From assembly GCA_030704615.1 (NCBI GenBank), contig CM060733.1, forward strand, positions 31,124,001-31,188,000: a DNA stretch of 64,000 nucleotides, read 5' to 3'. This DNA is from Takakia lepidozioides. Lineage: Eukaryota; Plantae; Bryophyta. A model generated the notes under the pieces. The model was not told where the DNA came from, searched no databases, and saw nothing but the letters and a program-made list of their open reading frames with translations. This document shows, piece after piece, positions 1 to 64,000 of the stretch; position 1 is the stretch's first letter, and the number at the start of each line of letters is the position of its first letter. The translations under genes were made by a program, and so were the position numbers.

Positions 1-1933
1 TCACGCGTGTTTTTCTAAGAGCTGACCTGTTTTGATGTCCATCATTGCACACCAAAATGGTGTTACAAGGAGGTAGAATGTCAGCAATTGAACGTCAATC
101 TCTAGCGTCATTCTTGTTGTTTTCATGTGGACTGGACGCCAAAGGAGAAACACCGTCGCTAACAATTTGTGCAAACAATCTCAACAATCATATGTACTTC
201 AAGGTGTTTGATATTGCGTATGCTCATGTAGCTGATTTCTATAGGAATTTTTTTGCTATTCTCATTTCAACAACGTTAGGTCCATTGAGACTGTCATATT
301 CCGAAATCGGAATCAGGCACTACCTACATGAAACCATCAACTAATAATTAAATCTCCAGTTCACTCAATCACAGCCCGGAAAAATATCTCAAGCTGTTGG
401 CCAACTACTTATGGGCTAGGGTGTTTCTCTGGAGTCTCATACAATGAATCGAAGATCTAGTTCTTAGCTGACATGCAACTGATGGTTTTATATTGGTCAA
501 TGATGGTGGATCGTGGCTGATACGTGAGTCTGAATATGACAGTCTCTAGGGACCTGATACTGTTCGCAGAGGAATAGCAAAACAACTACTATACAATTCA
601 GCTACAGGAACAACAATAACATCAAACACCTAGCAGTAAATAGAATTTTTGACATTACTTGTGACAGCTCCAATCGGTTAATTGATGGTTATTCAGTTGG
701 AGATTATTTAATCGGGGAACAGTTTACGAGTGCTTACAATAAATCGTCAGAAGTACCACAGCCTATCACAGATGAACCTCGACTGGTTATCCGACACTAT
801 TTCCTTGAAGATTTTGCAGAAAACGTCACTATCTCCATCAACGTACTCGCCACCGAACCACTCTCCAGAAGCATACGAACAACATACTTACTCCCCAATT
901 GGATACTTTCAGCATCTTACTCCAGGGTCAATTACTTGGACATTATGTTTTGAAGAACATATGAGTAATTCATCATCTTCGCGATTAATTGAAAGTTTGC
1001 AAGGCCACCAATTCTTCGAGAAGTACAGCTGAACTTCGGTCGCACAAGACATTTGTTGGTTGGCGTCATATTGGAGGATATTTTTTGTGGGGTCATCACC
1101 ATATCCATGATACTCGAGACATCATTTCAGGAACTTCTTCCATCTTTTGCTGACAAAAATCTGCAGAACAACAGAAGAATACAGATTTGAAAATGGTCCC
1201 TCTAACCTTGTCAAAATATCGTGATTTTGGGAAATGACTTTCCTCAAAATATTTTCATCATAAGTACGTCGGTCGACATCGTTTTGTGTTACCGGAGTTC
1301 AGCCCTCCTTCTAGAAGTTGATACTCTCATTGACATGGTTTACGTTACTTGTATTGGTCTATGCCGTATGGGACGAGACTTACTCAAATTGACATGGTTC
1401 TGAAATGGTTGTTTATCATCAATGTCTCCCCATTGTCTTTCATTTCATGTCATGATGTGCAGTCTGGATTTCAGACTTCTCCAACGACTCTCCATTTCTT
1501 CCTCTTGACTGGGTTCCCAATTCTTTCCCTCCACCTGGCTTACAGAGTTAGCCATTATCTGTCCTTCCTCTTGTGTGACAACCTGATTCCAATCATGGAA
1601 GTCATCCTCTATTTCTAGGTTGTTGTTCCCTAGTTCACCATTCCAAGCTTTCTGGCAAGCTTCCTGTATTATGGCAGCAGCCATGCTCTTATGGGTCTCT
1701 TCCTGAAGGAGTTCAGACATCCCTTGGTCCTCGAACAAGTCCTCCCCTTGACATCGTCTATTATTTCCTCAACTTGTGTCATTGTGCCATGTTTTGCTCA
1801 CATATTTGATTGATTTGTCTTGTACGTTACATAGTAACGGCCTTCACAAGCTTAGTCGCGGTTACGAATATGACTGGTGCTCCAATCATCCATCATGCCG
1901 CGGATCATGAAGCGAGTTATCACCCGACATCCA

Positions 1934-2152
1934 TTTTTTTAATTTATTTTTTAATGTAATGGAAACACCTGGGAGCGACAGCTCACAAATCAGGCCCCCT
2001 TAATATTATAACCTCTTTCATAGTAACCCCGCCATGTGACGTTGGAGTGGGACATCACCCAGGAACATACCACACCCGTCAGTAGCAAGATCAAACCCCA
2101 TAATCATCTGGGTGGCATTTAGTGCACTTCACCAACTGAGCTACTGACTGTT
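1934..2152 (-). mobile_element. tRNA-derived SINE-like element
   Basis: Minus strand shows a Pol III A-box (TAGCTCAGTTGG, 2143-2132), a degenerate B-box (GGTTTGATC, 2097-2089) and an A-rich tail (~1955-1934). No clear TSD. Confidence 0.55.
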
Positions 2153-3543
2153 GGTATCTCATTCAACTCTTATTAAACGTCTAGTGAACAGTGGAACTTG
2201 CTTTATGAGCCAAATAGAAACTGCTTTTTCTCTTGAAGTTTATACATAATGCTTCTTTATTGCTCATATTATATATTAATAGACAAACAATTATTTTTAT
2301 ATTTATATTTATATTTAAAATGATCCATTTAAATTCATTTAAATGATTTTAAAAAATACATATTCAGATATTTCTCCTTATTTCTGGACCAAACTTTAGT
2401 CCATATTTACTTAAAATTGTGTTACTAGCGTGTTATCACGAATGTGGAATTATGGAGCATTTATCGTTCTCTCCCTTTAGAAAACCTTGATAGCATCATA
2501 GTACTCCACATTGAAATTTCGAGGCAAATGGTAACGATCACTATCTTCTGCACTCATATCCCAATAGCTAATATTGTGTCCAATATCTTTGTGGTAGTCG
2601 CTTATCTTTTTGTAGTCACTGTTGATACAATTTTACTTGTCCTTACACATTTTCCCGTTCCGTGGTATCCTCGATTGAGTCATTGCAAGCACTGACTCTA
2701 CGATTCTGTTCCATTTTATGCCTGCGGGTACCATGACTGCCTTGCGACCAACGACATCTTTTTCTACAATATGCTCTCAATGCTTTAAGTAATTAAAGCC
2801 ATCACTTCGTCGTGGTGCCAATTTGTATGGCGTTGCCGTGGAGGTCCCCCGTTTCCTCTCCCTCTCCCCCTTCCTTGCCTGTGCCCCCTCCTCTTGCTCC
2901 ATTGTCCATTGACATCGATTCCTCTACTCCATCTATTTCCTCAATTTTTCGCGCAATCTTCTTGAATTTCTACACAAAACTTGTCTACAAATCGCTAATC
3001 ACTCTGTAATTACTACACAAGAGTGAGAGAGCGGGCTGGTGATAGTGGCGGGCAATAGTTATCAAAATGGAGGTGATATCTATAGACAATGGTAAGTGCT
3101 CACATCTACGATTTCGGAAGATTTTTCCTAAATGCTATTAAGCATTTGGGGGTAATAACCAACCTCTATAGTTGGTTTTAAGAAGGGTGATAGCGATGTC
3201 ATGTCAGCAAGACACGTCAGTAACTTATCAACGGAGTAGTGTAGGTCTCAACACTGATACTTAATAGCTGGTTTATTCACTCTGCTATCTCCAGGTTTGA
3301 ACGTACCCTTAGTACAAGTGACTTTGCGGAGCTACAAGAGTGAGTTTAGGTTTGGATAGCTCCTCTCAAGTGAAGATGTTTACATTGAGTGTATCGAGTG
3401 CCAATGTCAGTTGAAGCGCAAAACTGCCACATAGCACCGGCTAGTCAGTAGGGTATGTTCACATATACATGCACGACTTAAGAAATAGAGTGGATGAAAC
3501 ATCTTCAGCCAAACATTCACGAGCAACATTACTTAGACTCAAA

Positions 3544-4412
3544 GGCAGGTTCACACGACGAAAATCCGTCGGTCCCATCCGGACGTGGTAGCTGCAACGG
3601 GTGTGGCGGGCCGGGGTCCACCCTTGAGGAAGACGGCGAGGACGGGACGGACGGGCCTGGCCACTGTAGGTACTTCCCGCTGTCCGTCCCATCCCTCATT
3701 CCTTCTCCCCGGCTATCATGGCTAAAACATGTGTGTAGGGTTTAGCCGGAGGGCTCTTTATGAGAGCTTCTCTTGCTAAACTTATATGTTGCCTCACATG
3801 TGTGTAATATGGCGTGTGAACATGTTGCACCGTCAGTCCAGGGCTCAGAATTTTGTGTGACCTGGTCGTAATGAGGATGGGGCCCGCCTCATTAATATAG
3901 GAGCAAACTACCTTCATGCAGCGAGGACTTGGAATTTTTTTGGCATATGAAATTTACAACTACCTCCATGCAGGTAGTTTTAGGATTTTCTACATGAAGG
4001 TTAGTTGCAAAACCAAGCTGAAACTACCTGGCATGAGAGTAGCTACATACCCACCTCTTTCGAGGTAGTAGTAGTCGGCGCCTACCACCGGAAAACGTTT
4101 AGGGAATGGAGAACCCAAGAACTGCAGTGCCACATCACCATCGACCTACCACTAGACCACAACCCCCACGTACCAGACAATTGTAGTTTATATATATATA
4201 TATAAGAGAAACTGGGGAATAGGGATCGTTTTAATGTCGCGGGGCCCGCTGTCAGGTCCATGCCCCTCTGCACCCTGCGGCCTCATTATGACGAGGCCAC
4301 ACAAAATTCCGAGGCGTCGGTCCCGTCCGTCCCCCTTGACAAGTGCGGAGGGCCCACCAACTATGGCTAGATGGGACGGACTGATTTTTTCCGTGTGAAG
4401 TGTGAACCTGCC
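3544..4412. mobile_element. Non-autonomous PIF/Harbinger (Tourist-like) element
   Basis: TIRs GGCAGGTTCACAC (3544) and GTGTGAACCTGCC (ends 4412), with further subterminal inverted matches (3843-3876 vs 4281-4314). TAA/TTA TSD is degenerate. Confidence 0.6.
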
Positions 4413-4665
4413 TTCAGCCGCCCCCGAAGGTAACATTTAGAGGCAACGGCAGACCCAGGCACGGGTTCCTCGCATCTGCTAGATGTGCGAAGTCCGCATT
4501 GTGGGCTCTTAAATGAGCGTGCAAGCAAAGCTGGCTGATGGTGTGGCGCTCCATCAAGGGTAGACGCTAGATTTTACGAGTTCAAGCGAAGAGACTGGGG
4601 CCCAAAGCTGCCGGGGCCTGAAGTATTGAGTAGATTCTACATATTGGAGGGCTCCGTGGGTAGGT

Positions 4666-6237
4666 ATGACAAACCTGGTTGAGATCGACAGACTGTGGCA
4701 AGTGTATACGGGAACGATCAGAAATGGGGCCACTTTGGGTTCACTCTTTGCACTGCTGTTTGGCACTCTGGTGTTGTGGCTGGTTTTCCGGATTATTCCT
4801 CTCCAATCAGAGAAGAATCGGCTTAGAGGCCGGCCCCCACTTCCATCGGGTCGATTTGGGCTTCCAGTTATTGGGGAGACTCTTAGCTTCTTCTCCGCGT
4901 TGCGCAACAACAGACTTGGAGATTTCTTTCAGGTAATGCCAAGGACGCGACTAGATCATGCAGCTAGGTTAAATGCTTAGATGCTTAGACTAGACATACG
5001 TGTACTCAAATGATAGAGGTCTTGTTGTTTGCGGCTGAGCAATGTTATTGGAAACCTTGTACGTCATGAAGGGAACATGAAGACGTAGTGGGTTATGATT
5101 CCCGAGTTGGGCGGAGTGTTGAACAGACGAAGCGATTCTGGAGCAATGAATCACACACTTCCGTTCTCTTGCATGTCGACATCAGCTGTGGGATACCACC
5201 TCAGCGTGCTGTTGCGATAAATAACAAATGTGGAAGGAAAACTTTGCCACGAGCAGCTGAGCTATTATATTTAGTTGAGATCCGTGGCATTTGTTAATTT
5301 AACTATCGATCATCCACGTTGCATAAGTGAAATACAGTGTTGACACAATAGGTCAATTTCTGAGTCGCTAGATCTAGTCGATTGCAGAGCTGTGATATGT
5401 GTAATGCTGCCAAATGATCTCATGGTTTGATCTGGTCGCAGACTCGGGAGGAGAAATATGGAAGGGTGTTCAAAATATCGCTGATATTTACACAGACTGT
5501 ATGCTTGCCCGCGCCTGCTGGAAATAAGTTCACGTTTGCCAATGAGAACAAACTGTTTCGAAATAGATGGCCCGACCCAGCTCTCACCCTTCTTGGAAAG
5601 GAAGTCTTTTCTTACGGGACGCCCGACTCTCACAGGTAGTTAATACTCCTTGAATGATTGTCTTTTGAAATGGACAAACTTTCAATTGAAGAAACTTGCC
5701 AAAACAAGTGAACGATTTGTTTTATAGACTTCCTTTTAACTGGTACCATTTCAACAATGTTCAGCCGTAGAACTTCACCAAGTTTCCAAAGGTCTAAAGC
5801 GGATAGTCTAGTATTTGCAACATGTCTGTGTACATGACCACACGACATGTGGTTCGATGATCACTGCTCTACTGAAGATTCAAAAATACAATTGTAGATT
5901 GGCATGCAGGGAGAAATCAACAACTTCATACACAAGAAACTTGCCATCCAAACAATGTGCACGTGCTCGACCTCGATATTGTGAGACAATTTGACGCACG
6001 ATAAGAATTCCTTCACAAGTGCCTGCACAATGCTGCTACTTTGAACTAATCTCAACTACGGGGAGTTTGCACAGACATATCCGCCAAATCCTCATGACTT
6101 TCTTCAGTCCTGAATCGCTCGAGAGTTTTGTGCCAAGAATGGAGGTATCGGCAGCGGCCCACATATCCAAGCACTGGGAGAATCAAGACCAAGTGACAGG
6201 ATCTAAGTGCCTCAAACAATTTGCATTTGTTTTGTCA
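4666..6237 (+). pseudogene. 5' part of a CYP85-clan (CYP716-like) cytochrome P450: exons 4666-4932, 5442-5635, 6075-~6237; truncated and fused to an ABCB fragment
   Basis: TM anchor, PPLPSGRFGLPVIGETLSF, EKYGRVFK..., GNKF.F.NE.KLF...WP, FFSPESL..FVPRM. GT-AG sites are in phase. No I/K-helix or heme-binding region. Confidence 0.85.
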
Positions 6238-6402
6238 GTGATTGTTGTTGCTCAGGAAGGTGCAATTGTGGAGATAGGAAAGCATGAGGAGCTCCTGGCC
6301 AAGTGGCAAGGTGGGGCATATTCCACACTTGTGCGGCTGCAGGAAATGGCCACATTAAATGAGAAGGAACCCATTCTTTCCAGGGAGTCCTCTGGCATGT
6401 GA
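6238..6402 (+). pseudogene. ABCB (P-glycoprotein) fragment: end of NBD1 and linker
   Basis: VIVVAQEGAIVEIGKHEELLAK..GGAYSTLVRLQE is the typical ABCB NBD1 terminus. Possible donor GTGAGA at 6399. Confidence 0.8.
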
Positions 6403-6784
6403 GATGAAGATTTCTTTTTTGAGTTCCTCATATCCACAAAGCTTCTCTCCTACTGTTTTGAGACTGAAGAACACTTTTCACTTTTCACTGTCCCCTCTAC
6501 TATGACATCCGGGGTTGATACAACTGTCTATGTGGAGACAGCCAATCCCTTGCTGACCAGAAATGCTTGGCAGTGTATCTAAACAAGGCTCTCCAAGTAA
6601 TGGAATATCTTCGTGTTGAATAGTTGTTGGGGCTGCGCTTGTTTACGGCCATACTCACTTTTTCTTTCTCTTGTCCAATATGTTCTATGAGCTTTCCGCG
6701 GATTCTAGGAAGCGTCTTTCTTTCTTTGCCTATGTACATTTCATTTCATTTTCTCTATGGGTCTATGGTTGCAGTGTCTAAAGC

Positions 6785-9440
6785 CATGTCCAATGAAAAT
6801 GAGGTTCAACGCGTAGAACTTACTTGAATTTGTTTCCAGTTTGTGACATGGGCGAGGACCTAAAGGATGATCTGAAGGGCCTACCTACCCTCGGGACTGC
6901 ACTAAAATTAAACTAGGGGTGGGAAGCCTATCTTTGAACAAAAAACAGATGCAGAGAGGAAAAGGAGATAGTTGTTGCTGACTGTGCGCCTGAATACCTA
7001 CTCTCCATTTTCTGATACATTGTCTGACTCTTTCAGGTGTCACAGCCTAGATTAGCAAAGGTTGGTTATGGGCTTAAGCAAGCCATAAATAGTAAAAGTA
7101 TAAGAAAGGCTTTAAGCAAAGCCATGTACAGTAAAAGTATATGTATAGACTTACGCAAAGTCTAAAAGAAGGCTAGAGCCGGGTAAATCAAAAAGTATGC
7201 GATAAGAGCATAAAGAATAGCTACAGCCTGGATATCTTAAGAGCAAGGGGGTGAGACCTCAAAGAGTACTTCTAGGGGATTTGGTGCTTAGTCGAGAGAG
7301 GAGAACACAGTCAGGGAACAGAAGGACAAGTAGTCAGAGAGAGCGTGATGGTCAGACATGGTTACTCTAAGTCTTGAGAGAGCAAGGTAGTCTTAGCACC
7401 AAGAGGGATCATGTACTATCTTTAGTAAGCAGGCAAGAGAGGTCTCTAAGGTTGGGAGGTTATCTTGCTCAGAGGTGGCTTAGTTGTTAAGTACTTTCCA
7501 TAAAAGGTTTGATCGTTACATTTGGTATCAGAGCGATAGAATGACAGATCAGGGGAGTCAGGGTGCAGATGTACCACCAGTTGAGCTTAGGCCACCAGTA
7601 GAGGTTAGGCCCGAGTTTAATCACCAAGAAAGTTGTGGGAGCTCCTGAAGTAGCGAAGCTGTTTGTTCAGGATGTGTTTCGTCTGCATGGATTACCAATG
7701 TCCATAGTATCAGACAGAGATCCTAGATTTACTAGTCATTTTTGGATGCCGTGTTTAAGACTTTGGATACAAAGCTAAACATGAGCAGTGGAGATCATCC
7801 ACAGAGTGACGGACAGATTGAAAGAGTAAATCAAGTTCTAGAAGATATGTTGCGGGCCTATGTAGGTGACAGACCAACCTCATGGGAGAAGTATTTGCCA
7901 TTGTTAGAATTTGCATACAATGACTAAGTCCATTTGAGCTAGTATATGGGTATAGACCCATGAGCCCAGTTATGATTGGATTTCCACAAAATGTACCTAG
8001 TGCAGCAGAGTTTGTAACTCAAATGCAAGACCAGCTAGCAAGTGCAAGGTTGTATATCCGTAAGGCTTCAGATCGGGCTAAGAGTTATGCGGATAAGAAA
8101 TGCACTTTCAGGGAATTCAAGGTGGGGGACAAAGTGTTCCTATTGATACCATTACCTTCACCTACCCTTGTGAAAGGGAAAGGTAAGAAGAAGGGTAAGA
8201 AGTTATCTCCTCAATATTGTGGACCTTGGCTGATTGTGAAACGCATTAACAGTGTTGCATATAAGCTAGAGCTTCCAGAGTCATGCAAGATACATCTAGT
8301 GTTTCATGTCAGTAAGCTCAAGAGGTAGGTACATAATGGGGATAATTTGGTAGAATGAACTATATTTTTACAGGAAGGGTCAGAGAGTGACCAACACGGA
8401 CCTTGGCAGATTTTGGACAAGAAAGAACGCAGATTGCGTAGTCGTCTCATCAAGGAGTGTTTGGTTGCATGACATGGGCTTCCTTTGACTGATGGTACTT
8501 GGGAGTCTGAGCAGACACTGAGGCAGAAATACCCAGACTTTGTCATTGAGGACAATGACGAAGCTTTGAAGGGGTAGAGAATGTCACAACCTAGATTAGC
8601 AAAGGTCAGTTATGGGCTTAAGCAAGCCATAAATAGTAAAAGTATAAGAAAGGCTTTAAGCAAAGCCATATACAATAAAAGTATAAGTATAGACTTACGC
8701 AAAGTCTAAAAGAAGGCTAGAGCCGGGTAAATCAAAAAGTAAGCTATAAGAGCATAGAGAGATGTCAAGAATAGCTACAGCCTGGATATCTTAAGAGCAA
8801 GGGGGTGAGACCTCAAAGAGTACTTAAAGGGGATCTGGTGCTAAGTCGAGAGAGGTGAACACAGTCAGGGAATAGAAGGACAAGCAGTCAGAGGGGGCGT
8901 GATGGTCAGATGTGGTTACTCTGAGTCTTGAGAGAGCAAGGCAGTCTTAGCACCAAGAGGGATCCTGTACTCTTTAGCAAGCAGGCAAGAGAGGTCTCTA
9001 AGGTTGGGAGGTTATCTTGCTCAGAGGTGGCTTAGTTGTTAAAGTACTTTCCATAAAAGGTTTGATCGTTACATCATGAACATCAAGAAAATGGTTCATG
9101 CACCTTTGTTCACCAAGTTTGAAATCTTGAGGCTGAGCTTAAAGCCCTGGCCCTGTACAGGTACATTTTGCAGAGCCCACAAGTACCAATTTGCACACAT
9201 AATATGGTCGTCTAGGGTTTTGGGAGCGCCTAAGTGCTGGGAAGCTCACTTTCAGCAGGGATTTCTAGAGGATATCTGGAAAGCCCGACCTAGTTGTCTA
9301 TACCAAGGTAAGTCCCACTACTGGAGTGAGACCCCTCACAAAGGTAGAGTCTGTTCCCTTTTGTGCTGCCCAATCTGGGCGCAGGGTCTTTGGGCACAAG
9401 GCTACAGCAAACATCGTTTTGTAAGTACATCTCTACGGCT
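6785..9440 (+). mobile_element. Degenerate LINE 3' fragment (6785-7037 and 9074-~9440), split by an LTR element
   Basis: Homologous to the 12104-12742 ORF (GEDLKDDLKGLPTLGT...; PLFTKFE...GFLEDIWK...). Ends in tail gtacatctctacggctct. Confidence 0.75.
7038..9073 (+). mobile_element. Internally deleted Ty3/gypsy chromovirus: LTRs 7038-7520 and 8582-9073
   Basis: TG..CA LTRs, tRNA-Met PBS TGGTATCAGAGC (7523-7534), PPT before 8582, TSD tcagg/tcatg. Interior has only the integrase C-half ([32 protein letters not shown]) and a chromodomain (ILDKK..CLVA*HG..GTWE). Confidence 0.92.
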
Positions 9441-9699
9441 CTGGTTTTGTTTTGTTTTGTTGCATTTGGGTTGTTTTGGCCTCCCACAGCTGCAAAAAAA
9501 TTGTTTGTTGTTTTTCCTTCTCTCTTGCTCAGGCTCTCTTCCGCCTGTTCCATAAGCTCTTTGAGCTCCCCGTGGATGGTAGGACATTGAGACTAGAGAA
9601 TACTTTTTTTTTTTCACTTTTCTCGCTACTGTGAGATGCAGTGTCGATACAACTATCTAATTCCTTGCTGACCGGAAATTGGCAGTGGATCTGAGCGAG

Positions 9700-10320
9700 G
9701 CTCTCCAGGTAAGGCAATATCTTGACGTTGAATAGTTACTTTGGGCGGCTTATTTATTGCCTTACTCTCTCGACATCTTGGAACAGTTCTCCAATGACTA
9801 TGGGTTGCAAGTCAACCTTACAAAAACCAAGATCATGGTTTTCAATGGGCAGGCCGACCGCAGATTCTTCCTCAACAATCGGGAGGTGGAGATAGTCAAA
9901 TCCTACTGGTATCTGGGGCTGGTTATCCACTCCCCCAAATTCCACTTTGCAACCATTGCCCTGGATAGATTGACAAAAGGCAAGGCAGCCTCCATACGCC
10001 TTCACGCCAAATGCAAGCAGATACACCTGCGCCACCCACCGACCAAGAAGTGGCTGTTTGATAGCGTGGTCACCCCAAATGTCACTTTTGGTTGTGAATT
10101 CTGGGCACCTGCAGTCCCAATTTCCTGGTGGGAAAACAATCTAGAACCATTGGAGTCATCTTTCCTCCAAGCAATGCTTGGTGCCAGAGGCACAATTCCA
10201 TCGCACACATTGAATGCAGAATTTGCCTGTGTTTCATTGAAATTAATCGAACCAACATGACGGATATTCTCTCGCCCATGCAGAGAATAGACAAGGATCA
10301 CCCACGGATCTTGTAGTACA
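9700..10320 (+). mobile_element. LINE reverse transcriptase C-terminal fragment
   Basis: LEQFSNDYGLQVNLTKTKIMVF, VKSYWYLGL, LFDSVVTPNVTFGCEFW. Confidence 0.8.
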
Positions 10321-10855
10321 GAGGACAGTGAAAGAAGAAATGTTCTTCACTTTCAACTTCCCTCTTGTTTTCAGTTTTGAGAAAATGACATGCCTGGGAG
10401 CCAATCTGCATGAGGTATCTTGTTGTTGGGCATCGTCCACATTTTGCGTGAAGTGGTGTACTTCATCCCATGGGCCATTGGGGCCCATGATGGACCTCAA
10501 TCTGGATCATTGCCTATTTAGAAACAGCCAATCCATGGGAAAGGTGATCCATTATGCATATCAGAGATGCCTTGTGGCATATATAAATGAGGATATCCAA
10601 TTTAGAAAATTACTTGGTGACAGGTGGTTGGAGGCTCCCCTTTTCTGCTTTCCTACTATGTTTGCACCATGACCACTAGGACTTCCCCTACAATTGAAGT
10701 TTTAGGGATTTAAAAAAAAAATTATGGACTGGGCACTACACAACAATGTAGATGTCTAGTACTTGAAAGATTCACCCCCATGCTTCATGAATGAGCTCCT
10801 TAGCTGCAATAAAAAGATGTAAGCACCATCATAGAAAACCAGTAGTGGACGTTAC

Positions 10856-11263
10856 CTGCAAACATCTGCTCACGCACGCGCTTCACCAGGTTCTCTCCCA
10901 TGACACCAAAGGAATAGTGTTGGGCAAGGTAGCCAAACAAAGCGACAGCCCCAACCAAGCCTGCAAAATATAAGTGAATACTTGTTGATCTGTTTCTCCA
11001 TATTTCTATGATCTGTAATGTAGTAAGCACTCAAAACCAGGCTTATAAGAAGTGCAAATCCTGGGTTGAGGACACCCGTTATACACGATCCAACCGTACC
11101 AACGAGCAGGCATTCAGGCAAGTTCATCTTGAACATACGTAGAATGGATCCACGGGGGACTGGCTCTGAAATATCCATTTCTCTCATCGAAGACTCTGAG
11201 ACATCTGATCTGAAACTGTGGCTCGGCTTCCTGCCTGATTTTGACATGCTCGACCTGGAGATC
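10856..11263 (-). pseudogene. ABCB transporter exon (linker and start of TMD2), frameshifted
   Basis: VGTVGSCITGVLNPGFALLIS...QHYSFGVMGENLVKRVREQMFA, with an AG acceptor at 11265-11264 and a GT donor at 10855. Confidence 0.85.
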
Positions 11264-11769
11264 CTGTCAGGAGAGATTGACAGAAGAGAGTAAGAAGAAA
11301 TGTGTTACATCCACAGGAAGCCCTCAAGACCCATTTGCCACATCAGAACAACACGTGTAGGATTCTTTCACTGGTTCAGTGGTTCCCTTGTGTTGCTCAT
11401 TTCTCAGAGAGATGAAATGAATTGATACTGTATAGCATCCACAAATAAGGGATAAGAATATAGACCCCACCCCCAGTTCCGGCTCAACAAAAGGGAAAAG
11501 ACACTAGCTTTCTGAGGGGCTCACTCCAGCGATGGATGAAAGAAAGCCTGAAACAAGAAAGAGATGGGGTCCCCAACAAGCAGCCCCGCAGCAACTACTG
11601 ATCAATGGATTGCTTAGTATTTAATGCTTTGTGCAGAGATGCTGCCAAGCATCTGATCCTAGAAGTGGAGCACATCTGTGAGGGATTTGCTATCTCGGAA
11701 TAGACATGACGTCTCCCCCGAATCTCGAGAAAGCATGAAACAAGGAGAGAAAGGAAAAAAACAAACAAC

Positions 11770-12040
11770 AACAGGGAGAGAGCTCTCTGGTGAGAATATC
11801 CCCTACAATGTATCAGAAAATGGATATTGTCTTCAGGCTGCCCGCACAGCCGACATTTACAGTATCCTTTTCTTCTCTGCCCCTGTTTCTTGTAAGGTAG
11901 GCTTCCCACCCGGAGTATAAATTCCAGTCTAGTGCCGAGGGTAAGTAGGCCCTTGAGATCACCCTTAATGTCCTCGCCCATGTCAGACTCAAAACAAAGT
12001 TCAGGGAAGCTTTATGCCTCTAACTTCATTTTCATCGGAC
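11770..12040 (-). mobile_element. LINE 3' fragment (same family as 12081-13580)
   Basis: GEDIKGDLKGLLTLGTRLEFILRVGSLP...CRLCGQPEDNIHFLIHC. Confidence 0.8.
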
Positions 12041-12080
12041 AGTGTCGGGCAACTAACCATTCTGGCTTCAGACACTGCAA

Positions 12081-13580
12081 CCATAGAGCCATAGAGATTG
12101 TACTCATAAGACGTTGTTTGCCGTAGCCTTGTGGCCATTGACCCCGCGCCCAGTTTGAGCGGGAACAAAAGGGACAGAACCTACCTCTGTCAGGGGCTGA
12201 CGTTGGTAGTAAGACTTACCTCCATATAAAGAATTAATCCGGGTTTTCCAGATATCCTCTAGAAATCCCTTCACACAAGCATCAATCTGTTGTGTGTGAT
12301 TTGCCCAAAAACTAGGCCTCAGGAGGGCCTGGGCTTTTGGCTCAGCCTCGAGACTTTCAAAGTTGGTAAACAGGGGTACAGGCACAATTCCCTTAATAGA
12401 TTTGAAGAGAGCGTCTCTTTGGTGAGAGAACCCCAGACAGTGTATCAGAAAATGAATACCGTCTTCAGATTGCCCACACAACGGGCAATTGCACTCTCCC
12501 TTTCCTCTCTGCTTCTGTTTGTTGTTCAAAGGTAGGCTTCCTGCCCTGAGTTTAAATTTCAGTCTAGTGCCGAGAGTGGGTAGACCCTTGAGGTCATCCA
12601 AGATGTCCTCCCCCATGTCACAGACTGGAAACAAGTTTAGGGAAGTTTTCTGCCTAACTTCATTTTCATCAGACAATCTCATGGCAACAGACATGGCTGA
12701 GGACAGTACAGCCTCTAAGTCAGATTTATCCAGCAGGGTCAAGACTTGCGGATCCAGGTCCAGGTCCTTGAGAATCTCTTCTACTCTCTTCTGCCATGAC
12801 TTAGCCTGTTTGATAGACAGGGCGGTCCTGTTTCCAAGATATAGAGTCGATTAACTTAGGATATCTGGTGTTGGGCATATGTTGCAGCTGACCCCACCAT
12901 CTGACCTTGAATTCATCTTGTCGGGAGCTTAAGGACGGAATGCCAAACTCACCGCGAACAGCCACATTGGCTGTTTTGGATCATGCTGACATACACTCCT
13001 TAAGCACCCCCACTTGAATGGATTCTAGAGACTTAGCTTGGTTGGAGTTATCAACCCATATAGCAGATCTGTACTCCAAGGCAGGTCTAATAACGCAAAG
13101 CATGGTTTTCTTAACCTCAGAGTTGACCCCTCTGCAGTGGAAAAATTTAGTGAGCCCCAGAGCTTTGCCCTTGCCAGTTTGAACAACTTTCCGGATATGT
13201 GCATCCCAATTACAATTGGAGGAGAACTCAACGCCCAGGTAAGTGTAGGAAGGGAGGACCGGGATCTCTTGGCTACTCCACTGCCACTTAAGATCACTTC
13301 CTCCCTCTCCTCTGTCGTTGAATGCTACCACTGCACATTTGCTGACATTAGCCTCTAGCCCCCAAAGATCAAAGTATCTCTTCGCGCAATCAATCAACTC
13401 CTGGAGATTGGTTGGAGTCTCCCCTATGCCTGCGAAGTCATCCGCAAACATAAGGGCTAGTATGGTGGTATCACCCACCCTTAACCCAAATCCCTCACTT
13501 TCCACATCCTCGAGGAGTTGATTGATGAAAACATTGAAGAGCAGAGGGGAGAGAGTACAACCTTGAGCTACACCTTACTA
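12081..13580 (-). mobile_element. 5'-truncated LINE ORF2 (RT plus C-terminal CCHC-like motif) with a short tandem-repeat tail
   Basis: GVAQGCTLSPLLFNVFIN, LMFADD, YTYLGV, LRAGSLPL, CPLC..ED..HFLIHC. Tail reads CAATCTCTATGGCTCTATGG. Confidence 0.9.
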
Positions 13581-13924
13581 AATGCTCCTCATTTGGTTGT
13601 GAAGGCATTGTCATCATCAGAAGGATTTGTAGTGAGCCGTGGTGCGATGCTCAATTGTTGCGTGAAGGGTTGAGATTCTCGTTTCCTGTTTGTGCTGTTG
13701 TGGATCTATTGGTTTTTCTCTTTATCTCTCTCTCTTGTCCAGCTTGTAACTTTAGTTTTTGTTCCTGCAGGTTTTGAAGCATTTGCTGATGCATAGGCCT
13801 TGTATGGCATAGATATATAGTGATAGCTTCTTCGGCAACACTCCGCCATTTTTCTTCTGAAAAACAATGAAACACAGGATGTATGTATGTAAGACCATGG
13901 GGATGACCCACCCCTTTTTGTACC

Positions 13925-14160
13925 AATTGAATGTAGTTCTCAGAATTCGTCGCTAGTAGTGCGGAGCAACGCGAAGCCCTAGTTCTAGCGATGACCGAAG
14001 GTCGGAAGCTAGTTTAGCGTAGAGCAGGAATAGGGTGCCATAGTGCCACGTTTTTGTCGCCACGTCATCGTTGCCACGTTTCATCGCCACGTTTCGTCGT
14101 CAAATTCTTTGGAATCTGCCCGAGCTGCCCGCCCGGAAAACGCCAATAGAATTTCGCGCC
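13925..14160 (+). mobile_element. Helentron/Helitron2-like tail-to-head junction, copy 1
   Basis: TCGTCGCTAG (13947-13956), GNA-loop mini-hairpins and CTAG, directly followed by TTCTAGCGATGACCGAAGGTCGGAAGCTAG and GCCACG-rich repeats. Near-identical to 18625-18850. Confidence 0.6.
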
Positions 14161-14297
14161 AAGTGTTTCGAAACTGCCCAAACTGCCCTGCATCTTTGAT
14201 CTCTTGAACCACAGGAGGGGTTTCACAGGCCGATCGCGATTCGCAGATGGAGACGTTCAGAGATTATGAGTACGCAGCAGGAGCTCTCGCAGCAGAT

Positions 14298-17200
14298 GGT
14301 GGGACAACTGCAATAGCAAGGTGTGGCTTTTCTTAATGTACGATGTGACGAAGTTTGTCCATCCTGCAAATGGGGGTTCTTAGTACCGTGATTTGGTATT
14401 CTTCCTGATTTTTACAAGGTTCATGGGAGAATCAGCTTGGTCTTAGCAGGCCATGTTTCAATCTCTGCTTGCTCAGCTGCACCCGTGGTGGTTCTCACAT
14501 ACAATCGGACATTACCTGACTACAGACACAAGCAGCACACACAAAGGTCCTTTTGGGTTGATGGTCGCCAAATCCTCCTTGGGTCATGACACAAGGTCAA
14601 GGACAATGTGGTGAGGACAATGATTTGTGCAGAGGCATGGATAGCTAAGGAGCAGGGATAGTGTGTGGGTGGACAATAAACCTACATGGGTAGATGGTCA
14701 ACTAAAGGCAGCAGCTGCAGCGGCACAGTTGATAGAATTAGGCACCTCAACCATGACCACAACTTCTGAAAGAGGATCAAAAGAAGGAGTCCACAATGCC
14801 TCTTTTGGCACTTCTGGGCATGTGAAGATACTTTGTGCGGCAGGCAGCCTGACAAAGGCTCTACAGACTTCAAACCAAGGAGGCATTTCAGCGGATTCAG
14901 ATACGTATGTCTGTCTGTTGCTTAAGTGCATGAAGATGGAAGGTCTGGAAGCTGGAAAGCAGGTGCACACTCACATTATCCAAAGTGGATTCACAACAAA
15001 TGTTTTTCTACTCAACACCCTTGTCCAGCCTGCAAATCTTAGTTCAATCTCTGCCTGCTCAGCTGCACCGTGGTGGTTCTTACATACCAATCCAACATTA
15101 CCTGACTACAGACACAAGCAGCACACACAAGAGGTCCTTTTGGGTTGATGGTCGGCCAAATCCTCCATGGGTCATGACACAAGGTCAAGGACAATGTGGT
15201 GAGGGCACATTCTTCGACCTATTTCAGCCTGTTTTGCCCTCTCATCAGACTCAGCCCTAAGATGCATATTGAATTCTGTAAGTTAGCTGGTTGGGTACAA
15301 TGATTTGGTATTCTTCATGATGTTTACAAGGTTTTTGGGAGAGTAAGCTTGGTCTTAGCAGGCCATGCCCTCCAAGGTCACGTTCATTCTACTCTCAAGG
15401 CATGTGCCAGCATAGGTGCCCTGGAAAAGGGAAAACAGGTCCAAGCTGACATTTTGAAAGCTGGAATTGCACCAAATGTCATTCTAGAGACTGCCCTTGC
15501 TGCCATGTAGGCCAAGTGCGGGAGCATGAAGGAGGCCCGTCGAGTTTTCGACAATATGGCTGGACAAGATGTGGTTTCATTGTGCGATGATTGCTGCAGG
15601 ATATGCTCAGCAAGGGTGTGGTCACCTTGGAGACCTATGAGCAAATGATATGGGAAGGGTGGGTACCGGAAAAAGTCACATTCACTTCCGTTCTCAATGC
15701 ATGTGGCAGCCTGGCAGACCTGGAAAAGGGCAAAAAGATCCATGCTGGTATTATCAAAACCAGAATTGAGCCAAATATTGTCCTGGAAACTGCTCTTGCT
15801 AACATGCCACTTATCATACAGTGTTTGGTGAGAAACTGAGCAAGGGAATTTGAGATGCATATTGAATTCTGTAAGTTAGCTCGTTGGGTGTATCTGTGGT
15901 GTTTGATCATGTGGAACATAATGTTGGCAGGATTTACCAAGCATGGGTGTGGTAGGAATGCTTTGGAGACCTATGAGCAAATGTTGCGCTAAAGGGTGAA
16001 GCCCAACCACATCACATTTGTTTGTGTTTACAATGCGTGTGCAAGCCGGGGAGCTCTGGAAAAGGGGAAAGAGGTCCATGGTGACATCCTCAAAGCTGGA
16101 ATTGTACCAGATGTCATTCTGCAAACTGCTCTAGTGGACATGTATGCCAAATGTGGGTGCATTAAGGATGCGAAGGGAGTTTTCAACACTATGGCTGAAC
16201 AAGATGTGGTGTCATTGGACGCGATGCTTGCAGGGTATGCACAGCAAGAACGTGGTATGGAGGCTTTGGAGACTTATGAACAAATGATGGGAGAAGGAGT
16301 GAAGCCCGACCACATCACGTTTGGGTGCGTTTGCAATGCGTGTGCAAGCCTGGCAGCTCTGGAAAGGGGCAAAGAGGTCCATGGCGACATCTTCAGAGCT
16401 GGAATTGTACCAGATTTCATTCTGAACAATACCCTGGTGGACATGTTTGCAAAATGTGGGTGCATCTAGGACGCAATGGGAGTGTTCAACACTATGGCTG
16501 AACAAGATGTGGCGTCGTGCAAGCCTGGCAGCCCTAGAGAAGGGCAAAGAGGTATGGACAGCAGGGACGTGGGATGCAGGCTTTGGAGACCTATGAGCAA
16601 ATGATGTGTGATGGGGTGAAGCCCGACCACATCACATTTGTGTGCGTTTGCAGTGCGTGTGCAAGCCTGGCAGCCCTGGAAAAGGGCGAAGAGGTGCATG
16701 GCGACATCGTCAGAGCTGGAATTGTACCAGATGTGATCCTGAACTCTGCCCTGGTGGACATGTATGCCAAATGTGGGTGCATGGAGGATGCAAAGGGAGT
16801 GTTCGACAATATGGCTGAATGAGATGTGGTGTCGTGGAATGCAATGATCGCAGGATATGCACAACATGGTTGTCATAGGGAGGTCCTGCAACTATTTGAA
16901 GGAATGCAAAAGAGCGGCTTGAAGCAGTATGTGTTCTCTCTGCATGCAGCCACACTGGCCTTCTGAATGAAGGTAGACGCTACTTCGATTCCCTGATTCA
17001 AGATCATGGTGTCACTCCGACAGTATAGCACTTTGGCTGCATGGTGGACCTTCTTGGACGTGCGGGACAACTGGATGAGGCAGTGGACCTGATTAATAAA
17101 ATGCCAATCAATCCAGATGTTGTGGTGTGGAAGGCCTTGTTTAGTGCCTGCAGAATCCATGACAATGTAGAGATGGCTCAACGTGCGGCAACATCTATCC

Positions 17201-17721
17201 TCAAGTGGAATGAACAGGATGCCGCGACTTATGTTGCTATCAAACATCTATGTTGCAGCTTGCAGGTGCGTTGATACTGTAAAGGTAAGAAGAATGATGA
17301 AGGTCAGAGGGGTTGAAAAGGAGCCTGGTTACTGCTGTATTGAGGTTTGCAACAGGGTGCACACCTTCGTTGTAGATGACAAGTTGCATCCCAGAATTAA
17401 GGAAATCCATGCTGAGCTGAGAAGATTGTCTGGGAAGATGAAGGAGGCGGGGTATGTGCACTTTGTATTGCATGATGTGGGGAGGAGGAAAAGGAATTTT
17501 CTCTTTGCCACCATAGTGAGAAGCTGGCCATTGGTTTTGGGCTGATCAGCATGACCCCTAGGACGCCTCTCCGTCTCATCAAGAATCTTCGAGTGTGTGG
17601 TGACTGCCACACCTCCACCAAATTCATCTCAAAGATTGTTGACCGAGCAATTGTTGTATGGGACGCTAACTGCTTTCACCACTTTGAAGATGGGATTTGT
17701 TCTTGTGGTGATTACTGGTGA
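14298..17721 (+). pseudogene. Near-complete PLS-PPR-E-DYW RNA-editing factor pseudogene
   Basis: N-terminal module, P/L/S repeats, E domain ([10 protein letters not shown]), PG box (KEPGYCCIEV), HSEKLA, CGDCH, CSCGDYW* (TGA ends 17721). Many stops, frameshifts and internal duplications. Confidence 0.9.
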
Positions 17722-18139
17722 AAGGATGTCTTCTTGGAAAGATGCGAGTGTCTTGCTTCATTTATTGATCTGTGACTTAGCTACTCACACCATCCACCAT
17801 TTCCCGAAAGTATTGACCATGATGTACTGTTGAGTGTATTTCCTATGCCATAAATCCACAGGAAATGATAGTGGGGTCTACCCGGCATAGGTGGGAAGTC
17901 AGCCCATAATTGCACTTGACTAAAGGGGTGATTTTTGACCGATTCTGGTGACAGTGGATGGAAATCAGAGTGCTGTCCTAATTCTGGGTTTGGGTGGTGG
18001 AGCTTCTCCAAAGCTTCAAGATGGAAGTGAATACGAATTTTAATGAGCTTGATGAGAGGGGCAGCCCTGTGCACAAGTTTGTTCAGCATCAATGGTGGGA
18101 CAACCGAGGCAAAAATGTGAATGCCTGTCTGATTACCTG

Positions 18140-18495
18140 TCATTCTGAACACTATGGCTGAACGAGATGTGGTGTCGTGGATTGTGATGTTTGCAGGGTA
18201 TGCACAACAGGGGTGCGGGATGGAGGCTTTGGAGACCTATGAGCAAATGATGGGGGAAGGGGTGAAACCGCCCACATAACGTTTGTGTGCGCAAGTGGAA
18301 GCCGCAGCAGCAGCGGCACAAGTGGACATGTATGTTAAATGTGGGTGCATCGAGGATGCGAAGGGAGTTTTCAAGACTAAGGCTGAATGAGATGTGGTGT
18401 CATGGAACTCAATGCTTGCAGGGTATGCATAGCAGGGGCGCGGGATGGAGGCCTTGGAATGATGTGTGAAGGGGTGAAGCCTAACCACATCACGT
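18140..18495 (+). pseudogene. PPR motif fragments
   Basis: MAERDVVSW..AGYAQQG.GMEALETYEQM, with stops. Confidence 0.8.
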
Positions 18496-18624
18496 GCATC
18501 GGTATTTGTTGTTTCCTTCGAGGTTCAGTGTCGGGATGCTATGGAGGGCTTGGGTTTCTCGATTTTTCTGGATTTTTTTTCTTTCCTTATTTCAGGAGGG
18601 CAATCAGTGCAGCTACATGGGGTG

Positions 18625-18850
18625 CCAATTAAATGTAGTTCTCAGAATTCGTCGCTAGTAGTGCGGAGCAACGCGAAACCCTAGTTCTAGCGACGACCGA
18701 AGGTCGAAAGCTAGTTTAGCGTAGAGCAGGAATAGGGTGCCAAAGTGCCACGTTTTTGTTGCCATGTCATCATTGCCACATCACCATTGCCACGCGTTTT
18801 GTCGCCACGTTTCGTTGTCAAATTCTGTCAAGTCTGCCCGAACTGCCCGA
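18625..18850 (+). mobile_element. Helentron/Helitron2-like tail-to-head junction, copy 2
   Basis: TCGTCGCTAG (18649-18658) is the exact reverse complement of CTAGCGACGA (18687-18696). Junction CTAG|TTCTAG at 18684/18685. Confidence 0.6.
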
Positions 18851-18963
18851 ACTTGTCACTCACGCGCGCGCGCTGCTGCTTCTTTCTCGCTCGCTGTCTT
18901 CGTTTATGTTTGCGTGTCTCTGTGTGCGTCTGCCTTTGTGTGCTAGGTGTGGTTGCTGGAATC

Positions 18964-19073
18964 ATGGCTGGTGTGGAGGGATAGCACCAACAATGCAGGA
19001 GAAATTCACAACGAGGAGGAGAAGAAGCCTTTGGAGGGGGGGAGGTCACATTAATCTGAAAGTGAAGGGTCAG
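18964..19073 (+). pseudogene. SUMO: Captured SUMO exon 1 fragment
   Basis: Removing one G from each of two G-runs gives MAGVEDSTNNAGEIHNEEEKKPLEGGGHINLKVKGQ, matching the plant SUMO N-terminus. It ends where exon 1 ends, but the donor reads GG. Confidence 0.8.
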
Positions 19074-19144
19074 GGAATGGAAGCCCGTGGCATTTTTGTA
19101 GGGTTTGTTTCCCTGTTAGGCTTGAAGTCGTTAGGATCGTAGAG

Positions 19145-19365
19145 AATGGCACTTCTGGGCATGTGAAGATGTTTTGTGCGGCAGGCAGTCTGACAGAGCT
19201 CTACAGACTTTAAACCAAGGATCCAAGCATGAGATGCTTTGGAGACCTATGAGCAAATGATGCGTGAAGGGTTGAAGCCCAACCACATCACGTTTGTTTG
19301 TGTTTATGACCAGATGATACACAAAGGGGTGATGGCAAATGCGGTCACATTCACTTGCGTATACC
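19145..19365 (+). pseudogene. PPR fragments (N-terminal and P/L pieces)
   Basis: GTSGHVKMFCAAG..., ALETYEQMMREGLKPNHITFVCV. Confidence 0.75.
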
Positions 19366-19804
19366 ATAGCCACCAACTTGACAGGAAATGGTCAGCTTAT
19401 AGATCAGTTTCGCTACATCAGGTGTTAGAAAGTTTCTTTCTTCTAAAGTTGAATCAGAGTTTTATGGTTGTAGTGGCTGGTTGGGGCCACAATTTTCTTT
19501 CCTGAATTGGAGTTGACCATTTTGTCTTTGCAAAACTGGCCTTCCCTAAGCCGTGCTTCAAAAGCATGTTGCTCCATGCTTGTTGCCCGAGCCCATTAAG
19601 CTACTGTTGGCTTCTGCCCAATCTGTTCCATCAAGCTATCCCTCACTTTTTCCATTTAAAAAAAATCCTCCACACCCATCATTGGCACCATAGTTTGTTA
19701 CTTCTAAAACAGTATCTGAGAGCAGGAGATTGTATCTCTCCTCTTCTGCCTTCCCAAAAGAATGTCTCTCAAGCAAAGTCCACAAATCTGTCTCACGCCG
19801 AGTC

Positions 19805-20025
19805 TGATTAGAGGGCAAAACAGGCTGAAACAGGTCGAAGAAGAAGGTGCCCTCACCACATTGTCCTTGACCTTGTGTCACGACCCATCGAGGATTTAAC
19901 CGACCATCAACTCCATCAACCCAAGAGGACCTCTTGTGTGTGCTGCTTGTGTGTGTAGTCAGGTAATGTCGGATTGGTCTGTGAGAACCACCACGGTGCA
20001 GCTGAGCAGGCAGAGATTGAAACAC
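19805..20025 (-). pseudogene. PPR N-terminal module, inverted copy
   Basis: SISACSAAPWWFSQTNPTLPDYTHK.../NPRWVVTQGQGQCG, as at 14455, 15040, 21850 and 41240. Confidence 0.75.
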
Positions 20026-20094
20026 GGCGTAAGCCCAAGCTGACCCTTGTAAATGCGCTCAAGGACGCGGGGGCATCCCTTCCCCGCGCTGCTT

Positions 20095-20273
20095 TTCGGG
20101 CATTTCGGGCAGGTTCCAAAGAATTGACGACGACGATGACCTGGCTACAATGACATGCGACGAAATGTGGCTACGATGACATGTGACGAAACGTGGCAAC
20201 GATGACTTGGCACTATGGCACCCTATTCCTGCTCTACGCTAAACTAGCTTCCGACCTTCGGTCGTCGCTAGAA
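20095..20273 (-). mobile_element. Helentron/Helitron2-like terminus, copy 3 (free end)
   Basis: Reverse complement of TTCTAGCGACGACCGAAGGTCGGAAGCTAGTTTAGCGTAGAGCAGG..., flanked by AT-rich TAATATA and lacking the tail part. Confidence 0.6.
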
Positions 20274-20359
20274 TATATTAATAGCAAGGTAATAGGAAGC
20301 AATTGAAATGTTAAAGTGCGCCATGTTTTTTAATATGTTTTTTGTTTGTGTTTTTTTTT

Positions 20360-21000
20360 CCGTGGCGGCGCCAGCCTCGTGGGTCCACGCCAGGCCACAA
20401 GCTTGGTGCACTTGGCCAGGCGCTACAGCCGCGTGGCCAGTTTCCGCACGCGCGGGGAAGGCGTCACGTCACGTGGCGCGGTGTTTTTTTTTTTTTTTTT
20501 TTTTTTTTGGGGGGGGTTTCGGCCGCACTCTCGGCGCGTCGCCACGCGGCCAGGTGGTACATCCCGCACATGCGCGCCCTAGCCTGCCACTTCCGCACGC
20601 ACTGACAGGTGCCATGTGGCGAAGCGCCAATTTGTATTTTTATTTTTATTTATTTTTTGGGTTGGGTTGGGTTGGTGGCGGCCGCACGCTCGGCGCGTCG
20701 CCACGCGGCCAGGCGGTACAGCCCGCACGCACGAGCTCTGGCCTGCCACGTTCCGCACGACGAGCTGGCGGCGCTACGTGGCGAAGCGCCAAATATTGGT
20801 GTTTTTTTTTTTTGATTTGGTGGGTGGCGGCGCCTGTTGACGCGCCTCGCCTCGTGGGCCCACGCCAGCGTATGGCGCCTTCCCGCTCGTGTGTAATGTG
20901 GCTCGTGGGGCCAGCGCGCGCGCGGGCGTTTTGCAGCGCCAGGCCACGGGGCGAGGCGCCATGGATTTTTTTTATTTTTTTTTTCAGATTTCGGTGGAGC
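20360..21000. repeat. GC-rich degenerate tandem repeat (~160-bp period) separated by poly-T tracts
   Basis: Units at ~20521 and ~20680 share ggccgcac.ctcggcgcgtcgccacgcggccagg...gtggcgaagcgccaa. Confidence 0.7.
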
Positions 21001-21574
21001 GAGCCAGGGAGGTTTTCCTAACGGAGCCGCCACTTCGTCCTCCTCCGTAACCCTAGCCGCCGCCGCCGCCGACGCCACCCTCCCAAATTTAAATGTGTGT
21101 TTTTTTTTTGCTGTTGGTTGATCACGGGGTGGCTGCCCTGTGTGGCGCTGCAGCTGTTGGATTTTGAAGATCCAACGGACGCGGGGTTGAGTAGATTTTT
21201 TTTTTTTTTTTTTGTTTGTTGGTTTGTCCGAGCCGTTGGATCTCACTACAACAGATCGAGGTATATCTGACTGCCGAGCCGTGGTAGTCATGGTTTTTCT
21301 GACTTTGACCATGACTTCCCTGTATTTTTGGACCAAATGGGGCTTCACGTAGTCGTTGAAATAACTACGTGACTACGTAGTCCTTGGGCGACTACTTTGA
21401 TAGACGTCGTCATGACTGCATGGCTCCGCACTAAACGGATGGTCAATGATGGTTGACCAGTGCGAGCTCACCACCAAATAGTCGCCGGAATGACTTCTAG
21501 TCCAAGCCTGGTAGCCAAAAGGTTAAAAAGGTTTAAAAATTGCTTATAGGGTTGTGCATGAGAGGGCAGGACTT

Positions 21575-21605
<31 letters not shown>

Positions 21606-21649
21606 CTCCCTGCGCGGTTTCTTAGTATCGAGCTGTTGTGTTGGGTCAT

Positions 21650-23980
21650 GGAACGCGATGATCGCATGATAGGGGTGTGGGATGGAGGCTTTGCAGACCT
21701 ATTTTTGAGCTACTGATGCAGGAAGGGACGAAGCGCAACCTACACCGCAACCGCAATGGGCTCTTGGCTCCTGTTAGTACCATGATTTGGTATTCTTCCT
21801 AATGTTTACAAGGTTCTTGGGAGAGACAGCTTGGTCTTAGCAGTCCGTGTTTCAATCGACGCCCGCTCAGCTGCACCGTGGTGGTTCTCACAGACCAATA
21901 TGACATTACCTGACTACAGACACAAGCAACACACACAAGAGGTCATATTGTGTTCATGGTCAGTCAAATCCTCCATGGGTCATGACACAAGGTGGAGGAC
22001 AATGTGGTGAGGGCACCTTCTTCTTCGACCTATTTCAGCCTGTTTTGACCTCTCATACTGAATTTCTTTACGGTGGTGGGACAACCGCAATCACAAGGTG
22101 TGGCTTTTTCTTAATGTACCATGTAAATTTCTAAGTTAGTCCATTGTGCAAATGTGGGCTATTGGCTCCTGTTATGATTTGGTATTCTTCCTAATGTTTA
22201 CAAGGTTCTTGGGAGAGTCAGCTTGGTCTTAGCAGGCCGCATTTCAATCTCTGCCCGTTCAGCAGTGGAAATCGCAGCAGCGGCACAATTGATAAAATCA
22301 GGCACTGCTACTCAAGGCACATTCTTCAACACATTTCACCATATTTTCTCCTCTTATCATAATCGGCCCTAAATTGGTGAGGGCACCTTTTCTTCAACCT
22401 ATTTCAGTCTGTTTTGCCCTCTCATCATTAGGGTTGGGGTGTTTGCTGGAAGAGTGCCGGATTTCAAGCACAAGATTACCTATGATTCCCTATGGATCCA
22501 TTGCTACAAGAAACCTGCATGGGTAGATGGTGAACTGGAAGCCACAGCAGCAGCGACACAATTGATATATTAGGCACTGCTAATGAAGGCAACCTTCATC
22601 AACACATTTCACCCTGTTTTCCCCTCTTATCAAAATCGGCCCTAAATTTTCAGGTTGAATTTCTGTAAGTTACTGGTTGAGTGAACCTTTGATAGTTTGC
22701 AATGTGTGTGCAAGCCTGACAGCTCTGGAGAAGGGCAAAGAGGTCCATGGCGACATTGTCACAGCTGCAATTGTACCACATGTCATTCTGAACAATACCC
22801 TCGTGGACATGTATGAAGGGAGTGTTCGACAATATGGTTGAACAAGATGTGGGTATCGTGGAGTGTGATGATTGCAGGATATGCACAACTACGGCGTGGG
22901 ATGGAGGCTTTTGAGAACTATGACCAAATGATGTGCGAAGAAGAGAAGCCCAATCACATCACATTTGTTTGTGTTTGCAATGTGTGTGCAAGCCTGGGAG
23001 CTCTGGGAAAGGGGAAAGAGGTCCATGGTGACATCGTCAAAGCTGGAATTGTACCAGATGTCATCATGAACATTGCCCTGGTGGACATGTTTGTCAAATG
23101 TGGGTGCATTCAGGATGCGAAGGGAGTTTTCCAAACTCTGGCTGAACGAAATGTGGTGTCGTGGAACGCCATGCTTGCAGGGTATGCACAGCAGGGGCAC
23201 GGGATGGAGGCTTTGGAGACCTATGAGCAAATGATTGGGGAAGGGTGAAGCCCGACCACATCAGGTTTGTGTGCGTTTGCAGTGCGTGTGCATGCCTAGC
23301 AGCCCTGGACAAAGAGGTGCATGGTTGCATCGCCAAAGCTGAAATTTTACCAGATGTGATTCCCTATGGATCAATAGCTACAAGAAACCTGCATGGTAAA
23401 TGGTCAACTAAAGGCTGCAGCTGTAGCGGCACAGTTCATGAAACCAGGCACCTCAACCATGACCACAACTTCTAAAAGAGGATCAAGAGAGGGAGTCCAC
23501 AATGCCTCTTCTGGCACTTCTGGGCATGTGAAGATGCTTTGCGGCAGGTAGACTGACAGAGGCTCTACAGACTTAAAACCAATGAGGCATTTCAGCAGAT
23601 TGAGGTATGTATGTATGTCCCTTGCTTAAGTGCAACAAGATGGAAGGTCTGGACGCTGTAAAGCAAGTGCACACTTACATTATCCAAAGTAGATGCATGC
23701 CAAATGTTTTTCTACTCAACACCCTTGTCTCCATGTATGTTAAGTATGGAAGCATCATGGATGCTCACCAAGTGTTCAACAGAATGCCTCAACAATCTTT
23801 GATCACGTGGAATATAATGTTGGCAGGAGTTACCAAGCATGGGTGTGGTAGGAATGCTTTGGAGACCTATGATCAACTGCTGCACGAAGGGGTGAAGCCC
23901 AACCACAACACATTTGTTTGTGTTTGCAATGCGTGTGCAAGCTTGGGAGCTCTGGAAAAGGGGAAAAAAGAGGTCCATGG
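21650..23980 (+). pseudogene. Scrambled PLS-PPR pseudogene pieces (upstream/N-terminal modules and P-L-S repeats)
   Basis: ORFs 22838-23248 and 23607-24032 are PLS motifs. The N-terminal modules are duplicated. Confidence 0.85.
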
Positions 23981-24699
23981 TGCCTGGTGTGAGTGGCACA
24001 AATGCCCCACCGACCATGACCACATTTCCTGACTGTTTAGACAAAAGATAGCATAAGCTCAGGCCTGAACAAGTTGCTTACACTAACAAATGGTCCGATG
24101 AGTGATTCTTGGACGACACCTAGGCAACATTACCTAGGGCCCCTGCCATGAGGAGGCAAGAGTAAATTAGTTGGGAGAGACTGGTGTTCCCAGCAGCTTT
24201 GACAATGAAACACAAATGAAACAATAGAAGAAATACCTTTGCTTCAAGAAAATCCGAACTCTTGTGAATCCTTGGAGATTCTGACAGCCTGAAAAGGAAT
24301 TTCAACTAGTGAGTGGTCACAAATGCCACATGTGAAAACAATCCCCCACTATTGACAACAAATGAGCAACTCATCTAGTCATTCCATCATCAACCATTGA
24401 CAAGTCTCTTTATTGTTATGCAATCTGCTGAGAGAGAGCGAGAAGTATAAATTAGACTAAGCCTGCCTACAGTTTCACATCTTGAATATTATCCCATGTT
24501 ATCCCACAGGGCACAGCTCCGGCACCTCAACAATCAGTTCCAGAGTAACAATGCAATCTTATAAAAAAAAAAAACAGCGTGGCAGGGGAAGAGAAGGAGC
24601 TGGAGTGGGAGCTGGAGGGTGGGGTGCCTGAGACATCTGTGCGTAGGGGAGGACGACGTGCGGGCTCAGAGGTAATTGCATATTCATTTCCTCTCAACT

Positions 24700-24890
24700 T
24701 TTGTTTGATGCTCTAAGGCGGGATTTCTGCCCTGAGAGAAAGAAAGAAGGAGGGACTTGACATTGAATGTTGGTAAACAAAGATGTAAACATACCCTTGA
24801 CAGATTTGATGAGAGCTTCTCTCTGGTGAAAGAACTCATGACACACAAGGGCAATTGCAATTTTCTATTCCTCTCGGGTCTATTTGATGT
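24700..24890 (-). mobile_element. Degenerate LINE 3' fragment
   Basis: Nucleotide similarity to ~12360-12530. Confidence 0.55.
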
Positions 24891-25931
24891 CAAAGGTGCC
24901 TTGAATATTTTATGGTTTCTTAATGCTGATTTCAGGTTTCAAGTTTCTTCTCTCTCTCTCTTTGCCCATGTGTTTCAAGTTTCTTTGCCCATGTGTTTCT
25001 TCTCTCTGTCTCTCTCTATTTGCCCATGTTTCTTCTCTATCTCTTTGTCCATGTGCTTGTTAAAATAATGGTTTGAGAACCTTAGCCCTGCAATTTAAGC
25101 TCCAATAGGCTGAATAGGGACAGGAGCAACAGGAGCTGCATAGGAGCAGCACGGGCAACAAATACATTCCAGCAGGGCAGAGATAAAATAGAGGTACAAA
25201 CACAATTCTAAATTGCAGCATGTATAATAGATGACTCGTTTTGAATTATCTTGAGGTTGAACTTGATTTTGATTTCTTTAGTTTGATTTCATTGGTCCAC
25301 CAATTGACAGTTGTCTGCCTTGTTTGCAGGTTAAAGAGAGTGAGGTTGGAGCAGACTCATGGCCAGGATAACTCAATGAACGCACCTAGAGCAAATCAAT
25401 AGAACAGACAATCACACACACCTAGAATTAATTAAAAATGCAGACACACACGCACACACCTAGAGCGAATCTCTCACACACACAAATCTCGAGTAAATTT
25501 GGAGTATTCTCCAATGTAGTTCGACATAATGTTGCCCGATTTTGCAAAGTATGTCTATTGTAATATCAACATAATGTGCAATGTAGGTGGACATCAAGAC
25601 GACTCTCTTGTAAACAATCTTGACATTGATGTCGAGGTACATTAACGCATGTAGGCATTTCGGGACCCTAGTATGGGTGTAGATGTTTCGGTCCCATGTA
25701 TGGGTGTCATATATTGCCAACCATCTACATGAGCACTTTTGTTATAGCTGTCCGACAAGGGGAGGGAACCTCGACATGAATGTCAAGGTTTAGAGGCATC
25801 ATGTATAAATTGAACATCTCTCAGTTTTCCAGTGTATGTAAGCAGGTTGCTAATGAACATTTTAAACTTCCTGGACATTAATGTCAAGGTTCAGGACTCT
25901 CATATTAGTGTCGAGGAGGGGGAGGTAAGCC

Positions 25932-26936
25932 TGTTAGAGGACTGTCAGGGACTTAGACACTTTTACAGGATCTGAGGAGTACCCTTAATTTTTGCACAGA
26001 CTGAGACCAACAGGAGCCTTAGGGGTGACAACAGCGCAATGTAGAGGGGGGTTACACAGCCAACACAGCCTGTCACAGCCAACACAGCCCGTCACAGCAG
26101 TCACAGCCCGACACAGCCCAACACAGTCGCACAGCCAGTCACAGCCCGACACAGCCCAACACAGAAGCACAGCCAGTCACAGCCCGTCACAGCCACACAG
26201 CCAGTCACAGCTTGACACAGCTGTCACGACCATAGGGAACGGATAGCAGGACAGGGAATGACTGTGGGGAACAACATCTGCGAATGGAACATGATTAGTT
26301 CACGGACGACGGTTAGTGAGGAAAACGGTTAGAACAACGGGTAGGAAAATAAAGCGAGGAGCGAGGACTGGAGGAGGATCACTTCTGGAGATCACGGCGG
26401 GGGAATCGGTTCTTGACATGGATTGTGGAGATCACTTCTTGACATGACTTCGGGAGGGGACTTCGGACATACGGAGGGAAATGAGGCAGAGAGCGTATCT
26501 ATGAGCAGAAAGAGGGAGAACACGGAGCAGAAGGAGGATGATCTGTGATGCTTAATAGAAGCAAACAGTAGAATTATAATGTAGAGCAGATTAGAGACTC
26601 CAGGGCTTTAGCCTGATACTTGATAGATATTAATCTGATACATACTTTATACTCACACTGTGTAGAGAGATCTGAGTGAAGCTGTGGAATGAATGGATGA
26701 GTTGATGGAATCCGATAGATTGATGAAGCAAACGGATACTTAATTATCAATAGTAAGGTAGCTAGCTAACATGAATGCGGAAAGGAAAACAAATAGGAAA
26801 CACCCCCATGATACAGTAGCTGTAGGTCATGACTGATTGTTCTGAGCGAGCTGAGTACTTAGAGATTTCCAACTCTTCTATCTTGGAGTTTCCGCCTCGG
26901 ATAGCAAAGGGATGGGTGAGTAAAAGCTGCGCGACA
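25932..26936 (+). repeat. 5' LTR containing a CACAGC-rich minisatellite
   Basis: Direct repeat of 38266-39295 with few substitutions and a different repeat count. Confidence 0.97.
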
Positions 26937-27524
26937 TTTGGCGACCATACTGGGAAACTGGGTCATGAACAACCAGATGTGACAGGCATCTGGTGGGATC
27001 ATGGTGGATGGAGAATTAAAGAATTTGATGTGAATCAAATTCCTTGTGAAACCAAGAAGGAAAGATTGTCCAAACGATTCTTCCAGAGGTTTTTGGAATT
27101 GCCAGACGGTTGTAAAGAAAACATTCTTAAGAGAGTGCATGATGCTGACCCAGAGTGGGGTCTGGAGAAAGGAGTGATAAAGATTTATCAAGTGGCCTGT
27201 AGAGGAAGAGCGCGTTGGTTACCAACATTGGTATATGTGATAGCATTGCTATCCATTAAGCGAGTAGAGTTTGAAGGCTGGGAGGAAAGAAAAGTGAATG
27301 TTTATACTCATATGCATGAAAAGCTTGTACTGGTAAAGAATTGGATTCCAAAGGATATTTTGTGGATCAAACTCACACCAAGAACAGCTTTCCAGACTTG
27401 TTTGCCATATGGTTATATGGTAACGGAGACTTCAAGTATAGCCAAGGGTGCATTGAAGCTTGAAAGAAACCCAGGCATATACGAGAGATATTACAGAAGA
27501 GAGTTTTGGTTATTGCCACATTAA
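26829..27524 (+). CDS. Upstream extra ORF of the LTR element, unknown function
   Basis: 231-aa open frame that starts in the LTR and crosses the PBS. No recognisable domain. Confidence 0.4.
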   Translation: MTDCSERAEYLEISNSSILEFPPRIAKGWVSKSCATFGDHTGKLGHEQPDVTGIWWDHGGWRIKEFDVNQIPCETKKERLSKRFFQRFLELPDGCKENILKRVHDADPEWGLEKGVIKIYQVACRGRARWLPTLVYVIALLSIKRVEFEGWEERKVNVYTHMHEKLVLVKNWIPKDILWIKLTPRTAFQTCLPYGYMVTETSSIAKGALKLERNPGIYERYYRREFWLLPH

Positions 27525-27546
27525 AAAGAAATGAAAGACATGAGAC

Positions 27547-30500
27547 ATGAGTGATGAAAGAGAAGCTAGACGCCAGAGATATTCAGCAAAAAGAGAAAGC
27601 TATCTGAAAGCTAATTATCCATATCTTTGGGAGAGAGGAATAGACATAGGGGAATCATCTGGACCTCTCACGCCATTAAGATCAAAGAGTACATCACCCA
27701 TTCCAGAAGAACTAGAGTTGGATGCCACTCCTTTTGTTTCTTTGCAAGAAAGATTAAGGGAATTGGTACGGGAAGAAGATCAATCACGAGGTGAAAGATC
27801 TGAGGTACATCCCTGGATAAAAGATTTGACGGAAATCTTTGATAAGAGTTGGCATGGAATACCAAAAGCAGGAACTCCAATTTCTGAAGCGGAAGGTTAA
27901 GGAGGAAGAGAGGATGTGGCAGAGCCAACGGAGAGTTCAGACTATCCAACACCATTGCAGTTGAGTTACATGAGTGAAGAAGAAACCCAAGGGCAGAACT
28001 TGGAGGATGAAAACAGAGAGAAGAAATTGGAAGAGGAAGAATATGAAGAAGTAGACCCAACAGCTGAGGTTGAGACTACAACCAGGACATCCCAACCCGT
28101 TGGACCTGGATCAAGTGGAGCACTTGGATCACAGGCCAACGAAGGTGTCGGCTCAGGAGGATCAGGCGGGCTGCCTGGATCTGGCTCTGGGGGGACATGG
28201 AGTGTGGGAATTAGTGCAACTGAAGCTGGGAATACTGTGAATATCGTGGGGCCGGAAGCAGGGAGTGCTCAAGGGCCACCACTTGGTGGAAGATCCACCA
28301 CAACTACAACAGGTCCTGAAGGACCAGCACCAGCAAGGGTGCCAGCACCTGTCAGTGGGCAGAAGGTAGGGCCACAGATGGCGTTACAACCAACACGGGC
28401 AAAACCACCTTTTCCAATATATTCAGGAAAAGGGGATCCCGATGTACACATTAGCCAATTTGAGCACATGTGTATAGTGAACAATGAGAATGGCGATGAT
28501 GCCAAGATGAGATTGTTTCCTTGTTCACTTATCAAGAAAGCAAGTGAATGGTATGCAAGATTCCCTGATAATCATTTCCTAACCTGGAATGGCTTGAATA
28601 CAACATCCCGAAATAGGTTCAGGACAAGTAAAACAAAGGATGAAGTGTATGGAAGTTTACAACAGTTAAAGCAAAAGAAGCATGAAACTGTTGAGGAGTA
28701 TAAGGAAAAGATGGAATTGATGATGAAAAAGCTGGCTGCAGTACCAGCACCCGGTTTACAGAAGACTTGGTTTGTGAGTGGACTAAGACCAGAGTTGCAA
28801 AAGAAAGTGGATATGTTACCTCATAATACAGTGGAGGAGGCATTTGAAACTGCAAACAGAATTGAGCAATTGGGAATGCTCAGGAGAGAGAAAAGGGATG
28901 ATGAGGACTCTGAGGATGAGTCAGATGAAGAAGAAGAGCAAGAACTAAAAAGGAAGAGTAAGAGAAAGGAGAAATTGAAGAGGGATAACTATGAGAAAAG
29001 ATTGGAAGAAATCTTGAAGAAGTATGCCACAGAGGCTGCAACACATTGGAGGAAGGGTGTATGGTGTGCAAAGTGCCAGAATGAAGGCCATACCACCACT
29101 GAATGCCACATGAAGGAGAAACACTGTACTATCTGTAAAATGGATAACCATTCTACTGAGAATTGTTACTACAACAGAAGGACAGCTGCTAGAGAACCTA
29201 GGCAAGTAAGGGTGCATCAGGTGCAGCCCCAGCCAAGAAGAAACAATGATCAGGACCACTATGGTAGGTCTGGTGGTTATAACAATGGCATGGAAGGGAG
29301 AGGTAATTCAAGAGGGAATTACCAAGGGAATTCCAGAGGCAACTATCAGGGTAATCCAAGGGGGAATTACCAGCCCGGGAATCAGGATTACAGAAATAAT
29401 CCAAGAGCAGACCAAGGGCGAGGACCCAAAGGTGAAGAACTGTGTTACTATTGTAATCAAGCCAGGACATCGCAAGGCAGCCTGTTCATTCTGGATTAGA
29501 CACCAGAATGAGATGAGAGCTCCTGTGAATGAGGGCCCAGTGGTGGCAGCTCGCATGGTTAGGCCATGCGTTGTACCAGAAGTAAGTACAATGATAGTAA
29601 CAAGAAGTAAAGCCAAACTAATACCTCCAGTAGTAGAGGAAGAAGATGATAATGAAGGTGGCAGTGATATGCCTGAAGATGATGAGGCTTGGAGAGATGA
29701 GAAGGAACTGCACAAGGAAGTGGCAGATACCATAAGGGAAATGCAGAAGAGTACTGATATTCCTGTGGCAGATTCCTGTGATTCTGATGGAGAAGAAGAA
29801 GTGAGTGAGGAGGAAAGGAAGAAAGAAGATGCAGACATGCAAAGTAATGAAGAGACTTTGGCTGAAGTAATATGCCAGACCAAAGCAGAAATTACCATTG
29901 GACAGCTATTGGCTGTGGCACCTTATTGTAGGCACAGGCTGTATCAAGCAATCAATCGAATTGCCCAGGAGACAGGAAACACAGACCTGAACAGCAAGGT
30001 GACCAGTTATACTGTGAAACCGGAAGGGTGAGAAACAGTCATGGACTTTGATGATTCTATGCCAGTAATCCAATTGAGAATTGGAAGCACAGAACTAACT
30101 GATGTACTGATAGATGGAGGTTCTGGAGTGAATATCATGACAGACCAATTGAGAAAGAAGCTTGGTCTAAGTAACATGAAACCAGCCCCATTTACAGTAA
30201 CAATGGCAGATCAAAGAAGTGTACAGCCATTGGGATTAATAAGAGGAGTTAAGATACAGATACAGAAGATGATCTTTATGATCACAGTAACTGTGTTAAA
30301 GATGGATGAAGTCATGGAGGCTTACTCCTTATTATTGGGACGTCCGTGGCTGAAACAGACCAGGGTATTCCATGACTGGAATTCTCAGTTACTAACCGTG
30401 CATAATGGGATACACGAGATACAAATTACCACAAAGAAATCTAGTAGATTACCTGCTACAAGAAGACCTCGAGGAGTCATAGAGTATGACTGGAGAGAAG

Positions 30501-33500
30501 GACTGGATGAGGAGCAGGAAGCTACCCTGTTTGCTGCACACCCAGAGTGGGAGCAAGTTGCAGAGATGCGGCTGGAAAGCCTAAGTTGTTTAAGAGGTAT
30601 CTGCTGTGGTGTAGTGACAGCAACACCAACTGAAGAGGAAACCAGCAGTTACCCATCACATTTCTATGAAGAAAGAGAAGGAGAAATGGAAATCCTAGAG
30701 GAACCAGCCACTGTGAGCTTACAGGATGAAGTGGTGACTGGTTGGACAATCACAGCTGATGAGCAGGTGAGGGAAGTGAATGTGGGAACTAAAGAGGAAC
30801 CGAGGATGGTGAAAGTAGGAGCTGATTTGGAGCCAGAATTCTTTGAAGAAGCTAAGAGCTTGTTCATCAAATACAGAGATGTATTTGCTTGGAGCTATGA
30901 GGATCTAAAAGGGATACCACCTGAAGTCTGTCAGCATAAGATTGAACTGGAACCAGGGTCAGTACCAATCAAGCAGGCGAGGTACAGAATGAATCCCAAC
31001 TACGCACAGAAGGTTGGAGAAGAGATCAAGAAGTTGGCTGAGGCTAAGTTTATATCCCCAATAGAGTATACAACTTGGTTGTCACCCATTGTTATAGTTC
31101 CCAAGAAGAATGGTAAACTAAGAGTATGTGTGAACTACAAGAAGCTGAATGCTTGTACGAAGAAAGATCCTTTTCCTTTGCCATTCACAAAAGCAGTATT
31201 GGACACTGTGGCAGGCCATGAGATGTACTCATTCATGGATGGTTTCAGTGGTTATAATCAAGTGCAAGTGGCAGAAGAAGACCAAGGAAAAACAGGTTTC
31301 ATCACAGACTGGGGTGCTTATGCATACAAAGTCATGCCCTTTGGACTTTGTAATGCACCAGCGACCTTTCAGAGAGTGATAAGTGAATCTTTTCATGAGT
31401 ATCTGGATGATTTCATGCAGGTGTTCTTGGATGATTTCAGTGTGTACAGCTCTAAGAATGAGCACTTGCATAAATTGGAGTTATGCTTGGCCAGATGCAG
31501 GATGAGAGGTCTGGGCCTGAATCCAGAGAAGTGTACTTTCTGTGTGAACTCAGGGGTGCTTCTGGGACACATTGTGTGTAAGAGGGGACTTCTTGTGGAT
31601 CCCAGGAAAACAGAGGCCATTAAAGCCTCTCCACCACCAGTGAATGTTAAGAGTCTAAGGAGATTCCTTGGGCAAACCAGTTATTACAGAAGATTTGTCA
31701 AAAGGTATGCACAAATAGCAGCACCATTGAGCAAACTTCTGAAGAAAGATGCAGTGTTTGCCTGGACAGCTGAATGTCAACAGGCGTTTGAGGAACTTAC
31801 ACTGTCAGTAACAACTACACCTGTGCTGATTAACCCTCACTGGCATGTAGTATTTCATGTTCATTGTGATGCGTCAGGAGAAGCGTTGGGAGCGGTGTTA
31901 GCCCAGAATGTTACAGGAAATATAGATTCACCTGTGTACTATGCTAGCAGGTTGATGAACAGTGCTGAAAGGAACTATAGCACAACTGAAAGAGAAGCAT
32001 TGGCAATGATTTATGCAGTCAAGAAATTCAGGCATTACCTATTGGGAAGAAAGTTTATGTTTTATGTGGATCACCAGGCTCTGATATATCTGGTGAACAA
32101 ACCTTTGATAAGTGGAAGGATAGCGAGGTGGTTAATAATCCTGCATGAGTTTGAGTTCGAAGTTATTTACAAGCCTGGCCGTTTGCATCTTGTGGCAGAT
32201 CATTTGTCACGACTAACAACATGAGAGGCAGCCACAGGAGTGGACGATCAGTTACCTGATGCGAGTTTATTTGTAATGGAGGTGCAAGGAAGTGCAGATG
32301 AATGGTTAGATTGGCAGTGGCCAATCAGATACTACCTTACTCATGGTCAATGCCCACCTAGTTATGGTAAGGAGCAGAGGAAGAGAATCGCTATCAAAGC
32401 TCTACCTTACACTATGGTAGGGAGCAGAATGTATAAGCTAGGACCTGATGGAGTACTAAAACGATGCTTGTACCACCATGAAGTAAATAAAGTTTTGGAG
32501 GAAGTTCATAAAGGAGTGGCTGGAGGTCATTGTGGAGAAGAGACTACCAGTAGAAAGATACTACTCGCAGGTTACTGGTGGCCTACTTTGTTCAAAGATG
32601 TACACAAGTATTGTCAGAGTTGTGATGAATGTCAGAGGCTGGGACCTTTGCAGAGATCTGGGAAATGTCTTTGCATCCTACAATGCCTACGGAACCATTT
32701 CAGAAATGGGGACTAGACTTTGTTGGACCAATTAACCCACCAGCCAAGAATACACAGAACAGGTACATAATTACAGCCACAGATTATACTACGAAGTGGG
32801 TGGAAGCTAAAGCTTTGAGGGACAACACAGCCAAGTCCACAACAAGGTTTCTATATGAGAACATACTTACACGATTTGGCTGTCCCTTGGAATTTATCAG
32901 TGATCAAGGAAGTCACTTCATTAATGAGACCATTGAATTGTTGACTAAAGAGTTCATGATTGTGCATAGGAAAAGTACAACATATTACCCACAGGGTAAT
33001 GGGCAGGCAGAGGCTACCAACAAAATACTATGTACTATCTTGGCTAAGATAGTCAATGCAAACAGAACGGATTGGGATACAAAGCTGCTGACAGCTTTGT
33101 GGTCATACAGGACTTCATATAAAGTCACCACTAAGTATACACCATTCCAATTAGTTTATGGTATGGAAGTCTTACTTCCAGTGGAATTCCTGTTACCTAC
33201 CATGAGAACGGAATGGGGAAAGAGAATGGAATTGCAAGATTCCATTAAGGTCATGAAACATGAATTATACCATGTAGAAGAAGTACGTGCAGATGCAGCT
33301 AATAATATGACCAGAATTCAGATGAAGAGAAAGGAACAGTTTGATGAAGGCAAGTTAAAGACTTTTAAGACGGGGGATTTGGTTCTATGGTTACAGAAGA
33401 AAGGAAAGATTAAAGCTTCTAAGCTTAAATCACCATGGAAAGGACCTTATGTCATACAAAAGATGTATGATAACAACACCGCCATGTTACAAACCATTAA

Positions 33501-33927
33501 CAAAGAGATGCTGGGAAGAGTCAATGCTAATAAGTTGAAGGGGTACACTGGTATCCATGACAAACCATTGCAGCATGATTTGCATGTTAAAACGCAAAAG
33601 AAGTCATGGGCTGCACCCGTGATACCAACGGAGTATGGAACACTTGACGCTAGGTCGAGCATATATGACCAGGGCGGGCAGAACAAGCGAGAAACAGCCT
33701 ATCACAGCCCATCACGACGTGACACAGCCTATCACAGCCCATCACGACATGACACAACATATCACAGCCCAGCACGGAGCAATACAGCCTATCACAGCCC
33801 ATCAAAGCGTGACACAGCCTATCACAGCCTATCACGGAGCAGCACAGCCTATCACAACCTACCACAACGTGTCACAGCCTATCACAGCTTACCACAGTGC
33901 ATCACATCCTATCACAACGTACCATAG
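27547..33927 (+). pseudogene. gag-pol polyprotein (Gag, three Zn knuckles, PR, RT, RNase H, IN), disrupted
   Basis: Gag (YSGKGDPDVH..LFPCSL..ASEWY), CCHC x3, PR LIDGGS, RT FLDD, RH CDASG, IN HHCC and core (WGLDFVGP, SDQG, QAE). In-frame stops end at 27900, 30031 and 32224; frameshifts at ~29460 and ~32660. Confidence 0.95.
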
Positions 33928-33960
33928 TATGACACAGCCTGTCACAGCTCAACACAGCCT
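33690..33960 (+). repeat. 30-bp tandem repeat at the integrase C-terminus (TAYHSPSRRD-like units)
   Basis: About 8 units of acagcctatcacagcccatcacgacgtgac. Confidence 0.9.
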
Positions 33961-34455
33961 ACTAGGGTTACACAATCCATAGAATCAGTAACAGGTGGAC
34001 GCACATTAACTTTAGGAAAATGGCCGACGGAAGAAAGGACGGAAATCAGTTTAAAAATAGACACGTGGAAGTCAGGGCGCGACACACAGCTGAGAAGGAA
34101 GTGCAAGAGCAGGTGTCATCAAGAAAGAGGACAAGAATGGCCGTCAAAGTACCTACTTAGCGCGTCAATTCAGATGAATGGCGGGCCCATTAATGAATAC
34201 GGAAAAAGGGGAACGGAACAAACGGCAAGTACAGAAAAGCGAAATTCTTGTCACATGTGTGATCCTAGTGGACAATCCAGCAGGGAAAGTCCACTAAAGA
34301 AAATTAAATCTAAAATCCAGTCACAGCAGATACAGCCAATCAAAAGCCAGAGAAGGGATCAAGAAATTGGAGGGAAATTAGGCGCAAGAGTCGGCGTCGT
34401 TCTAAGTAACGGGCGTCGCGAAGGGACAAACCATCAATGCGATAGCTTTGAAGCT

Positions 34456-37400
34456 ATGGAGGAACTAACAGACTATACGCTTGCAATACTACTTACGCAG
34501 TGGCATAGGGACGAAACAACAGAGCGGATCTTTTCTCTTGAGCGATGCTTGCAAGCCCCGCAGGCTTACAAGAAATTACCCATAGCTTTTTGTGGCAACC
34601 ATACGTTTATGCTTTGTGCACTACAGGCATTTCTGCAGTTGTTACAGCCAAAACATTTTTGTGGGTCTGAAATGAAGAGAGTGAGAGGAATGGAGGAAAT
34701 CAGGGTGAAGAGCACCACAATTCTGCAGAAACAAACGATTGCTACCCCACAGGCGATACAGATACTGAAGGAGCTGAGATTGCAAGGATTGCAAAGCATG
34801 GATTGGACATTGAACCATAGACAGTACATGTTACAATTCTTGCAGAACTTTGAGCCAAGGACAGGAACAACAACGGTGAAGGGAGTTGAATTAGTAATTA
34901 CTTCCCCTATACCTCCAGCAATTGTTTCGATTGCCAGCAGGTCAGGTGCATGTGGAGGAGCACAGGGCAAGACTGCAAATAGGGGACTTATTCCAAGAAG
35001 GGAGTTTCTTTAAAACTCAGGGTTATGCTTGTACCAAGGCCATGTACCTAGGGCTAAAGGAGGTAGGCCAGGTATTGAACGTTCTGTTTGCCATGAAACA
35101 GAACCAACAGTATTTGAGCAGATCCTTCGCGGAGGAAATACTCAAAGCCCTGAAAGGACAAGAGGTAGAATGGGCGGACATAATGTACAACGCACTGGTA
35201 GAGGAGATGAAAAGATTACAAGGTACTGCCGCAAAGTCTCCTATCATAGTGTCTGGCCCAATCATTGCTCAAATAATTCTTGATTCTGGCATACTTGATG
35301 CGCAAGAAAGAAAGGAGATGGGAGTGTTTGAGCCAGAAACCACTGCAATGGAAGAGCAAGGCTCTTCACACAGTGAGGGTGGACTAGCAGGGCAACCCGA
35401 GACTAAGAGGCAGAGACGGGGAAAGACTGTAGTGGCGGATCCACTGGCTTCACGGATTCCGCATGATAATGTTTCCCAAGCTCATGTGCAGGAAGGGGCA
35501 CAGCAGCACAGAGAACTGCTATTACTGGAAGCAGGACCTTCAGAGAGGGAAGAGGAAGTTACTTCAGTATCACAGCCATCACAACCAGAGGATCGGCTTG
35601 TCACAAGGTTACCACAAGTTGTCCATGCAGTTCAACCAGAAATAATTGATTTGGAAAAAGAAGGGTTAGATATTCCAACTACAGAACAGATAGTGGCAGA
35701 AATTGAGAAGGGGGACCTTCTCTATGAATATTCTGGTCTGATCAAGGAAACAGAGATTCCAGAGGCGCAACAGATGCCCAAGGGAAATCCTGAGATGCAT
35801 ATAGTACACACACCTGTGACGGAGGTACCACAGGTAGAATGCCAAGACACTGCAGCACCGGTGACGAATGAAGTGGTTCAGGAAAAAAATCTGGTGGGAC
35901 AATGGCCTGAGTGGTTCGTAAGACATCACACTGTTGAGGATCAGGGAGAACAGCAGCAAGCTCACCATGATGACCCTCAACAGGCAATGCTTATGAGTTC
36001 CATAGGCAGAACACTTAATTTGTTGGGGACTTATGTCAAATCCCATGTTCCAACTACCCAATTGACAGCCTTGAGAGAGGAACTCAGGAAGGAGTTTGAG
36101 GCTCGACTAGCCACTGAGTGTGCAAACAAAGTCGATGAAGAAGTCACTCTCAAGATGCAGCAAGACTTGGAGAATACAGAAGTGGCTTTGCAATTGGCCA
36201 AGCAACAATTGATTGAGGCAGGCCTCGCGCAAGACCAATTGCACGAAGCACATAAGCAACAGCTATACCAAATGCAGGTGAAGCATGAAAGCAAGTTGCA
36301 AGAAGTGAATGCACTACATATGGAGTTGCAGACAGTGCATGACAGAATGGCCATCTAATGTGCTACACTCACAACTATGCTTGACCAATCTACAAAAGAA
36401 ATAAACAGTCAAGCGGAAAAATGTACGAAGGCAGAAGAAGAGAATGTTGAGCAAATGAAACTCATTGTCGACATGAATAATACAATCTGTCGCAATGAGG
36501 ATACTTTCAAGCAATACAGGCAGGTTGAAGCTGACCAAGAGAGGTACATTCTGGAGTTGCAACAAACGGTCATAGCCAATAGAAATGAAATCTCGGTCAC
36601 TAACAAGGCTTGGAAGGAAGCCAATAATCTACTTGCTGCCTATGCAAATTTGGTTGAACCTCATGCGAAGCGCATGGAGGCTTTACAACAACAGTTAGAT
36701 GTGTACAAACAAAGAGAGGAGCACACTCTCAGAGGAACCACAAGCAACTTGGTGGATAACCACCTTATGCAGGTCTGGTTAGCACAAGGGCCAGTGGAGG
36801 GCAAAGCACCACGAAAGCTCACCCAAAGCGAGATGAATGAGCTCAGACTGCAAGTGCAGAATATTGCCACAATTACTATAGACAATGTCTATAGTAGAAT
36901 AGTAGAGTTACAGGAGGATGTAGACGGACTGCAGACTCAAGTGGAGGACCTCACTTCAAATATCGACAAAAGAGTCTATATACCTCAAGAACAGCTAATG
37001 GCTTCTTATTTACAAGCCAGAACTTTGGCTTTTCAGTCTTCACAGGAGGTGCAGGAGATGCCAATGATACAAGAGTCAATACCACCAACACCACAACAAG
37101 TCACTGTGCCAGTAGCTGACCCTGTTGTTACTACAACCACACCACAGCCACCACAGCTTGAGGTATGGGGCAATGCTGCTTTTAACCCACCTAAAACTCC
37201 AGCTGCAAGGGAGTACAGTACGGCTATGATTATGCCCTTCAACCAAATTCCCATCATGTTGGATTTGGCTTGGAAAGAATTTAGTCCTCCGCAGTCATTG
37301 GCACATTACTACCAAATCATGCGCATTTGGCTGCCAGTGGCAACTAGGACTAAAGTTCTTCCGAACAATCGACCAATTCATGATCATCACTTTGCACAAT

Positions 37401-38227
37401 ACTGGCATGAGGCAGGTACAATGTTGAGAGAATTAATTGCCTTCCAAGTTGTACATGGATTCATTTATACCAAGACCAAGGAGGTAGCGAGTATTGTCAT
37501 GGGATGTGGGTTATACTACGCTGCTTGTTTTCTAGTACGTTATCACATTGAGCAGCAAAAGATGCAATCGCGCTTTCTGAGTTATTCCAGTGGGGATCAT
37601 TGGGTCTTACCTTCAGTACCACCTCATATGTACCTATATGAGACAAATATTATGATGCAAAAGGATTCTCAAATTCGTTCATGGTTTCAAGCGGCCTGGA
37701 ACAATTTGTCAACACAGAAATTCGGCATTGATGATATTTTTTATAAGGGACATGAGGCATGGAAATACTTGCACAGTGCACAAGTAATTGGTACCCCACT
37801 CACCTGGACAGACAAGGAGCTCAGTGTCTTCACCAATTTTGCCGTTCAGCGTTTACAGCAAGTTTTAAAATATAAACTTCCAGACATGGTAGGACAACAT
37901 TGTATGCCCCAGAGGATTCCACAAAAAGTTCGACAATTAAAACACCTGAGAGGCGATGAGGATTCTGATACAACTGTTTCTTCAGCAGACTCTTTTGACA
38001 TGGCAGAAGACTATGCAATTCAGATGGCAGAAAAGAAGCGACGGGGGTCTCCTATGCCTGAAAGATTACCTCGATATCAGCCTCCAGAGGGCCTTACATA
38101 TCCAGGTAGTGTTCAATCATCTCCGTCAACCAGTGGCAGACCTCGGGCTCACACACAAAGTCCTTCACGAGACTCTCAACGTCAGAAGGGTGCTTACTCA
38201 CAAAGGTTTGCTAATCCCAAACAGTAA
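34456..38227 (+). pseudogene. Large extra 3' ORF (~1,250 codons when joined) of the LTR element
   Basis: ORFs 34174-35013, 34922-36358 and 36377-38227. The last two share a frame across one TAA, and there is a frameshift near 34910. Central part is coiled-coil-like. Confidence 0.75.
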
Positions 38228-38265
38228 ACCGTGAGGACACGGCTTTTTGAGAGGGGAAGGGGTAA

Positions 38266-39295
38266 TGTTAGAGGACTGTCAGGGACTTAGACACTTTTAC
38301 AGGATCTGAGGAGTACCCTTAATTTTTGCACAGACTGAGACCAACAGGAGCCTTAGGGGTGACAGCAGCGCACTATAGAGGGGAATTACACAGCCAACAC
38401 AGCCCGTCACAGTCGTCACAGCCGACACAGCCAACACAGCCAGTCACAGTCGTCACACCCGACACAGCCCATCACAGCCAACACAGCCCGTCACAGCCAG
38501 TCACAGCCCGTCACAGCCCAACACAGAAGCACAGCCAGTCACAGCCCATCACAACCACACAGCCAGTCACAGCTTGACACAGCTGTCACGACCATAGGGA
38601 ACGGATAGCAGGACAGGGAACGACTGTGGGAACAACATCTGCGAATGGAACATGATTAGTTCATGGACGACGGTTAGTGAGGAAAACGGTTAGAACAACG
38701 GGTAGGAAAATAAAGCGAGGAGCGAGGACTGGAGGAGGATCACTTCTGGAGATCACGGGGGAATCGGTTCTTGACATGGATTGTGGAGATCACTTCTTGA
38801 CATGACTTCGGGAGGGGACTTCGGACATCATGGAGGGAAATGAGGCAGATAGCGTATCTATGAGCAGAAAGAGGGAGAACACGGAGCAGAAGGAGGATGA
38901 TCTGTGATGCTTAATAGAAGCAAACAGTAGAATTATAATGTAGAGCAGATTAGAGACTCCAGGGCTTTAGCCTGATACTTGATAGATATTAATCTGATAC
39001 ATACTTTATACTCACACTGTGTAGAGAGATCTGAGTGAAGCTGTGGAATGAATGGATGAGTTGATGGAATCCGATAGATTGATGAAGCAAACGGATACTT
39101 AATTATCAATAGTAAGGTAGCTAGCTAACATGAATGCGGAAAGGAAAACAAATAGGAAACACCCCCATGATACAGTAGCTGTAGGTCATGACTGATTGTT
39201 CTGAGCGGGCTGAGTACTTAGAGATTTCCAACTCTTCTATCTTGGAGTTTCCGCCTCGGATAGCGAAGGGATGGGTGAGTAAAAGCTGCGCGACA
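38266..39295 (+). repeat. 3' LTR
   Basis: Direct repeat of the 5' LTR, followed by TSD AAGCC. Confidence 0.97.
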
Positions 39296-41029
39296 AAGCC
39301 TAGACATTAGCTTTTTGTAATAGCATTTGTACATTTCACATTTTTTCTTATAGAATTTGGATGAACACGTTAGTTGACTGTCCAACAAAGGAATTGGACC
39401 TCGACATTAATGTCAACGTTCTCATGCAATAAGATTAGTTTTCTTCACAACTCTACGTGGACTGAAGATTACAATTACCTCAAATACTGTTAATCAATAA
39501 ACAATAGATGAATGTCGACGTTAAGATTATGATATAACTCTATATAACAATAGAGTTTAAGTGCAGCGTAAATCTAACTGTAGTTATTTCAGTAGATGAT
39601 GAAGTGTCATGTGAGATATGTTGAAACTAACTGTCACTGGCTGTCTACTCAAGACAGGCAATTTAGGAAAACGGTCTTCTGCGAATGGACGTCGACATTC
39701 ATGTCGAGGTCGAGTTAATTTAGAACAATTCTTTGGAAAAGTAGGATCAACAAGATTTTGTGTTTCAATGAACTGAGGCAATTCATAGGTGGTTGTGTAG
39801 GAGTGATTATTCTGGAAATGATGAAACAATCGAATACTCATCGAGCTTCTACCCAATTCCCGGACCTCCCGAATACGAGCTTCCGGACCTCATTGAACCA
39901 CCTGAAAATAGCCTACTCATCATCCGGTTCGGAGGCAGCAGACTCGCCTGGATATTATCCGTTCTCCCCTGAATACATGCCAACCTCACCACGGTACATT
40001 CTTTTTTCTAGACGAAATATCCAACGGCCATATGAATACATGTTATTCTACCCTACATACAGTCCAGAGACTTGCGTTCCACGCACATCATACCCCACTA
40101 CAACAGATTGCGGCTTTTATGACTCCCATGGATGCGCAGTCATAACAGATTTGTGGTAGAAATGCCATTTGCAGTCGTAAATGCCTTTAAAGTCATAATG
40201 CTGGTCTGAGAAAGGCGTATATGCGACTGCATGACTCCGGACTCTGCGCAACACAGGTCAAACCTGTTTGACCCACGAATGGGCATGGCGGATATGACTA
40301 TTAGTCACGTTCATGGCTTCACTGGAATGACGTGTGCATATTGCTAGACGGACATATGACTTTATGACTCTCACTCTAATGCATTACATGAGATCCAAAT
40401 CATCACATGAGAAAATCTGACCACTCTGGCGTGTAATGAATTTTAAAACAATATTCAGAGTAGACTAACAAAAAATCCGCAAGTGAAAAAAAAACAAAAA
40501 CACAAAGGATTTAAAAAAAGCACATCAGCTGGTAAGTGCACATTGTGGTCGCCCTTGGTTCAAACCCGCTGCCCTACCCCGTGTGGGGATTGTTGTGAGA
40601 GTATGTCTGGGCTGATCGTCTTGTAGGTCTCATGGCCCATAAATGAAGGGGGTTAATTTTTCCCCCTCCTCAAGGGCATAAGGTTTCCTTTAAAAAAAGA
40701 AAAAAGAAAAAAGAAATCAAAAAGTTGCTTATAGGGTTTGCAAAAAAGTTAAAAAACTTAAAAAGTTGCCCATCACGATAGCCGTGAATAGACTTAGAGC
40801 GAGCGGAAGGGAGAGAGAAAGGGCTGGGACTTAGAGCGAGCGAGCGGGAGGGAGGGCAAACATGCATGGGAGCCCCGCAATTGGAGCAACCTTCGCATCT
40901 GAAGTAAGCAACCCTAGAAACGCTAGGATATGTGTGCGATGAGGTTTTCGGCTGGGAGCTCGCCGTTCTTGGGAGAGTCGTTGTCAGGCCGTGTTTCAAT
41001 CTCTACCCGCTCAGCCCTAATTTTATAGC

Positions 41030-43545
41030 ACGGAGCAGAGCTGGCATGAGTTTCTTAAAGATCCTTCACGATGGTGGGACAACCGCAATCGCAATGTGTG
41101 GTTTTTTTTAGTGTACGATGTGAAGAAGTTTGTCCATCCCGCAAATGTGGGTTGTTGGCTCCTGTTAGTACCATGATTTGGTATTCTTACTGATGTTTAC
41201 AAGGTTCTTGGGAGAGTTAGCTTGGTCTTAGCGGGCCGTGTTTCAATCTTTGCCCACTCAGCTGCACCGTGGTGGTTCTCACTGACCAATCCGACATTAC
41301 CTAACCACAGACACAAGCAGCACACACAAGAGGTCCTCTTGGGTTCATGGTCAGTCAAATCCTCCATGGGACATGACACAAGGTCGAGGACAATATGGTT
41401 TCGACTAATGCCACCCTCCTTGCTGAACTCTCTAAAGAAACAAGAGTGCCACACTGTGGCTCTCCATTTTTTCATGTATGCTTCGAAGGAGACCTTCGGT
41501 GCTGTCATAGTGATGCCATAGTCAGCCAGCTGAGTATGCAGAACCGACCGTGCCCTTTCTTCCAACTGCAAAACAATTCAAATGCAAGAATGAACCCAAA
41601 AAAAAACACAGCGAATGTGAGAGGCAATGGAAAGAGAAGGATAGGAAAAGAGAAAAGAAAGTGACACAGGAAAGGACATCACACCTGGCTCCAGTAAGTG
41701 GCCTTGTGAAGCCATGTGTCCAGCACATTGTCACTGACAAGAATGACACGCTAGGTCTTTTTCTCTTTCTCCGGCCTGGGGAACATGTGGGTATCCCTAA
41801 CTGTGGGATCGGAGTTCCATATCTGTAGCCACTTCACCTTCTGTTCTGAAGACACAACGGCGGTAGACAACCTGTGTAACTTCTCCTGGGCCATCTCTGG
41901 CTTGCCTGGCTTGTTATAATGGTTTTTTTTTTATCTCCAAGAGAAACTGCGATCCGAATGATGGGTCGGCAATTCTCAACTGCTTCACAAAAGCACTCAT
42001 TATAGTCCTTCTTGTAGCGGTCATCTCTTTCTGGATGTGACTCTCAACCCCCTTTGCTGTCCTTCTCTCCTCAGGGGTTGAGCTGTAGTATTCCAGTTTG
42101 CCACGCTCCCCTGCATCTACAATGTCTTGCTGCTGAGGGCACCTTCTTCTTTGACTTATTTCAGCCTATTTTGCCCTCTCATCAGAGGAAGCCCTGATTT
42201 TGCATATTGAAGTCGGTAAGTTAGCTTGTTGGGTGGATCTGTGGTGGTTTGGAGTGACTTTGATGTTACTCAGGCATTGTATCAGAGAATGGATATCGTC
42301 TTCATGCCGTTGGCATGTCGGACATTTACTATCTCCTTTACCTCTCTACATCTGTGCAAAGATAGACTCCCCAACTTGAGTTTAAATTTCAAGTCTGGTG
42401 TCAAGGGTAGAGGTAGGCCCTCCAGATCATCCTCAAGGTCCTCTATGTGCCCTTATAATCAGGTATGGGGAGAGGTGTACTTCAACCTGACCACATCACG
42501 TTGGTTTGTGGGGGCAAAGCATGTGCGAGCATGGCAGCGGGCTGGAAAAGGGCAAAGACTTCCATGGCGACATCTTCAAAGCGCGAACTGTACCAGGTAT
42601 GATTCTGAGCACTGCCCTGGGGACATGTATGCCAAATGCGAGCATGCTACCTCTGAAGGCGCAAAGTTCCTAGGTGACATCGTCAAAGCTGGAATTGTAC
42701 TAAATATCATTCTGAGCACTGCCATACAGCACATGTATGCCAAATGTGAGCCTGGCAGCCCTAGAACTGGGCAAAGAGGTCCATGGTGACATCGTCAAAG
42801 CTGGAATTGTCCCAGATGTGATTTTGAGCACTGCCCTCATGGACATGTATGCCAAATGTGAGCCTAACAACCTTGGAAAAGAGAGCAGAGGCCATGGTGA
42901 CATTATCAAATTAGCTGGAACGTACCATATGTGATTCTGAACACAAGTTTAGGCGAGCGTGGCAGCCCTGGAAAAGGGAGTAGAGGTCCATGGTGACATT
43001 GTCAAAGCTAGAACTGTACACCAAATCTGATTTTGAACACTGCCTTGGTGACATGTATGCCAAATGTGAGTCTGATAGCTGTGGAATGGACGGACAGGTC
43101 CTCGGTGATGTTGTCAAAGCTGAAATGTACCAGATGTCATTTTGAACTCTGCTCTGGTGGATATCTATGCCAAATGCGAGCTTGGCAGCCCTGGAAAATG
43201 GAACAGATCCATGGTGTCAATGTCAAAGCTGGAATTGTACCAGATGTCATTTGAACTATACCCAGGTGAACATGTATGCCCAATGCGAGCCTGACAGCTC
43301 TAGGAAAGGGCACAGAGGTCCATCATAGGTCCTGCATGGATAGATGGTCAATTGGAAGCTGCAGAAGCAGCGGCACAATTGATAAAATCAGACACTGCTA
43401 ATCAAGGTACATTTGGATCGCGGTCTGAGACAATATCTTTCGGGAGTCCATGATGCTTGAAGACGTGGGTGAAGTAAAGTCGCCCCAACACATTTCACCT
43501 GTTTTCGGCCCTAAATTTTCATGTTGAATTCTACAAGATAGCTTG
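41030..43545 (+). pseudogene. PPR pseudogene pieces: N-terminal module (41240-41400) and tandem L/S-motif fragments (42480-43325), interrupted by foreign sequence
   Basis: Same upstream and N-terminal modules as 14298-14620. SLAALELGKEVHGDIVKAGIVPDVILSTALMDMYAKC units. LINE piece at ~42355-42450 (-). Confidence 0.8.
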
Positions 43546-43599
43546 AGTGGACATGATACTGCCAACGTGACACCTGGAAAGTATCCAGAAACAGGTAAC

Positions 43600-44337
43600 A
43601 GAGACGAGGCGAAGCTCTGACCCCAGTCAATGGTGGGACAATGGAGGCAAAAAGGTGAATGCATGTTGGATTGCAGAGAGTAGCAGACGCAATTCAGCAT
43701 ATGAACTAGTGTGATAAGCTACATGGCGGGTCTTTCCGAGGCAATCAAAGACTGACTTACAAATTGCAATCCTCAAATCAGAGTAATATTTCCACACACT
43801 GTCTCCATAATGAAATTTTAAGTCAGGTGTAGTGTAAACTATGGGCTTCTCTTCTTCAAACAACTTGTGAGCCAGCTCCCTTGCCTCTATCCAGGTAAGA
43901 TCATTTTTTTCCTTGATGTTGGACTCAAACAACTTCCTAGCTTCTCCCTTGAGACAAATCCAAAATGATTTAACTTGAAATTTTGGTGGAACACCATTCA
44001 TCTCCGTGCTGATCTCAAAAAACTCCAAGAAGGACTCAAAATCTTCCCCTAGATGCTACTCAGGGTACTGCTGCTTATGCATGCGTTCGCCAGGCTCAGT
44101 TTTCCGAGATGCAGTATCTGGAGCTTCAGTTTGCTTCAATAACATCTTCATGAGAGGGGGGCAATTAGAAATCACCCCCATGGCTTCACACAGCTCCTCC
44201 ATATCAAATGTGGGTGGAGAATCAGCCGCCGGACCCTTCTGTTGGAGGTCTGCGGACGACTCTCCGTGTTCAGTGTTCTTTTGTTCATTAGCTGCTGTCC
44301 ATTCTCTCTCCTCCGCTGCGGCGTTGTTCCAACTCAC
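43600..44337 (-). mobile_element. Retrotransposon gag remnant
   Basis: GEDFESFLEFFEISTEMNGVP..KSFWICLKGEARKLF..LTWIEARELAHKLF resembles a Gag capsid. Confidence 0.6.
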
Positions 44338-45204
44338 TTAGTCCCATGGTTTCTTCAGCCTCTTTCTCTAACATAGCTCTTGTAAAACAGGCATGGGTAA
44401 GGAGACACTACTACCTGTCCAAAGGGGCACTGAGCCGTGAATCCCACCCGGACACGCAATGAGAGGTCATGAAGCGGTGCTTGTGCAGCAAGTACACGCC
44501 TTCAACCAAGAACTGCCACACCTCGTCCTCACTCTTGAGCCAGAAGGTGACCCAAACTATACTGCGAATCACCTTTTCTTTCACCAGGAGAGTGTGAGCA
44601 TGATAGCTCTTTGCAACAATACCGGGTTTGTACAAGCAAACAGTCTCTCGGCAAAAACAAATCCCTGGAAACACCACCACGTCACTCGTGCAAAACGGAA
44701 AGTCAGTATCAACAATGTCCGTCCATCCATACTTCATCCAGACCACATCCTCCCTCCATTCATCCAAGCCGAATGAACAGGCGAGGGAGAAATCCCATGT
44801 CCGCAGTCCCCTATTCACTATTTTTTTTTAAAATTATTATTATTATTTAAACAAGGCGTAAGATACACAAAGGCCCTGCCATTGTTTTATTGATATGAAG
44901 TTTTATCGAATTATGTTATGGCTAATAATAACATATCTTACGGTGATGGGCAAACCTGGGTGCGAGCTACCCAAAGAGCTATCATGGCTAGAGCAGAGAA
45001 AGGCTCGAGCCAAAAGAAACGGAAAAATAAAATATACCGAGCTATGCCCCGATTGAACGAACGAGAACGTAGGGAGCTGGGAGGTAACTCGATCGCTTTG
45101 GGGCTCTCTTACTTTGGCAAAACATAAGAAAAAGGTGAGAGTGCGGGGCATACTCAACATAACACACCAATAGGAGCCTTGGCACGGTGTAAGGTCCTTT
45201 GACC

Positions 45205-45357
45205 AAAAAAAGTATGACGCCTCCCAAAGGAAGTGTAACTTATGGAGTAACTATACTTCCGCTAGGAAGGTGGACACCTTGATGACACACCAGACCGTGG
45301 TTTGAACCCACAACCACATCCAATGTGGTATGTGCCCATTACCACTTGGCTACATGC
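45205..45357 (-). mobile_element. tRNA-derived SINE-like head
   Basis: A-box TAGCCAAGTGG and B-box GGTTCAAACC on the minus strand, ending in a T-run. Confidence 0.4.
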
Positions 45358-45443
45358 TGTTGTCTCCTTTGATCACATTTTCTCCATTGGCTTGAACATG
45401 TTGCAAAGTCTCTCTCTACCAAAGAGCCAATAAAGAAATGAGA

Positions 45444-45742
45444 GTAACATGTGCCCAACCGGGAACTACAAACTTTCATGTTGCCATGAAGTCTCGTGGG
45501 AACAACCCATGATATAAGATTAAGATCGCTTTAGGCAACTTGATGCATCATCCCTACCCTGTCGGGCAGGGCCAATAAATAAATAAACTTACTTTATTTA
45601 TTCATCTGTTGGCCCTGCCTGACAGGTTAGGGACTACCACATCAAGTTGGCCAAAGTGACCTTACCCTTATATCATGGGTTGTTCCCCATGAGACTTAAT
45701 GGGAACATGAAAGTTTTTAATTCCCAGTTGGGCACATGTTAC
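45444..45742. repeat. ~300-bp foldback inverted repeat (MITE-like)
   Basis: GTAACATGTGCCCAAC...GTTGGGCACATGTTAC, with imperfect pairing inward to ~45590. Confidence 0.9.
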
Positions 45743-46203
45743 AATTCATATCAATAAAACAATGGCAGGGCTTCCGTGTATCTCACAACTTGTTTCTTTT
45801 ATTGGAGATTTTTTTGAAAGGATTAGCAGTGCAGAAACAAAGTTTCCAATGGCTTTCAGTTAGTTCCGCGGCACAAGACTCCTCCATGGAAGTGCAGGAA
45901 TCTTCTAGGCTCGCACAGCGGCCGGTTCCGACCAGAACCAAATCACAATGGGCAGGTTTAAGTTCAGTACAAAATTGTATGGCACATGAAGTTTGCATGC
46001 GCGAGCACCAGCCTTCAGCTAGCCAGGTTCAGAGTCCACAGGTTGTTGATCGGACGACCAAATGAGAGTAACATGGGGCAAGAAGTGGTTAAAAGGGCGA
46101 ACCATGATCTGCCCAATCTGATTCAGCAAAGAATGGAAAAACAAATTCAACAGCATATTTACTTCTATGGCCCCGGAGAAGGGGGTGTTATTGCTACCAA
46201 AAG

Positions 46204-49200
46204 CTATAGCAATGGCTCCTTACTTTCACCAAAGTCCAGCCAGTCCCAGTTGGCTATGCTCTCAGAGAAATCCTTGGGGTCATCTTGTTGAGACGAGCTT
46301 TGCTGACGAGGGTTGGCCTCCCTGTAGGCTTTTGCCATCTCCTCTGCCTCACTGAATACCCTCTACATTTTTCCAACCACAAACATCCCCACAAACTTGT
46401 AAGGCATGTGATAACAAGGAACCAGATTTTTACTAGGCAAACGTGGACTGATCTTACCTCTCAAACATCCATCATTGCACCTAGAAATGTTGGAGGTACT
46501 GTTGACTTAGAACCTCCATGAAATTTGCCCGGCCAACAGCTTTCATTTGCAGAGATACTGTCTTTTGCTTCAAATGTCTGATATGCTCCATAACTCTATG
46601 ACAACATTGGCTAAGTCATGGACATGTGGAGGAGTGACTGCATTTGGTTGCAGACAACTCAGTCTATTCATCCTTCTAGCACTTTGCCTAAAAGGTGGAA
46701 AGGCTATATGGCATATACAACAGACAACTAACTTTGTTGAAACCAAAAGCTTATCAACACTCTGAACAAATGTATTCAGCAGGGGAAAATCCACAGTAAA
46801 GCCACTTCCATTACCCTGCAGATCTCATGAACACAGAACTAGCAAAATAAGCTTGACCCCAGCGTTCTTGACATCAGTGTAAAAGCCCTGCAAAATGGAG
46901 TTCCGTTCAAATCCTGGATGCCTTGTTTTGGCTACGACCTATTTTAGCCAGGGAGAGGCAAGTAGTCAAGCAAGGTCAAGATCGTGGCCCTAATCACAAT
47001 TCCAAATTAAAAACTCAAGAAGAGATTCACCTGCTTGTCGGAAAGCATAAGCCCATTCTCACTCTCCAAAACAGAAGTGCTGCATGCACCAGCATATATT
47101 AGCCAAACTCAAAGAAAGGGGGTGATTAAATCACTCGTGATATAGAGCGAAGGATACGCGCAGACAGGGCAAAAGTTGACCCAAGATCCTCACACTGGAG
47201 CAGCCCATTTCTCCACAGAAGTACATTGATTTCGAGTATCAGCTGAACCAAGTTCAGAAAAACCTTATCCATTTACATGCAAAGTAAACTCCAGACTTAC
47301 AACAAAAAGGTGCCTAAGGAAAGAGAGAGAAGATCGCATCCAATGGAAACAGAAGTCAGTCCATGCAGAATTCACAAACCTGTCTTATGCCAATAAGAAA
47401 AAGAGAAAACAGGAGGATACAAAGAATAAAGGAAACAAACAAACTACATGCAACATTGTTTCTTTGTATGTTGATCACAGAGCCTGAGACAGTTCAACCA
47501 AGAGTGACTCCTGTGCTGGGAATCCCACTGACTTCATCAGTGTCCAACAGTGACTTCAACCTAGATACCTTGGGAGCAGAGGTGCTCCCCAGCACTGTAA
47601 TTGGAAACCTCACCAATGCCAACGACTTCTAATGATCTTATACAAACAGTAACACCTTACTAAGATCACCAGCGCTTTTGAAGATTGCAACATCAACAAA
47701 CTAGCTATCAAAGGGCTAAAGCACATATGAACCATAAAAGTCACAAGGCAATACCTGAAAGCATATTTGTGTTCTGTTGGGGACTCCACCGCCATCACTT
47801 TCACGTGTTCCCCCAATTGGAAGACATCTTCAACCCGGTCAATTCTTGCATGTGCTATGTTGCTAATGTGCACCAATCCACTGCAGCACCGACCCCCAAC
47901 AGCATATACAAATTCTCAAGCATTTCAGACTCCTGTGCTGCATTAGTAGTAATCCTCCCTTCCGTCCTTCTTCCCCACCCACTGCTGTATATCTTTTCAA
48001 TGAGATATATCTTTTCAACTCCTCACAAGGAGAAGACGCACAAATGGAGCAGAGCAGGAAGGGACGGGAACTGGACTTAGATATGACACTCAGACGCCAC
48101 GTACCTCACATCTGTACCATTGACCTGGACCAAGGCTCCATATTTATACACATGGTTTATAGTACCCTCCACAAGTGCGCCTGGATAAAGGTTTTGGGAA
48201 ATCTGCAGAATAAGCCAAAAAAGAAATCCCATCAAATCGCAGGACATAGGAATATTGTTGACTGCCTTTCCTGATATTTATTTTAAGAGAGGAAAGATGG
48301 AAGGACGGAAGTATGTAGGGTGTTGGATTCGCCTGAGCATCTAGGTCAATTTAGTTCACTAGTGCAGAAGTTGTGGAGGTTCATTAGGGTTGAGACTAAA
48401 CAAGGAGGTGATATTACATATACTAGAAATACTGAGAAGAAAACCAATTGCTTCGTCTAGACCAAGTTCCAAAGTTTCAAGATGGGATGACCATCAGTGG
48501 GCATTAGATACTTTAAATCATTACCCAAGCTTCCTTTTCGCTCACAACAAGATTGCCATTTTTCTCTTCAACACTGACAATCAGCACCCATATTTGCTTG
48601 CCCACCTGAGACAACCACATCATCATCAGCAGTCAAAAATCTGTTGCCCTCCTATGTCCAAATGCATGTGCAGGACCTGACACCGATGTATTGTCCAACA
48701 GACAATACATATCCTTAGAAGTATTGAGGTATCTCCATACTTAAAATTAAAGGTAAAGAAGAAAAAAGAAAAAAAGAAGTACTGAGAAGATCTGATCTAC
48801 GGTCCAGACAGTACTATTCAGGACAAGGAACTGCTCCAAGTGGACACAACATCCACACATTGCGTTCCCATATCCCCTTTGAATCTGTTGGTTCCGCACA
48901 GGATAATGTTTGATCCCTGCTGAGGAGAAATCCACTTACATAAGTTTTCAAGCACTGTAAAGGGGCTTCCGTGGGTTGCTTGAGGAATTCACCCAGTGGT
49001 AAAAATGCCCGTACTCCCTGCAACAAAACATGATACACCATCTTTTGTTGATATACACAGCTTCACCTCATCAAACGCACATTATAAACAGTAAAAATCT
49101 CAGGTATTTTACAGTGGCAGTGTTTATGGAGGTTTAACTTGATGACCCAAGAAATGGGTAAATCTTACAAGGGAAAATAGTAGCTCCTCACAAGAAATGA

Positions 49201-51398
49201 CAGGAATAGTAGAGTGTGGCACCGAAAGCACCAGCCTCAAACCACCTTCGTCATTGGATAACCAACAGTTGTTCTTGTTTGAAACTAACTATGGGGAATG
49301 ATCTTAATAAGCCTCATTGTGTATGGCAATGTCTTAGGCCTATATCTGCAATGTGACAAGACATACAGACGAAACATGCCATCAGGTGTTCCAGTTTTTG
49401 AGGAGGGATAACATTGCCATGACAGTGCGCCAGAGAGTAGATGTACTCAATGACCATTCCTAGATTGTTGAAAACAGTAAGTCCTGGGTGGGCTACGACA
49501 CACCCTCCCCAGGGATGCATGAGGAGGAGCTGTCATGGGAAGTTAACCGACTAGAGAATAAAGCTTAAAATTCCTTTGGCACTTGCAAATGGCCAATGAC
49601 AACCCAATTACTCTGGAATGACTCTTGGTTGCATGAATTCTAGTTGAGATCATTAGGTCCTCTACCTGAACACAGATGTAACACATGAGGGGGGGTACAA
49701 AAAGAGAGAGGGAGAAGGAGAGCAGCTAGATATACCTCAATCCTGGAAACAAGACCTGCAGGATTCCATTCTGAAATTCGAATTTCAATTGGCTCCTTCT
49801 CCTGGTTGATCTGTGATCCAGACATTCTCATTCAAGGTCAGCTTCATTAGCCTCCCGACCCCAACCTCTCTCTCGCCTGTGGATGTCATAATGTCTTTCT
49901 TCCTTTATCTCTGACTCTTTCGGTACACTATGCGCTGCTGTGTCCCGTGTTACTTTGTCTAATGCTTTGCACAAACTATAACAAACACACACCCCAAGAT
50001 ACAGACTAACCACAGTCCTTGTCACTTCTATTGAAGTGGCACCAGAAATGCTTCATAATTACATTACTACCACTTGTCTGCAGATCCACTGGTGACTTGG
50101 CTGCTTGCAATTGTTGTTAGGGAGTGCAGCAGTAGCAGAAAATCAAGGGCGTTGTGAGTCAATCATGTAGGTTCCTCACTCGCAGTGTAGAAAAGTATAC
50201 AGGATTCCAAAGTAGAGGAGGCACAAACCTGCCGGACGCGTTCCCATGCAAGACGGCTGGCAGCTTTGCGAGCGGAGAGCAGCGGCCTCCCACTGATACT
50301 GTTTGCAAATACCTCCATTGTTAAGACAGTCCCCACATCAACAATTAGGGGTCCCTTTGATAGAAACCTTAAAATCTCATCATCATGCACGACCCGAGGC
50401 TGGCCCATGGGTGGGACCGGATCATAATCTTCTTGCCGATCCAGACTGCCTTCCCTTGGCATTTTCCACGAGACACTGTCCAACTCACATTTATCAAGTG
50501 GCATTGCGTCCTTAAGAAGTATATGCCCTAGTTTCTTAGCGCCAATGTCTACGTCCAGCTTGCCTTGGTTGCCAGAGACCACCACCCCAACTACTCGGTC
50601 TCCAGCTTTGGGATTATAGTACTCAAGCTCGTCCTCCACTTCTTCCTCACCTATGGAGGTAGTTTTGCTTTCAGCATGGGTTTGATATCCAGAGAGACCA
50701 CTCTCCTGTGAAATGTCTTCGTCCATTTCTTGGGTCTGTTCTCCATCAATTTGAAACTGAGAGAACAGACGTTGATACATCCTTCGGACTGTGTCCTGTT
50801 CTTCAGTAGGAGAGCTCGTAGACAGGTCTTGTGCTTGAATTAAACTCTCTGAAGACTCTGATGACTCGCCTGTTAGAAACCTGTTGTTTACCTCCTCCTT
50901 TTTATCTGCAACAATCTCTGCTTCAGTTGCAGGTGCCTCAACACTGTCGGTCACAATCTCTTCACCATCTCCACACTCAACACCAATTTCACCTCCAGGT
51001 AATGAGCTTGAATTTGAACAGCCCTCTTCCCTGGCCAATTCTGGCTCAGCTGAAGACAACCTTTCGGCGTCAACATCTTCGACCGCCATACTGCCATTCT
51101 GTGTGACCTGGGTCTGATACAAAAGGCTAACATTCAAACTTTCGGGACTGAGCTCTGAGTACGATCCTTCGAATTTTGTCCTCTCCGTACTTGCTGCATA
51201 TATCCGAATATGAGTATCCCTCGCCACCTTCTTGTTTAATACTAACGCTATCTTTTTCTGGCTGGCCGCGCGGCCCCTCCATAGTCCAAACGATGGGGGG
51301 CGTGCTATTGTAAATCGATTGTTTTCCACATTGTATCCACTCTGGTTACGCCAAAGGGGTGAGCCCTGCCACAGCTGGACGCCTGAACGGGCTAACAT
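46204..51398 (-). CDS. RLSB: Plastid S1-domain RNA-binding protein (RLSB/PDE338/BSF-like). Exons ~51398-50229, 49810-49736, 49017-48940, 48605-48525, ~48203-48104, ~47880-47756, ~47080-47028, 46362-46204
   Basis: YYNPKAGDRVVGVVVSGNQGKLDVDIGA, GRPLLSAR..AWERVRQ, EPIEIRISEWN.GL..RIEG.RAFLP, GLVHISNI, RVFSEAEEMAKAYR..ANWDWLDF. GT-AG boundaries and a transit-peptide-like N-terminus. Confidence 0.85.
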
Positions 51399-52221
51399 GG
51401 ATAACAGATTGTATGAAGAGATTTCTTTGCGGCTAACGTAAGGGAGATTCTGAAAGCCGTTGCTTCCTGGATCCCTTTTCTCTTTCTTTCACATCAACCA
51501 GCTTCCATCTAGTTCCTTCGTCCGAGCCGACCCTGCAAAATGAAGAGTGATAACATGAACTCATACTCAACAGACAAGTGCAGCTGTCGTATATCTACAC
51601 GTTTCAAGTACCAGGTAGGACCAGAAAATCAGGAAAATTAATAGCAAGACAACAGGCAGACCGAGTGAACGAAAGGAGGTGGAGGCCGGCAATCTCAACC
51701 ATGGATAATCCTTCAAAGTGAGCTCAAATCTAACTGCAAGTGGAAAGGCCAGGATCAGAGACTATTACAGCATCTGAAGCAGAGGAGAAGAAAACAAGCA
51801 GCGACAGGGACGCATTTGAACGAGATTGGACCAGAATAGCATCTGAACATGCTCGAACAAGACCTCGAGGTCAATTCGGGCAACATATCATCTAAAGATA
51901 GAACCAGAAAGAGACTACCACAGCTGAATTCAAGGCAACTGAGGAATCCGAGACGCAAAAATCAGCCCTTGCGGCACGAAGCCTACAGGGTTTAGGGTTT
52001 TGGAAAACGCTGTCTTGCCATCACTGCTACTTAATACCAGCATGCAGTTAATTCCTTCGTTTGTAAGGCGGGGTTTTGGTAAAGGATCTGTTAGTAAACT
52101 CTGTAGTGAGTGCACAGCTGTCACAGATGTTTTGACAAAGGCAATCTTCGATGCGGAGAAGAAGAGATGGTTCGAGGATCCGAGGGATTTCTTGATCTCG
52201 TTGGGAAGAGAAGCTTGTACG

Positions 52222-55200
52222 ATGGCGAGTAAGATCAAACGCAAGCTGCGGATCGCCATCTGCCATCCTGATCTTGGAATTGGTGGAGCAGAGAGGCTGG
52301 TAGTGGATGCAGCCCTGGAGCTAAGGGCGCGGGGACATCACGTCCATGTTTTCACGGCCCATCACGATCGGAACCGCTGCTTTGAGGAGACGATCGATGG
52401 TGGGTGACTCTTAGCAAGGGAGGGTTGGGTTGTGGGGAATGAATGTACACATTGACTGCCTGTGAAATTTTTACTTGGCAAAGATGTATCTATGAGGTCA
52501 TACGGTTGTGTTGCCTTCCAGAGCTGGTTGTGGGGGTTTAAAGAGGGACAGAGAAAGGGATGAGAGAAGGAAATTAAGAGATTAGACTGAATCTATGAGT
52601 TGAAAGCGCTCTCATTTTTGTCAACTTCAAACTTCAGTGGCGTAGTATCTCCCACCAAGAATCACCATTGACATCGCGGTGCTGGGCCGTGCAGGCAGTT
52701 TTCCTGTGACAGTTTATGGGGACTTCATCCCGCGGCATGTGTTCTACAGGTTTCATGCCTTCTGCGCCTATTTGCGCTGCCTCTATGCGGCAATGTGCAT
52801 GGTGCTCTTGTGGCCCACGTTCGATGTTGTCTTTGCTGACCAGGTGTCGGCTGTTATACCCGTACTTAGACTCCAAAGGTCGACCAAGGTAAGAGCTCAT
52901 ACGCCAAGCTCCTGATTTCTGCAGCAGGTTAATGACTTCTAACTCGGAGCGTAGGCTTAGAAAATTCAAGATCTTCTTATGGACGTTATCCTCGTGACGC
53001 CTGTGTCTTACCGTTTCTTTCTGCTACCCTGGCTGATCCGAGTTGTTCAAATATGTAAACTCACATGTGGAGATCCTGTTGTGCCTAAGGTTGTAAGGCT
53101 CAGCCATGATGATCAATACTTACACCCCTCTTGGCAATGCAAGTCAATGGTGGGAGTTAGACGCCTTGAGTGATTGACACCAGAATTGGAAGACATCAAA
53201 AGTGGGCCTTACAATGTACAGATAATGTTCTATTGCCATTTTCCGGACTTACTGCTTGCCAAACATACGACACTCCTACGGAAGCTCTACCGGGCACCTC
53301 TGAACTGGGTAGAAGAGACCACCACAGGTACGGCCCTCTCATTGCTTAGGGCATATTATGTCATCTTGCAGTACTGCTCAGCTCTCATTTTCATGTGCAG
53401 AAGAGCACCTAGAACAACCAAAGGCCTTGCTAGCACTCTGTAATTCTTATGCAGACTAGCTCAAGTGCTGGTGTAAACCGCGCTTCCCCTTCTGTCTCCT
53501 CTCTCATTGATCTCAAGTATCTGGCAGTGTATGACAGTTGCTGAGGTAAGAGGGAGCTTGGCAACCTGGCGCCTGGCCACCACCAGTTACTTCCTGCTGG
53601 TTCCTGGTCCTCACCAGTCAAGCGCTCTTCGATGCAGGCATGGCAGATTGTGTGTTGGTCAACAGTAAATTCACCGCCTCCACATTTGGGACCACCTTCA
53701 GGCTTCTCCAGTCCCGTGGGCTTCAACCGGTTGTTCTTTACCCAGCTGTTGATGTTCAGCAATTTGACGCTTGCGCAGAGGCACTCTCACATAGTGCACG
53801 TGTTCCAGAAATAAGTGATCTCCCTTCTAATGGGTAGGCTGCATCTTTCATCTGTCTCTGATGTCCCTTCGCTGTCCGTTGCAAGATCTAGATGCCTGAC
53901 CTCTTCAGTCATAGTGTGTTAATTTCGGGCAAAGTCTCATGTGGCCGCAGTTGGCTATTGCCTTTTGTAAGGTATCTCATAAGAATTGGAAAACACATTT
54001 GCTTCACAGATATACGAAAATATTTTTGGAGGGACTGCTGGTCAAAAAAATCTGGGCTAACATTGTGCTTGTTTAAATTCCCAGGCAAATATTCCTGTCT
54101 ATCAACCGATTTGAGAGAAAGAAGAATATTGGCCTAGGTATCTCTGCTTTTGCATCTATGATCAAACAGCAGGAGAGTTCTTCCTCTGAGCACACCAGTG
54201 TACCTGTCCAGAATGTTCGGTTGGTTGTTGCAGGTGAATTTTCTCATCCTCAGTGATTCTAGTAGTCTGTTGCAGGGGCAGGAGCTAGTAATTGTGGTTT
54301 GAAATTGTCAAAAAGGAAATTTAGTTTGTCTTGTTGTGCATCTACATGTAGGTCTTCAGCATGCCTAACCAGCATTCATAGCGATCTTCATGGGCCTTCG
54401 CTTTTGATGATTTTTTTTTGCCTGAATTTTGTCAGATTATGCTTAAGTTTTTGAATGATTAGAATCCCAGGTCTATGCAAATGTTTAACTTGCTCTTATC
54501 CAACATTGTGTTCACTAGTCACACATATGTCACAGGTATTCATGGACTTTTTTCATAAGTTATCTTGTTCTCCCAGATTGGCAGTGTATGCTGAAGTTCC
54601 TAGATGATTTTTGTCCCACATAAAATCTGAAGGATGTTCTTATCCAACCTCGTGTCGTTTGGTCGCAGATTAGTCCTTAGAAATCATGCAATCTGACAGT
54701 GGACTCATACGAAACAGGGGGTTACGATAAACGGCTGGCTGAGAATCGTGAGTACCTGCAGGAGCTCAAGAATCTGGCAATTGAGGAGGGTGTTATGGAG
54801 CGGGTGGTGTTTCTGCCCTCATGTTCGACAGCCCAAAGAAATGCCTTATTGGCTGCTTGTATCTGTGTCATCTATACTCCCATGGTAATCTCTCTGTCTC
54901 TCTCTTTCTGCCCTTTGCTACACCCAATCTGACTCGCAGTGGCCAAAGTGTGGCGTAGAGCTCAATGCTCGAATCAACATTGTGTTTCTCTCTCTAGTGG
55001 CATATTCGGGCTGAGTTTCCAGACCTGCTAGTCATGAAACCTGTATCTGAGTGACAGGGCTTGAATTGTTCTTGAATGTTTTGTGCGAAACACCCTTTCT
55101 TTGGTTGCCTGTGCTCAGTTGTATAGTTCATACTCAATGGGGGTCCTATAGCATGGCAACATAATCAATGAAGGCTTTCTTGAAAAGGATTGTGAATGCC

Positions 55201-55634
55201 TCGGTTTGTAGACTTGCAAACATGTTCCTGCAACCATCATCTCCCCAAAGGTTACTGAGCTGTGGTTGTATTAAGGAGCTTTTCAGCACTGTCTTCATGG
55301 TTTGCAGAATGAGCACTTTGGGATTGTACCTTTGGAGGCAATGGCAGCCAAAAGGCCTGTTGTGGCTTGCAACAGTGGGGGCCCAAAGGAGAGCATCCAG
55401 CATGCCAGCACTGGGTTTCTGTGTGAGTCGACACCCAAAAGCTTTGCTTCTGCCATGGCCTTGCTGCTGGGAGATCCCCACAAGGCAGAGACAATGGGCA
55501 AGGCTGCTAGAGAGCATGTCGAGCGGAACTTCTCAAGACAAGTGTTCGGTGCTCATTTGAATGAAATCATATATGACCTTGTTGAGACTGACCCATCAGT
55601 CCTCACCATGAGTAGTATGCCTCAGGATTTGTAA
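52222..55634 (+). CDS. ALG2: Alpha-1,3/1,6-mannosyltransferase. Exons ~52222-52399, 52695-52888, 53222-53327, 53638-53834, 54085-54233, 54718-54884, 55308-55634
   Basis: [77 protein letters not shown]. Confidence 0.95.
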
Positions 55635-56114
55635 GGTTGGTTTTAAGTCAATTTGAACTTATTTTGGACTTGCTTCATCATTTCTACTATAACTTCAGTA
55701 CCTCACTATTGATTCTAGTGCTGCCATACAGCTGAGTCACACCCGGGAGCTCCTGCAGCCACTTGCTATGATGTCTGCATTAATGTCGATAAACATCTGT
55801 ATGATTAGGGGATTTCATTGATTCTACTCCGAAACATTTGTGTGTTCTTGCATTTTGCCTTGAGAGATGTGCATACATTTTCAATCTTCTTGAGAAATGT
55901 ACCTTATGGGTCTTGAATCCTGGTTTCTCCCAACATAATGAGCTGATAACAAAGCTGTTGAACTTGCATGCAAGCAACACCAATCAGGTGGCAAGATTTA
56001 AGCACACTTTCTAACAGTTATGTCTTTCAGATCTTCAATTTCCTCACAAGAATTGGAAGGAAGCCATGAAAGTCATGTTAAGAGGACCAAGGAAAAGATA
56101 ATCCTGGACTTTTA

Positions 56115-56172
56115 CATGAGGCTGTTTCTCCATGAGGCTGTTTCTCCATGAGGCTGTTTCTCCATGAGGCTG
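56115..56172. repeat. 16-bp tandem repeat (CATGAGGCTGTTTCTC) x3.6
   Basis: Perfect direct repeats. Confidence 0.9.
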
Positions 56173-56780
56173 CACAAGAGGAAATAGATGTCATTATGTA
56201 TTAATGTTCAGTACCCAGTCACTATGATAGGATGTTTGGTACCCAGTCACTGCAAAGCAAATTGTGGGCTTTGGCCTTCTTTTCTTCAATCTTTCTTCCT
56301 GCAAAATCTTGTCTTCCTTATTCACTCTTGGCATATGCAGAATGCTGAAGCATTAATGCCATCTTTTCATACCAGAAGAATGGGTTGATTAAAAGGTATG
56401 GTGGCAGACACTGAACATTGCTTCAGTGCTTTTTGAGCCTTGTAGCTGGTACATTGGGTGTTACCATTTCTCGTGGGAGATGGTGTATCTTATCTGTATC
56501 TTATCTGAAAGTTCCAGAAAATTCTGTGCACCTCTGCTCATTGGAGGCTGTGTGCTGCAGCCCTTTGTTGGTGATATGGATATGCCAGCAATCATTGCAG
56601 GAAGTACGCACTCTATGAGCCGCCCCATCAATTGGTGCTCAATAGGGTTCACATGTCCAAGATTCGCCTGGGGTAGTGTCACAATGGATGACACGCATCA
56701 TTCTTTTAACTTTACAAAAGATGATGAATTATCAACTTTCTGCCCTCATGCATGAAGTGGAGCACTTTCTTTGTTGCTTC

Positions 56781-59125
56781 TTACCAGTAATCACCACAAG
56801 AACAAACTCCATCTTGAAAGTGGTGAAAGCGGTTAGCGTCCCGTACGACAAGTGCACGCCCAACAACCTTGGAGATGAACTTGGTGGCAGTATGGCAGTC
56901 ACCACACACTCGAAGGTTCTTGATGATACGGAGAGGTGTTCCAGGGGGTGTGCTGATGAGCCCAAAAGCAAAGACCAACCTTTCACTGTGGTGGCAAAGT
57001 GAGAATTCCTTATACTTCTCCTCCACATCATGCAATACAAACTGTGTGTCAGGTACATACCCGGCTTCCTTCATTGGCTCAGACAATCTCTTCAGCTCAA
57101 ACTGGGCGCGGGGTCAATGGCCACAAGGCTACGGCAAACAACGTCTTATGAGTACAATCTCTTCAGCTCAGCATGGATTTCCCCAATTTGTGGATGTAAT
57201 TTGTCGTCAACAATGAATGTATGCACCTGGTTATTCACCTCAATGCAGCAGCACCCTGCCTTCTTTTGGATACCTCTCTCCTGCATCATTTTTCTCACTT
57301 TTGCAGTATCGTCCCACCTGCCAGCTGCAGCATAGATATTTGATAGCAGCACATAAGTTGCAGCATCTTGTGGATCCAACTTCAGAAGGAATTTCGTCGC
57401 ACGCTCTGCTACTGCTACATTGTCATGAATTCTGCAGGCACCAAGCAATGCCCGCCACACTGACACACGTGGTTCGATTGGCATACTGTTAATGAAGTTC
57501 TCTGCCTCATCTAATTGTCCTGCACGGCCAAGCAGGTCTACCATGCAGCCAAAGTGCTCCGCTGTAGGAGTGAGGCCATGATGTTGACTCATGGAACTGA
57601 AGTAGTGACATCCTTCATCCACTAGGCCCACATGGCTACATGCAGAGAGAACACTTACAAAGCTGACATCATCTGCCTTGAAGCCTTCCTGTTCCATCTG
57701 TTCAAATAGTTCAAGGGCATCCCTTCCACATCCATGCTGACCATATCCCGCCATCATTGAATTCCATGAAACCACGTCTCGTTGACCCATATTGTCGAAC
57801 ACTTGACGTGCATTCCTAAGGCTCCCGGAGTTGGCATACATGTCAACAAGGGTATTTCCTAGAATGACATCTGCTGAAATTCCAGCTTTGATGATGTCAG
57901 CATGGACCTCTTTGCCCTTATCCAGGCCTGCCAGGTTGGTACATGCCTTGAGAACACAAAGGAACGTGACCTTGTTGGGTGACACCCCTTCCTGCATCAT
58001 TTGCTCATACAACTCAAAAGCCTCCCCGCCACACCCATGCTTGGCATATCCTGCTATCATTGCATTCCAAGAGACCACATCTCTTTGAGCCATATGGTCA
58101 AACACTTTACGTGCATCCTTCGTGCTCCCACATTTGGCATACATGTCTACAAGAGCAGTCTCGAGAACAGTATCCGATAAAATTCCAGCTTTCATGATGT
58201 CAGCATGGACCTCTTCACCCTTTTCCAGGGCTGCCAGGCTGGCACACGCATTGACAATGCAAATGAATGTGACCTTGTTGGGTATCACCCCTTCCTGCCT
58301 CATCTGCTCATACACCTCAGAAGCCTCCCTACCATGCCAATGCTGAGCGTATCCTGCAATCATAGTGTTCCATGAAACCACATTTTTCTGAGCCATATTG
58401 TCAAACACTTGACGTGCATCCTTCAGGCACCCACATTTGGCAAACATGTTGACAAGGGCAGTTTCTAGGATGATATCTGATGGAATTCCAACTTTCATGA
58501 TGTAAGCATGTACCTCTTTGCCCTTTTCCAGGGCTGCGAGGCTAGCACATACATTGAGAACACAAATGAAGGTGACGTTGTTGGGGGTCACCCCTTCCCG
58601 TATCATTTGATCATACAACTCAAAAGCCTCCACGGCACACCCATGCTTGGCATATCCTGTGATCATTATATTCCATGTACATGTATCTCGTTGCACTTCA
58701 TCAAAGACTTGGCGTGCATCGACCAAACTTCCACACCTGGCATACATGTTGATAATGTTGTTGAGCAGAAAGGCATTTGGCTGGAATCCGCTTTGGATAA
58801 TATGGGCATGCACCTGCTTTCCCTCTGCTAGGCCTCTGAGCTTGATGCACTCCTGAAACAGACAGACATAAGTTTCATGGTCTGCTGAAATGTCTTGTTG
58901 GTTCAAACTAAGTAGGGCCTCTTTCAGTTTTCCTGCCTGGCATAGGGTCCTCACATAGCCAAATTGTGCTTGACCCTGTATCATGGCAGCTAGCTCTGCT
59001 TTCAGCCAAGGAGGGTTGGAACAACTATCAATCCAAAGGACCTCCTTTGTGCGCTTATGTCTGAAGTCTGGTGATCTTGGACTTCTCTGTGAAAAATCAA
59101 CAGTGGGCAGCTGAGAGAGCAACAC
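56781..59125 (-). CDS. PLS-PPR-E-DYW C-to-U RNA-editing factor; frame broken at 57146 by a 71-bp insertion, leaving the DYW core (57082-56781) out of frame
   Basis: Uninterrupted 659-codon PLS+E ORF. Downstream HSERL..CGDCH..CSCGDYW* is intact. Start is uncertain: the first in-frame ATG is at 58984, and an acceptor near 59111 may indicate an upstream exon. Confidence 0.92.
57100..57153 (+). mobile_element. 54-bp LINE 3'-end insertion with a 17-bp target duplication
   Basis: ACAATCTCTTCAGCTCA at 57083-57099 and 57154-57170. 57095-57162 is the exact reverse complement of 12093-12160. Confidence 0.93.
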
Positions 59126-61099
59126 ACTAGGTTACAACTACCAAGCAGGGGATCACCTTGAGCAAGCTGCAGTCATGCCCTGCTAACAAGACCAACCAAC
59201 CTACTGATGGTAATCCGCACCCATGGTGATTTTTGGAGAAAAAGAGCAAAATTGGCATACCGTTAGCAAAGGGACATGCATTCCAGTCCATAAATACCCG
59301 CATCAGTCAGACCCATCCTTGAGAAAATTCTTTCCATGTCCTGGCCTCACCTTATCAGACCTGTTGTCCCACCACTGTGAAGGATCTGAGAAGAACTCCA
59401 GCCAGAGCCCATCTGTATTCATTTGGCCTGCATCAAACACAGCTTCCAAGATCCTTAGGAGGTCCGACTTATCTAAGTTTTTTTCTTGCAGTTTCCTTTC
59501 ACTTTATAGAGTCTCGTCCTTCTTTTCTTGCCGGAGTGTGACTACCAATGTAAGGGGGCTAGAGGATCATAATGTTGTCTTGGATGAGGCCTGACAATGA
59601 TTCTTCCGGCACAATTCCATGCATCATTGAACGTTAGCCATCACTTCGTGGGCTGAGTTCCCTACGCTGGAGGATAAAAAGCCCACAATGGATCCGAGAC
59701 TACTACGCCCTCCAGGGTACTTCATTGCCCATGATTGCAGGTAGGAGAGAAATCATCTGTCCTGATCAGTGTGGCTGGATATAGTTGCTATGCACCACTT
59801 CAGAGAGGACCACTGCAATGTGTGTGCCAGAAATGCTACAACCACCCCAATTCAATGGGGAAAAACCTACCAGGTGTTTGCCGGGACGATAGCTATGACA
59901 GGGCTCGACCATAGCCAACGGAGATCCCGTTGCAAACTCTAGAAGTGTTGCGAAGTATTGAAGTACCGATTCCTCTCTTATGCACGGAATAGAAAGAACA
60001 TAACTATGTGAAACAGTTTAGCTACTTGAGCAGATACAAATGGAGCTGATGGAAGTCGAACAACTTGTCTCGATGACACTCCTGTATGGCCAGGCACTGA
60101 ATTCCTTCGACCAAAGATACAGTTTCTCCTGGGATGGTGGAATGTGGAGCCTGGATCCTTCACCGCAAAAAGAAAAAATAGTGCACGAAGAATTCCGTGT
60201 CTATACCTTTCTCCGTTGTCCTTGGAAGCTGGGGAGCCATCACAGCCATGACCCGCAAAGGCCTGAAGTCCGAATTTGCCGAGGTAGATAACAATCTCCC
60301 CTCCACAGCCTGTCCCGTTACCCTGTTAGATGATGAGGTGTTTCCCGCCCGTTCACCGTAAAGAGAAGGAACGGCCTTGGGTATGGCCTCTCCCTGCGGG
60401 CTGAGGAGAGCAACGGGGCGCTCCGCCATCCCTGCGCCTCCTACCACAGAGCTGGAACATTGCTCCGACGCAGCATTGGCAGCCGCTCATTTACACTTCT
60501 CTATTGCGAGGCACTCACCTTGGAATGCTTCAGACTGCATGGTGCGCTTCATTGTTGCCAGAAACAGCCTGCCATCTCTCATGGCAGTTTTTCAGAAGGA
60601 GGCCGATTTGCCGTGGCATTTCTGATGCTGGCTGGAATGTCTCAAGCCAGCCCCCAACTATTTGGGAGTCGAGGAATGTTCAAACTGATACTTTCTTCCT
60701 ATCATGGTCTCTAGTCTCTAAGTTCATATCTTCCTTGCAGTGCAAATTCAACAGCAATTGGGCACTTCAACTACAAGTATCCATTGCCCGCAGTGTGGTA
60801 GTCATTGCCTGTGTTGCTATGCAGGGGTTACTCTGTCACTTCCTTATGATGTATGTTTGTCATAAATACCACTCTCATCGTCTTGGCATCCAGTAACTCC
60901 TACTAGGTTTCCTTGTATTCGCTACTGGACAATTGTTATCCTGCAGGTTGTTAGTTGTTACCTTGCTGGTCGCATTACTCATTTGGGAGTGCCTTCACTC
61001 TCCTCTATGAGTACTTATCAGGTGATTACCAAGTAGTGGTGTAGTAGTATATATATGGAGCCCTCTAGCTCAGTTCATTTTATCAATATAGGTTGATCA

Positions 61100-61625
61100 C
61101 TTCAACATGGTATCACAGCGCCTAGCGCTATACGGTTATGAGGTCCTCGGTTGTTAAGTCTTGTATATAGAAAAGGACCCACCCTCTCAAGGACTATACT
61201 CCTTGCTGTGCGTGCTATATGGTTAGTAGTTGACATAAGGAGAAGATTAGTTTTTTCTGATTTATTCAAAACCTTGTCTTGTTGTTTTTTTGTCTTATCC
61301 TATTGTATCTTCTCTCCTCTTTTCTCCTCTAATCTATCTTTTGTTGAAAAAGATCTATCGTCATGCCTGGGGCTGCACAACTGCTCACTGACGCCCACAA
61401 GCTCGAGGGTACCTCGAATTACACAACGTGGAAGTTCAGGCCCCCAGAGCATCCTAGAGAGTCGAATTTGTTGATGATGGATACGCTGGCCGTGACTCTG
61501 ATCCAACCATTCACAAGAAGAAATTAAAAAAGGCCTGTGCTATTCTGAAGCTTTCAGTTAATGACTCCATTGTTCCCTTTATCATGAATTGTGTAGGTCC
61601 CAAAGAAATATGGATCACTATGCTA
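61100..61625 (+). mobile_element. Ty1/copia remnant (LTR end, Met PBS, gag fragment)
   Basis: ...CAACA TGGTATCACAGC at ~61107. KACAILKLSVNDSIVPFIMNCVGPKEIW at ~61515-61620. Confidence 0.6.
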
Positions 61626-61656
61626 TAAGGACGCCCGGGGGTCGGTGCAGGCCAGG

Positions 61657-62395
61657 GAGGTTGGTAGAACGTGAGCACACCGGTGAGCACAAATGGCGTG
61701 AGCACAAACCCACGGTCATGGGGGTTTTATGTTTTTAAACCGCGATCATATGAGTTATAAATTTTCAAAACAGAATAAAACCCCAAAATCCTAATGCCAA
61801 ACACGCACCCATAATGTATATCTACAAGCTCCAAGTTCCACATATCTACAGCTTTGGTATCCTACAAAAAAATATCACATTAAGAAAAAACAAAGTCACA
61901 ATACCCAACACCATCCAAAACACACAAATAACAAACAACGGCAAACAACGGTTTTCGTTGACGAAATAAATCAAGGTATCGGGTTTCACGAGCGAAATCC
62001 AATGTTTCGTCGGCAAAATAGTGTTTCACCAACGAAACATTGGATTTCGCCAGCGAAATTTCCAGGTCTCTCTGCGTAGGTCATTATCCTATGGTTTCGA
62101 GGGCGAAACAAAATGTATTGTGTTTGGTTTTGCATACAAGAGACGACGTGAGATTGTTTTATTTCGCTAACAAATTAGGGTGATAGGGTGACCAAGCCTC
62201 GGAAATATGATGACTAACCCATCTTCCTATGGCTTGTGCTCACGTGAGCACATTGTGCTCACCATGAGCACAGATTACACATTTTAGTTTCGCTATTGCA
62301 TCTTTTGAGAATATTCTTGGAATTTCCGGTTTTATCTTCTGCTCACGTAAGCAGGCGCACAGATGCGTGAGCATGCTCACGCGCTACCCAACCTC
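61657..62395. mobile_element. Mutator-like non-autonomous element
   Basis: TIRs GAGGTTGGTAG..CGTGAGCA and TGCTCACG..CTACCCAACCTC, a 7/9 TSD (caggccagg/cagggcaga), and GTGAGCAC subrepeats. Confidence 0.6.
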
Positions 62396-62582
62396 CAGGG
62401 CAGAGGTCCCGCCATCGCGCCGACAACGTCCCACCATCGCACAACATTCGTCCCTAGCCCAAGGCGGGGTCTCCGTCGGGCAACGCCCTGGTGTCGCCGA
62501 TGATGTCTCAAAAAAAAACAAAACCCAAAAACAATCGTCACGTGGACGTCGTGGGTTTACAACCCCCAAACGTTCCATTGGT

Positions 62583-62690
62583 TGTCAAGCGGTTTTTACA
62601 CACCCATCCCTTAGCTATCCGAGGCGGATACTAAAGGGGAAGATGTGCTGGAATACTCTAAGTATTCTGGCCGCTCAGAACAGTATTAAA
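62583..62690 (-). mobile_element. Diverged LTR 3' end related to the 25932-39295 element
   Basis: Reverse complement shares CCGCCTCGGATAGC.AAGGGATGGGTG.GTAAAA...GACA with the LTR end. Confidence 0.75.
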
Positions 62691-62867
62691 ATCGAGCTCT
62701 AGCAACTGAGCTAATTACCTTAATGTGTCGAATCATCAACTATCAAAGAGCAAAAAGTACATAGATAAATCTACTTCATCAAAACCTAGGTCTCATAGTC
62801 TCTTGAGGGTTAATTGATTGAAATAATAACACAAAGTCGTCTTACATCATTCTTCTTCATCACTTAA

Positions 62868-63394
62868 TCAATATATGAAGCAAGGTATTTTGTTTGTTGG
62901 CTCTCTTGCAGAGAGAGACTTTGCAACAGGTTGAAGTCAATGGAGAAAATGTGGTCAAAGGACCTTACACCATGTCGAGGCTGCGATTGGTGTGTTGTGC
63001 TCAGTCATGCCCCTTACTCTCACCTTCCTCTTATGTTGTGAAAAAGAGAGCCCATCGCCGTTTTAGGCTTGTTTGTTTTGTTTTGTTTTGTTTTGTAGCA
63101 TTGAGATCTCCCAAACCGCGGGCTGGCCCAGCCCTAGTGCTTTGTACCGTTGGAAAGCCCTCGATGAGGGGGGATGCACTGACTTGGTCTCATTATTTTT
63201 GGACATACGGTGTGGGAGATATGGGATTTCAAGTAGTTTTGGTCACTAGAAATTCGTGAAAAATAGCAAAGTGGGCTTTACTAGAATAATGACGTAGAGA
63301 TTTCCCAAACTGTAGGGTCTTTGGATACATAGGGGATTGCACTTGGACTTTTAGATGACATTGGACACTTGGGCCAACGGCACATGCTACCTAG
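62868..63394 (+). mobile_element. Putative non-autonomous Helitron
   Basis: Starts A|TC-AATATATGAAG and ends ...GGGCCAACGGCACATGCTACCTAG|T. 62950-63055 is an inverted homolog of ~45100-45205. Confidence 0.45.
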
Positions 63395-63484
63395 TTAGTG
63401 GATTCATACCGCACATTATCTCTCTCGTAGGGGCTTAGTATGGGATTTACATGCTTAGCTCATATTGGGGGCACCCGGTTCTAA

Positions 63485-64000
63485 GAGCATCCCCACCCTT
63501 CTCACTGAAATGGCCCCTATATGGCTATTTTGAAGGGATTGGTTCATGACTCTTGAAAGGTATGTGAAGGGGTCGGTTGCTCGTAGCCACACCATTGGCC
63601 CTCGTTACGCCCTTGTATCCTATGTTCCGGCCTTGCTGGAGTTCCCAGCGACGTTCTCATACGCTCCTGGATCACCTGCCTTCATCATCCTCATCACCAA
63701 AAAACTACGGCACAATTGCCTCTCCTTGTCAGTGCTAAAGTTCTTGCCCTTCCTTGGCTTTGGAAGCACTGCAACTGGATTGGAAGTGAGAGGCTGGGAG
63801 GCACGCTCTAACATATCCATGTTCAGGATGACTCGGTTGCGGGACGAGTTGAGGTCACTGGACGGATGTAGTGAAAGAGAAGGAGTTCAAGGTCTGCCCT
63901 TTACAGCATATATGGTAGGGGGGCAAGGGAGTGGTACGTTTGAAGGGAAATTTGAACCTGTACATGAAAAGTACGTGTGCAGGGGTCCATAGAGGCGTAG
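63485..64000 (-). mobile_element. PIF/Harbinger element end with a Myb/SANT (NAM-associated-type) fragment
   Basis: TAA|GAGCATCCCCACC is a Tourist-type terminus. KPRKGKNFSTDKERQLCRSFL on the minus strand. Confidence 0.55.

Follow-up and report, generated by a model that had tools for sequence, protein, structure and literature searches.

Canonical Helitrons (HLE1) begin with a 5' TC following a host A, possess a strong hairpin 10-12 nt before a 3' CTRR and lack inverted repeats, whereas Helentrons in the strict sense have an AP endonuclease domain fused to RepHel. Elements of the HLE2 type (Helitron2/Helentron-like) are characterised by short asymmetric terminal inverted repeats, the 3' one lying 20-60 nt inside its end, by a 5' hairpin that overlaps the 5' repeat, by a stem-loop beyond the 3' repeat and by insertion into TT or T-rich DNA without target-site duplication; they have been documented in the moss Sphagnum (PMC11417382). 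In bats, insertion of the 5' end of a Helitron against the 3' end of another one has been described (PMC4778049). Among Helentrons and HINEs, the carriage of gene fragments was found to be rare (PMC4067079). Non-seed plants are rich in Replitrons (PMC10288648), elements that have short direct terminal repeats of about 6 bp and a Y1 Rep gene.

The stretch of Takakia lepidozioides DNA analysed here (64 kb, hereafter the window) probably harbours a chain of non-autonomous HLE2-type rolling-circle transposons, whose units are joined tail to head and whose interior was loaded as DNA. Profile searches of the window found three left (5') and two right (3') ends, all within 6.4 kb, and no other end of either kind. 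On the forward strand, the right end of an upstream unit 0 (13920..13982; terminal CTAG; 62 of 65 positions identical to 18622-18686) is followed immediately by the left end of unit 1 (13983..14131), and the right end of unit 1 (18622..18684) by the left end of unit 2 (18685..18849). Beyond the latter lie about 300 bp of unrelated DNA, then PPR pieces (19147-19358). Unit 1 (13983..18684, forward strand), whose two ends agree in orientation, is the only complete one; the partner ends of units 0, 2 and C are absent from the window. The left end of unit C (20095..20273, reverse strand) is free-standing and adjoins AT-rich DNA. None of the units has host flanks on both sides.

A sequence-only reading of this DNA had described near-identical blocks of about 230 bp forming a tail-to-head array. 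Blocks A (13920-14131) and B (18622-18849) are indeed homologous over 228 columns (E 2e-75), but their identity is 85.5% overall and reaches 95% only over the first 130 nt, where six substitutions, plus indels, separate them. The two junctions (13983 and 18685) are 4,702 bp apart, as that reading had it, the end positions given by the profile searches confirming the distance. It was also right that a third copy has only the second half of the block next to an AT-rich neighbour: block C, read from 20273 to 20095 on the reverse strand, corresponds to the right half of A and B, its homology ends exactly at the junction TT and the DNA beyond is 74% AT. Over its first 65 nt, this copy matches the left end of unit 1 at 64 positions. 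The common sequence is restricted to about 65 bp at the right end and about 150 bp at the left end; the DNA upstream of the right end of unit 0 is unrelated to unit 1, the interiors of the upstream and downstream units differ, and three different spacers follow the three left ends. Since neighbouring units (0, 1 and 2) share only their ends, the array is a mixed chain and not a rolling-circle concatemer of one element. A stand-alone MITE consisting of the 228-bp block or of its right half was rejected, because the homology of C stops precisely at the joint and no closing repeat is present in the right half.

All three left ends start with TT and carry a 28-nt hairpin with a GAA loop (13985-14012 in unit 1), in which the 5' inverted repeat is nested; its folding z is -3.1 relative to shuffled sequences (copies B and C). 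In unit 1, 13-mer subterminal repeats (14045-14099) and, at the inner edge, short 9-mers come next. The 3' inverted repeats of units 0 and 1 (13947-13956 and 18649-18658) are the reverse complements of 18687-18696. The 10-bp inverted pair already noticed in the letters is thus real: one arm lies 2 nt inside the left end, the other 26 nt before the CTAG-terminated right end, and the match is perfect but for copy A (9/10), whose left-end 10-mer has GAT instead of GAC. The right end shows no folding beyond that of shuffled sequences (z +0.32) and contains only mini-hairpins of 2-3 bp with GNA loops (13960-13968 and 13971-13977 in unit 0). Two of these had been attributed to each block; both occur in A, but the second one (GC-GAA-GC) is broken in B, which has GCGAAAC. 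The palindromic 4-mer CTAG is common to both ends.

This organization is probably that of a known kind of gene-capturing element, here with PPR-DYW cargo. Like the DINE-1/HINE non-autonomous Helentrons (PMC4067079), the units have a 5' subterminal repeat, at 2 nt from the end, in which an inverted repeat is nested, short tandem repeats further inside, palindromes behind the 3' subterminal repeat, T-rich joints and no coding capacity of their own. However, the repeat is 10 bp long instead of 12-15 bp, the 3' repeat lies 26 nt from the end instead of 38-60 nt, and unit 1 ends with CTAG and bears a heavy load of gene fragments. FoHeli1 and FoHeli2, Helitron2 variants of Fusarium oxysporum (PMC5148889), share the T/TC start, the GAA-loop hairpin containing the asymmetric repeat, a 3' repeat 20-40 bp from the end, a size of about 5 kb and reported abutting insertions. 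Unlike them, unit 1 encodes no transposase, terminates in CTAG rather than ATTTT, forms no strong hairpin at its 3' repeat and carries host gene cargo. HelenSM92 from Sphagnum magellanicum (HELIANO, PMC11417382), compared here by its description, is another case of HLE2-type ends in a moss with capture of extra domains, but it is autonomous, with a GIY-YIG domain, and no PPR cargo is reported for it. The gene-capturing non-autonomous Helitrons (HLE1) of maize and bats (PMC4778049) resemble the units by their co-oriented, scrambled, intron-containing pseudogene cargo, their 3' CTAG and their siblings abutting end to end, whereas the asymmetric inverted repeats, the 5' hairpin, the weak 3' hairpin and a cargo derived almost wholly from one gene family set unit 1 apart.

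Membership of HLE2 is partly supported and fits every structural feature tested. The inverted repeats are asymmetric, although at 10 bp a little below the usual range of 12-16 bp, and the 5' hairpin overlaps the 5' repeat in all three copies. The Helentron/Helitron2 type proposed earlier agrees with these two features, the 13-mer repeats and the T-rich joints; the weakness of the right-end hairpin speaks against it. Family membership is inferred from structure. The RepHel ORF with the same ends that the sequence-only reading had suggested looking for does not occur in the window, where neither RepHel motifs nor Pfam matches to it were found; an IBR match upstream of block A (E 0.0017) is weak and was treated as due to chance. 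Short terminal motifs and reference sequences had no match in metagenome contigs, viral contigs, prokaryotic genomes, plasmids or Rfam, and an exact sequence look-up gave none either. Protein searches returned no sequence from the same species (best identity 46-55%).

It is very improbable that another single-strand (HUH) element is involved, either proto-Helentron-like or canonical Helitron (5' TT or TC, 3' CTAG, A-T target) or a Replitron. One can read the joint as a 3' CTAG followed by a 5' TT, in which case the flank of C ends in A, as in proto-Helentron-Pi (PMC4067079); yet HLE2, which includes proto-Helentron itself, is recognised by its asymmetric inverted repeats and nested 5' hairpin. 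A canonical Helitron would account for the 3' CTAG, but a T precedes the TC, inverted repeats are present and the strong 3' hairpin is absent. As for Replitrons, their abundance in non-seed plants and the CTAG at both ends speak for them; however, CTAG is all that the two ends have in common apart from an inverted pair, which is the main feature here, and the paper on Replitrons reports direct repeats, inverted ones being nowhere mentioned (PMC10288648).

The cargo of unit 1, all on the forward strand, is a co-oriented mosaic of one OSB-PDF/PLS-E-DYW gene family, scrambled and broken. It starts with the end of an exon bearing the first half of an OSB-type PDF motif, an intron (donor GT at 14321; acceptor mutated, at about 14500) and the start of the next exon (14295..14619); the intron lies at the same position as in a near-intact paralog, and this piece is 85-96% identical to pieces at 15043, 19848, 21774 and 41070. 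The end of the PDF motif, a linker and the first PPR motifs follow (14620..15028; amino acids 56-125 of the paralog by tblastn and blastn; 88% identity to 23380-23729). An inserted mosaic (15043..15901) comprises a second intron end and PDF exon (15043-15207, 96% identical to 14457-14619), more intron pieces and a frameshifted PPR triplet (PPR matches at 15394-15800). Then come a PLS-E-E+-DYW pseudogene (15912..17721; Pfam PF13041, PF20431, PF20430 and PF14432, the last with E 3.7e-35) and a PDF exon fragment with two broken PPR pieces (18089..18495). The near-complete PLS-E-DYW pseudogene with extra PPR pieces previously placed between the junctions is therefore borne out by the PPR, E, E+ and DYW matches. 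The pseudogene retains HxE, CxxC and the terminal DYW, and a frameshift-aware alignment with the near-intact paralog (exons joined, with X-bridging for translation and local alignment) gives 380 identical columns out of 612. It is dead and neutrally decaying, not a functional PLS-E-DYW editing factor, because it contains four stops (15990, 16467, 16820 and 17026) and four frameshifts (near 16519, 16926, 17236 and 17481) and shows a dN/dS of 1.07 (0.59-2.43) against sister pieces; against the near-intact paralog, dN/dS is 0.38 (0.28-0.50). Divergence is about 2-5% for the termini and about 10% for the cargo sister pieces.

Unit C carries an intron end (AG intact) and a PDF exon of the same gene family (19797..20047, reverse strand, co-oriented with C), 93-95% identical to both unit 1 copies. 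Behind every left end, PPR-family pieces are found at 50-300 bp on the element's own strand, C and its cargo both being inverted. Since the PDF-splitting intron is retained in units 1 and C, the cargo was captured as DNA; a retrogene is rejected on the same ground, and no poly-A is found behind the DYW stop.

It is nevertheless conceivable, if unlikely, that genuine HLE2-type ends landed in, or were copied into, PPR debris already in place (a decayed paralog cluster or Pack-CACTA cargo), so that the 4.7-kb stretch never moved as a unit. PPR-fragment fields devoid of HLE2-type ends occupy 21.6-24.0 and 41.0-43.7 kb; a CACTA-type left end precedes each of them, and they contain the closest sister pieces of unit 1 (88-91%); a second copy of unit 1 is absent from the window. 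As CACTA-type ends precede such debris too, part of the association between ends and PPR pieces may reflect the local abundance of these pieces. On the other side, the cargo is flanked by a properly matched left and right end, and all pieces are on the strand of the element, inverted unit C included. Furthermore, for a 160-bp cargo piece, identity between units 1 and C is 93-95%, against 89-90% with the other local, CACTA-linked copies; support is weak (bootstrap 47). It is hardly credible that the locus results from simple local duplication or from misassembly: A and B are alike in the 228-column block alone, the DNA on either side being unrelated, they differ by substitutions and indels, C breaks exactly at the joint and the spacers behind the left ends are all different.

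If the HLE2-type reading is correct, the asymmetric inverted repeats and hairpins would be the recognition sites of a RepHel transposase encoded at another place, which would detach a single strand and insert a copy at T-rich sites without target duplication. Insertion could also occur exactly at the end of a sibling, whereby units of unlike interior would become linked by recurrent CTAG-TT-CTAG joints. The filling of the interior with DNA pieces from the abundant PDF-PLS-E-DYW family may have come about through end bypass or template switching; the captured PPR-DYW interior, moving with the ends, would then have decayed.

The sequence-only reading went further and saw a family that loads and amplifies editing factors and possibly drives PPR expansion. 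Loading is upheld, since co-oriented cargo with an intron lies behind three left ends whose spacers all differ, whereas amplification is weakly supported, by the 160-bp piece mentioned above. The role of driver finds no support at this locus, because the cargo is a pseudogene under neutral decay, CACTA-type ends precede the same debris and the near-intact paralog has no HLE2-type termini in the window (profile searches). It is improbable that the family assembles and disperses functional RNA-editing factors and so drives PPR-DYW expansion in the lineage. The cargo is nearly a whole PLS-E-DYW unit with its zinc-binding motifs kept, and Takakia has 2,016 PPR genes, most of them duplicates at dispersed positions that show limited signs of retroposition (PMC13386178), but this cargo has a mutated splice acceptor besides its stops and frameshifts. 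Nothing at the locus shows an element making working editing factors: there are only a vehicle and dead cargo.

For the thousands of PPR editing genes of early land plants, a 2026 survey credits retroposition while noting its limited features in Takakia (PMC13386178). No report of Helitron-borne PPR-DYW cargo was found in the literature searched, which covered few subscription papers. A DNA transposon family routinely carrying intron-containing PPR-DYW pieces would provide a testable alternative to retroposition. There is a slim chance that HLE2-type and CACTA elements together copy, re-order and disperse PDF-PPR-DYW modules at the DNA level, an in-frame minority becoming new organellar editing factors of novel RNA specificity; such a workshop would supply a non-retro route to the dispersed PPR duplicates of Takakia. 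If a transposon family routinely carries such pieces, PPR gene counts in such genomes would be inflated by transposon cargo, and HLE2 elements, although their gene capture is reported to be rare, would capture genes as heavily as maize Helitrons.

Unit 1 (13983-18684, + strand), the only complete non-autonomous element in the window, is a candidate member of the Helitron2/Helentron-type rolling-circle elements (HLE2) and, judging from its sequence, would work like a non-autonomous, gene-capturing HLE2. Left ends of its type have a 10-mer two bases inside a TT; a 28-nt hairpin whose loop is GAA encloses this 10-mer (folding z -3.1), and 13-mer tandem repeats come after it. In right ends, the reverse complement of the 10-mer lies 26 nt ahead of a terminal CTAG, with just tiny GNA-loop hairpins between them (folding z +0.32). 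By simple arithmetic, the complement of a given 10-mer would occur by chance within 60 nt about 5 times in 100,000. The layout of both ends matches those of DINE-1/HINE (PMC4067079) and of FoHeli1/2 (PMC5148889), in which the loop of the 5' hairpin is likewise GAA. HLE2 elements are present in land plants, including Sphagnum (PMC11417382). No motif or Pfam match to their transposase, RepHel, was found in the whole window.

The ends meet in two tail-to-head junction blocks, A (13920-14131) and B (18622-18849), in each of which about 65 bp of right end and about 150 bp of left end are linked by CTAG-TT-CTAG. This joint allows three parsings, namely CTAG/TT, CTAGT/T or an insertion into TT; under the CTAG/TT parsing, the ends would resemble those of a proto-Helentron. 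The sequence-only reading described the blocks as near-identical, which holds for their first 130 nt (95% identity) but not for the whole 228 aligned columns (85.5%). Likewise, the two 10-mers are inverted repeats as proposed, except for a C-to-T change in the 5' 10-mer of A, and the right-end mini-hairpins attributed to both blocks remain in A while the second is broken in B. Exhaustive profile searches of the window, which bore out the 4,702 bp spacing of the joints, found three left ends and two right ends, without any further degenerate copy; an 18-mer taken from the left end occurs 3 times (0.05 expected). The third left end, block C (20273 to 20095, - strand), does consist of the second half only, its homology stopping at the TT of the joint, next to DNA that is 74% AT.

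Units 0 (upstream of the first joint), 1 and 2 (downstream of the second) have only their ends in common, which excludes simple tandem duplication as well as recent concatemerisation of a single unit. An old concatemer whose interiors were later replaced would also fit. We prefer an array of siblings inserted exactly against each other's ends, as described for bat Helitrons (PMC4778049). For such siblings as for unit C, behind block C, the second end of units 0, 2 and C is not within the window. Several LINE fragments on both strands surround an exon fragment resembling an ABCB transporter (10870-11247, -) in the stretch that immediately precedes the first right end; this stretch (9076-13505) may represent unit 0's interior.

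About 60% of unit 1 can be aligned to a near-intact PDF-PLS-E-E+-DYW paralog (56781-59374, -), all pieces lying on the element's own strand. They comprise, in order, a PDF exon end, the paralog's intron with a mutated acceptor (14321-14500), PDF and linker, an inserted mosaic of 870 bp, the PLS-E-E+-DYW body, 3' DNA, and more PDF and PPR scraps. Since the intron is retained, the cargo was captured as DNA and not by retroposition. The body keeps HxE, CxxC and DYW and is, as first read, a near-complete pseudogene, with four stops (15990, 16467, 16820, 17026) and four frameshifts (near 16519, 16926, 17236 and 17481). Its dN/dS is 1.07 against the closest sister pieces (95% 0.59-2.43; 171 codons) and 0.38 (0.28-0.50) against the paralog, which indicates that these pieces were not coding when they were copied or diverged; the cargo of unit 1 is a dead copy. 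Adjoining the second joint, two non-PPR pieces (18496-18621 and 18850-19146, +), without Pfam match, were possibly captured from other host genes, one resembling a short intron between bits of exon and the other a 5' UTR and first exon.

Ahead of PLS-E-E+-DYW, the paralog has a putative OSB-type PDF motif, a label that does not come from a Pfam match, split by a 263-nt GT-AG intron (59350-59088). The gene is cut between E+ and DYW by a short insertion that resembles a LINE tail and contains a stop. In protein searches with sequences of the window, the best matches (46-55% identical) are from lycophytes, ferns, gymnosperms, liverworts and Sphagnum. T. lepidozioides has 2,016 PPR genes; most of them are dispersed duplicates, and features of retroposition are limited (PMC13386178).

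Behind the three left ends lie three different spacers and three different entry points into the gene family. A 160-bp PDF piece is 93-96% identical among copies behind HLE2-type ends, versus 89-90% with the other two copies, a weak hint, with a bootstrap of 47, that cargo travels with the element family. Two further fields of the same debris (PDF-PPR fragments, 21.6-24.0 and 41.0-43.7 kb) have no HLE2-type ends. Each lies downstream of, and co-oriented with, a CACTA-type left end (21244-21560 and 40096-40400, +) that has an exact copy of a 13-mer terminal repeat and, over some 300 bp, related subterminal DNA. No matching right end was found in the window, and both fields are probably Pack-CACTA remnants. 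Thus, transposons of at least two superfamilies lie next to this cargo. A PPR fragment at 42490-43300 (+) forms about seven 107-112-bp tandem repeats, a period that does not match the 303-bp PLS triplet. A GC-rich, palindrome-rich block (20274-21240), in which T runs lie between tandem repeats of 159 bp, is located between unit C and the first CACTA-type end.

The window also contains a young Ty3/gypsy LTR retrotransposon (25932-39295, +; target duplication of 5 bp, AAGCC) with long additional ORFs past the integrase region (34174-38227); its LTRs are microsatellite-rich and, where tested, identical at 461/464 positions. A MITE-like 300-bp foldback (45444-45742, 83% self-complementary) lies within a larger inverted pair (44849-45795). 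Two host genes are an S1-domain PDE338-like first exon (50163-51398, -; protein search) and an ALG2-like glycosyltransferase (52000-55634, +; by eye).

The claim is limited by the same debris behind CACTA-type ends and by the paralog, near which neither kind of end was found in the window. Our literature search found no published report of Helitron-type elements with PPR-DYW cargo, and this keeps some interest in unit 1 even though its cargo is dead.
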